Source of the DNA: an uncultured bacterium | Lineage (GTDB): Bacteria; AUK180 | Direction of reading: 5' to 3' | Length of the DNA: 13,721 bases | Assembly (NCBI GenBank): GCA_964453935.1 | Contig: CAYVPX010000017.1 | Location: forward strand, 1 to 13,721 | Shown: one piece after another, positions 1-13,721 of the stretch | Layout: every line of letters begins with the position of its first letter | Position numbering within the stretch: the first letter of the stretch is position 1 | Position numbers and translations under genes: made by a program | The notes under the pieces: model-generated | Seen by the model: only the letters and a program-made list of their open reading frames with translations | Databases searched by the model: none | Told to the model about the DNA's origin: nothing

Positions 1-32
1 GTAATGAAAATATTCTATTCGTAAAGATATAA

Positions 33-2228
33 TCATTGTTTAAAAGTTAAAGGAATATTTTTAGTAGTAGTGTGGCCGGATGCGATTACAATGGTTTCTT
101 TGTAAATATTTCTTTTGGGATTAACTAATCGAAGTTCATGTTTTCCCGTTTTCAATTTTAATTTAGCAATAGGAGTAGGTCCAATTTTTTTATTATCTAT
201 GTAAACATAAGACCATGGTTTGGAATTCACAACAAGGTATCCCCAATTCTTTTTTAATGATATTTTAAAAGAATTTTCTCCACCATTTTTAACAACAATA
301 TCCCTTTCATAAGGTTCAATTGTTTTTCCTTTAACTGAAATATGGTGTTTGCCAATGCTTAATTTTTGTGGTGGAATAGGCGTATAACCTATTTTTCCCC
401 CGTCAATAAATATATTTCCAAAGCCGCCTCTTATTGCGAAACTGCACTTCTCATATTTAATTACTCTCTTTTGAAGTGTATAATTGAACGTTGATCTTGT
501 CTTTTCTCCAAAGGAAATCTTGTTATCTATTGTCTCGTAACCCCTTAATTGTATCCTGAGCAAATGATCTCCGAATTTAAAGGTTTTTGTAATGGGTGTA
601 GTCCCTATAATGGAATTATCTATGACAACTTTTGCACCGGCAGGATCTGTTGTAAATGTAAAAGTTCCTTCACTCTTTTTTAAAACAAATTTAAGTGTTT
701 TTCTCTCATTTTTTTGAACTTTAATACTTTTATTTATGGGATAGTACCCTTTTTTACCAATAAAAAGCTGATGTGTGCCAAGGTCAATTTTTATGGGAGA
801 ATTTATTTTCAAAGTATGATTGTCAATCATTATGGAATTAGGCGGAGGATATACTTTTATTGTATATAATGCATAATTCCATGGTATAAGATCGATCGAA
901 AGACTCTTTTTCTCTCCTTTGTCAATAGAAAAATCATATTTCTTATTTTCATAAAGGTCTTTTTTTATTAAAATTGTATGTTTACCTGGTTTTACTGCCA
1001 TTGAGATAGGGGTGGGATTTTTTACAGGTACTTTATCTATCATTACCTTAGCACCTTTTGGATTTGTATCCAAAGAAAATTTTGTTTTCACATTAAAAAC
1101 CGTAAAATACAATACTGCAACTAATGCAATAACAAAAGCAACAGGTATGAAAATAGGAACGCCTTTCTTTAAACTTTTCTCAATTTTTTCAATGTAATTT
1201 TTGCTTTCTTTATGTTCAGGATCCCAGACCAATACTCTTTTAAAATGTACTATTGCCTCGGAATATTCTGCCTTGCCGTTTTTAAAATATTTTTCACCAA
1301 GATTGAATTCTTCGGTAATTTGTTCCTTCTTAAAATTTTCCCAATATTTTGCCGGATTTTTCAAATATCCTTTAATAATAGATTCATCCGGTGAAATATT
1401 GTATGATGAAAAATAATTTTCAATATCTCTCAATGCACTATCAGCCTCTTTATATCGATTTTCAGGATTTTTTGCAACTAATTTTTTATATATATTAATT
1501 ACATTTTTGGAAATTGGTTCTTTAAGATCAGGGATAGGTAATTCATCATCGGATATTATCTTTGCAATGATAGACATATAATTTTTATCACTTGGATATG
1601 GTTTTTTCCCTGTTAGCAATTCATAAAGCATTATACCGGTAGAAAAAATATCAGTCTGATTATTAACATCCTCACCTTTGGCTTGCTCAGGAGACATATA
1701 AGTTGGGGTTCCCATCAATGTGCCTGTCATTGTTAGATTGGACGCTTCTTCAGATCTTGCCAAACCAAAGTCAACAATCTTTACATACCCATCTTTTGAA
1801 ACAAGTATATTTGCAGGCTTAATATCTCTATGTATAATTCCTTGATGATGAGCGAACGCCAAACCTTTTAATACAAAATATACGAAAAGTACTGCGATTT
1901 GTTCCGGCATTTTACCGCCTAATTTTTTAATGATGAATTTCAGGTCAACGCCTTCAACAAACTCCATTATAATAAAGGATGTTTCTTTTTGTTTAATAAA
2001 TTCATAAATTCTAACAATATTAGGATGTTCTAATTTTGATAATGTCTTTGCTTCCCTTTGAAATCTAATTATAAAGCTTTCATCTTCTACGAGAAATGAA
2101 TGCAATTGCTTAATGGCAACTACACGATCCAAAGAAGTTTGGATTCCTTTATATAATGTAGCCATTCCTCCTTTCCCGACCTTTTTACCTACTTCATAAC
2201 CTGGAATATTGATATTTTTATCACTCAT
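33..2228 (-). CDS. Ser/Thr protein kinase, single-pass membrane protein with C-terminal PEGA-domain repeats
   Basis: N-terminal Hanks-type kinase motifs are present: G-rich loop GKGGMATLYKG, VAIK lysine, HRDIKPANILV catalytic loop, DFGLA, and an APE-like SPEQ. A TPR-like stretch precedes one hydrophobic TM segment (VPIFIPVAFVIALVAVLYFTVF). The C-terminal half holds four or five ~60-70 aa repeats with PEGA-like cores (PKGAKVMIDKV..., DPAGAKVVIDNSIIGTTPI..., IDGGKIGYTPI..., IDNKKIGPTPI...). The start is ATG 2226-2228 (minus strand) and the stop is TGA 33-35. Confidence 0.85.
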   Translation of the reverse strand: MSDKNINIPGYEVGKKVGKGGMATLYKGIQTSLDRVVAIKQLHSFLVEDESFIIRFQREAKTLSKLEHPNIVRIYEFIKQKETSFIIMEFVEGVDLKFIIKKLGGKMPEQIAVLFVYFVLKGLAFAHHQGIIHRDIKPANILVSKDGYVKIVDFGLARSEEASNLTMTGTLMGTPTYMSPEQAKGEDVNNQTDIFSTGIMLYELLTGKKPYPSDKNYMSIIAKIISDDELPIPDLKEPISKNVINIYKKLVAKNPENRYKEADSALRDIENYFSSYNISPDESIIKGYLKNPAKYWENFKKEQITEEFNLGEKYFKNGKAEYSEAIVHFKRVLVWDPEHKESKNYIEKIEKSLKKGVPIFIPVAFVIALVAVLYFTVFNVKTKFSLDTNPKGAKVMIDKVPVKNPTPISMAVKPGKHTILIKKDLYENKKYDFSIDKGEKKSLSIDLIPWNYALYTIKVYPPPNSIMIDNHTLKINSPIKIDLGTHQLFIGKKGYYPINKSIKVQKNERKTLKFVLKKSEGTFTFTTDPAGAKVVIDNSIIGTTPITKTFKFGDHLLRIQLRGYETIDNKISFGEKTRSTFNYTLQKRVIKYEKCSFAIRGGFGNIFIDGGKIGYTPIPPQKLSIGKHHISVKGKTIEPYERDIVVKNGGENSFKISLKKNWGYLVVNSKPWSYVYIDNKKIGPTPIAKLKLKTGKHELRLVNPKRNIYKETIVIASGHTTTKNIPLTFKQ

Positions 2229-2234
2229 AACGGG

Positions 2235-2263
2235 ATTTTACCATATTTTTATTAAAAAAACAA
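2235..2263 (-). promoter_or_regulatory. Putative sigma70 promoter for the kinase gene: -35 TTGTTT, 17-nt spacer, extended -10 TGgTAAAAT, ending 6 nt before the ATG (possible leaderless transcript)
   Basis: The minus strand reads cTTGTTTttttaataaaaataTGgTAAAATcccgttATG. The -35 is at plus coordinates 2258-2263 and the -10 at 2235-2240. There is no Shine-Dalgarno between the -10 and the ATG. AT-rich DNA produces such hexamers by chance, so confidence is low. Confidence 0.3.
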
Positions 2264-2321
2264 GTTTTTTGTATAAAATTAACATCCCCCCATTTTTTTT
2301 AAGCATAATCATAGATCCCCA

Positions 2322-2575
2322 CTAAAGTGAATAAATTGTCAATAGGTCGCTCCCAAAGATAAAATAACTTGCTATCATTAATAAAACATTCATCGTTTTT
2401 AATCTGTTATAATCGTGATATTGCATTGTTTCATAATGTAATTCCGTTTTTATTAATCTGTGATATTCCTCTATTGTCCACCTATAGCCATATCCTTCAA
2501 ATATTGTGTCCCTGGCTTCTTTTAGTGTTATACCATCAGGTAATTTTGATAAATAGTAACTATAACAATGCCTTT
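2322..2575 (-). pseudogene. Fragment of an IS4/IS5-family DDE transposase (C-terminal ~85 aa only, no start codon); IS remnant
   Basis: The minus strand has an open frame from 2642 to stop TAG 2322-2324 with no ATG/GTG/TTG start. It translates as ...HCYSYYLSKLPDGITLKEARDTIFEGYGYRWTIEEYHRLIKTELHYETMQYHDYNRLKTMNVLLMIASYFIFGSDLLTIYSL*. This contains an exact Y-x2-R-x3-E-x6-K (YREK) signature (Y-G-Y-R-W-T-I-E-E-Y-H-R-L-I-K, plus coordinates ~2448-2492). Compare IS10 ...YSKRMQIEETFRDLK. The composition is protein-like, unlike the AT-junk frames nearby. The upstream catalytic region is absent. Confidence 0.5.
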
Positions 2576-2598
2576 TTAAAAAATTTAAATAGATAACT

Positions 2599-2626
2599 TT
2601 GAGAAAAATTATTAAAAAGTTATAAT
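2599..2626 (+). promoter_or_regulatory. Putative sigma70 promoter of the lipid-module operon: TTGAGA, 16-nt spacer, TATAAT
   Basis: TTGAGA at 2599-2604 and TATAAT at 2621-2626 form a near-consensus pair. It lies inside the IS remnant and points into the DedA gene. The predicted TSS is ~2633-2635, at the second in-frame ATG (2634). Confidence 0.3.
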
Positions 2627-3251
2627 GATATTTATGGCTTATTTAGTAGAAAATTTCCTTAACCATTTTCACACGCTTTATTTGTTTGGGATAATTTTAA
2701 TTTATCTATTTTTACCTTTTGGTTTGGCAATTTCAGAAGAGATTTTGACTATTATAATAGGTATTTTGGTGGGCAGGGGTTATGTCTCACCTTTTTCAGG
2801 AATTGTTGGCACTGTTTTAGGTGTTTATCTATCTGACATTATCTGTTATTTTATGGGAGTTTTAGTCGATAAATCATTAAAATTACCTATTTTGAGCAAA
2901 ATATATAAAAAAAAGGATAGAATCAGTATATATGATAAATTTCATAATAAATTCAAAGGCGCTTTTATTTTAATAATAAAATTTCTGGTAGGCCTTAAAT
3001 TCTGGATATATGTAGGTGCAGGATACAAAAAGTTCAATTTAAAAACATTTTTAATTGAAGATTTTTTTGCTGCTATAATTTTTAGTCTAATTTATTTAGT
3101 TATTGGTTTTTACTTTGGGTCCCATTTGAATGAAATTTTAGTATTTTTAAATAATTTTAAATACTTACTTATTGCTTTAGTTGTAATAGGGATCACAATA
3201 TTTATTTTAAGGAGAAAAAAACATGAGAAAGACACATCCCATTTATCTTGA
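2625..3251 (+). CDS. DedA/VTT-family (SNARE-associated) integral membrane protein
   Basis: The protein has multiple TM segments. DedA-like motifs include LFLPFGLAISEEILTIIIGILVG (F-x-P..E..L..G core) and a second re-entrant-like element KFKGAFILIIKFLVGLKFWIYVGAG (K/RF-x-P/G-x-R/K-x6-AG pattern). The annotated ATG 2625 sits inside the putative -10 box, so ATG 2634 (MAYLV...) may be the real start. The 3' end overlaps the next gene by 29 nt. Confidence 0.55.
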   Translation: MIFMAYLVENFLNHFHTLYLFGIILIYLFLPFGLAISEEILTIIIGILVGRGYVSPFSGIVGTVLGVYLSDIICYFMGVLVDKSLKLPILSKIYKKKDRISIYDKFHNKFKGAFILIIKFLVGLKFWIYVGAGYKKFNLKTFLIEDFFAAIIFSLIYLVIGFYFGSHLNEILVFLNNFKYLLIALVVIGITIFILRRKKHEKDTSHLS

Positions 3252-4326
3252 TAAAAATGAGAATTTATACGGTCCTTCACACCTCGTTTATGAGTTCGTG
3301 CTAAAAATTAATAAGGAAATTTTTTCCTATTATTCAAGAAATTCAATTAACAGAATTTCTGAAAGCATTTTAAAATATTTGAAATATGATGCCAATAAAA
3401 TTATAATTTCCTATGGTGGCGAAGACCTTTTATGGCAAATTACAAATTTTATCCATGGTGAAGGGGAAAAGAAGCTACTTATTGCAGATAATTCGTGGTG
3501 GTATTATAGAAAAATTGCTGAAAAGGTAGGACTGAAAATAAAAACTTATAAAACTGTAAAAAAGGGAGATTATTGGGAAAATGGTTATGAAAATTTACTG
3601 AAAACTTTGAAAACCTATGATGGGAAATATGTTTTACTATGTTCGCCAAATAATCCTACAGGCGAGAGGCTTTTGAAAAATGAACTTTCAGAAATATTAA
3701 AAACTCATGAGAATAAATTATTTGTACTTGATGAAGCATATTGGGGGTTTGACTTTGATGAGGATGGAAGAATTGAGGATTATAATGAATTTTTAGAGGA
3801 ACATCCAAACCTGATTATATTACGAACCTTTTCAAAATTTTTTGCACTGGCTGGTGTTCGCATTGGTTTTGCTCTTTACGGTAAAAAGTGGCAAAAATTT
3901 AATGATTCCAATTATCGTTATCTTGGATATAATAAATTTTCTGAAGAAATTGTTATGAGAACATTGAGATCTTGCAAATATTATCATAAAATTGCCAGAA
4001 GAATTATGAAAGATAGAGAAAAAACTTATAATTTACTTAAAAACTTTGATGCTTATACTCCATTTAGGACATATACAAATTTTATAATTGTTAAAATAAA
4101 TAATTTAAATTTGAAGGAAGATTTAAAAAAAGCACTCACTAAAAAAAATATTGTAATTAAATGGTTTTCAGATGATGATAAAAATATGAAAGATTTTGTC
4201 AGGATAACCATTGGCAAAACTACACAAATGAAAAAGCTATGGAAAATATTTTTAAAAACAGCATTAAAGTATGAAAAAGACAAAAAGAATATTCCAATTA
4301 TTTCAAAGATCATTGAAGGGGAATAA
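3223..4326 (+). CDS. PLP-dependent class-I/II aminotransferase fold enzyme of the HisC/CobD subfamily (histidinol-phosphate aminotransferase / threonine-phosphate decarboxylase-like)
   Basis: Motifs: DKNENLYGPS (HisC N-terminal NENPxGPS), CSPNNPTGERL (NPxNPTG), VLDEAYWGF (IDEAY), and ILRTFSKFFALAGVRIGFAL (RTFSKAxGLAGLRxGY with the PLP lysine). A good RBS AAGGAGA sits 7 nt upstream of ATG 3223. Sequence alone cannot separate transaminase from decarboxylase chemistry. Confidence 0.8.
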   Translation: MRKTHPIYLDKNENLYGPSHLVYEFVLKINKEIFSYYSRNSINRISESILKYLKYDANKIIISYGGEDLLWQITNFIHGEGEKKLLIADNSWWYYRKIAEKVGLKIKTYKTVKKGDYWENGYENLLKTLKTYDGKYVLLCSPNNPTGERLLKNELSEILKTHENKLFVLDEAYWGFDFDEDGRIEDYNEFLEEHPNLIILRTFSKFFALAGVRIGFALYGKKWQKFNDSNYRYLGYNKFSEEIVMRTLRSCKYYHKIARRIMKDREKTYNLLKNFDAYTPFRTYTNFIIVKINNLNLKEDLKKALTKKNIVIKWFSDDDKNMKDFVRITIGKTTQMKKLWKIFLKTALKYEKDKKNIPIISKIIEGE

Positions 4327-5089
4327 AGCTGAAGAGTTTTTTGATAAACTTTTTTTCCGCCCAATTTCTTTTATTGTTGCATATTCTTTTTATAAGTTAA
4401 ATATATCACCGAATATAGTTACAATTTTATCAGGGTTTTCTGCTTTATTGGCATTTTTCGGGTTTTATAAGAATCAATTAATTTTAGGGTTTATATTTTT
4501 CTTTTTATCTTATTTGTTTGATCTTGCCGATGGTCAGGTTGCTCGCCTTTCAAAAAAGAGTTCACCCCTTGGCCGTATATTGGATGGTTATGTGGATATC
4601 TTTTCCTATATATGTGTCGCTTTTGGATTATCTTTTTACTTATTCCACCAAAACCATACATATACAGGATTCATATTATTTACTATACTCGGAATCTCTC
4701 AATCACTACATACATTACTATTTGATGGATTGAGAAATGAATATTTATGCTTAACGAAAAATTTACAAAATTGTAGAGAATACATGTTAAAAATGGACAT
4801 TCAAGAAGAAAAAGCAAAAAAGATGGCAAATTGGTATAATAAATTACAATGCATGATATTTAAAAAAATTGTTTTATTAGAAAAATTAGATGATAAAAAA
4901 CGTGATTTTTATATTTTATTCAACTCTTTTTTAGGAAGTGGAACTAAATATTTTTTCCTTTTTTTAGGCATTATTTTTCATAAAATTACGATTACCTTAT
5001 GGTTTTTAATCATTATTACCAATATTATTTTTATTATCTCTTATTTATGGGGAGCACATTATGAGAATAATTATACTGGCAGCAGGTAG
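4271..5089 (+). CDS. CDP-alcohol phosphatidyltransferase family integral membrane enzyme
   Basis: The signature D-G-x2-A-R-x8-G-x3-D-x3-D is present as FDLADGQVARLSKKSSPLGRILDGYVDIFSY. An N-terminal PNxxT element (ISPNIVTILSG) and several TM helices are also present. The only available start is ATG 4271, which overlaps the upstream gene by 56 nt. Confidence 0.8.
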   Translation: MKKTKRIFQLFQRSLKGNKAEEFFDKLFFRPISFIVAYSFYKLNISPNIVTILSGFSALLAFFGFYKNQLILGFIFFFLSYLFDLADGQVARLSKKSSPLGRILDGYVDIFSYICVAFGLSFYLFHQNHTYTGFILFTILGISQSLHTLLFDGLRNEYLCLTKNLQNCREYMLKMDIQEEKAKKMANWYNKLQCMIFKKIVLLEKLDDKKRDFYILFNSFLGSGTKYFFLFLGIIFHKITITLWFLIIITNIIFIISYLWGAHYENNYTGSR

Positions 5090-5777
5090 AGGACGAAGGC
5101 TTTCTCCTTTAACTGATACTACACATAAAACGCTTTTAAAAATTGGTGAAAAAACAATTTTGGAGCATACAATTGATAATTTTAAATTTTATAAAATACA
5201 TGATTTTCAATTTGTACTCGGTTATAGAGCAAATGATATCATTGATTTCCTGGATAAAAAGGGTATAAATTATTCATATGTAATAAATGATATCTGGGAT
5301 AAAACCAACAATATATATTCGCTATATCTTGCATTAAAAGAAGGTGATTCAGAAGATATTATTTTAATTGACAGTGATATCTTTTTTTCATATAAAATAT
5401 TGGAATCACTGTTTAGGCAAAAAGAAACTGCTTTTTTAGTCAGAAAAGGAAAATTAACAGAAGAGGATATGAAGGTTGTCATAAAAGATAATAGAATATT
5501 AAAAATATCAAAAGAAATACCTCTAAAAGAAGCAAGTGGTGAATCAATAGGTATTGAATATTTTACTAAAAAAGATTATGCTCTTCTTAAAAGTGAATTA
5601 GGGGATGTGATTGAAAATGAAACAAATGGAAAAAATCTTTTTTATGAGTATGCTTTTCAACGATTAATAGATAAAAAACTCATATCTCCCTATTCAATAA
5701 TCATAAATGATTTTGCCTGTGAAATAGACACGAGAGAAGACCTTGATTTTGCAAAAAATATTTTAAAAAAAAATTAA
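5061..5777 (+). CDS. LicC-family nucleotidyltransferase (CTP:phospho-alcohol cytidylyltransferase-like)
   Basis: N-terminal NTP-binding loop MRIIILAAGRGRRLSPLT. The sequence aligns well to S. pneumoniae LicC through the family-specific blocks FVLGY, TNNIYSLYLA (LicC YNNFYSLYL) and C-terminal EIDTREDL (LicC EIDSVQDY). RBS GGGGAG lies 6 nt upstream of the ATG. The start overlaps the upstream gene by 29 nt. Confidence 0.85.
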   Translation: MRIIILAAGRGRRLSPLTDTTHKTLLKIGEKTILEHTIDNFKFYKIHDFQFVLGYRANDIIDFLDKKGINYSYVINDIWDKTNNIYSLYLALKEGDSEDIILIDSDIFFSYKILESLFRQKETAFLVRKGKLTEEDMKVVIKDNRILKISKEIPLKEASGESIGIEYFTKKDYALLKSELGDVIENETNGKNLFYEYAFQRLIDKKLISPYSIIINDFACEIDTREDLDFAKNILKKN

Positions 5778-5910
5778 AAAAGATATGAAAAATACAGTAT
5801 GTCGAGACAACAGACAGATTTTATACTTAATTGGGTTTAAAAAGTAAAAAAGTAAATCCCAGCCCCTTAAAAAAATTTGATTTTTTTTAAAAAATAAATT
5901 AAAATAAAAT

Positions 5911-6555
5911 ATGTTAGACAAAGAGAAAATAGACCAATTGGTAGAAAAAGTTAAGAATGAATTTCCAAAGGGAATGTCACAAAATAATAATAAATTAATT
6001 ACTTTAGAGGTATCGGCTCACCATTTACATATTTCAAGGGAACATCTTGATATACTTTTCGGCAAGGGTTATGAACTTACATCTATTAAAGCTCTCTCTC
6101 AACCCGGACAGTATGCTGCAAAAGAAACAGTACGGATCGTGGGACCCAATGGCGAATACGATAATGTAAGAATATTGGGACCAGTAAGAAGTGAAACACA
6201 GGTTGAGATTGCAATGACCGATTGTTTCATTATTGGTATTGAACCGGTTATTAGAATGTCAGGTGATATTAATGGAACACCTGGTTGCATTATTTGGGGA
6301 CCAAAAGGGCATCTTGAATTAAAAAAAGGGGTCATTGTCGCAAAAAGACACTTTCACTGCACCCCGCAAACGGCAGAGAACCTTGGTTTAAAGAACAATG
6401 ATGTTGTTTCCGCTGAAATAAGCGGAGAACGAGGCGGTATATTGAGAAACATAATTGTTAGGGTTAGTGATAAATATGCAGATGCCATTCACCTTGATAC
6501 AGATGAAGGCAATGGTCTTGGTGTCAAGACCGGTGATCGTGCATATATTAAATAA
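5911..6555 (+). CDS. pduL: PduL-type phosphotransacylase (phosphate acetyl/propanoyltransferase) with N-terminal encapsulation-peptide-like helix
   Basis: The protein is colinear with Salmonella PduL across the conserved blocks: HHLHIS / HVHL-like, [69 protein letters not shown]. It has the two-repeat PduL architecture. The N-terminus [18 protein letters not shown] is a predicted amphipathic helix. Confidence 0.9.
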
Positions 6556-6569
6556 AATCGGAGGTAGAT

Positions 6570-6854
6570 ATGGAAGCATTAGGTATGATTGAAACAAAAA
6601 GTTTGGTTGCATGTATTGAAGCTGCAGATGCAATGGTAAAAGCAGCAAAGGTACAGCTTGTTGCTTATGAAAAAACTGGCGGCGGTTATGTAACAGCTTT
6701 GGTAAGAGGCGATGTAGCGGCTTGTAAAGCAGCAACAGATGCAGGTGCCGCAGCAGCACAAAGAGTTGGCGAATTGGTAAGTGTTCATGTAATTCCAAGA
6801 CCTCATCAGAATCTTGACGGAATTTTCCCTATCAAAGCTAAAAGCAACAAATAG
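6570..6854 (+). CDS. BMC-H hexameric shell protein (PduA/EutM/CcmK family, Pfam PF00936-type)
   Basis: [79 protein letters not shown] is near-identical in pattern to PduA ([52 protein letters not shown]). RBS GGAGGT is upstream. Confidence 0.95.
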
Positions 6855-6893
6855 AGGAAGTGGGATCTTTTTCCCACCACATAAGGACTTATT

Positions 6894-7163
6894 ATGTTAA
6901 TTGGAAAAGTTATCGGTAGAGTTGTTGCTACAAGGAAGGAAGAAAAACTTCATGGAGCAAAATTATTGGTGGTTCAGCCGGTTGGTCTTAATATGAAACC
7001 GCAGGGAGCACCCATTGTTTGCATTGATTCTGTAGATGCAGGATTCAAGGAAACCGTTCTCATTGTTCAGGGTTCTTCCGCTCGTTTGGTAACAAATCAA
7101 GGAAATAACCCTGTCGACGCTGCAATAGTTGGAATCATTGATTCCATTAAAATTGACGATTAG
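6894..7163 (+). CDS. BMC-P pentameric vertex protein (EutN/CcmL/PduN family), paralog 1
   Basis: 89 aa. N-terminal GKVIGRVVAT, then KLLVVQPV and D-x-VDAG-x-x-ETVLIVQGSSAR, as in EutN/PduN. Confidence 0.9.
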   Translation: MLIGKVIGRVVATRKEEKLHGAKLLVVQPVGLNMKPQGAPIVCIDSVDAGFKETVLIVQGSSARLVTNQGNNPVDAAIVGIIDSIKIDD

Positions 7164-7171
7164 GGAGAGAG

Positions 7172-8602
7172 ATGATGGATAAAAATGAGATTGAGAAATT
7201 GGTAAGAAAGGTCGTAGATGAATTCGTTAAGGAGGGCGTAGCAATTTCAAATTCGCAAAATGCTATTTCATCAAAAGAAGGAATATTTTCAAATATTGAT
7301 GATGCTATTACGGCAGCAAGAATAGCACAGAAGGACATTGAAAAACTTCCCCTTGATATAAGAAGCAAAATCGTTGACAATATGAAAAAGGTGGCACTTG
7401 AAAATGCCGATATGCTTGGAGAAATGGCTGTTGAGGAAACTGGAATGGGCAGAATGCCGGATAAAGCGGACAAGGTAAGGTTAGTTGCTAATAAAACACC
7501 TGGGGTTGAAGATGTAAAACCCATGGTCTATACGGGTGATCACGGAATGGTACTTGAAGAAAGAGCACCTTACGGGGTCATAGGAAGTCTTACACCTTCC
7601 ACCAATCCCCCATCTACGATTGTAAATAATGGGATCAGTGCCATTGCCGGTGGTAATGCCATTGTTTTTAATCCGCATCCGGCGGCAAAGAATGTTTCAA
7701 ACAAGACCGTTCAATTAATGCATCGTGCAATTATTGATGCAGGGGGACCAAAAAACCTTATCTGCAGTATTGAAACGCCTTCACAAGAAAGTAGTGAAAA
7801 GTTAATGAAACATCCGTATCTTAATCTACTCTTGGCAACAGGCGGGGAGTTCATGGTACATCTTGCAATGAATTCGGGAAAAAAGACCATTGTAGGAGGT
7901 CCGGGAAATCCGCCCTGTCTTGTTGATGAAACGGCGGACATATCCAAAGCCGCAAAGGATATCGTCATCTCTTCATCATTTGATAATAATGTGGTTTGCG
8001 TCCTTGAGAAGGAGGTCTTTGTCGTAGAATCCGTTGCAGATCAACTTATCTCTGAGATGAAAAAACACAATGTTTATGAAATAAAGGGTGACGATATAAA
8101 AAGGGTTACAGATCTTTTAATTGCAAAAGATGAGGGCACGGGTTACAGGGTTCCAACTATTAATAAAAAATATGTTGGAAAAGACCCATATATTATTCTT
8201 AAAGATGCGGGTATCACTATTCCTCAGAATACACGGCTTGCCATTATGCAGGTTAATTGGGACCATCCCATGGTGCAGGTTGAGCAACTTTTACCCGTAC
8301 TGCCCATTGTAAGGGTAAAGGACTGGGAAGATGGAGCCATGCATTCTCTTGAAACGGAACATCATTACAGGCACACCTTTATAATGCATTCAACAAATAT
8401 TGATAGATTATCATATATGGCAAGAGAATGTGATGCATCTATCTTTGTAAAGAATGGTATGTCCCTGCAAGGTCTCGGATATATGGGCGAAGGACCTACA
8501 ACAATGACCATCGCTACTCCGACAGGAGACGGTATAACAACAGCAATGACCTTTACAAGACGCAGACGCTGTGCATTAATAGATAGGTTCAGGATAGTAT
8601 AA
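7172..8602 (+). CDS. CoA-acylating aldehyde dehydrogenase (EutE/PduP family) with N-terminal encapsulation-peptide-like helix
   Basis: The EutE/PduP-type catalytic region FDNNVVCVLEKEVFVVE contains the active-site Cys, and the characteristic C-terminus TFTRRRRCALIDRFRIV is present. The N-terminus MMDKNEIEKLVRKVVDEF closely resembles the PduL N-terminus. RBS GGGAGAGAG is upstream. Confidence 0.9.
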   Translation: MMDKNEIEKLVRKVVDEFVKEGVAISNSQNAISSKEGIFSNIDDAITAARIAQKDIEKLPLDIRSKIVDNMKKVALENADMLGEMAVEETGMGRMPDKADKVRLVANKTPGVEDVKPMVYTGDHGMVLEERAPYGVIGSLTPSTNPPSTIVNNGISAIAGGNAIVFNPHPAAKNVSNKTVQLMHRAIIDAGGPKNLICSIETPSQESSEKLMKHPYLNLLLATGGEFMVHLAMNSGKKTIVGGPGNPPCLVDETADISKAAKDIVISSSFDNNVVCVLEKEVFVVESVADQLISEMKKHNVYEIKGDDIKRVTDLLIAKDEGTGYRVPTINKKYVGKDPYIILKDAGITIPQNTRLAIMQVNWDHPMVQVEQLLPVLPIVRVKDWEDGAMHSLETEHHYRHTFIMHSTNIDRLSYMARECDASIFVKNGMSLQGLGYMGEGPTTMTIATPTGDGITTAMTFTRRRRCALIDRFRIV

Positions 8603-8610
8603 AGAGTACA

Positions 8611-9927
8611 ATGCAATTAAATGATATTCAAAAAGCAGGGATTATTGGGTGTGGCGGCGCAGGTTTTCCCACATTCTTCAAACTTAAAAGTGAGGTTGAA
8701 ACACTCATCATAAACGGTGCAGAATGTGAACCGCTTCTGGAAACAGACAAAGAAATATTAAGGAACCATTTGGATATGGTTATTGAGGGGATTAAGACAG
8801 CAAAAGAACTTATAAAAGCGAAAGAGGTTTTTTTGGGTGTTAAGGAATACTATAAAGATCTTATTGAATATCTTAAAGAGAATGAAGAGGGATTCAAGGT
8901 ATTTCCCCTTGAGAATATCTACCCCATTGGTGATGAACAGCTTCTTGTTAAGGCTATAACAGGGAAAATAATCCCCGAAGCAGGGCTACCTCTTGATGTT
9001 GGAGTGGTGGTTCAAAATGTTGAAACAATCTATCATTTGGGAAGATTAAAAAAAGAAAACGAGAATTTTACTCATAGATTCGTTACTGTTAACGGCGAGG
9101 TTGAATTCCCATTTGTTGCGTATGTGCCCATTGGAACACCTGTTTCAGAATTATTAAATATTGCGAAACCCAAGATCCTATTAACGGATGCCAAGATAAT
9201 TGACGGCGGACCCATGATGGGTAAATTTATTACAGAGGAAGATTTTATAAAAAAAACAACCTCGGGTATCCTGGTAATTCCCAAGGAGCATAAATTGATC
9301 AGACAAAGGACACGGGATATTGACACCATAAAAAAGATATCAAGATCTGCCTGTATTCAGTGCAGAAGATGTACGGATTTTTGTCCGAGATATTTGAACG
9401 GTCACAGAATCGAGCCGCATAAGTGGATGAGAAATCTTGCTCTTGGAGAGGTACTTCCCAATGAAATGGCAAATATTTGTAGCGAGTGCGGTGTTTGCGA
9501 ACTTGTAGCATGTCCCATGGATATTTCCCCTAGATTGGTGGCACAAATAATGAAAAAACAGATGGCAGATAATGGTATGAAAAATGAGCATTATCACAAT
9601 AAGCCGGAGAAAAGCCGCGATTTTGCTGAATTAAGGAAGGTCAATACATTGAAATTAATGGAACACCTTGATATTGATCAATACAATGTTCATCCACACC
9701 TTGAGAAATTTACCATTGAGCCGGAAACAGTAAGAATATATTTGAACCAGCATATTGGAAAACCGGCAGAATCCAATGTAAAGATCAATGATAAAGTGAA
9801 AATAGGTGATGTTATAGGAAAATGCAAAGAAGGTGAGCTTTCCGTTTATTACCATGCCTCTATCTCAGGTAAGGTGGTATCTGTTGAAAATAATTATATT
9901 GATATAATAAATGAAAAAAATAGTTGA
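8611..9927 (+). CDS. PduS-like RnfC/NuoF-family flavoprotein with two [4Fe-4S] ferredoxin motifs
   Basis: The N-terminus AGIIGCGGAGFPTFFKL...INGAECEPLL matches the PduS/RnfC NADH-binding signature (GxGGAGFP, AECEP). Two CxxCxxCxxxCP motifs are present: CIQCRRCTDFCP and CSECGVCELVACP. The length of 438 aa is similar to PduS. Confidence 0.85.
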   Translation: MQLNDIQKAGIIGCGGAGFPTFFKLKSEVETLIINGAECEPLLETDKEILRNHLDMVIEGIKTAKELIKAKEVFLGVKEYYKDLIEYLKENEEGFKVFPLENIYPIGDEQLLVKAITGKIIPEAGLPLDVGVVVQNVETIYHLGRLKKENENFTHRFVTVNGEVEFPFVAYVPIGTPVSELLNIAKPKILLTDAKIIDGGPMMGKFITEEDFIKKTTSGILVIPKEHKLIRQRTRDIDTIKKISRSACIQCRRCTDFCPRYLNGHRIEPHKWMRNLALGEVLPNEMANICSECGVCELVACPMDISPRLVAQIMKKQMADNGMKNEHYHNKPEKSRDFAELRKVNTLKLMEHLDIDQYNVHPHLEKFTIEPETVRIYLNQHIGKPAESNVKINDKVKIGDVIGKCKEGELSVYYHASISGKVVSVENNYIDIINEKNS

Positions 9928-9938
9928 GGTAAGTAGTT

Positions 9939-10499
9939 ATGACTTTTAGAAATGCCATTGCCCTTGTTGAATTTAACAGTATTGCACATGGGATCGCCTT
10001 TGCAGATGAGATGGTAAAGGGCGGCAATGTTAAGCTTCTTGACAATTATCCCACATGTCCGGGGAAACATATTGTCATTGTTTCCGGAGATACTGACGCA
10101 GTAAAACAAGCGGTAAAAAATGGATTTACGGTAGGGAAGGATTTCGTTCTTGAGTACTCCATCATCCCAAATGTCCATGAAGATGTGTTAAAAGGAGCAA
10201 TGGGGATCCCATCTGTTTCATTGAATGATATAGATGCCATTGGTATCGTTGAGAGCTTTTCAATAATAAAATGTGTAGAGGCTGCAGATATGGCTTTGAA
10301 GGAATCTCAGGTAAAATTAGTGGACATGCGGCTGGGAAAAGCACTTGGTGGAAAAGCATACTTTATTCTCACCGGAGCGGTTGGAGCAGTAAAAAGCAGT
10401 GTAATGGCAGCAGTGGAATTCTTGAAGGAAAATACAAATTTGGTACAGTTCAAGATCATACCTGCTCCGGCAGATGAACTAAAAAAAAGTCTTTTATGA
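9939..10499 (+). CDS. BMC-T tandem-BMC-domain shell protein, PduT-like, with the conserved pore Fe-S cysteine
   Basis: 186 aa with two BMC domains (ALVEFNSIAHGIAFADEMVKGGNVKLL... and IGIVESFSIIKCVEAADMALKESQVKLVDMRL...). The N-terminal half aligns to Salmonella PduT, including the TICPGK motif, seen here as YPTCPGKH. Cys40 (nt 10056-10058) corresponds to the [4Fe-4S] ligand of PduT. RBS GAGGTAAG is upstream. Confidence 0.85.
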   Translation: MTFRNAIALVEFNSIAHGIAFADEMVKGGNVKLLDNYPTCPGKHIVIVSGDTDAVKQAVKNGFTVGKDFVLEYSIIPNVHEDVLKGAMGIPSVSLNDIDAIGIVESFSIIKCVEAADMALKESQVKLVDMRLGKALGGKAYFILTGAVGAVKSSVMAAVEFLKENTNLVQFKIIPAPADELKKSLL

Positions 10500-10509
10500 G
10501 AGGTAAAAA

Positions 10510-11124
10510 ATGAGAATTGCAATAGGAAGTGATCACGGTGGATTTGAATTAAAAAGAAAATTGGTCCCATTTATTGAATCCTTGGGGCATGAGGTCAGTG
10601 ATCTTGGAACATACACACCCGATTCTGTGGATTATCCCGACATTGCTGCAATTGTTGCATATGAAGTCGCAAAGGGTAATTATCCTTTTGGTATACTTAT
10701 CGATGGAGCCGGTATTGGCTCTGCCATTGCTGCAAATAAAATAAAAGGTATTCGTGCAGCCACGGTGAACAATATTTTCATGGCACAAACCGCAAGGGAG
10801 CACAACAATTCAAATATACTGGTTTTGGGAGCAGGACAAACAGGTGAAAATCTAATAAAAGATATTATCAAAATTTTTTTAAGTACACCATTTGCAGGTG
10901 GGAGACATGAAAGAAGAGTTAATAAAATCAGTAAATTAGAAGAAGCAAATCTTAAAGAGATTGAGAAATATACCAGTCCACCTAAAAAATTGATAACAGC
11001 CGACGATATTCGTTCGGCAAGTAGAAATGGCGAAAACATTCTTTATTACGTGAAGGGTGCCATTATAACTGAATTGGCTAAAGAAACTGCATTTGATCTT
11101 GGAGTGAGGATCGTAGAAAGATAA
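10510..11124 (+). CDS. RpiB/LacAB-family sugar-phosphate isomerase (ribose-5-phosphate isomerase B-like) fused to a ~60-aa C-terminal extension
   Basis: Residues 1-~140 align end-to-end with E. coli RpiB (IAIGSDHGGF, DYPD, GILIDGAGIGSAIAANKIKGIRA, REHNNSNILVLGA, GGRHERRV). The position of E. coli catalytic Cys66 is Asp65 here (GAT 10702-10704). Residues ~141-204 (SKLEEANLKEIEKYTSPPKKLITADDIRSASRNGENILYYVKGAIITELAKETAFDLGVRIVER) are extra relative to canonical ~150-aa RpiB. The stop overlaps the next start (TAATG). Confidence 0.85.
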   Translation: MRIAIGSDHGGFELKRKLVPFIESLGHEVSDLGTYTPDSVDYPDIAAIVAYEVAKGNYPFGILIDGAGIGSAIAANKIKGIRAATVNNIFMAQTAREHNNSNILVLGAGQTGENLIKDIIKIFLSTPFAGGRHERRVNKISKLEEANLKEIEKYTSPPKKLITADDIRSASRNGENILYYVKGAIITELAKETAFDLGVRIVER

Positions 11125-11390
11125 TGTTCTTGGCAAAAGTAATTGGCAAGGTTGTTCTATCACATTCCGAAGAGCAGATGCCTAAGTATAAACTTTTAAT
11201 TATTCAACCCATTAATGAGAAAGGAGAAAATACTGATGTTCCTCAAATCTCAATGGATATTGTGGGTGCCGGACCCGGGGAAACGGTGCTCGTTACCATC
11301 GGAGATGAGTCAATGCTCGGTTTTTTACCTGAACAACCGCCTGGGGATCTTTGCATTATAGGCATTGTTGATGACATAGGATTGGAATAA
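11124..11390 (+). CDS. BMC-P pentameric vertex protein, paralog 2
   Basis: 88 aa. AKVIGKVVLS...KLLIIQPI...DIVGAGPGETVLVTIGDES has the EutN/CcmL fold signature. It is TAATG-coupled to its flanking genes. Confidence 0.85.
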   Translation: MFLAKVIGKVVLSHSEEQMPKYKLLIIQPINEKGENTDVPQISMDIVGAGPGETVLVTIGDESMLGFLPEQPPGDLCIIGIVDDIGLE

Positions 11391-11668
11391 TGTATATTGG
11401 CAAGGTCATAGGTTCTGTTACCGTCTCCAAAGGAGAACCCGGACTAAAAGGCAAGAAACTCATAATCATAATGTTCCTTGATGCTAATGGCAAGGAAACG
11501 GGTAAGTACAATATTGCTGTAGATAAAATGGGTGCCGGATTTCATGAAACCGTATTATTGGTAAAGGGTAAAGAAGGAGTTGACATGCTTACAGGTTATA
11601 AACCGCCGGCAGACCTTACTATTTGCGGTATTATTGATCTTATAAATCATCCGAAAGATGGGAAATAA
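11390..11668 (+). CDS. BMC-P pentameric vertex protein, paralog 3
   Basis: 92 aa. GKVIGSVTVS...KKLIIIMFLD...DKMGAGFHETVLLVKGKEG. It is divergent from paralogs 1 and 2 but shares the pattern. Confidence 0.8.
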   Translation: MYIGKVIGSVTVSKGEPGLKGKKLIIIMFLDANGKETGKYNIAVDKMGAGFHETVLLVKGKEGVDMLTGYKPPADLTICGIIDLINHPKDGK

Positions 11669-11671
11669 ATT

Positions 11672-12322
11672 ATGGATTTAGGTTTTTTTATTTTTTTGAC
11701 AATTTTTGTTCTTATAACAGCAATTATTTTTATTGCAAGGAAGGGAGGGTTCAAAACAACCGAGAAAATTAAAGAGTTGTGGAAAGCAAACGGAATGGAT
11801 ATTCGCTTACTCGAACAAAAATTTCTGGGTATCTCCAAAAAGAAAGTAATTGCAATAAAAAGAGAACAAAAGTACTTAATAGTGGGAATGAACTGGGTGG
11901 TTAGTTCAGGAAGGAATCAAATACCATATTGGGGTATCGGTATCTTTACACATAGCGAGGTCATGAAATTTTCAATAACAAGGAGAAGACCTACTTTTTT
12001 AGATGGGAAGAGGATCAAATTAAATGATCCCGAACTTGATAAGATGCTCGTTTTAAAATGCAAGGATGAGGACTGGTTCAGAATGTACTTTAACGAAGGA
12101 GTGTTAATGGAATTTGCTCATACCATTCCCAAAAATACAATAATATCCTATGAAAAGAAATCACCTGTGAATATAAATAGTATTTTAGAGGAATTGGCAT
12201 ATGATCCCTACGAGCCCTTTATTATGGTAAAAAGAAGAGAGATCGCAGCATACTCTAAGGTATTTAATGAAACAATCGGTGTTGCTGAAAAACTCGCAAA
12301 AATATTTTTACATATTAGATAA
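11672..12322 (+). CDS. Hypothetical N-terminally membrane-anchored protein, tightly coupled to the BMC operon
   Basis: 216 aa. One N-terminal TM helix (LGFFIFLTIFVLITAIIFIA) is followed by a ~190-aa soluble domain with no motif I recognise. It starts 4 nt after the BMC-P3 stop. Its AT-rich codon use matches the flanks. Confidence 0.6.
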   Translation: MDLGFFIFLTIFVLITAIIFIARKGGFKTTEKIKELWKANGMDIRLLEQKFLGISKKKVIAIKREQKYLIVGMNWVVSSGRNQIPYWGIGIFTHSEVMKFSITRRRPTFLDGKRIKLNDPELDKMLVLKCKDEDWFRMYFNEGVLMEFAHTIPKNTIISYEKKSPVNINSILEELAYDPYEPFIMVKRREIAAYSKVFNETIGVAEKLAKIFLHIR

Positions 12323-12538
12323 GGTCCATTAGTCAATAATTGAAATAAATACTAAATGCTTAATAAAAAGGAGATAATATCACTGAATTACAGATATTCA
12401 GGGGATAAGGAACAAACAATTCATGAAATGTGATAAGGAGAAAAACTTATGGATACTATAATACAAACTTTATTCTCAAATGTAAATAGGCTTTTCTGAA
12501 AAAAGAATCAACTAAAATGGGGATGAGCAATAATTAGT

Positions 12539-13721
12539 TTATCTCGTTACTATTTTAAAAAATATCAGATTATTGGATGAAAATAAAGTTTTTGAGCTAT
12601 ATTGAAAATTATGATTTTTACGATTTCTGTAATGATAGTTTAAATATTTTTCTAAAATCGATATAAGTTTTTTCCCTATATCTGAGTTTTGTGTAACTAT
12701 TACAATATCCTTTCTGGTAATATTTTTCATTAAGTCTCTTCCTGAACTAAACCTATAATTTTTTAAAGTTTTATAATAAAATTCAGATCGTATTGTCCAA
12801 CCTATTGGTATAATTTTATATTTTTCAAAATTTTGGTATTCATGTAAAGGGCTAGCACCCTTTAATTGTTGCCACAAAGGGGCAATAGATAGAAATATTT
12901 TATCCGGGCCATAAATAGAATTAAATTTTCTAACTGAACTTTGAGCCATTTGGAATTGATTACTTGACCGAACATTTAAATTTTTTAAATTAATAAATCT
13001 TTTAATGCTTATTGGTAGCATTAAAATAATAAGAATAAGAAATATAAATTTTTCAATTTTAATATTTTCATACTTTGTAATTTTAAATGAAAAAATAATT
13101 AATCCCAAAACTAGAACATATAAAGGGTAGTTAATTCTTGTTCGAGATCTGATCATTATAATAAGGAAAATACCAATGAGGAGATAAATAAAATATGAAA
13201 TAAAAAAAATAATGATCCTTTTATTTATTTTTATTTTCCAAGACCTGATGATATTATATAGAAAAATTAAAATTGCAAATATACAAGGGAAAATAATATA
13301 TAAATAATTTCTCAAACTAACAATTGTTTTTTTTATTTCGCCCCACCAAATAAATTTTAAAAGAGGAGTTTGCCCTTTTGAATTTATTTCAAGGAAATTT
13401 TTAAATTTTTCAATGGAAAAAATTGTTTCATCATGTAAAAAAGAATACATTCCTAAAATATAATCTTCCTTAATCCAATTAACTGATGATAGTGCCATGG
13501 GGGTATTTTTATTAAAACCACCTCCAAAAAAATCGTAAAATTTTACTCTAGCATTATTATATTTTATAAATTTTGAATCTCTAAATTGTCCATTGATATT
13601 TGAAACAACAATTATTGTAATTAACAATACTCCAAAAATGATAAAAAATCGTTTCCAATTTTTAAATATAAAAAAGGTTAAACATATCGGTAATATATAT
13701 ATAGAAAAATATAATATTAAT
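12539..13721 (-). CDS. Polytopic integral membrane protein of unknown function (5' end outside window; the annotated start at 13627 is an internal TTG)
   Basis: The minus-strand frame stays open from stop 12539 to the window edge (…LILYFSIYILPICLTFFIFKNWKRFFIIFGVLLITII…). The codon at 13625-13627 is TTG, and hydrophobic segments continue upstream, so the gene is probably truncated by the window. There are at least 6 TM segments and a C-terminal soluble region. No family recognised. Confidence 0.5.
   Translation of the reverse strand, partial: LILYFSIYILPICLTFFIFKNWKRFFIIFGVLLITIIVVSNINGQFRDSKFIKYNNARVKFYDFFGGGFNKNTPMALSSVNWIKEDYILGMYSFLHDETIFSIEKFKNFLEINSKGQTPLLKFIWWGEIKKTIVSLRNYLYIIFPCIFAILIFLYNIIRSWKIKINKRIIIFFISYFIYLLIGIFLIIMIRSRTRINYPLYVLVLGLIIFSFKITKYENIKIEKFIFLILIILMLPISIKRFINLKNLNVRSSNQFQMAQSSVRKFNSIYGPDKIFLSIAPLWQQLKGASPLHEYQNFEKYKIIPIGWTIRSEFYYKTLKNYRFSSGRDLMKNITRKDIVIVTQNSDIGKKLISILEKYLNYHYRNRKNHNFQYSSKTLFSSNNLIFFKIVTR

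Follow-up and report, generated by a model that had tools for sequence, protein, structure and literature searches.

The DNA at about 2280-2570 (minus strand) of the window, the whole 13,721-nucleotide stretch analysed, is very probably a non-functional relic of a single copy of an IS4-family insertion sequence (IS) that underwent two later deletions. About 290 bp are left of an element of ~1.6 kb, and the remnant is an ordinary kind of genomic fossil. It falls short of an intact IS in that it has a single terminal inverted repeat (IR), the right one, lacks equivalents of the catalytic residues D105 and D193 as well as a start codon, and is shifted in frame before its C-terminal tail; with one end only, no aspartates and no start codon, the relic is dead and immobile. 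The missing parts and the retained right IR agree with the proposal in the initial annotation that this is the footprint of an IS that was largely deleted.

The minus-strand frame 2642..2325 (frame A) comprises 106 sense codons followed by TAG at 2324..2322 (translation of 2642..2322), and its first in-frame ATG, GTG or TTG is codon 73, so that the frame has no usable start, as originally described. The chance of a 106-codon open frame in the local DNA (26% GC) is ~3e-5, and the ~25 codons at its upstream end (2642..2565) would be open by chance in ~8% of cases. The antisense ORF at 2369-2596 gave no match in a Pfam search. Frame A carries an exact Y-2-R-3-E-6-K (YREK) signature (YGYRWTIEEYHRLIK, 2492..2448), likewise recognized from the start, in which Y51, R54, E58 and K65 are encoded at 2492-2490, 2483-2481, 2471-2469 and 2450-2448, respectively.

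Profile-based searches match this frame to DDE transposases. The Pfam model DDE_Tnp_1 (PF01609) matches the fragment with E=5.9e-5 (23.3 bits; gathering cutoff 23) and the NCBIfam model IS4_3 with E=4.7e-8, while the NCBIfam IS4 and IS701 models align to it at the C-terminal catalytic block. An exhaustive phmmer search of 1.84 billion proteins returned 76 matches at E<1e-3, the best to a metagenomic protein (P0002; E=4.1e-20, 62% identity), and all 76 place fragment residues ~25-97 against residues ~285-366 of proteins of 420-450 aa. A profile built from 38 full-length relatives scores 95.7 bits on the fragment. The homologous core defined by tblastn (2355-2564) aligns at the DNA level without gaps to IS positions 1126-1332, and every invariant residue of the family that falls within the retained stretch is still present. 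Chance similarity in a spurious AT-rich frame with no transposase match, the outcome that the initial annotation had set against its own proposal, could draw on a Pfam score merely 0.3 bits above cutoff, on a word-indexed homology search that gave no matches with the fragment, making the exhaustive HMMER search necessary, and on single-sequence PDB matches with E values near 1. This explanation has a negligible probability and is already refuted by the E value of 4e-20 against 1.84 billion proteins, by 76 matches that all fall at the same place, by the profile score, the ungapped DNA alignment and the full set of invariant residues, and by a matching IR that adjoins the fragment. The identification of a degraded DDE transposase fragment is thus upheld.

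Significant homology is limited to ~2564..2355 (residues ~26-97) of the 106-codon frame. The segment 2642..2565 shows no similarity to IS DNA (742-956 of 1,000 shuffles equal its score), and neither this segment nor the DNA farther upstream (to 2700) rises above the six-frame null in comparisons with the transposase protein, the top windows lying elsewhere. The DNA alignment to one full-length element (L005) runs to 2577 at most, and the relic is truncated on its 5' side at about 2565-2577. Frame A is an internal transposase segment, matching residues ~296-366 of the 420-450-aa proteins, and full-length relatives extend ~70 aa beyond its stop. The last ~85 residues of the frame had been read as the C-terminus of a DDE transposase; the DDE assignment stands, but the segment is internal. 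Similarly, the N-terminal loss was correctly recognized but its extent, put at three quarters, is closer to 62-67% (~270-295 of ~438 residues). The invariant D105 and D193 columns map upstream of the retained segment, hence both catalytic aspartates are absent.

Downstream of frame A lie features that had escaped the initial annotation: a frameshifting internal deletion, a C-terminal tail with its native stop and a right IR (Table 1). The 15-nt IR core (TCCCCCCATTTTTTT, 2285-2299) is identical to that in the IR of the closest full-length element (CTGCCTTCCCCCCATTTTTTT), occurs once in the window and gives the highest-scoring local alignment between the 3' part of the element and 2229-2354; 0-4 of 1,000 dinucleotide shuffles reach its score. 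Its strand, orientation and position are all as expected for a right end, and the IS ends at about 2280, leaving 51 bp before the kinase ATG. The outer IR bases resemble those of a more distant member (L008, CAAGCATCCCCCC), although the match is only partial, and the outermost 5-6 bases differ from the closest full-length element. In all full-length relatives compared (L004-L009) the stop codon abuts the IR, and the family-wide end layout (stop codon, A-run, T or C, G5-6 and ~7 nt) is reproduced at the relic.

Table 1. Features of the IS relic and of the DNA adjoining it (window coordinates)
Feature	Coordinates	Strand	Remarks
Candidate kinase promoter, TTGTTT-17-TAAAAT	2235..2263	-	Putative; -10 box ends 6 nt before ATG 2228; outside the IS end
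Right terminal inverted repeat, TAACATCCCCCCATTTTTTTT (outside inwards, + strand)	2280..2300	-	Intact-looking; identified by core, position and family layout
Native transposase TAA, frame B	2299..2301	-	Runs into the A-run of the IR; read by sequence comparison with L004-L009
Extreme C-terminal tail of the transposase, ERPIDNLFTLVGIYDYA, frame B	2302..2352	-	May start as far up as 2373 (SKLFYLW...)
TAG ending frame A	2322..2324	-	Non-native; reached only through the frameshift of the deletion
Junction zone of the frameshifting internal deletion	2352..2373	unstranded	Frame A homology ends at 2355; frame B begins between 2373 and 2352
Surviving catalytic segment, frame A	2355..2564	-	Residues ~296-366 of P0002; E of the DDE triad and complete YREK
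Upstream continuation of the open frame, non-IS	2565..2642	-	No significant IS similarity; contains the VTT gene start (2625 or 2634)
Candidate VTT-operon promoter, TTGAGA-16-TATAAT	2599..2626	+	Putative; 11/12 matches; -10 box ends 7 nt before ATG 2634

A small HMM of the short C-terminal tail proved too weak and returned no reportable score for the window tail, and it was replaced by a Smith-Waterman rank test over all six-frame windows, which alone was clear. Against the last 30 aa of the closest clade the tail ranks first of 6,810 six-frame windows across the whole 13.7-kb window, with a summed score of 130 (null 60 +/- 8; next independent locus 100); the tail aligns as PIDNLFTLVGIYDY with PPANLFTIAGLDEY of P0079. 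In the relatives, ~70 aa separate the equivalents of the point where frame A homology ends and that where frame B homology starts. The internal deletion would have cost the element some 150-170 bp (~45-55 codons, equivalent to residues ~367-410 of the relatives), and it is because this deletion shifted the frame that the TAG is met. The model of a probable internal deletion draws on short matches, the 15-nt IR core and a tail of ~17-24 aa; its junction and size are approximate, as no parent with >66% identity is at hand. A collinear decay of the IS through the TAG to about 2237, with 'LILYKKL' standing for the F[IV]YYKL motif of the family, was also considered. On this reading the tblastn and DNA alignments extend only with gaps and at low identity. 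It was rejected because the IR core is the best match in 2229-2354, because the frame B tail, TAA and IR together reproduce the family end, and because 'LILYKKL' lies outside the IR.

The IS4 family was defined by De Palmenaer et al. (2008; PMC2266710) by a DDE transposase homologous to those of IS4, IS10 and IS50 (DDE_Tnp_1 fold), a complete Y-(2)-R-(3)-E-(6)-K in region C1, a target-site duplication of ~7-13 bp, and an element of ~1.15-1.8 kb with terminal IRs and a single transposase ORF that has no programmed frameshift, whereas in IS701 the YREK is incomplete (tyrosine usually absent) and the direct repeats are exactly 4 bp. Judged in this way, the parent clade is IS4 in the strict sense, neither IS701 nor IS5. 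Intact relatives share a single unframeshifted ORF of ~430 aa, a 1,573-bp element and terminal IRs. The family profile matches the transposase of the IS4 reference Tn5/IS50 with E=4e-12, spanning the second Asp to the E/YREK block, and the complete YREK of the relic aligns on Tn5 Y319/R322/E326/K333, the DDE_Tnp_1 core being common to both. PF01609 is matched by 49/50 relatives. P0002 scores below the Pfam gathering cutoff. NCBIfam IS701 models and plasmid-borne IS701 transposases are found among the weak matches of the fragment and its relatives, and the size of IS701 elements (1.4-1.55 kb) is similar to that of the parent type; unlike IS701, however, the fragment and 49 of the 50 full-length relatives carry a complete YREK, and the sole inferable direct repeat is 12 bp, not 4. 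IS5 models are absent from the NCBIfam matches, both for the fragment (even at E<=10) and for the relatives. An IS5-type transposase is ~300 aa long. The missing IS5 match, the 420-450-aa length of the relatives and the profile match to Tn5/IS50 therefore argue against IS5, so that of the original IS4/IS5-type label only IS4 survives.

The 5'-CT ends of the IS10, IS50 and ISPepr1 subgroups are similar to those of the relatives' elements, but none of the subgroup end consensuses (PMC2266710) matches the relatives' IR, in which a C5-6 run and T-run overlap the stop codon. IS4_3 is the top NCBIfam model for most relatives, but no full-length relative reaches the cutoff of any curated IS4 model (NF033590, NF033591, NF033592, NF049925): the cutoffs are 115-250 bits and the best scores 30-67 bits. 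The parent clade thus lies outside the curated IS4 subfamilies. Full-length relatives are 410-459 aa (mostly 420-450 aa), and the parent-type element has 1,573 bp, a 438-aa ORF and 21-bp IRs. The nearest full-length proteins to the relic are P0002 and a 'transposase' of Candidatus Dependentiae MAGs (P0078; GCA_023133555.1, GCA_030630935.1), with 62-64% identity over the retained 70 aa. Their elements share with the relic all 15 nt of the IR core, the abutment of stop codon and IR and a low GC content (28-32%), but they are intact and multi-copy-looking, at contig ends or on stand-alone 1.6-kb contigs, whereas the relic is a fragment. Given a protein identity of only 62-64% they are not its direct parent, and no closer copy was found in the collections searched; full-length P0002 gave one match among plasmids (23% identity), and no named IS could be attached. 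A 12-bp direct repeat (caatttttacta) was inferred from the left flank of one element (L001) and the right flank of another (L002) in two different assemblies, and no clear target duplication was seen at L005, L007, L008 or L009; in the window, which has lost the left end, there is none to recover. It is conceivable, though we hold it to be rather doubtful, that the parent belonged to an uncatalogued IS4 subgroup and that the relic has been kept as spacer or regulatory DNA between divergent leaderless-type promoters. Such a subgroup would be marked by a complete YREK, a transposase of ~430 aa, IRs of ~21 bp with a C5-6/T-run core overlapping the stop, and target duplications of ~12 bp, and it would range over low-GC uncultured lineages such as Candidatus Dependentiae.

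The preferred history starts from a parent element of ~1.5-1.6 kb, which would have encoded a single DDE transposase of ~430 aa between ~21-bp IRs built around a C-run/T-run core. A copy would have inserted in front of the Ser/Thr kinase gene, ~51 bp away and oriented like it, and the original junction would survive as the IR at 2280-2300. In one deletion the element would have lost its left end, its promoter and the first ~270-295 codons, which included the start codon, the DNA-binding N-terminus and both aspartates, and its interior (about 2565-2577) would have come to abut the DNA directly preceding the VTT/DedA gene. Another deletion, of ~150-170 bp within the 3' part, would have shifted the frame, so that the E/YREK segment (2564-2355) is now in one frame and the C-terminal tail, together with its native stop (about 2352-2299), in another. 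What is left would now be mere spacer DNA between two divergently transcribed units. The core is as similar to the family (median identity 43%, nearest 66%) as intact members are to one another, indicating that the copy was killed by deletion rather than by point decay. The homology, the family placement, the missing parts, the retained IR, stop and tail, the frameshift and the presence in a sister genome are shown, whereas the succession of insertion and deletions is reconstructed from the anatomy: how many deletions there were and in which order, where the element first inserted and whether the relic is neutral are inferred.

The left side of the element gave little to set beside the right IR, so that the search of the flanks called for in the initial annotation succeeded at one end and failed for the left IR and the target duplication. 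Searches of both strands of the window for a second IR, as the exact core, with up to 2 mismatches or as a degenerate family motif, gave none, and no further IS pieces occur elsewhere in the window. The candidates, an 11/13 match at 2642-2654 to the DNA just outside the right IR and 'AAGCCAT' at 2641-2635, are unconvincing, the former being AT-rich and neither having a C-run. A MITE retains both IRs and a flanking target duplication and is usually multi-copy. The relic has one good IR and the 11/13 match could be read as a target duplication, yet that match is low-scoring and inside VTT coding sequence, the second IR is missing, and neither the window nor the sister contigs nor the metagenome and genome scans yielded another copy (one marginal locus came from scanning the metagenomes with the fragment). 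A MITE-like non-autonomous element, still mobilisable and with both ends intact, is therefore very improbable.

The relic occupies the intergenic region that separates the kinase gene from the lipid/microcompartment operon. The comparison with related genomes that had been suggested could be made with one sister genome, which shows the same arrangement. Its contig L010 aligns gap-free across 2524..115, with 1 mismatch in 296 intergenic bases, so the relic is present in the sister genome and was inherited. Gene order is the same as in the window on all three sister contigs. Background divergence of the neighbouring DNA from the sister genome is ~0.3%, rising to an unusually high ~5% at 2755-2993, which belongs to the first half of the VTT gene; the sister assembly has a break across 2525-2699. 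Scans of genome contigs with the VTT protein and the kinase found no genome with an empty site, and a search for relatives of the VTT protein returned only itself.

The initial annotation had taken the relic as a mark of how the downstream modules arrived. In its developed form this reading holds that an IS-associated rearrangement or horizontal transfer brought the VTT/lipid/BMC block to the kinase neighbourhood and that the truncated IS end on the VTT side marks the joint. In its favour, the junction on that side is secondary and non-transpositional, since the IS interior runs into unrelated DNA and has no IR there; in the sister contig the kinase side belongs to the core genome, with tmk, holB and peptidase M19 downstream; and the sister genome shows the raised divergence in the VTT gene and the assembly break described above. 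The GC content of the lipid module (24-29%), however, is near that of the kinase side (28-32%), and the real step (26% to ~40%) comes only where the lipid module gives way to the BMC module, at about 5,900. IS-mediated rearrangements normally keep an IS end at the new junction, and none is present on the VTT side. With gene order preserved in the sister genome and a simple deletion trimming an intergenic IS sufficient to explain the anatomy without transfer, we regard this reading as improbable and the original claim as unsupported. Rather, the kinase-side junction appears to be an ordinary insertion junction with its IR preserved and the VTT-side junction a secondary deletion junction, with nothing to tie it to module acquisition.

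Exaptation of the relic as regulatory DNA, providing a promoter, an operator or spacing for the divergent kinase and VTT-operon promoters, seems only slightly less unlikely. Of the ~335 bp that separate the two candidate core promoters (Table 1), the relic makes up about 290; the sister genome differs at 1/296 bases, and the reading frame of the relic has stayed open. The neighbouring DNA is equally conserved, giving no sign of extra constraint, and both candidate promoters are outside the IS-derived DNA, that of the VTT operon lying past the detectable 5' edge of the relic. The kinase promoter, read from the sequence, is weaker than the promoter-scan threshold, and the VTT start at 2634 in the NCBI annotation is deduced from the 205-aa product. 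The promoter scan found 5 sites against 4.0 expected, so that promoter-like matches are no commoner than in shuffles, and an Rfam search over 2150-2750 found no RNA family or structured element.

The importance of the relic as the remains of an IS4-family copy is mainly practical. The proper label for it is transposase pseudogene or IS remnant with one IR rather than gene, and it should not serve as evidence on acquisition of the BMC or lipid modules. It provides a small worked case in which the decay of an IS (5' truncation and frameshifting deletion, with one end kept) is reconstructed without a close parent copy. Because the parent clade falls below all curated NCBIfam IS4/IS701 cutoffs, such MAGs would be annotated better if the clade had a model of its own. 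For the organism, it indicates that an otherwise unsampled low-GC lineage once carried an IS4-family element whose closest relatives are found in Dependentiae MAGs.

The minus-strand frame of 106 open codons without a start codon, described in the initial annotation, is confirmed (the first ATG, GTG or TTG is codon 73), and the exact Y-2-R-3-E-6-K signature (YREK) claimed for it is present as YGYRWTIEEYHRLIK. As had been proposed as a check, the fragment was compared with Pfam DDE_Tnp_1, which matches part of it with its last 44 profile positions (E=5.9e-5; 23.3 bits, over the gathering score of 23), and the NCBIfam IS4 and IS701 models align to the same block (top E=4.7e-8). The top three PDB sequences are Tn5 transposase, with the motif falling on Y319/R322/E326/K333; singly these matches are not significant. 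A word-indexed homology search with the fragment gave no match, while exhaustive phmmer against 1.84 billion representatives gave 76 matches at E<1e-3, led by P0002 (438 aa; E=4.1e-20, 62% identity) and all placing fragment residues ~25-97 on positions ~285-366 of proteins of 420-450 aa. The fragment region scores 95.7 bits against a profile built from 38 full-length relatives, and its similarity to transposases exceeds chance. Since the relatives run ~70 aa past its stop, the frame is an internal segment of a DDE transposase and not, as first read, a C-terminus.

Coordinates of the relic and neighboring features in the window
Feature	Position	Strand	Remarks
Ser/Thr kinase gene with PEGA repeats	33..2228	minus	
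Candidate kinase core promoter, TTGTTT-17-TAAAAT	2263..2235	minus	sequence match, without statistical support
IR core	2285-2299		exact identity to the element
Stop codon TAA	2301..2299	minus	not in the fragment's frame
Open frame of the fragment	2642..2325	minus	TAG at 2324..2322
Constant core	2355-2564	minus	from tblastn
YREK codons	Y 2492-2490, R 2483-2481, E 2471-2469, K 2450-2448	minus	
Candidate VTT-operon core promoter, TTGAGA-16-TATAAT	2599..2626	plus	sequence match, without statistical support
VTT/DedA gene	start 2625 or 2634, end 3251	plus	divergent from kinase
BMC locus	5911-12322, with flanking ORF 12539-13627		sister-genome counterpart on contig L012

The parent element could be delimited through P0078, a transposase with 88% identity to P0002 annotated 'transposase [Candidatus Dependentiae bacterium]', whose element copies lie at contig ends or form stand-alone contigs of ~1.6 kb. 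Comparison of copies with different flanks yields an element of 1,573 bp with 21-bp terminal inverted repeats (IRs), CTGCCTT(A/C)CCCCCATTTTTTT. The transposase stop codon directly adjoins the right IR, and the right-end order of stop, A-run, [T/C], G5-6 and ~7 nt is also seen in the more distant loci L006-L009. The left flank of locus L001 shares the 12-mer caatttttacta with the right flank of L002, implying a putative 12-bp target duplication for that copy; none was clear at other element copies. In L005 a second, diverged IR-like end (TTTCCCCATTTTTTTTTCATATTAATATCGAATTACATCA) lies inverted at 1852-1934, ~20 bp past the right IR, and resembles the terminus of a further copy, which would mean nested or adjacent IS insertions.

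Under the criteria of De Palmenaer et al. (2008; PMC2266710), IS4 elements have a DDE transposase without frameshift, the complete Y-2-R-3-E-6-K and direct repeats of ~7-13 bp, whereas IS701 lacks the tyrosine and has 4-bp repeats, ISH3 has Y-2-R-3-E-3-R and IS1634 is without the arginine. The fragment carries the whole motif, as do 49 of 50 full-length relatives; DDE_Tnp_1 likewise matches 49 of 50, and the family profile finds Tn5/IS50 transposase at E=4e-12. Like IS4, the parent clade has 5’-CT ends and the complete motif; unlike IS701, it keeps the tyrosine, and its one putative repeat would be 12 bp rather than 4 bp. By these criteria the parent belongs to IS4 and not to IS701 or IS5, so that only the first half of the original "IS4/IS5-type" label stands. 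No relative reaches the curated NCBIfam IS4 and IS701 cutoffs and the nearest plasmid-borne homologue has only 23% identity, so the clade is a divergent, uncurated branch of the family. Clustered at 50%, it comprises at least 76 representatives.

The right end of the element is recognizable in the window copy. The IR core TCCCCCCATTTTTTT occurs once in the window, both strands searched, and is the top local match between the 3’ part of the element and 2229-2354 (0-4 of 1,000 dinucleotide shuffles score as high); the outer IR bases, TAACAT, resemble CAAGCAT of L008. As in the relatives, TAA runs into the IR A-run, and here it ends a different frame (frame B), which reads ...SKLFYLWERPIDNLFTLVGIYDYA*. 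Of the 6,810 six-frame 36-aa windows in the whole contig, the one with this tail best matches the final 30 aa of the closest clade (summed score 130; null 60 +/- 8; next independent locus 100). IR core, TAA and frame B tail together show that roughly 150-170 bp were lost inside the element at about 2352-2373, shifting the frame. Collinear decay through the TAG to about 2237 was rejected, the architecture of IR, stop and tail fitting instead.

Upstream of 2565-2577 no DNA or protein similarity to the element was found, and the window holds no further element pieces and no second IR, so that the search for terminal repeats suggested at the outset recovered one end only. E327 and YREK are the only catalytic residues kept, the invariant D105 and D193 (P0002 numbering) belonging to the missing part, which bears out the earlier view of an IS mostly removed by deletion. 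Every invariant residue of the core is still present, and its closeness to the family (median identity 43%, nearest 66%) is of the order seen between intact members (median 43%, nearest-neighbor median 62%), indicating that the copy was killed by deletions and not by point decay. No transposase can be made from the relic, and its single IR leaves it immobile.

From this anatomy, an IS copy oriented like the kinase would have landed ~51 bp ahead of the kinase ATG, and the kinase-side junction would survive, right IR included. The left ~1.1 kb and some adjacent DNA would have been deleted later, so that the interior of the IS now meets the sequence immediately preceding the VTT gene. A second, internal deletion would have shifted the frame.

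Exact-sequence look-ups led to ENA sample ERZ23499380, which contains a sister genome. Its contig L010 carries the kinase and then tmk, holB and peptidase M19; it matches window 2524..115 with 97.5% identity in a gapless alignment, and L011 matches 2700..5658 with 99.2%. The relic, with internal deletion and IR, is therefore common to both genomes and inherited; one of 296 bases differs (2298, in the IR A-run), equal to the local background of ~0.3%. The proposed comparison with related genomes thus returned a nearly identical relic but no empty site, and no more distant relative of the locus was found in the GTDB species set or JGI metagenomes. L010 stops at the position equivalent to 2524 and L011 begins at that of 2700; this assembly gap (2525-2699) spans the truncated edge of the relic and the VTT start and promoter, and could stem from coverage, strain heterogeneity or structural difference. 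Divergence is strongly patchy, 5-10% at 115-438 and 715-1015 (the C-terminal PEGA half of the kinase) and at 2755-2993 (the VTT 5’ half adjoining the gap, ~5%) against ~0.3% elsewhere, a pattern suggestive of recombination tracts or a mosaic of strains. For the final ~80 bp of the kinase gene there is no alignment to the sister at all.

The window is a complete NCBI contig (13,721 bp, GC 32%), in which VTT is followed by aminotransferase, CDP-alcohol phosphatidyltransferase and nucleotidyltransferase genes and the BMC locus (PduL, BMC-H, three EutN, aldehyde dehydrogenase, RnfC-like flavoprotein, tandem-BMC protein and RpiB-type sugar-phosphate isomerase). We take this gene set to resemble sugar-phosphate-type microcompartment loci; Pfam gave no match for the two flanking ORFs (11672-12322, 12539-13627). 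The initial annotation had suggested that the scar may relate to the arrival of the downstream modules, and the VTT-side junction is indeed a true secondary junction, but nothing connects it with how those genes were acquired. The GC of the lipid module (24-29%) is close to that of the kinase (28-32%), the step to ~40% comes where the lipid module gives way to the BMC module, at about 5,900 and away from the relic, and the sister gene order is unchanged, making such a role very improbable. The BMC module (~5,900-12,300) has 37-42% GC and both sides 22-30% (kinase, lipid module, right contig end), with the compositional boundary between the nucleotidyltransferase end (5777) and the PduL start (5911).

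Both candidate core promoters lie just outside the IS-derived DNA, a placement that fits toleration of the relic as spacer. Immediately outside the IR, 2244-2281 form an AT-rich near-palindrome (TATTTTTATTAAAAAAAC / GTTTTTTGTATAAAATTA; 83% complementary, 2-nt loop) overlapping the candidate kinase promoter. The operon-first genes kinase, VTT and PduL have no Shine-Dalgarno sequence (2229-2240, 2621-2633, 5898-5910), and in each a -10-like box (TAAAAT or TATAAT) stops 5-7 nt short of the ATG, suggesting leaderless mRNAs; in the operon-internal genes aminotransferase, BMC-H and AldDH, GGAGG or AAGGAG is clearly present (3205-3222, 6555-6569, 7160-7171).

With its anatomy now worked out (right IR, native stop, frameshifted C-terminal tail, E/YREK segment and 5’ truncation), the feature is an ordinary IS relic of a divergent IS4-family clade. 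Because this clade falls under the NCBIfam cutoffs and P0002 under the Pfam gathering score, its elements in MAGs are likely annotated merely as 'transposase' or 'hypothetical protein'.

Follow-up and report, generated by a model that had tools for sequence, protein, structure and literature searches.

A conserved three-enzyme gene module proposed to build an amino-alcohol head group through a CDP-alcohol intermediate

Four genes lie in a row on the plus strand of the 13,721 nt stretch of DNA analysed here (the window). They were assigned to a DedA/VTT-domain membrane protein (2625–3251, 208 aa), a PLP enzyme of the HisC/CobD fold (3223–4326, 367 aa), a CDP-alcohol phosphotransferase (4271–5089, 272 aa) and a LicC/PntC-like cytidylyltransferase (5061–5777, 238 aa). 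All four open reading frames start with ATG and, from their coordinates, overlap by 29 nt (3223–3251), 56 nt (4271–4326) and 29 nt (5061–5089), as the initial annotation of four overlapping genes had described; all four are intact. Its four domain assignments were also confirmed, every Pfam score lying above the gathering score: VTT_dom 38.3 against 33.9, Aminotran_1_2 111.3 against 19.7, CDP-OH_P_transf (PF01066) 58.4 against 22 and NTP_transferase 41.4 against 21.2, with NTP_transf_3 also matched by the cytidylyltransferase.

The called starts are not longest-frame artefacts, because the N-termini of the PLP enzyme (MxxxIYLDxNEN), the transferase (xxFQRSLKxxxxEExFD) and the cytidylyltransferase (MxxxILAAG) are those conserved in their families and any downstream start would lose these motifs. 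AAGGAG is located 9 nt upstream of the PLP gene start at 3223 and GGGGAG 5–6 nt upstream of the cytidylyltransferase gene start at 5061. The divergent intergenic region between a minus-strand Ser/Thr kinase gene and the cassette (2229–2624) is the presumed promoter region; promoter-like hexamers at the cassette were no commoner than in shuffled sequence, and this region gave no Rfam match. No terminator was predicted across 2150–6050.

The PLP enzyme is, judged on its sequence, the founding member of a distinct family within the HisC/CobD fold. The family alignment is marked by SWWYYK (91–96), SPNNPTGN, DEAYW, RTFSK with the catalytic Lys205, and RYLGYNRxSE (232–241). The protein scored 197.1 bits against the NCBIfam hisC model (cutoff 276.55) and 127 against CobD (cutoff 290.55), while the family profile scored 197 bits against HisC, 133 against SMUL_1544 and 76–89 against CobD structures in the PDB. 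The AlphaFold model (pLDDT 90.2) found HisC and then CobD as its best Foldseek matches. Residue mapping onto E. coli HisC demonstrated that all PLP-binding residues are retained, as are those contacting the substrate phosphate (R335 as R327 and R322 as K313), whereas the side-chain pocket differs, with W92/W93 at the positions of Y110/G111, and the N-terminal arm that bears Tyr20 is missing. No hisG, hisD, hisB, hisH or hisA gene was found near the PLP gene in any of 82 loci, and his genes were likewise absent from the window; the enzyme is therefore not the his-clustered HisC that the initial annotation had named as a possible outcome. The sub-cutoff score, the lack of his neighbours and the remodelled side-chain pocket together indicate that it is not a housekeeping HisC. 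It is predicted to make a phospho-amino-alcohol. Transaminase and decarboxylase chemistry are not separated by sequence or by predicted fold; the profile scores favour HisC-type transaminases over CobD-type decarboxylases as relatives, which makes transamination of dihydroxyacetone phosphate (DHAP) to serinol phosphate at least as likely as a decarboxylation.

The cytidylyltransferase fitted its LicC-like assignment well. The family profile matched LicC (1jyk, 111.5 bits) and PntC (6pd1, 102.4 bits) over their full length, with the next match at 59 bits and IPCT at 54 bits. D104 and E196, invariant in the family, correspond to D105/D192 of LicC and E104/E196 of PntC, which contact the substrate amine, and Trp136 of the LicC choline box is replaced by D/E in this family. 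The enzyme is predicted to convert a phospho-amino-alcohol and CTP into a CDP-amino-alcohol.

The transferase is an integral membrane protein with a complete catalytic motif in the family alignment (D84xxD87G88xxA91R92x8G101xxxD105xxxD109) and a hydrophilic insert of ∼60 residues ahead of the last helices. Its profile matched AF2299 best (78 bits), followed by phosphatidylinositol-phosphate (PIP) synthase (PIPS, 51), DIPPS (47) and CEPT1 (37), similarity to CEPT1/CHPT1 being 37 bits or less; Foldseek searches with the model (pLDDT 81.9) likewise gave AF2299, PIPS and DIPPS. The transferase does not resemble the EPT/CPT enzymes of the Kennedy-type pathway envisaged initially. On the comparison with PgsA/PssA-type enzymes that had been suggested, the nearest characterised relatives are AF2299, the PIP and archaetidylinositol-phosphate (AIP) synthases and DIPP synthase. 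These use soluble phosphorylated acceptors and none is a CDP-alcohol:diacylglycerol enzyme, which counts against the reading proposed below. At locus L128, a Ppm-Ppd-PntC/AEPT aminoethylphosphonate cluster begins with a transferase that belongs to the same family, scoring 328 bits against its profile. This suggests that the family also works alongside a different LicC-type enzyme, one that activates a 2-aminoethyl-phosph(on)ate. The window enzyme is predicted to move the phospho-amino-alcohol from its CDP derivative onto an acceptor hydroxyl.

At least 581 species-level genomes encode a member of the PLP-enzyme family; 80 of them, all MAGs, were fetched, and linkage was counted in 82 loci. Hosts included Ignavibacteria, Bacteroidota, Aminicenantes, Spirochaetes and Edwardsbacteria. 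A transferase gene accompanied the PLP gene in 72/82 loci and a cytidylyltransferase gene was also present in 51/82, in the orders PLP-transferase-cytidylyltransferase (32), PLP-cytidylyltransferase-transferase (16) and transferase-PLP-cytidylyltransferase (3); the flanking genes otherwise vary between lineages. The closest relative of the window cassette (L086, transferase 58% identical) carries the same three genes with overlaps of 62 and 10 nt, the former comparable to the 56 nt PLP/transferase overlap of the window, and overlapping or 4 nt-coupled junctions recur in related loci. In one locus (L031) the cytidylyltransferase and transferase are fused in frame. This linkage across phyla, together with the fusion, supports the earlier proposal that the PLP enzyme, the transferase and the LicC-like cytidylyltransferase form a functional module.

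That proposal had placed all four genes in a single pathway, and it does not extend well to DedA. Apart from the window, only one of ∼160 loci, from Edwardsbacteria, has a DedA gene beside the module (L006:5366–5992, 68.5 bits to the window protein), so the four-gene claim is weak. The best NCBIfam match of the DedA protein, UptA, reached 43 bits where the cutoff is 250. The gene, which leads the operon in the window, is probably a lineage-specific accessory. It may encode a flippase or scramblase that takes the module's product, or one of its precursors, across the membrane.

We propose that 3223–5777 is a single instance of a three-enzyme module, conserved and horizontally spread, which uses a CDP-alcohol route to assemble an amino-alcohol head group with a phosphodiester linkage, a reading to which we give a probability of roughly 60%. 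The HisC-fold enzyme would first form a 2-amino-alcohol phosphate from a phosphorylated intermediate of central metabolism, most likely by transamination of DHAP to serinol phosphate or, as the main alternative, by decarboxylation of O-phospho-L-serine to phosphoethanolamine. Homology and the conserved ligand-contact residues suggest that the LicC/PntC-like enzyme would then activate this compound with CTP, and gene linkage and the one fusion suggest that the membrane transferase would place the phospho-amino-alcohol on an acceptor hydroxyl with release of CMP. Given such a module, a membrane lipid such as diacylglycerol is, by a little better than even odds, the acceptor. Serinol phosphate is a tentative first choice of head group at somewhat below an even chance, a group other than serinol phosphate or phosphoethanolamine is a real possibility, and phosphoethanolamine itself is conceivable but rather unlikely. 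Were diacylglycerol the acceptor, a zwitterionic aminophospholipid would be made without CDP-diacylglycerol, Pss or Psd. We found no paper describing the three-gene cassette; it is widespread yet unstudied, and a lipid head group not yet described may be its product.

The strongest competing explanation, unlikely but to be taken seriously, is that, as with IPCT/DIPPS, the module couples the CDP-amino-alcohol to a phosphorylated alcohol that is soluble, for instance L-myo-inositol 1-phosphate or a further amino-alcohol phosphate. The product would then be a small zwitterionic compound, either a solute or secreted, and not a lipid. The best characterised relatives of the transferase are in keeping with this, the PIP/AIP synthases among them having inositol 1-phosphate as acceptor, and the fusion in L031 mirrors the IPCT-DIPPS architecture. 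All 26 of the 26 aligned transferase-family members matched the IPCT/DIPPS model. Scores to DIPPS models, however, were all 31–62 bits, far under the cutoff of 580. Inositol-phosphate synthase (MIPS) adjoins the module in L014 and adjoins every member of a sister system, adjacency being recorded in L014, L116, L118, L133, L138 and L166, but it lies beside the core module in only 1/82 genome loci. The commonest accessory gene, following the module in 20 of ∼160 loci, encodes a LysE-type translocator. The LysE family exports small amino compounds, and this gene is no less compatible with a soluble product than with a lipid. Against a solute, the cassette lacks a phosphatase gene with which to finish a DIP-like compound, and such solutes are, to our knowledge, not expected in the hosts of the module, which are MAGs of groundwater, peat, fen, sediment and digester. 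A PEMT-family methyltransferase gene directly downstream of the module in L006, and DedA in L006 and the window, are hints of a lipid product.

It is improbable that the transferase instead works in the manner of PgsA or PIP synthase, with CDP-diacylglycerol as donor and the phospho-amino-alcohol of the PLP enzyme as acceptor (for example serinol phosphate, a glycerol-3-phosphate analogue), giving a phosphatidyl-amino-alcohol phosphate that is dephosphorylated later and leaving the cytidylyltransferase a separate or auxiliary role. The transferase is indeed nearer to the CDP-diacylglycerol-using PIP/AIP synthases than to EPT/CPT, and the smallest conserved unit consists of the PLP enzyme and the transferase, 21/82 loci having this pair with no cytidylyltransferase nearby. 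However, downstream sequence runs to <3 kb in 14 of the 30 loci that lack a cytidylyltransferase, and some Ignavibacteria visibly carry the module in separate parts. The cytidylyltransferase is present in most loci, fused to the transferase in one; in the sister system its domain is fused to an aminotransferase domain; and it keeps the amine-contacting residues of LicC/PntC. The absent phosphatase gene also counts against this scheme.

A role for the cassette in serving the adjacent bacterial microcompartment, by supplying or consuming a shell-processed amino-alcohol, is very improbable. Some microcompartments metabolise ethanolamine or aminopropanol, and only 134 nt lie between the end of the cassette at 5777 and the PduL gene at 5911, with no predicted terminator between. 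However, in a relative whose AldDH is 71% identical, unrelated genes precede the same operon, microcompartment genes are absent at the closest relative of the cassette and at all 160 other loci, and GC content changes sharply, from 0.25–0.28 in the cassette to ∼0.40 in the microcompartment genes; the adjacent operon is almost certainly unrelated. A last reading, in which the PLP gene is simply a hisC of histidine biosynthesis lying by chance beside two lipid genes, with no pathway, draws on its top NCBIfam and PDB matches, which are histidinol-phosphate aminotransferases. It is largely refuted by the score, the separate family with its own invariant motifs, the transferase linkage kept across phyla without his genes, the replaced imidazole-pocket positions and the missing Tyr20 arm.

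Among known systems, the proposed module resembles the Pnt clusters, predicted to make phosphonolipids or to tailor with phosphonyl groups, which combine a CDP-alcohol phosphatidyltransferase and LicC-like PntC with PepM, Ppd and an AEP transaminase (PMC6697681; PMC5987646). In both, a 2-aminoethyl-phosph(on)ate from a PLP enzyme would be activated by a LicC-type CMP/CDP step and then transferred, and the full-length match to PntC and the transferase of L128 strengthen the likeness. The window lacks PEP mutase and phosphonopyruvate decarboxylase, which suggests that the head group is a phosphate ester and not a phosphonate, and its PLP enzyme is of HisC-fold class I/II whereas AEP transaminase is of class V. 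An alternative inositol-lipid cluster, functionally unconfirmed, has been proposed in Bacteroides vulgatus and Prevotella, with MIPS, an NTP transferase, a CDP-alcohol phosphatidyltransferase and a HAD protein, and a Kennedy-like action on diacylglycerol (PMC9246714). It shares with the window a phospho-alcohol maker, a LicC/IPCT-like nucleotidyltransferase and a CDP-alcohol phosphotransferase; the window has a PLP enzyme in place of inositol-phosphate synthase and no HAD gene, and hosts of its module are mostly environmental uncultured lineages.

The IPCT/DIPPS system and AF2299 of Archaeoglobus fulgidus, the latter matching the window transferase best in both sequence and fold, also have a nucleotidyltransferase paired or fused with a CDP-alcohol phosphotransferase. 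They differ in that the window proteins score far under the family cutoffs, the window cytidylyltransferase takes after LicC and PntC (111 and 102 bits) and not IPCT (54 bits), a PLP enzyme is present and MIPS is normally absent from the locus. The eukaryotic and Treponema Kennedy pathway (kinase, CCT/ECT or LicC, CPT/EPT) shares CDP-alcohol activation and a phosphotransferase independent of CDP-diacylglycerol. The window, by comparison, has a short transferase weakly similar to CEPT1/CHPT1, a lipid acceptor that is only proposed, and no kinase, which suggests that the phospho-alcohol is made de novo by the PLP enzyme. For that step there are precedents in Cj1437 (DHAP to serinol phosphate) and Cj1436 (Ser-P to ethanolamine phosphate) (PMC11800397). 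Cj1437, forming (S)-serinol phosphate, Cj1436/SMUL_1544 and CobD (Thr-P to aminopropanol phosphate) have the same fold and PLP- and phosphate-binding residues and make the type of compound the module would require, PDB 6oux and 1lc5 being among the matches of the PLP-family profile. Cj1436 and Cj1437 are likened to the window enzyme by description and not by sequence. By profile score, the family lies closer to HisC than to SMUL_1544 or CobD. These enzymes feed capsule amidation or cobamide synthesis, whereas the product of the window enzyme would enter a CDP-alcohol route.

The window is a complete MAG contig of 13,721 bp (NCBI), in which a cassette comprises four forward-strand genes, recognised in the ORF list and with Pfam and each beginning with ATG: a DedA/VTT protein (2625–3251, +), a PLP enzyme of the class I/II aminotransferases (3223–4326, +), a CDP-alcohol phosphotransferase (4271–5089, +) and a nucleotidyltransferase (5061–5777, +). 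The initial annotation had read the same four genes, with the same domain families and with overlaps of 29, 56 and 29 nt; the ORF list gave identical coordinates, strand and ATG starts, the overlaps were re-measured at the same values and each of the four domains scored above its Pfam gathering score. The starts are real rather than artefacts of choosing the longest ORF, because the N-terminal motifs of the families are present and would be lost from any downstream start. Good Shine-Dalgarno matches were found ahead of 3223 and 5061. Promoter-like matches were no more frequent than shuffled expectation, no terminator was predicted across 2150–6050, Rfam gave no match anywhere in the window, the gap upstream of the cassette included, and PHROGs gave none for the DedA protein or for the two uncharacterised proteins of the window.

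Upstream of the cassette and divergent from it lies a Ser/Thr protein kinase gene (33–2228, −). Its product has a transmembrane segment and carries five PEGA domains, and a 99% identical copy was found on another contig (L088) beside thymidylate kinase and holB-like genes. An AT-rich gap of 396 nt (2229–2624) separates the kinase gene from the cassette; within it a 75-aa ORF with a TTG start (2369–2596) had no Pfam match and is probably non-coding. Downstream, a bacterial microcompartment operon (5911–12322, +) encodes, in order, PduL, BMC-H, EutN, an acylating aldehyde dehydrogenase, an RnfC/PduS-like flavoprotein, BMC-T, an RpiB-like isomerase, two further EutN proteins and an uncharacterised protein of 216 aa. 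The RpiB-like isomerase carries a tail of ~55 aa, and no signature enzyme of the microcompartment was recognisable in the window. Convergent with this operon is the gene for a multi-pass membrane protein of 362 aa (12539–13627, −; 23% GC), which matched nothing in Pfam or PHROGs. The GC content is ~0.26 in the cassette and ~0.40 in the microcompartment operon, with the jump located at the boundary. In a relative (loci L169/L170) the microcompartment genes were present in the order of the window (aldehyde dehydrogenase 71% identical), the genes upstream were unrelated to the cassette and the last, uncharacterised gene of the operon was not homologous to that of the window. Among the other ~160 module or transferase loci, which are best-scoring subsets, no microcompartment genes were found. 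A functional link between cassette and microcompartment was rejected on the basis of the relative's different upstream genes and these ~160 loci, and, with the jump in GC content, the two units were treated as independent.

The PLP enzyme, the transferase and the cytidylyltransferase form a conserved module of ~2.5 kb. When one genome per species was scanned with the PLP family, at least 581 loci were recovered; the best 80, all in MAGs, belong to Ignavibacteria, Bacteroidota, Aminicenantes/Acidobacteriota, Spirochaetes and Candidatus Edwardsbacteria. Among the carriers of the module are complete MAG chromosomes such as OY781463.1 and OY970261.1. Two sets of 80 loci, both top-scoring subsets of longer match lists, were fetched; their genes were called as longest ORFs and scored with three family profiles at arbitrary thresholds. 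Within the best-scoring subset, the transferase was present in 72 of 82 PLP-anchored loci, 51 of which had the cytidylyltransferase as well, and nine loci had neither; 14 of the 30 loci lacking a cytidylyltransferase had <3 kb of downstream sequence. Three gene orders were observed, PLP-transferase-cytidylyltransferase (n=32), PLP-cytidylyltransferase-transferase (n=16) and transferase-PLP-cytidylyltransferase (n=3), and the flanking genes were lineage-specific housekeeping genes (gap/pgk, ackA, uvrD and RNase Y among them). In the first two contexts inspected, one from a Spirochaete and the other from a Bacteroidota-like MAG, the genes ran from aminotransferase to CDP-OH transferase to NTP transferase, and the closest relative of the window transferase (58% identity) belongs to three genes that are arranged alike and also overlap. 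At one locus (L031) the cytidylyltransferase and transferase are fused in frame in a protein of 552 aa that retains both Pfam domains. The PLP protein has many relatives, of which the nearest are only ~40% identical; at the level of 50%-identity clusters, 78 relatives were found at E ≤ 1e-30, followed by a gradual passage to general HisC-like proteins. The linkage across phyla and the fusion support the part of the initial proposal in which these three proteins act as one functional module.

The PLP enzyme gave its top NCBIfam match to the hisC equivalog (TIGR01141) at 197.1 bits, below the cutoff of 276.55, and scored 127 bits against CobD (TIGR01140, L-threonine-O-3-phosphate decarboxylase), below the cutoff of 290.55; no cob genes were present among the clustered neighbours of the module loci. 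A profile of the family matched plant HISN6 at 197 bits, bacterial HisC structures at 134–158, SMUL_1544 (6oux), which resembles serine-phosphate decarboxylases, at 133 and CobD at 76–89. When the AlphaFold model (pLDDT 90.2) was used in Foldseek, the matches to HisC (E ~1e-26) and CobD (E ~1e-23) were nearly equal, therefore the fold does not decide the chemistry of the enzyme. Alignment to E. coli HisC placed the residues which we take to be its PLP-binding set, Tyr55, Asn157, Asp184, Tyr187, Ser213, Lys214 and Arg222, on Y37, N144, D170, Y173, S204, K205 and R213, all of them kept, with K205 as the catalytic lysine. Of the two arginines that presumably hold the substrate phosphate, R335 is kept as R327 and R322 is conservatively replaced by K313. 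The imidazole-side pocket, which we assume to be lined in HisC by Tyr20 of the N-terminal arm and by Tyr110, is changed: Y110/G111 correspond to W92/W93 of an SWWYYK motif, invariant in the family, and the arm that bears Tyr20 is absent. Homologues of hisG, D, B, H and A were found neither in the 82 loci nor in the window. The initial annotation had allowed for a bona fide HisC beside other his genes; a housekeeping hisC was rejected on the basis of the score below the cutoff, the changed pocket with its missing arm and the lack of his neighbours in these loci.

The enzyme thus shares the HisC fold without being HisC, and its likely substrate is a phosphate ester whose side chain is less bulky than that of histidinol. 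The cassette contains no kinase, so this substrate should be a common phosphorylated metabolite. Each of two candidate reactions has a characterised precedent, in the enzymes Cj1437 and Cj1436, which presumably both belong to the HisC/CobD COG. Cj1437 forms (S)-serinol phosphate from DHAP by transamination, and Cj1436 decarboxylates phosphoserine to phosphoethanolamine (PMC11800397). The PLP family scores ~70 bits higher with the hisC model than with that for CobD, which weakly favours DHAP transamination as the predicted reaction.

The cytidylyltransferase (CYTIDYLYLTRANSFERASE) is LicC/PntC-like and predicted to be suited to a primary amine. It has a nucleotidyltransferase fold with an N-terminal LAAGxGxRL, and the family profile matched LicC (1jyk) at 111.5 bits over positions 2–240 and the PntC domain of Treponema denticola Tde1415 (6pd1) at 102.4 bits over positions 2–241; the next match scored 59 bits and IPCT 54. 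Crystal structures show Glu104/Glu196 of PntC and Asp105/Asp192 of LicC in contact with the substrate amine, and LicC holds the quaternary amine of choline in a 'composite aromatic box' (PMC6697681). Profile alignments placed the amine-contact positions on Asp104 and Glu196, which were invariant in 26 members of the family. With similarity to LicC and PntC over the full length and these acidic residues kept, the LicC-family placement made at first reading stands. Where LicC has Trp136, which we take to belong to its aromatic box for choline, the family has Asp or Glu throughout, and the LicA kinase, the LicB choline transporter and the LicD transferase were absent from the module loci. The enzyme is therefore LicC-like and probably not specific for phosphocholine, which is an unlikely substrate given the missing lic genes and tryptophan. 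Its features fit a predicted substrate of the form P-O-C-C-NH3+ with a primary amine, as the PLP enzyme would yield.

The transferase contains the motif D-x2-D-G-x2-A-R-x8-G-x3-D-x3-D, of which D84, D87, G88, A91, R92, G101, D105 and D109 were invariant in 26 sequences, and it matched PF01066 at 58.4 bits (gathering 22). The initial annotation had compared this protein with the EPT/CPT enzymes of the Kennedy pathway, and here it was not upheld: the family profile matched AF2299 best (78 bits), followed by PIP synthases (51), DIPPS (47), CEPT1 (37) and CHPT1 (≤29), and Foldseek with a structure model built from a shallow alignment of six sequences (pLDDT 81.9) recovered AF2299, PIPS and DIPPS and no CPT/EPT structure. 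The nearest relatives in both profile and fold thus indicate that the family is not of the Kennedy type by membership. The opposite placement, with PgsA/PssA-type enzymes, received a mixed answer. PIP synthases are among the nearest relatives, while every NCBIfam equivalog score was far below its cutoff (AIP synthase 65/180, PIP synthase 43/170, pssA 31/107), leaving the family in between. Against the IPCT/DIPPS model NF041135 (cutoff 580) the transferase scored 31 bits and the cytidylyltransferase 62 bits.

From the fusion in L031 and from its linkage to the cytidylyltransferase, the transferase is predicted to use a CDP-amino-alcohol as donor. A word-indexed protein search gave five matches to the transferase, and the family was reached through loci and profiles instead. 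In 34 transferase-anchored metagenome loci of ≥8 kb (best-scoring subset), the full module was present in 13 and neither partner in 19, tandem paralogue pairs being among the latter; the family extends beyond the module. Two paralogous transferases flank the PLP and cytidylyltransferase genes in some cassettes (L035, L046, L089 and L131), and at four loci (L093, L100, L121 and L158) the two paralogues follow one another amid housekeeping genes (rho, SpoIIE phosphatase, rml genes), where neither a PLP gene nor a cytidylyltransferase gene was found nearby. At a further locus (L128:6995–12592) a transferase of the module family (328 bits to the family profile) heads a phosphonate cluster of three further proteins: a PEP mutase (401 bits, above the cutoff) that bears an additional cytidylyltransferase-like domain, a phosphonopyruvate decarboxylase and a fusion of PntC to AEP transaminase. 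This transferase was nested among module-linked sequences in a rough tree, made by neighbour-joining only, and its cluster lends independent support to a putative CDP-amino-alcohol-type donor for the family. For clusters of this architecture in Nostoc and Burkholderia, phosphonolipids are the predicted products (PMC5987646), which makes the L128 protein a candidate for a bacterial phosphonolipid synthase. The window has neither Ppm nor Ppd, and for it a phosphonate head group was rejected.

Genes that accompany the module differ between lineages. The DedA protein scored 38.3 bits against 33.9 for VTT_dom, so that it has the domain, and 43 bits against a cutoff of 250 for UptA, which places it outside that subfamily of lipid transporters. 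Among the ~160 best-scoring loci, DedA occurred with the module in the window and in Candidatus Edwardsbacteria (L006:5366–9577) only, where the genes for DedA, PLP enzyme, transferase, cytidylyltransferase and a PEMT-family phospholipid methyltransferase run in one direction. In both, DedA abuts the PLP gene, and one DedA protein matches the other at 68.5 bits; the methyltransferase, directly 3' of the module, was found at L006 alone. In 20 loci, all Bacteroidota-like, the gene directly 3' of the module encodes a LysE-type membrane protein of ~278 aa (for example L043:8651–9487 and L004:10868–11701), a candidate for export of a soluble product or for a membrane function analogous to that of DedA. 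Inositol-phosphate synthase (MIPS) adjoins the core module at L014 only, one of 82 genome loci in the best-scoring subset. A sister system on high-GC metagenome contigs (L116, L118, L138 and L166; for example L118:2420–7927) combines MIPS, a LicC-like nucleotidyltransferase, a more distant CDP-alcohol phosphotransferase and a fusion protein of ~640 aa, in which an IPCT-like nucleotidyltransferase domain is joined to an aminotransferase above the hisC cutoff (293.6 against 276.55). The accessory genes diverge: a lipid product is suggested by PEMT and DedA, and one that is soluble or linked to inositol by LysE and MIPS.

The structure of the genes, their domain families, the conservation of catalytic motifs, the linkage across phyla and the fusions are observations, and the pathway proposed from them has four steps. 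The PLP enzyme would form a 2-amino-alcohol phosphate, the LicC/PntC-like enzyme would convert it to the CDP derivative, the membrane transferase would join the phospho-amino-alcohol to an acceptor, and the product would be transported or flipped by DedA, or by LysE in Bacteroidota. If the module is read correctly, the chances that the acceptor is a membrane lipid are slightly better than even. The rival acceptor, a soluble phospho-alcohol, to which the LysE and MIPS neighbours point and the PEMT and DedA neighbours do not, is less likely, and other acceptors make up the small remainder. On the same proviso the head group would tentatively be serinol phosphate from DHAP, at somewhat under even odds; some other compound, aminopropanol phosphate, a histidinol-like compound or an aminocyclitol phosphate included, comes next as a serious contender, and phosphoethanolamine from phosphoserine, the Cj1436 reaction, is less likely still. 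We would put at roughly 0.3 the probability that the module makes a membrane lipid class new to science, with phosphatidylserinol as the leading candidate, formed from a glycolytic intermediate independently of a kinase and of CDP-diacylglycerol in hundreds of uncultured Ignavibacteria, Bacteroidota, Aminicenantes and Spirochaetes. Phosphatidylserinol is phosphatidylethanolamine with an added hydroxymethyl group, that is, the amino analogue of phosphatidylglycerol. If it is made, it might explain some of the unidentified aminophospholipids of environmental lipidomes.

As a lipid, the product would serve as a new biomarker and extend the zwitterionic membrane lipids by a new biophysical variant; as a soluble compound, it would be a new phosphodiester metabolite. 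A function would also follow for the many proteins in three large groups whose present annotations are 'histidinol-phosphate aminotransferase family', 'CDP-alcohol phosphatidyltransferase family' and 'NTP transferase', and the cassette is spread over several hundred species or more in poorly known phyla. The full-text literature, in which subscription papers are mostly outside coverage so that absence is not proof, yielded neither a description of the cassette nor one of a phospholipid with serinol, histidinol or aminopropanol that occurs naturally. Bacterial aminophospholipids are classically made by the CDP-diacylglycerol/Pss-Psd route, and to our knowledge bacterial CDP-alcohol routes are known for choline (Treponema) only and predicted for phosphonates and inositol. 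The cassette would represent a third mode of head-group supply, in which a PLP enzyme acts on a central phosphorylated metabolite with neither a kinase nor an uptake step. In its logic the module matches phosphonyl-tailoring and phosphonolipid clusters, the proposed inositol-lipid cluster of the Bacteroides vulgatus type (PMC9246714) and IPCT/DIPPS. It is set apart from them by the supplier of the head group, a family of dedicated PLP enzymes, derived from HisC and nearly always linked to the transferase, and since this supplier is novel, the head group itself is probably new.

Follow-up and report, generated by a model that had tools for sequence, protein, structure and literature searches.

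A bacterial microcompartment operon of SPU affinity without a DERA gene in uncultured bacteria

Introduction

Few microcompartment types are as widespread as the sugar-phosphate-utilising (SPU) ones, which have now also been implicated in Asgard archaea. [quoted passage not shown] The same note considered the shell and cargo of the class to be without biochemical characterisation, a view that is outdated: DERA and RPI from SPU6 were purified and assayed in 2024 (PMC11585597), the function of the MNdh/BMC-T family was characterised in 2024 (PMC11626177), and assembly of archaeal shells of the SPU type followed in 2025 (PMC12747264). The RPI of SPU6, which carries an Asp in place of the catalytic Cys, has negligible ribose-5-phosphate isomerase activity and forms a 1:1 complex with DERA, and a packaging role has been proposed for this inactive protein by Dwyer et al. 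(PMC11585597).

The window analysed here is a whole contig of 13,721 bp from an uncultured bacterium, and it carries a nine-gene microcompartment operon. The family to which this operon is assigned, SPU, is a known one; what is new is the DERA-less form of the operon found in the window and in its closest relatives in uncultured bacteria.

Comparison with the closest described systems

The closest known systems are the SPU1/SPU7-like subtypes that contain a phosphotransacylase (PTAC) and have no BMC-T^dp (Sutter et al. 2021, PMC8217296; Dwyer et al. 2024, PMC11585597). In canonical loci of this type (L009-L012) the set and order of genes are those of the window, namely PduL, BMC-H, BMC-P, AldDH, MNdh, BMC-T and Asp-type RpiB, followed by BMC-P genes, with DERA just downstream. 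Both also have encapsulation peptides at the N-termini of AldDH and PTAC as well as a BMC-P triplet, and both lack BMC-T^dp. However, the window operon has no DERA, TPI, DUF240 protein or acetate kinase, its targeting-like module stands at the C-terminus of RpiB whereas it is N-terminal or on separate proteins in the PTAC-type loci, and most other members of the window clade have only two BMC-P.

The type I archaeal microcompartments (AMC) of Hodarchaeales (Du et al. 2025 preprint, PMC12747264; e.g. L011) have a core gene order nearly identical to that of the window and the same MNdh-BMC-T(CPGK) electron-export pair, but they also have a flavoprotein-DERA fusion, a DUF protein, a second BMC-H, a lysine/arginine-rich DNA-binding tail on BMC-P2, and acetate kinase or citrate synthase, which are missing from the window. 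The 'SPU-like' locus of Latescibacteria (Axen et al. 2014, PMC4207490) contains AldDH, PduL, PduS and an RpiB-like protein without DeoC, as the window does. Nevertheless, it has a class II aldolase (its presumed signature enzyme) and acetate kinase, and neither PF00596 nor PF00871 was found in the window or in the loci of its clade.

The HO BMC (Haliangium ochraceum and relatives) resembles the window in that its main locus shows no obvious signature enzyme and has a BMC-P triplet. On the other hand, HO loci have BMC-T^dp, a BMC-T without pore cysteine and no MNdh pair, whereas the BMC-T of the window has the CPGK motif and is accompanied by MNdh. In HO-BMC genomes, PF01791 enzymes bearing encapsulation peptides are encoded at distant sites (PMC8217296), a precedent for a DERA acting in trans. 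Finally, the MNdh/BMC-T pair of the window is a standard member of the MNdh/BMC-T^SE NAD+-regeneration module (Sutter et al. 2024, PMC11626177), from which it shows no notable difference: adjacency, CP(G/S)K pore motif, FMN/NADH motif and two 4Fe-4S motifs are shared, and the module likewise goes without alcohol dehydrogenase.

Operon layout and genomic setting

All nine ORFs lie co-directionally on the + strand between 5911 and 11668, with intergenic gaps of -1 to 39 nt, TAATG stop/start overlaps at two junctions and Shine-Dalgarno-like motifs 5' of most starts. Gene identities were assigned by Pfam and NCBIfam profile searches of each ORF. Each of the nine tightly packed genes is strongly matched, which agrees with the reading of the earlier note, and profiles that it had proposed as a check (PF00936, PF03319, PF06130 and PF02502) matched, as did NF011927 for the aldehyde dehydrogenase; the AldDH and PduL core, PduS/PduT, one BMC-H, one BMC-T (tandem) and three BMC-P, the shell set being contained within 5.8 kb, were thus borne out. 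Every gene is full length with its motifs intact, and dN/dS is 0.04-0.08 across all operon genes, RpiB included; the operon is under strong purifying selection in the window clade. Judged from its sequence, the nine-gene locus is a real and intact bacterial microcompartment operon.

Searches of the window also agreed with the earlier note in finding no signature enzyme, B12 dehydratase, EutBC, glycyl-radical enzyme, aldolase, alcohol dehydrogenase, acetate kinase or regulator. The term 'complete-looking', which had been applied to the operon, is nevertheless wrong for the signature step, DERA being missing from the window and from the 10-kb flanks of the relatives.

Some 2 kb of contig remain 3' of the operon. 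A tenth co-directional ORF, ORF216 (11672..12322, +), starts 3 nt past the last BMC-P gene and has a GC3 of 0.33, similar to that of the operon. Its product is an orphan protein that has a hydrophobic helix at the N-terminus, gives no family match in the Pfam and NCBIfam searches and has only 4 homologues among 5.8e9 proteins. The ORF is kept at the same position in L088 and L087, but in the L002 genome its homologue lies on another contig, apart from the operon, and its membership of the microcompartment system is doubtful. As for other neighbours, a secreted endonuclease adjoins the operon in L089, which fits nucleic-acid scavenging.

Shell proteins

The hexamer protein BMC-H (6570..6854, 94 aa; PF00936, 4.6e-30) is EutM-like (NF012018, 153 bits) and 91% identical to the BMC-H of L001 and L002. 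The tandem-domain BMC-T (9939..10499, 186 aa; two BMC domains, 1.6e-39) is PduT-like, of the BMC-T^SE type. It aligns to the PduT structures 3N79 and 3PAC, and also to 3NWG, with conservation of the CPGK motif that contains the pore residue Cys40.

The pentamer (vertex) proteins are BMC-P1 (6894..7163, 89 aa; PF03319, 3.8e-30), BMC-P2 (11124..11390, 88 aa; 2.9e-21) and BMC-P3 (11390..11668, 92 aa; 3.5e-22). Their mutual identity is 36-40%, so that the triplet of divergent paralogues, an SPU trait, is present; given this identity to the other two, BMC-P1 is an old paralogue. The start of BMC-P2 overlaps the RpiB stop codon (TAATG), and this gene is found in the window and L088 and is missing from L087, L001, L002 and L089. 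BMC-P3 is 71-91% identical to the BMC-P encoded 3' of RpiB in the relatives. Taken as a set, the shell proteins of the window are similar to those of SPU loci.

Aldehyde-oxidising core and electron-export pair

The PduL-type PTAC (5911..6555, 214 aa; PF06130, 1.9e-73; NF011652, 250 bits) begins with an amphipathic, encapsulation-peptide-like helix (residues 5-18), conserved in the clade, whose hydrophobic moment is at the 99.5th percentile within the protein; the alignment to the PduL structure of R. palustris (5CUO) begins only at residue 31. A similar N-terminal helix is found in the CoA-acylating AldDH (7172..8602, 476 aa; NF011927, 1.1e-184), also at residues 5-18 (NEIEKLVRKVVDEF; hydrophobic moment at the 99.8th percentile). 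The closest solved relatives of AldDH are the BMC aldehyde dehydrogenases 4C3S and 5JFL (about 396 bits), to which its core aligns from residue 35, and it has the NVVCVLE motif and the catalytic Cys276. Both enzymes have an encapsulation-type helix that precedes the part aligned to solved structures, and a lumenal location is therefore predicted for them.

The PduS homologue (8611..9927, 438 aa; Complex1_51K, 1.1e-40, Fer4_17 and RnfC_N) corresponds to the metabolosome NADH dehydrogenase (MNdh); its nucleotide-binding motif is GCGGAGFPT, and its two 4Fe-4S motifs lie at C248 and C290. Its gene is 11 nt away from that of BMC-T, and MNdh adjoins BMC-T in 97% of MNdh loci (PMC11626177). For the pair that had been listed as PduS/PduT, the current view is that it regenerates NAD+ by exporting electrons and has no B12-related function.

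RpiB-like protein

The RpiB-like protein (10510..11124, 204 aa; PF02502, 1.4e-52) consists of an RpiB core (residues 1-145), a flexible linker (residues 146-158) and a C-terminal beta-alpha-beta-beta-alpha-beta module (residues 159-203; nt 10984-11118). In the core, Asp65 aligns with the catalytic Cys of 3HE8 and is invariant among 20 aligned homologues. The active-site residues D8, H9, H98, R132, H133 and R136 are invariant too, and dN/dS of this gene is 0.05. This substitution is characteristic of SPU: Asp-type RpiB occurs in a BMC (shell-gene) or DERA context in 34 of 36 loci, the Cys variant in 1 of 40.

The C-terminal module, of about 45 residues, is predicted to fold as a mini-domain in an AlphaFold2 model (pLDDT 90 for the whole protein, 85-93 for the module). 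It matches weakly the N-terminus of EutQ, is also found on other SPU cargo, and shares homology with the module at the N-terminus of other SPU RPIs, although the extension is C-terminal here and N-terminal in the published ones. An SPU-specific Asp variant that carries a small folded module common to other SPU cargo is probably a cargo or organising component too, and the invariance of the active-site residues suggests that it is more than a scaffold. Its description as the only additional catalytic enzyme of the operon is doubtful, given the Cys-to-Asp change and the negligible activity of the SPU6 orthologue on ribose 5-phosphate.

SPU affinity and absence of DERA

Gene order, trees and the SPU-specific Cys-to-Asp change in RpiB place the operon in the SPU lineage, where it resembles the PTAC-containing subtypes. 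In neighbour-joining trees without bootstrap, both AldDH and RpiB put the window clade among DERA-containing SPU loci other than SPU6. The SPU class proposed in the earlier note is in consequence retained as regards affinity, which synteny, trees and Asp-type RpiB support, but the locus does not have the DERA by which the class is defined.

An HMM search of about 119 kb of window-clade DNA found no DERA, whereas the same search detected 29 DERA ORFs across the full locus set, which served as positive control. Phmmer searches of the same loci, also about 119 kb, for class II aldolase, TPI and acetate kinase found none. DERA is absent at the window, L088, L087, L002, L089/L090, L001 and L007, and it is present in 22 of 25 other shell-linked Asp-type RpiB loci. 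Two gene trees unite in a single clade six related lineages (59-99% RpiB identity) that share the same DERA-less operon in unrelated genomic contexts, which argues that the absence is not a contig-end artefact; all the sequences are metagenome assemblies, and contigs of 20-235 kb show this architecture together with flanks of 10 kb.

Proposed function and alternatives

The interpretation towards which we lean, with modest confidence, is that the operon encodes the shell and housekeeping core of a reduced catabolic microcompartment derived from SPU, the aldehyde-producing enzyme being encoded elsewhere and most likely a tagged DERA. The shell would be built from one BMC-H, the PduT-like BMC-T and three BMC-P. 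Inside it, a short aldehyde would be oxidised by AldDH, with CoA and NAD+ consumed and acyl-CoA and NADH formed, and PduL would free the CoA for reuse by making acyl-phosphate. MNdh docked on BMC-T would re-oxidise NADH, and electrons would leave via an Fe-S cluster in the BMC-T pore, replacing the missing alcohol dehydrogenase. The signature enzyme, encoded elsewhere in the genome, may be a DERA with an encapsulation tag that associates with the RpiB-like protein by analogy with SPU6; in that case the substrate would be deoxyribose 5-phosphate and the aldehyde acetaldehyde. Against a DERA in trans, the companions of DERA in the syntenic relatives (TPI, DUF240, flavoprotein domain and acetate kinase) are all missing too, and with every accessory gene gone, loss of the whole module looks likelier than relocation of a single gene.

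That loss of every DERA-associated accessory also agrees with a rather unlikely alternative, in which acetaldehyde or another small aldehyde of the cytosol (from ordinary DeoC, ethanol oxidation or threonine aldolase) would be converted to acyl-phosphate with export of the electrons, the RpiB-like protein being only a packing or nucleating scaffold. The conserved unit runs exactly from PduL through BMC-P, with nothing conserved 3' in any lineage, and the packaging proposal of Dwyer et al. for the inactive SPU6 RPI points in the same direction. However, a shell is of little benefit when the toxic aldehyde is made outside it, and the strict conservation of the RpiB catalytic site, together with its dN/dS, exceeds the needs of a scaffold.

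It is less probable again that the clade has lost every aldolase, the Asp-type RpiB being either the substrate-defining enzyme or a sensor or gate, responsive to sugar phosphates, of a compartment in which an aldehyde of other source is oxidised. If this were true, RPI would serve a function independent of DERA in every SPU compartment, and DERA could no longer count as universal signature of the SPU lineage. In the narrower, aldolase-independent version, to which we give a low probability, the Asp65 variant would isomerise a ketose phosphate to a free-aldehyde aldose phosphate (e.g. tetrose or triose phosphate), which AldDH and PduL would then process. RpiB is indeed the sole non-housekeeping enzyme kept in the reduced operon and is under selection as strong as that on AldDH; its phosphate-binding and ring-opening residues are invariant, a carboxylate stands at the position of the catalytic base, and RpiB/LacAB enzymes are known to be promiscuous. 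Nevertheless, the SPU6 orthologue is inactive on ribose 5-phosphate and the Asp variant has no known activity, the BMC aldehyde dehydrogenases of the AldDH branch (4C3S, 5JFL) act on small uncharged aldehydes, and Asp-type RpiB co-occurs with DERA in other SPU lineages.

Equally improbable is another signature enzyme in trans, supplied by a satellite module (for instance EutABC and EutL, or a class II aldolase like that of 'SPU-like' loci), so that the organelle would no longer be one for deoxyribose phosphate. Satellite 'EUT modules' have been described for HO, SPU3 and SPU6 BMCs, as has replacement of the signature enzyme for SPU6/EUT3 (PMC8217296), and the loci of Axen et al. pair AldDH, PduL, PduS and RpiB with class II aldolase. 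But the 10 kb around the operon hold no such module in any of the six lineages, the operon is without EutL-type BMC-T, and the retention of RpiB, a DERA partner, would be left unexplained.

A decaying SPU remnant, or a DERA missing merely through the shortness of a 13.7-kb metagenomic contig that ends so soon after the operon, is largely refuted by the full-length genes with intact motifs under purifying selection and by the same architecture within long contigs. An ordinary PDU, EUT or GRM locus with a canonical signature enzyme just beyond the window, the possibility that the earlier note had raised against itself and that NCBIfam would favour (BMC-H scores EutM-like, BMC-T PduT-like and PduL PDU/EUT-like), is refuted by the 10-kb flanks in L001, L002, L089 and L090, which hold no EutBC, PduCDE or glycyl-radical enzyme, by the SPU-specific Asp-type RpiB, and by the synteny and trees that tie the operon to SPU loci.

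Implications

With eight or nine genes, these operons are among the smallest natural ones in which a shell comes together with an aldehyde-oxidising core and a module for electron export, and they may be of use in engineering. The clade is besides a natural experiment, in which the RPI-like protein has been kept under strong selection after DERA left the operon. If the genomes of the clade contain no DERA, the published definition of SPU and the function proposed for its RPI would need revision. If a tagged DERA is found in trans, this would support the recruitment of DERA by the RPI-like protein, and it would mean that locus-based classification misses split SPU systems.

Operon architecture

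The window is a complete metagenomic contig of 13,721 bp, in which nine ORFs of the + strand (5911-11668) make up a bacterial microcompartment (BMC) operon with intergenic spacings of -1 to 39 nt, TAATG stop/start overlaps at two junctions and a Shine-Dalgarno-like motif before most of the starts. All nine were matched by Pfam and NCBIfam (E-values from 1e-21 to 1e-185) as PduL, BMC-H, three BMC-P, an acylating aldehyde dehydrogenase (AldDH), a PduS-like flavo-iron-sulfur protein, a tandem-domain BMC-T and RpiB. The nine-gene anatomy proposed in an earlier note is therefore confirmed for every gene, including its shell, PduL, AldDH and RpiB assignments. The BMC-P proteins share only 36-40% pairwise identity and are thus old paralogues. 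No part of the window matched Rfam at E ≤ 1, and a consensus promoter scan found 26 sites where 26.7 are expected by chance. Exact look-ups of its AldDH and RpiB matched no record. Terminator-like sites were above chance (12 found versus 4.5 expected); the sole + strand site downstream of the operon (12520-12545), which is weak evidence, lies beyond ORF216.

ORF216 is a tenth co-directional ORF (11672-12322, + strand) that begins 3 nt past the last BMC-P gene, a position kept in the closely related loci L088 and L087. As a candidate for the missing enzyme of the system it was rejected: no family matches it, its N-terminus carries a hydrophobic helix, only four homologues exist among 5.8 billion proteins, and in the genome of the related locus L002 its homologue is found on a separate contig, beside a V-ATPase gene and unlinked to the operon. 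A member of this orphan family lies at 4313-4960 of L091. ORF216 is not counted as a component.

The remaining genes encode a Ser/Thr kinase that bears five PEGA domains (33-2228, - strand) and a 362-aa multi-pass membrane protein of 23% GC without family match (12539-13627, - strand), and include four overlapping + strand genes (2625-5777). The products of these four are a DedA/UptA-like membrane protein, a PLP enzyme of HisC/CobD type, a CDP-alcohol phosphatidyltransferase that resembles inositol-phosphate synthase, and a nucleotidyltransferase of IPCT type. This last cluster resembles a pathway for a CDP-alcohol head group or a compatible solute; it was rejected as part of the system since its adjacency to the BMC operon is not kept in relatives. 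Two of the non-operon ORFs encode proteins without assignment, and none of the non-operon ORFs of the window is a candidate for generating an aldehyde.

Enzymatic core and electron export

AldDH aligns with the solved BMC aldehyde dehydrogenases 4C3S and 5JFL from residue 35 onwards, with the catalytic cysteine kept, and the alignment of PduL with 5CUO begins at residue 31. The unaligned N-termini of both contain amphipathic helices, one of them being NEIEKLVRKVVDEF, which are conserved in relatives and rank, by hydrophobic moment, in the 99.5th percentile or higher of their own protein, as would be expected of encapsulation peptides.

The PduS homologue, a metabolosome NADH dehydrogenase (MNdh), contains a GCGGAGFPT motif and two 4Fe-4S motifs. 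The adjoining gene encodes the BMC-T protein, which can be aligned with PduT structures and has its pore cysteine conserved within CPGK. The pair corresponds to the MNdh/BMC-T^SE module known from experiment, which regenerates NAD+ inside the shell, exports the electrons and is typical of loci without alcohol dehydrogenase (PMC11626177). The two genes are adjacent in 97% of published loci (PMC11626177); in L002 they are split by an Avd/23S-rRNA-intervening-sequence-like gene and two tiny ORFs (8840-9378).

Relatives and the missing aldolase

[quoted passage not shown] The window operon does not have this signature enzyme in its locus, so it falls outside that definition and its earlier description as complete-looking does not stand. 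It also differs from the 'SPU-like' type of Axen (PMC4207490), which includes a class II aldolase and acetate kinase, neither of them present in the window. The affinity to SPU loci, on the other hand, is upheld by gene order, by the AldDH and RpiB trees and by the Asp-type RpiB. In four SPU loci (L009-L012) the gene order is exactly that of the window, followed by a long DERA composed of an encapsulation helix, a flavoprotein-like domain, a Cys motif and a DeoC domain. These loci also have TPI and a 240-aa module protein, and L011 has acetate kinase.

The order from PduL to BMC-P is kept in the window and in six related lineages (RpiB identities: L088, 99%; L087, 90%; L002, 76%; L089/L090, 70%; L001, 69%; and L007, labelled Candidatus Mcinerneyibacteriota, 59%), none of which has DERA, TPI, the 240-aa module protein or acetate kinase. 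A DERA profile HMM gave no match in ~119 kb of DNA from this clade, while 29 DERA ORFs were recovered over the full locus set as positive control; phmmer searches of the same ~119 kb for class II aldolase, TPI, acetate kinase, DUF240 and the flavoprotein domain gave no match either. The flanks (up to 10 kb) are different in every lineage of the clade and contain no EutBC, diol dehydratase or glycyl-radical enzyme. The genes found behind the operon in relatives, alaS and those for YmdB, a CLC channel and a 267-aa unknown protein, are mutually unrelated and were rejected as the missing enzyme. Outside the clade, 22 of 25 shell-linked loci with Asp-type RpiB contain DERA, the exceptions being L003/L004, of dispersed arrangement, and L008. 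In L003 (2315-10696) MNdh-BMC-T is separated by 6 kb from an RpiB that bears the module, with unrelated genes around them; L008 (9660-10459) is a two-gene satellite of BMC-H and Asp-type RpiB.

L089 and L090 carry an IS200-type Y1 transposase immediately upstream of PduL (4419-5267, - strand) and a secreted Endonuclease_1 with a Por/T9SS sorting tail (12247-13605, + strand), ~400 bp past the 267-aa ORF that trails the operon and ~1.2 kb past the last BMC-P. The endonuclease would fit the scavenging of extracellular nucleic acid.

Complete SPU loci were also present in MAGs labelled as archaea, L011 (CP070760.1, Heimdallarchaeota) and L012 (JASLWR01, Thermoplasmatota); such loci have already been published as archaeal microcompartments (Du et al. 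2025, PMC12747264). A lysine-rich disordered tail is found on one BMC-P of the bacterial L010 (10880-11407) and of L011 (10450-10926). DNA binding has been reported for this tail in the archaeal locus (PMC12747264), whereas the BMC-P proteins of the window have no such tail.

The RpiB-like protein and its module

In the alignment with the Clostridium thermocellum RpiB structure 3HE8, Asp65 of the window protein occupies the position of the catalytic Cys, and the other active-site residues (D8, H9, H98, R132, H133 and R136) are invariant. This substitution is found in all SPU RpiB-like proteins (RPIs), and the SPU6 orthologue has negligible ribose-5-phosphate isomerase activity (Dwyer et al., PMC11585597). 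Among the first 86 loci fetched, shell genes or DERA accompany 34 of 36 Asp-type RpiB proteins, and neither of them accompanies 39 of 40 Cys-type proteins.

For residues 159-203, whether modelled by themselves or within the full protein, AlphaFold2 predicts a beta-alpha-beta-beta-alpha-beta mini-domain with high confidence; a flexible linker joins it to the RpiB core. This module, a weak match to the EutQ N-terminus, is C-terminal in the window protein whereas most other SPU RPIs bear it at the N-terminus. In canonical SPU loci it is also found on TPI, on the ~240-aa unknown protein and on small stand-alone proteins, and additionally on a 141-aa protein that bears an encapsulation helix (sites: L010 10449-10874 and 3971-5032; L011 5166-5888; L012 1330-2067; L014 603-1331; L054 2631-3317). 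Judged from this distribution in sequence, the EutQ-N-like module is a mobile element, placed at either end of RpiB and on diverse proteins. In metagenomes it further turns up as ORFs or fragments of 45-80 aa. Where the linker is longer, as in some relatives, a classic encapsulation-type helix lies between RpiB and the module; only a remnant of this helix is left in the window clade. With the C-terminal module as query, Foldseek matched nothing in the PDB at E ≤ 0.001, and a module profile search for cargo encoded in trans returned solely ORFs or fragments of 34-81 aa.

Evolution of the operon

Neighbour-joining trees of AldDH and RpiB, built without bootstrap support, unite the DERA-less loci in one clade, which is set among the non-SPU6 SPU loci that contain DERA. 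Their grouping in both trees fits a single ancestral loss or relocation of DERA. Between the window and L087, dN/dS is 0.04-0.08 (AldDH, MNdh, BMC-T, RpiB and two BMC-P); dS is near saturation (1.4-2.8), although the direction of selection is still clear. The reduced operon is therefore maintained and not decaying.

The operon and ORF216 (5911-12322) have ~39% GC and a GC3 of ~0.31, and the flanking genes have 23-31% GC and a GC3 of 0.15-0.24. Since the operon GC3 exceeds that of its flanks and equals the value throughout the relatives' genomes (~0.31), there is a hint that it may have been acquired by a lower-GC host.

Proposed function

By comparison of genes and their order, the operon descends from, and would work like, SPU metabolosomes of the PTAC-containing type (with PduL-type phosphotransacylase) without BMC-T^dp. 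The statement of the earlier note that this class has no biochemical characterisation is outdated, as experimental work since 2024 has addressed SPU DERA and RPI, the MNdh module and SPU-type archaeal shells. With direct support from the encoded proteins, the shell would combine one BMC-H with a BMC-T that has an Fe-S pore and with BMC-P at the vertices; within the lumen, AldDH and PduL would convert an aldehyde to acyl-CoA and then to acyl-phosphate, and MNdh/BMC-T would recycle NAD+ and export the electrons.

As for the aldehyde, a signature enzyme encoded elsewhere in the genome is the favoured source, most likely an encapsulation-tagged DERA. This preference rests on the retention under strong selection of an RPI that is the partner of DERA, on the 1:1 complex formed by RPI and DERA of SPU6 (PMC11585597) and, by analogy, on HO-BMC genomes, where tagged PF01791 enzymes are found at distant sites (PMC8217296). 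Less favoured are a different satellite signature enzyme providing the aldehyde, a compartment acting as a sink for aldehyde supplied from the cytosol, and an aldolase-independent role of the Asp-type RpiB. The main interest of the operon is that it separates, in nature, the enigmatic RPI from DERA.

Follow-up and report, generated by a model that had tools for sequence, protein, structure and literature searches.

A probable MNdh/BMC-T(SE) cofactor-recycling module in a compact, SPU-like metabolosome operon of an uncultured bacterium

An NAD+-recycling module of metabolosomes was described by Sutter et al. (PNAS 2024, PMC11626177), who renamed PduS as MNdh and the cysteine-bearing PduT as BMC-T(SE). 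MNdh was found in 2,172 BMC loci, and in 97% of the cases its neighbour is a BMC-T carrying the Cys motif. A CoA-acylating aldehyde dehydrogenase (AldDh) occurs together with MNdh/BMC-T(SE) and without an alcohol dehydrogenase (AlcDh) in 361 loci, and the carriers include SPU types. [quoted passage not shown] Moreover, EPR of the co-purified complex together with voltammetry revealed that the BMC-T(SE) cluster is reduced in an NADH-dependent manner. This evidence was obtained in vitro with O2 as acceptor and with a shell-protein mutant that does not assemble (PMC11626177). For SPU compartments MNdh has already been cited as an NAD+ recycling route. A homologous pair is also known from the Pdu locus of Salmonella and Citrobacter, where pduS precedes pduT.

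In our study we analysed a window of 13,721 bp which corresponds to one entire contig of a metagenome-assembled genome from an uncultured low-GC bacterium. It carries a small SPU-like operon with the gene order PTAC, BMC-H, BMC-P, acylating AldDh, PduS-like, BMC-T, RPI, BMC-P and BMC-P (Table 1). The genes are tightly packed with intergenic gaps of -1 to 39 nt. The original prediction described adjacent PduS-like and PduT-like genes, and indeed the two open reading frames are separated by 11 nt only, with the AldDh gene ending 8 nt upstream of the PduS-like start. As in the published module, a single-layer tandem BMC-T(s) with a C(P/S)GK pore motif directly adjoins the PduS-like gene and an acylating AldDh is encoded in the locus. 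The identical arrangement of AldDh, PduS-like and BMC-T genes was found in the relatives L001-L004, L006, L008 and L011, while L005 has an insertion of three small ORFs that separates the PduS-like from the BMC-T gene. The conserved core comprises eight genes, namely PTAC, BMC-H, BMC-P, AldDh, MNdh, BMC-T(SE), RPI and BMC-P. The set of shell genes is small, with one BMC-H and one BMC-T; there are three BMC-P genes here (36-38% pairwise identity of the paralogs, with protein 2 at 36-37% to the other two) and two in most relatives. PTAC has a helix-like N-terminal extension of 18 residues ahead of its domain, and AldDh likewise has a helix-like extension at its N-terminus (KNEIEKLVRKVVDEFV).

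Table 1. Coordinates of the predicted features in the window and the basis of their assignment.
Feature	Position	Strand	Basis
PTAC, PduL-type phosphotransacylase	5911..6555	+	PF06130 E 1.9e-73, domain from aa 32; NF011652 249.8 bits (cutoff 209)
BMC-H hexamer shell protein	6570..6854	+	PF00936 E 4.6e-30; EutM-like, NF012018 152.7 bits
BMC-P pentamer (vertex) protein 1	6894..7163	+	PF03319 E 3.8e-30
AldDh, CoA-acylating aldehyde dehydrogenase	7172..8602	+	NF011927 614.5 bits (cutoff 403); PF00171 from aa 40
MNdh, PduS-type metabolosome NADH dehydrogenase, 438 aa	8611..9927	+	Pfam domains, motifs, PduS alignment
GCGGAGFP, glycine-rich motif of the FMN/NADH site, aa 13-20	8647..8670	+	Motif and alignment
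First [4Fe-4S] motif CxxCxxCxxxCP, C248-C251-C254-C258-P259	9352..9387	+	Alignment
Second [4Fe-4S] motif CxxCxxCxxxxCP, C290-C293-C296-C301-P302	9478..9516	+	Alignment
BMC-T(SE), PduT-type single-layer tandem-domain shell trimer protein, 186 aa	9939..10499	+	PF00936 in two stretches, E 1.6e-39
Cys40 codon in PTCPGK, predicted pore [4Fe-4S] ligand	10056..10058	+	Alignment to PduT Cys38
RPI, SPU-type RpiB-like	10510..11124	+	PF02502 E 1.4e-52, aa 3-140
BMC-P pentamer protein 2	11124..11390	+	PF03319 E 2.9e-21
BMC-P pentamer protein 3	11390..11668	+	PF03319 E 3.5e-22
216-aa protein with hydrophobic N-terminus	11672..12322	+	3 nt after BMC-P protein 3; no match in Pfam or NCBIfam

The relatives sharing the module are environmental metagenome assemblies, and the flanks of L001, L004, L005, L006 and L008 are all different. 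T9SS sorting domains are present in the flanks of L001 and L008, which is a weak hint at the FCB group. In every host the module is richer in GC than its flanks and its GC content tracks that of the host (0.375-0.51). Therefore, the jump in GC content appears to be mostly an effect of coding composition, and we found no clear evidence for recent horizontal transfer as its source. A scan of positions 5600-12700 yielded 26 promoter-like sites, with 25.9 expected from shuffled sequences, and the terminator-like sites in this region were mostly located inside genes. The 216-aa protein encoded behind the last BMC-P has an ortholog with 74% identity in L006; L008 encodes an unrelated protein in its place. 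With its conservation restricted to the closest relatives, the 216-aa protein is probably either an accessory factor or no part of the compartment. For the same reason, and because it matches no family and has a hydrophobic N-terminus, we rejected it as a hidden DERA or another signature enzyme.

Among described BMC types the locus is closest to SPU loci, in particular to the PTAC-containing subtypes without BMC-T(dp), namely SPU1, SPU4 and SPU7 (Sutter 2021, PMC8217296; Dwyer 2024, PMC11585597). AldDh, PTAC, a PduS homolog, BMC-T(s) and a triplet of divergent BMC-P proteins are common to both. This also applies to the RPI. According to a net-gapless match to 2vvr, Asp65 of the RpiB-like protein occupies the position of the catalytic Cys66 of E. 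coli RpiB, a change from Cys to Asp that has been described as the hallmark of RPIs from SPU loci. The locus thus combines an RpiB-like protein carrying Asp in place of the catalytic Cys with AldDh and the BMC-P triplet. An N-terminal encapsulation peptide has been described for SPU RPIs, whereas the RPI analysed here has a C-terminal extension of about 60 aa instead. This extension resembles the N-terminus of EutQ (NF012001 positions 2-47 versus aa 159-203, E 4.6e-5). When 59 aa of the extension alone were searched against 1.84 billion representatives, only four matches were obtained, none of them with a Pfam family.

The product of the PduS-like gene consists of Complex1_51K (aa 6-143, E 1.1e-40), a weakly matching SLBB domain (aa 158-185), Fer4_17 (aa 247-306, E 4.5e-15) and RnfC_N (aa 371-429, E 9.3e-14). 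Hence, the FMN/NADH domain (PF01512) is followed by SLBB (PF10531), a dicluster of two [4Fe-4S] sites and a C-terminal RnfC barrel-sandwich (PF13375), an order that is circularly permuted compared with RnfC and NuoF. The MNdh of the GRM1 locus of C. botulinum is the same four-domain permuted flavo-Fe-S protein. Compared with this GRM1 locus, our pair belongs to a small SPU-like operon. The predicted NADH/FMN motif GxGGAGFP is present as GCGGAGFP, and its residues G13, G15, G16, G18, F19 and P20 are invariant among 44 homologs. The same is true of all eight cysteines of the clusters. Two CxxCxxCxxxCP motifs had been proposed; this spacing is correct for the first one, but the second has four residues before its last cysteine (CxxCxxCxxxxCP), as in Salmonella PduS. 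Alignment with the annotated PduS of Salmonella was colinear over 95% of the length with 35.6% identity (E 1e-80). The Pdu protein has about 16 additional N-terminal residues and the same eight cluster cysteines including the wider spacing in motif 2. The PduS-like protein belongs to a small clade whose members are 56-99% identical to it, and the nearest homologs outside the clade reach only 42-45%.

Several database homologs of the PduS-like protein have been named RnfC by JGI, and its best matches in the PDB are structures of RnfC. Its AF2 model (pLDDT 93.9) likewise agreed best with RnfC (TM 0.64 over 334 columns), and the TIGR01945 rnfC model scored 246.2 bits, which is only 0.25 bit above the cutoff of 245.95. 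The protein could accordingly be taken for a genuine RnfC of a membrane Rnf complex with incidental BMC neighbours. RnfC (PDB 7zc6, 9eri, 8ahx) indeed contains homologous FMN/NADH, SLBB, dicluster and barrel-sandwich domains. However, its barrel is located at the N-terminus and not at the C-terminus, so that RnfC structures match in two permuted pieces only (aa 367-427 to RnfC 28-87 and aa 7-304 to RnfC 132-421), and the main stretch of TIGR01945 covers model positions 126-428 only. Moreover, the full-length colinear alignment is to PduS, all relatives show the gene translationally packed between those of AldDh and BMC-T, its predicted partner is a BMC shell trimer and no rnfABDGE genes were found in the window or in the relatives. 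We rejected a genuine RnfC on account of the permuted domain order and the absence of the rnf partner genes, and we regard this assignment as having practically no chance of being correct. The sequence comparisons confirmed the predicted grouping with PduS rather than with RnfC. Binding of FMN and [4Fe-4S] clusters, oxidation of NADH and complex formation with BMC-T are predicted by analogy to the published homologs.

The downstream gene encodes a PduT-type shell protein. Its tandem PF00936 domains matched 3nwg (E 7.1e-41) and 3pac (E 1.6e-33), and the AF2 monomer model (pLDDT 93.9) superimposed on 3nwg with a TM of 0.91 and an rmsd of 1.3 A and on 3pac with a TM of 0.81, in line with the single-layer PduT fold. 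PduT of the Pdu system is 35% identical and has the same pore Cys. The original prediction proposed that the Cys of the TCPGK motif ligates a cluster in the pore. In our alignments this residue, Cys40, corresponds to Cys38 of the annotated Salmonella PduT. It aligned with ICPGK of PduT in 3pac, with VCPGK of 3nwg and with the C38S position of 3n79, and a Cys occupies this column in 116 of the 118 homologs (motif C[PSAC]G[KR]). The monomer model places Cys40 in the pore-loop hairpin of domain 1 between the strands 31-40 and 43-50. By the geometry of 3pac and 3nwg, three Cys40 residues, one per subunit, would ligate a [4Fe-4S] cluster at the threefold axis. Our model is a single chain, and the pore geometry and the interface between MNdh and the trimer are taken from homologs.

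Taken together, we consider it likely that the pair represents an MNdh/BMC-T(SE) cofactor-recycling module in a compact aldehyde-oxidising metabolosome operon. AldDh is the predicted source of NADH in the lumen, where it would convert an aldehyde, most likely acetaldehyde, together with CoA and NAD+ to acyl-CoA and NADH, and PTAC would recycle the CoA. MNdh, docked on the PduT-type trimer from the lumenal side, would oxidise NADH at its FMN and pass the electrons singly through its two [4Fe-4S] clusters to a third one held in the trimer pore by the three Cys40 residues. A cytoplasmic acceptor would take over the electrons from this pore cluster. In this way NAD+ would be restored within the shell with no alcohol dehydrogenase involved, which would spare the half of the aldehyde that is otherwise given up as alcohol. 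The formation of a complex, the direction in which the electrons flow and the location in the lumen are transferred from the published homologous system, and homology and gene context are what support this function of the pair. The same trans-shell conduit in place of an AlcDh had been proposed for this locus, and each of the tests of sequence and context that we ran agrees with it. Its mechanism is identical to the published one. The accompanying statement that electron transfer across a BMC shell has been proposed but not demonstrated is outdated for the in vitro step, which is covered by EPR (PMC11626177), but it still holds where intact shells in vivo and the acceptor in the cytoplasm are concerned.

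The locus was also predicted to encode no B12-dependent enzyme, and this was borne out. Domains of B12-dependent enzymes, adenosyltransferases or alcohol dehydrogenases (PF00465) were absent from all plausible genes of the window, and neither an alcohol dehydrogenase nor a B12 enzyme was present within 10 kb of the module in L001, L004, L005, L006 and L008. Likewise, the PduCDE or EutBC enzymes with reactivase and adenosyltransferase that define PDU and EUT loci were found neither in the window nor in the 10-kb flanks of the relatives. The Pdu locus, in contrast, comprises a B12-dependent diol dehydratase, a reactivase, an adenosyltransferase and PduQ directly upstream of pduS. The lack of an AlcDh and of a B12 enzyme is a further parallel to the published module with its 361 loci. 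These absences cover the 13.7-kb contig and the 10-kb flanks of the relatives, and copies might be encoded elsewhere in the genome. Alternatively, the PduS-like protein might act as a cobalamin reductase and thereby regenerate adenosylcobalamin for an EutBC- or PduCDE-like enzyme encoded in a satellite locus, with PduT supplying or removing electrons. The colinear Salmonella PduS is annotated as cobalamin reductase, EUT-type satellite modules (EutABC) have been reported for certain BMCs of the SPU and HO types (PMC8217296), and the window is only a single contig. In addition, the enzyme generating the aldehyde must be encoded elsewhere, as it is missing from the operon. Nevertheless, B12 enzyme, adenosyltransferase and reactivase are all absent from the window and no B12 genes occur within 10 kb in five independent genomic contexts. 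The Cys-to-Asp hallmark of the RPI speaks for sugar-phosphate or DERA chemistry that does not depend on B12. Moreover, Sutter et al. argue that MNdh offers little room for a corrin and turns over NADH without B12 (PMC11626177). We thus regard the role as cobalamin reductase as very unlikely.

The same components could also serve another purpose than NAD+ recycling, such as the removal of O2 or reactive species for oxygen-sensitive cargo, sensing or gating by a redox-active pore or the import of electrons. The purified homologous complex used O2 as electron acceptor in vitro and its authors discuss oxygen removal (PMC11626177). No candidate gene for the physiological acceptor is conserved beside the module in the window and the flanks of the relatives. 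A protein with FMN_bind and Fer4_5 domains is located near the module only in the lineage of L001 and L008. On the other hand, the NADH-producing AldDh is the only lumenal redox enzyme encoded and an NADH-consuming enzyme is absent, so that the net flow must be directed outward for sustained turnover. The published potentials are downhill from FMN to the clusters (PMC11626177). As regards a dedicated O2 scavenging, the relatives are metagenome assemblies that come without information on oxygen exposure. We therefore consider these other purposes improbable, and recycling of NAD+ by electron export is the reading that we follow.

The locus differs from SPU loci in that DERA and TPI are missing. 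No DERA (PF01791), the signature enzyme of SPU loci, was detected in the window, in L001, L004 and L005 or in the 10-kb flanks of L006 and L008, and TPI is absent from the locus. That an SPU-like locus lacks its signature enzyme, both in the window and in five relatives, is the only point of our analysis that is mildly unusual, and it raises the small question of what feeds aldehyde to the compartment. One may speculate that the eight-gene module constitutes a distinct and minimal relative of SPU which lacks DERA and has MNdh/BMC-T(SE) as its sole route of NAD+ recycling. The aldehyde would then originate from a DERA encoded elsewhere, recruited via the catalytically altered RPI with its C-terminal EutQ-N-like module, or diffuse in from the cytoplasm. 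We hold this reading to be doubtful. If it were true, the compartment would be a generic organelle for aldehyde detoxification and electron export which is not substrate-specific, and a natural minimal system with obligatory electron export across the shell.

The model of electron export is not new as it was published in 2024 (PMC11626177), and the pair described here is an ordinary new example of it. Its significance beyond annotation is little. The annotation of the two genes should read MNdh/BMC-T(SE) instead of RnfC or cobalamin reductase. With this locus, one more lineage of uncultured bacteria joins the several hundred loci without AlcDh, in which the module is presumably the sole route of NAD+ recycling. 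With its eight core genes and no competing alcohol dehydrogenase, this very small operon could serve as a minimal system for studies on electron export.

Nine closely packed plus-strand genes (5911-11668; intergenic gaps of -1 to 39 nt) form a microcompartment operon in the window, which is a complete metagenomic contig of 13,721 bp. The PduS-like and PduT-like genes of the original prediction and their features were all found where they had been placed, in the order known from Salmonella, where pduS directly precedes pduT.

Genes of the microcompartment (BMC) operon and the gene that follows it
Feature	Position (nt)	Strand	Remark
PduL-type phosphotransacylase (PTAC)	5911-6555	+	
BMC-H	6570-6854	+	
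BMC-P (first)	6894-7163	+	
CoA-acylating aldehyde dehydrogenase (AldDh)	7172-8602	+	
PduS-like gene	8611-9927	+	
PduT-like gene	9939-10499	+	
RpiB-like gene (RPI)	10510-11124	+	
BMC-P (second)	11124-11390	+	
BMC-P (third)	11390-11668	+	
216-aa protein, hydrophobic N-terminus	11672-12322		3 nt past last BMC-P gene

The closest homologs (56-99% identity) belong to MAGs of uncultured bacteria. The module PTAC, BMC-H, BMC-P, AldDh, PduS-like, BMC-T, RPI and BMC-P recurs in the relatives' loci L001/L008, L004, L005, L006 and L011 with wholly different flanking genes in each, i.e. this eight-gene module without the aldolase DERA occupies at least five distinct genomic contexts. Within 10 kb on either side of it in the relatives there was no diol/glycerol dehydratase, ethanolamine ammonia-lyase, adenosyltransferase, alcohol dehydrogenase or DERA. 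Given its recurrence amid different flanks and these surroundings, the module is a self-contained unit, and the claim that the locus encodes neither a B12-dependent enzyme nor an alcohol dehydrogenase holds across the window and the 10-kb flanks of the relatives. A classical cobalamin reductase serving a B12 enzyme encoded elsewhere in the genome is very improbable here, even with the EUT-type satellite modules that exist for some SPU (sugar-phosphate utilising) and HO loci (PMC8217296). In one lineage (L001, L002 and L003), a gene for an IS200-type Y1 transposase (L001 6312-7160) immediately precedes PTAC, which hints at movement of the module between genomes. In L005, two tiny ORFs and a 122-aa four-helix-bundle protein (23S_rRNA_IVP/bAvd family) lie between the PduS-like and BMC-T genes (9195-9733), the only case seen in which the two are not directly adjacent.

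The 438-aa PduS-like protein carries the glycine-rich FMN/NADH motif GCGGAGFP (residues 13-20) and two four-cysteine motifs (C248/251/254/258 and C290/293/296/301), and none of these residues varies among 44 aligned homologs, the most distant at about 40% identity. Both cysteine motifs had been described as CxxCxxCxxxCP, which is correct for the first, whereas the second reads CxxCxxCxxxxCP: four residues separate its third and fourth cysteines, as in Salmonella PduS. The NCBIfam rnfC model TIGR01945 scored 246.2 bits, only 0.25 bit above its cutoff of 245.95, so pipelines will often label the protein RnfC. However, the RnfC barrel-sandwich domain PF13375 is located at the C-terminus (residues 371-429), so that matches to three RnfC cryo-EM structures fall into two pieces in permuted order. 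With Salmonella PduS, annotated as a cobalamin reductase, the protein aligns in one colinear piece over 95% of its length (35.6% identity, E 1e-80). Moreover, rnfABDGE genes were found neither in the window nor adjoining any relative's module. A genuine RnfC was rejected on these three grounds, and the C-terminal PF13375 and the colinear match bear out the grouping with PduS. Sutter et al. rely on the same circular permutation to tell the BMC enzyme apart from RnfC and NuoF (PMC11626177). The best structural matches of the protein model (pLDDT 93.9) were RnfC chains with a TM of about 0.62-0.64 over about 334 contiguous columns. Many database homologs also carry the RnfC label, and metagenome annotation is likely to mislabel PduS/MNdh-type proteins in this way systematically.

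The PduT-like protein (186 aa) has two BMC domains in tandem. Cys40, encoded at nt 10056-10058 within PTCPGK, falls in the same alignment column as the cysteine in ICPGK of Citrobacter PduT (3pac) and in VCPGK of the homolog from Desulfitobacterium (3nwg), as the residue mutated in the C38S structure from Salmonella (3n79), and as the cysteine of annotated Salmonella PduT. The column holds Cys in 116 of 118 homologs within the motif C[P/S/A/C]G[K/R]; the predicted cluster-ligand-type Cys in TCPGK is thus retained. A monomer model from the 118-sequence alignment (pLDDT 93.9) superposes on 3nwg with a TM of 0.91 (rmsd 1.3 A) and on PduT 3pac with a TM of 0.81, and places Cys40 at the end of strand 31-40, at the hairpin into strand 43-50. 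In BMC-domain proteins the hairpin loop at this position lines the central pore. Three Cys40 would converge on the threefold axis by analogy with the PduT crystal structures, from which the arrangement was taken because the model is a monomer.

In the electron conduit of the original prediction, the flavoprotein would re-oxidise NADH from the lumenal AldDh and hand the electrons via its two clusters to the one in the PduT-type pore, from where they would reach a cytoplasmic acceptor; this relay would replace an alcohol dehydrogenase. Homology and gene context make this the best-supported explanation. It is also already published and reproduces the established MNdh/BMC-T(SE) model. In a survey of more than 7,000 BMC loci, Sutter et al. 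(PNAS 2024, PMC11626177) found the enzyme in 2,172, in 97% of which its gene adjoins a BMC-T with a universally conserved Cys motif, and gave the pair the new names MNdh and BMC-T(SE). The enzyme is confined to AldDh-containing loci, 361 of them without alcohol dehydrogenase, and its carriers include types that do not use B12 (GRM, PVM, taurine, MIC, MUF, FRAG, SPU). The C. botulinum complex was co-purified with FMN and Fe-S clusters and oxidised NADH with a kcat of 20 s-1; in EPR, NADH reduced a cluster whose g-values are those of the BMC-T(SE) cluster, and voltammetry assigned five redox waves (PMC11626177). The statement that such electron transfer was proposed but not demonstrated is therefore outdated for the enzyme-to-shell-protein step, but still holds where intact compartments or the identity of the external acceptor are concerned. 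For SPU loci, MNdh was named as an alternative NAD+ recycling route (PMC11585597), and a 2025 preprint applied the model to SPU-type compartments of Hodarchaeales. Use of the same relay for oxygen scavenging, redox gating or inward electron flow is unlikely and fits poorly, as the only encoded lumenal redox enzyme produces NADH. AldDh and PTAC have short helix-like N-terminal extensions before their catalytic domains (including KNEIEKLVRKVVDEFV) that look like encapsulation peptides. The PduS-like protein has no such extension, which fits recruitment via the shell trimer.

The locus resembles SPU loci in its SPU-type RPI, AldDh, PTAC, PduS homolog and multiple BMC-P, of which the three paralogs share 36-38% identity. 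However, SPU is defined by its signature aldolase DERA (PMC8217296), and neither the window nor the flanks of any of the five relatives contain DERA (PF01791); TPI is also absent from the locus. Therefore, the locus is classed here as SPU-like and DERA-less, not as an SPU member. The aldehyde could come either from a DERA whose gene lies elsewhere, a situation reported for some HO-BMC genomes (PMC8217296), or from another source. Secreted Endonuclease I proteins with fn3 and T9SS C-terminal sorting domains are encoded in L001 (14140-15498) and L008 (14043-15434), about 0.4 kb downstream of the gene after the module, and are not conserved in other relatives. They would be consistent with hosts that scavenge extracellular DNA to supply a deoxyribose-based pathway, and the T9SS domain hints at hosts in the FCB group.

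In the window RPI, Asp65 (nt 10702-10704) occupies the position of the catalytic Cys66 of E. coli RpiB. Dwyer et al. reported this substitution in all SPU RPIs and negligible ribose-5-phosphate isomerase activity of a tested one (PMC11585597), so that the window RPI may by analogy be a scaffold rather than an isomerase. Published SPU RPIs carry an N-terminal encapsulation peptide, whereas this one has a 60-aa C-terminal extension (aa 146-204, window 10945-11124; …KKLITADDIRSASRNGENILYYVKGAIITELAKETAFDLGVRIVER) weakly resembling the EutQ N-terminus (E 4.6e-5) and TIGR02536. A motif of about 45 aa from it occurs in 2-3 tandem copies in small proteins of no Pfam family (P0361-P0363) and C-terminally in other BMC-type RPIs (P0280, P0328). 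The extension may be a shell- or cargo-docking module.

The GC content of the operon is 0.39 compared with 0.26-0.28 in the flanks. Since the module in the relatives also exceeds its flanks, by 3-12 points, and follows the host GC (0.375-0.51), this jump by itself is no evidence of recent transfer. The 216-aa protein has no family match; a 74% identical counterpart occurs in L006 and an unrelated 267-aa protein takes its place in L001/L008. The operon is flanked by genes for a Ser/Thr kinase with PEGA repeats, a VTT-domain membrane protein, an aminotransferase, a CDP-alcohol phosphatidyltransferase, a nucleotidyltransferase and a membrane protein without assignment; none of these flanking genes is related to microcompartments. 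Three of them, for the class I/II aminotransferase, the CDP-alcohol phosphatidyltransferase and the nucleotidyltransferase, are overlapping low-GC genes 5' of the operon (3223-5777) that resemble a pathway for activating and transferring the head group of a lipid or polymer and show no evident connection to the compartment.

The pair in the window adds an instance of the established MNdh/BMC-T(SE) model and not a new mechanism. The very small operon, which lacks both alcohol dehydrogenase and DERA, could serve as a minimal system for testing electron export.

Follow-up and report, generated by a model that had tools for sequence, protein, structure and literature searches.

TMM transport factor A (TtfA; MSMEG_0736/Rv0383c; PDB 6t84) occurs only in mycolate producers, where it is essential and works with the MmpL3 transporter in a non-enzymatic role. 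Its TM helix covers amino acids 2-24, the location of its C-terminal domain in the cytoplasm is supported by experiment, and its structure is without a lipid pocket. In eukaryotes, CCDC47 (Pfam DUF1682; PDB 7tut, 7tm3 and 9i78), whose roughly 480 aa include an acidic region on the lumenal side and a coiled coil at the C-terminus, is a subunit of the ER PAT complex/multipass translocon. DUF3137 (PF11335) comprises uncharacterised bacterial membrane-anchored proteins, and functional data on them were not found in our literature searches. The class I T3SS chaperones and YbjN-like proteins (SycT, SicP, SpcS, AmyR and others) are soluble, about 130 aa long and without a TM anchor. In microcompartment (BMC) systems, accessory and positioning proteins (PduV, McdA/B) and cargo with encapsulation peptides are encoded amid the shell genes of BMC operons; a natural membrane tether of a BMC was not found in the literature searches.

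We analysed a stretch of 13,721 nucleotides (the window) from an uncultured low-GC bacterium, in which a gene for a 216-aa protein, hereafter the target, follows the shell genes of a BMC operon. The features of this locus were as follows:

5911-11668, plus strand: whole upstream BMC operon, PduL to BMC-P3 (Pfam), a GC/GC3 block distinct from its flanks
5911-6555, plus strand: PduL/PTAC (Pfam)
6570-6854, plus strand: BMC-H (Pfam)
6894-7163, plus strand: BMC-P1, EutN/BMC-P (Pfam)
7172-8602, plus strand: AldDH, aldehyde dehydrogenase (Pfam)
8611-9927, plus strand: RnfC/PduS-like flavo-FeS protein (Pfam)
9939-10499, plus strand: tandem-domain BMC-T (Pfam)
10510-11124, plus strand: RpiB with a C-terminal extension of about 60 aa (Pfam)
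11124-11390, plus strand: BMC-P2, 88 aa (Pfam)
11390-11668, plus strand: BMC-P3, EutN/CcmL pentamer protein (Pfam PF03319, E 3.5e-22)
11654-11671, plus strand: junction, with a purine-rich Shine-Dalgarno-like run AAAGATGGGAAA in the end of BMC-P3, TAA and the spacer ATT (sequence)
11672-12322, plus strand: target ORF, ATG start, 216 aa, final cistron of the BMC operon
11678-11737, plus strand: N-terminal TM helix, about residues 3-22 (Kyte-Doolittle), predicted N-out/C-in
11789-12319, plus strand: predicted cytoplasmic alpha/beta domain, about residues 40-216, about 175 aa, with a TtfA/CCDC47-like fold (AF2 model)
12539-13627, minus strand: convergent gene for a 362-aa multi-pass membrane protein, next after the target

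The target is a genuine gene and the final cistron of a sugar-phosphate-type (SPU-like) BMC operon, whose SPU-like gene set consists of AldDH, PTAC, the PduS-like gene and RpiB. Its position directly after BMC-P3, as given in the preliminary description, was borne out: the TAA stop of BMC-P3 occupies 11666-11668, and the ATG starts at the fourth base after the stop, leaving a spacer of 3 nt. The target protein had no match in Pfam, even at E<=10, or in NCBIfam, even at E<=1. Profile searches for its family returned E values of 1e-114 to 1e-12, and homologs were found down to 20% identity, with lengths of 204-223 aa and an N-terminal hydrophobic helix in every case. The dN/dS ratio of the target, calculated against its orthologs in the loci L001 and L003, was 0.105-0.118, indicating purifying selection that was about twice as relaxed as in the neighbouring BMC genes (0.02-0.08). 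The homologs and the dN/dS ratio rule out a chance ORF.

Our analysis agreed with the earlier description of this protein as a single TM helix at the N-terminus followed by a soluble part of about 190 aa in which no motif is recognisable. The hydrophobic segment covers residues 3-21, where the 19-residue Kyte-Doolittle mean reached its maximum of 2.98 (at residue 3); elsewhere the mean never exceeded 1.6. The target has no K/R before the TM helix and five in the next 15 residues, and all family members with an intact N-terminus likewise have none before the helix and one to five in the 15 residues after it. Because positive charges are absent before the helix and present behind it, the positive-inside rule predicts an N-out/C-in topology, which would place the soluble domain on the cytoplasmic side. 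Encapsulation peptides were also considered: an amphipathic one at the N-terminus was ruled out by the uniform hydrophobicity of the helix and its low hydrophobic moment (0.40), and one at the C-terminus was rejected, as helix 198-213 is packed into the fold with a pLDDT >90.

The AlphaFold2 model of the target, built from a 10-sequence alignment, had a mean pLDDT of 89.1 and a pTM of 0.80, and all five models reached at least 86. In the model, a single long helix of residues 3-39 combines the TM segment with a juxtamembrane helix, a four-stranded antiparallel sheet (residues 43-93) is followed by more strands and helices, and the C-terminal helix (198-213) packs on the sheet. The motifs conserved in the domain are GMNWVVS, YWGIGIF, KFSI..RRP, RIK.nD.ELD and KCKDEDWF. 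The top two structural neighbours of the model (m78763516bf7b) were TtfA (PDB 6t84) and CCDC47 (PDB 7tut, 9i78), and the soluble domain of the target was found to have the TtfA fold. As modelled, this fold is an elaborated form of the type-III-secretion-chaperone/YbjN-like fold; the structural scores of the T3SS chaperones and YbjN-like proteins themselves were clearly below those of TtfA and CCDC47, and T3SS genes are absent at the target locus.

Sequence comparison gave a different picture from the fold. When the family profile was searched against all PDB sequences (6t84 included) at E<=10, there were chance matches only (IFIT1, E ~0.2), so that TtfA was not matched, and the target did not match PF11335 itself at E<=10, short of the gathering threshold of 26.1 bits for that family. 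A connection was obtained through a group of DUF3137-like proteins represented by P0009. All 7 members of this group (A3) matched PF11335 just under threshold (best E 4.1e-6, up to 24.9 bits), and hhalign aligned the target family without P0009 (A4) to it over 110 columns with 97.3% probability and an E value of 1.7e-11. The core common to the target family and the DUF3137-like proteins reads ...FSI...(G/K)..IK..D.E(L/F)DK...(K)(C/S)K(D/S)ED.... On this sequence evidence, the target family is a remote unclassified branch of a DUF3137-like superfamily, with an indirect link to PF11335 through a chain of remote homology. The domain that had been left unassigned now has a confident model and a DUF3137-like link by way of P0009, but no sequence match in the PDB.

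The comparison with the described systems is one of fold and architecture. TtfA and the target have a like fold at 9% identity over the structural alignment, and both have a clear TM helix in front of the domain, whose orientation is predicted from the positive-inside rule in the target and was experimentally shown in TtfA. TtfA has an extra, poorly conserved C-terminal tail, unlike the target; it works with MmpL3, whereas no MmpL gene was seen in any examined locus of the target family, the host genomes being fragmentary MAGs. CCDC47 resembles the bacterial, 216-aa target in fold only, with an identity of 7-8% and without a sequence match to DUF1682. PduV and McdA/B share with the target a position amid the shell genes of a BMC operon, but they are unrelated to it in sequence and fold, and the target is tied to BMC loci in one clade only. 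Hence, the target fails the sequence tests for TtfA, CCDC47 and DUF3137 and yet has their fold and architecture. The relationship among the folds of TtfA, CCDC47 and DUF3137 may so far be undescribed; no paper naming both CCDC47 and TtfA was found in the literature searches.

To describe the linkage of the target to the operon, we compared three in-group lineages, namely the window with L005, L001/L002/L006, and L003, which are separated from one another by dS>1, i.e. synonymous sites are saturated. The target lies exactly 3 nt past the BMC-P3 stop in 3/3 of these lineages. The orthologous junctions are GAGGAGAAATAATTTATG in L001/L006 and AAGGGGGAATAAGTTATG in L003, and the SD-like runs within the BMC-P3 tail of the three lineages are GATGGGAAA, GAGGAGAAA and AAGGGGGAA. 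The downstream neighbour varies: in the window and L005 it is a gene for a membrane protein in convergent orientation, in L006 a co-directional MFS gene. Since the 3-nt spacer and the SD-like run were kept through saturated dS while the flank changed, it is very likely, judging from the sequences, that the target is co-transcribed with and translationally coupled to BMC-P3, as had been proposed. That the coupling was kept under these circumstances could reflect selection for co-expression with the BMC and a BMC role acquired within the clade. Promoter and terminator scans around the target were uninformative, with sites no more numerous than in shuffled sequence. We also observed that the target continues the reading frame of BMC-P3, with TAA and one codon between them (window 11666-11674), in all in-group loci; this shared frame is probably a by-product of the fixed spacer.

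The preliminary description regarded the target as much more AT-rich than the shell genes and raised the possibility of unrelated flanking DNA. The difference was confirmed for total GC, which is 0.33 in the target and 0.37-0.42 in the BMC genes, but not for GC3, which is 0.33 in the target, 0.22-0.36 in the BMC genes and 0.15-0.24 in all six flanking genes. Codon positions 1 and 2 account for the lower total GC of the target, which thus reflects its amino-acid composition. GC3 groups the target with the BMC block, and the target stays on BMC-P3 while the downstream flank changes, both of which speak against flanking DNA. A sharp composition step was seen at window 5900-12330, where the BMC block stands out from flanking genes with a GC of 0.23-0.31. 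In L006 and L016, GC3 is about 0.3 in both the BMC genes and the flanks, and the flanks are different in every lineage. Horizontal transfer may have brought the BMC-plus-target block into the window genome.

Outside these lineages, the association was not found. The target follows BMC-P3 only in window/L005, L001/L002/L006 and L003. L016 comes from the MAG GCA_030622125.1 and has an AldDH and an RpiB that are 71% and 76% identical; its operon ends at the BMC-P3 ortholog, after which come what looks by eye like a tRNA gene and then alaS. In L017 (AldDH 63% and RpiB 69% identical), the operon likewise ends at BMC-P3, and a convergent CLC channel gene comes next. The family HMM detected no remnant of the target in six-frame translations of L016 and L017. 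In addition, 80 metagenomic RpiB loci were sampled, 17 of which had shell genes, and a family member was present in none of the 17. Thus, across orthologous and related SPU-type BMC loci, the target does not co-occur with the shell genes; the sample for linkage comprises five loci from the three in-group lineages and two loci from close out-groups, all in fragmentary metagenome assemblies. Because the orthologous operons and the 17 other BMC loci are without the target, the BMC works without it.

The family itself is very small. A word-indexed search among 5.8 billion proteins gave 4 clusters, an exhaustive HMMER search with the family profile among 1.84 billion 50%-identity representatives gave 8, and a contig scan found the family in 2/185,579 species-representative genomes. 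A scan of metagenome contigs with the family alignment added nothing to the members already in protein databases. Close homologs of the target (64-100% identity) are all directly after BMC-P3, whereas every one of the more distant members is away from BMC genes, in the following contexts:

P0004 (41% identical to the target), MAG GCA_030622125.1: preceded by V-ATPase B/D genes and genes for unknown membrane proteins
P0005, Calescamantes-type MAGs: between queA, which comes after it, and an SF1 helicase gene, whose end it overlaps
P0007, same genomes as P0005: among unknown genes
P0008 and a tandem paralog, Logan assembly, SRR6284161 contig: located after lptF/G
DUF3137-like P0009 group (member P0140), Logan assembly, SRR22387992 contig: beside an ABC transporter and a PIN gene

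These contexts are heterogeneous and do not indicate a common partner. The MFS gene after the target in L006 and the MFS gene upstream of the L016 BMC operon showed no significant similarity, and there is therefore no conserved transporter partner. Paralogs were observed in two places: the tandem pair after lptF/G lies in L015 (5497-6833), and P0005, which overlaps the stop of the SF1 helicase gene by 4 nt, and P0007 are dispersed copies on one 108-kb contig (L008, L012) of GCA_030631245.1.

In GCA_030622125.1, the orthologous BMC operon and the target homolog P0004 are on separate contigs. The sequence of P0004 is compatible with its being an unlinked ortholog of the target, because the target evolves two to three times faster than RpiB, so that an identity of 41% can be accommodated. 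The linkage to the BMC is stable inside the clade and confined to this one narrow clade. The expectation that a homolog follows the BMC-P gene was thus correct within the clade and failed in L016, L017 and the distant relatives. A general BMC role, as a tether or hand-off factor, had also been suggested; outside the immediate clade, however, both of the observations named beforehand as speaking against such a role were made, in that homologs lie off BMC loci and the L016 and L017 operons end at BMC-P3. The target looks like a clade-specific operon add-on rather than a general part of the organelle, and its history is most simply explained by one translocation event, in which a gene that already existed independently of BMCs moved to the operon's 3' end in the clade's ancestor.

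We lean towards the view, by analogy, that the target is a membrane-anchored adaptor whose ancestral role was BMC-independent and which is co-expressed with the BMC in this clade. It would be a bitopic inner-membrane protein, with a short N-terminus facing outward, one TM helix and its domain in the cytoplasm, and at the inner face of the membrane the domain would engage another protein, with a transporter or a multi-pass membrane protein as the probable partner. The role would be non-enzymatic, as in TtfA, the MmpL3 accessory, and CCDC47, a member of a membrane-protein biogenesis complex. The gene would have been appended to the operon only in the ancestor of the window, L001/L002/L006 and L003, where it would simply be co-expressed with the microcompartment. 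The adaptor function and its partner are inferred by analogy of fold at 7-9% sequence identity, and the topology from the positive-inside rule. A related scenario, which also assumes a BMC-independent ancestral role and so overlaps with the adaptor, is that the gene is a functionally unrelated hitchhiker, inserted by chance behind the last operon gene and neutrally co-expressed by read-through transcription. The family is otherwise unlinked to BMCs, the dN/dS of the target is about 2x that of the BMC genes, and operon ends commonly serve as insertion points, all of which would suit a passenger gene. However, under neutrality one would expect one or more of the three lineages to show a loosened arrangement or to have lost the gene, whereas the exact 3-nt spacing and the SD-like run survive saturated dS and flank turnover, and we regard this scenario as possible but unlikely.

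Alternatively, the domain might bind a shell protein, e.g. the BMC-P3 pentamer or BMC-T, and act as a clade-specific tether or docking factor between BMC and membrane, serving to take up substrate, to export product or to pass on electrons from the RnfC/PduS-like protein. Such a function would fit a last cistron that remains 3 nt past BMC-P3 in three lineages with dS>1 and differing downstream flanks, a GC3 that puts the target in the BMC block, a domain predicted to be in the cytoplasm, where BMCs lie, and a chaperone-like fold, which is a protein-binding one. Nevertheless, the nearest out-group genome has the BMC operon and the homolog on different contigs, a second orthologous operon (L017) is without the target, and the association is absent in the other family members and in 17/17 other BMC loci; moreover, the conserved motifs are common to homologs not linked to BMCs, and no clade-specific binding surface is apparent. 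We therefore consider a tether quite unlikely, and the specific case in which the clade recruited a TtfA/CCDC47-like protein as an anchor docking the metabolosome at the inner membrane, e.g. via BMC-P3, improbable. Two further possibilities concern the protein itself. If the N-terminal segment were a signal peptide or an N-in signal anchor, the protein would be exported or face the periplasm, and a hydrophobic stretch of about 20 aa does have the length of a signal sequence; but no member with an intact N-terminus has a positive n-region, the positive charges are instead concentrated behind the helix, ...IFIA/RKGG offers no AxA-like cleavage site, its -3 residue being bulky, AF2 gives one continuous helix (residues 3-39), and the structural analogs TtfA and CCDC47 carry cytoplasmic/cytosolic domains, which makes this very improbable. 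The in-frame arrangement in all in-group loci would also permit stop-codon read-through across TAA-ATT, yielding a fusion of BMC-P, TM helix and domain. A conserved 3-nt spacer is automatically in frame, however, the stop is TAA in all lineages, the SD-like run and the ATG are kept, as for independent initiation, and homologs elsewhere are free-standing and of the same length, so that such a fusion is scarcely credible.

As it stands, the finding amounts mainly to a hypothetical protein added to an operon in a few uncultured lineages, and its BMC link is real but local. If the linkage in the clade is functional, the target is a testable candidate for positioning a protein-shelled organelle at the membrane; a tether, if true, would link uptake, export or membrane redox with the organelle, and no natural membrane tether would have been described before it for any catabolic microcompartment. 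Apart from the BMC, the analysis delineates a bacterial family that is very rare and has the 'atypical' fold known from an essential mycobacterial factor, TtfA. The combination of an N-terminal anchor and a cytoplasmic alpha/beta domain recurs in eukaryotic CCDC47 and, remotely, in DUF3137, which hints at an old widespread class of membrane-anchored adaptor proteins.

Several other features of the locus and its relatives were noted. The window RpiB (10510-11124) has an Asp at position 65 (LIDGAG) that is invariant in the 10 orthologs of A5, at the position where canonical RpiB has its catalytic Cys. Loss of the catalytic Cys and little isomerase activity have been described for SPU RpiB (PMC11585597). 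The C-terminal extension of about 60 aa showed weak matches to the EutQ N-terminus and TIGR02536 and, from its sequence, may be an encapsulation region. Deoxyribose-5-phosphate aldolase (DERA), described as the universal signature enzyme of SPU loci (PMC11585597), was not found in the window, which thus lacks the combination of AldDH plus DERA in the locus, and is not listed in the ~20-kb L016 and L017 loci; it may be encoded elsewhere in the genome.

BMC-P2 is present only in the window lineage (window, L005); in L001/L006, L003, L016 and L017, RpiB is directly followed by the BMC-P3 ortholog. Its identity to BMC-P1 and BMC-P3 is only ~36-40%, so that BMC-P2 did not arise by a recent duplication. 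In L016, two tiny ORFs and a 122-aa gene (8840-9378) interrupt the BMC operon between the RnfC/PduS-like gene and BMC-T, and the 122-aa gene matches 23S_rRNA_IVP and bAvd, the four-helix-bundle accessory protein of diversity-generating retroelements. The protein encoded at 12539-13627 on the minus strand belongs to no Pfam family, has a faint MprF-like NCBIfam match (E 0.002) and is 98% conserved in L005. At the other end of the window, 33-2228 on the minus strand encodes a Ser/Thr protein kinase with a TM segment and five PEGA domains, and beside it, at 2625-5777, lies a lipid/sugar-nucleotide cluster of VTT/DedA, aminotransferase, CDP-alcohol phosphatidyltransferase and nucleotidyltransferase genes.
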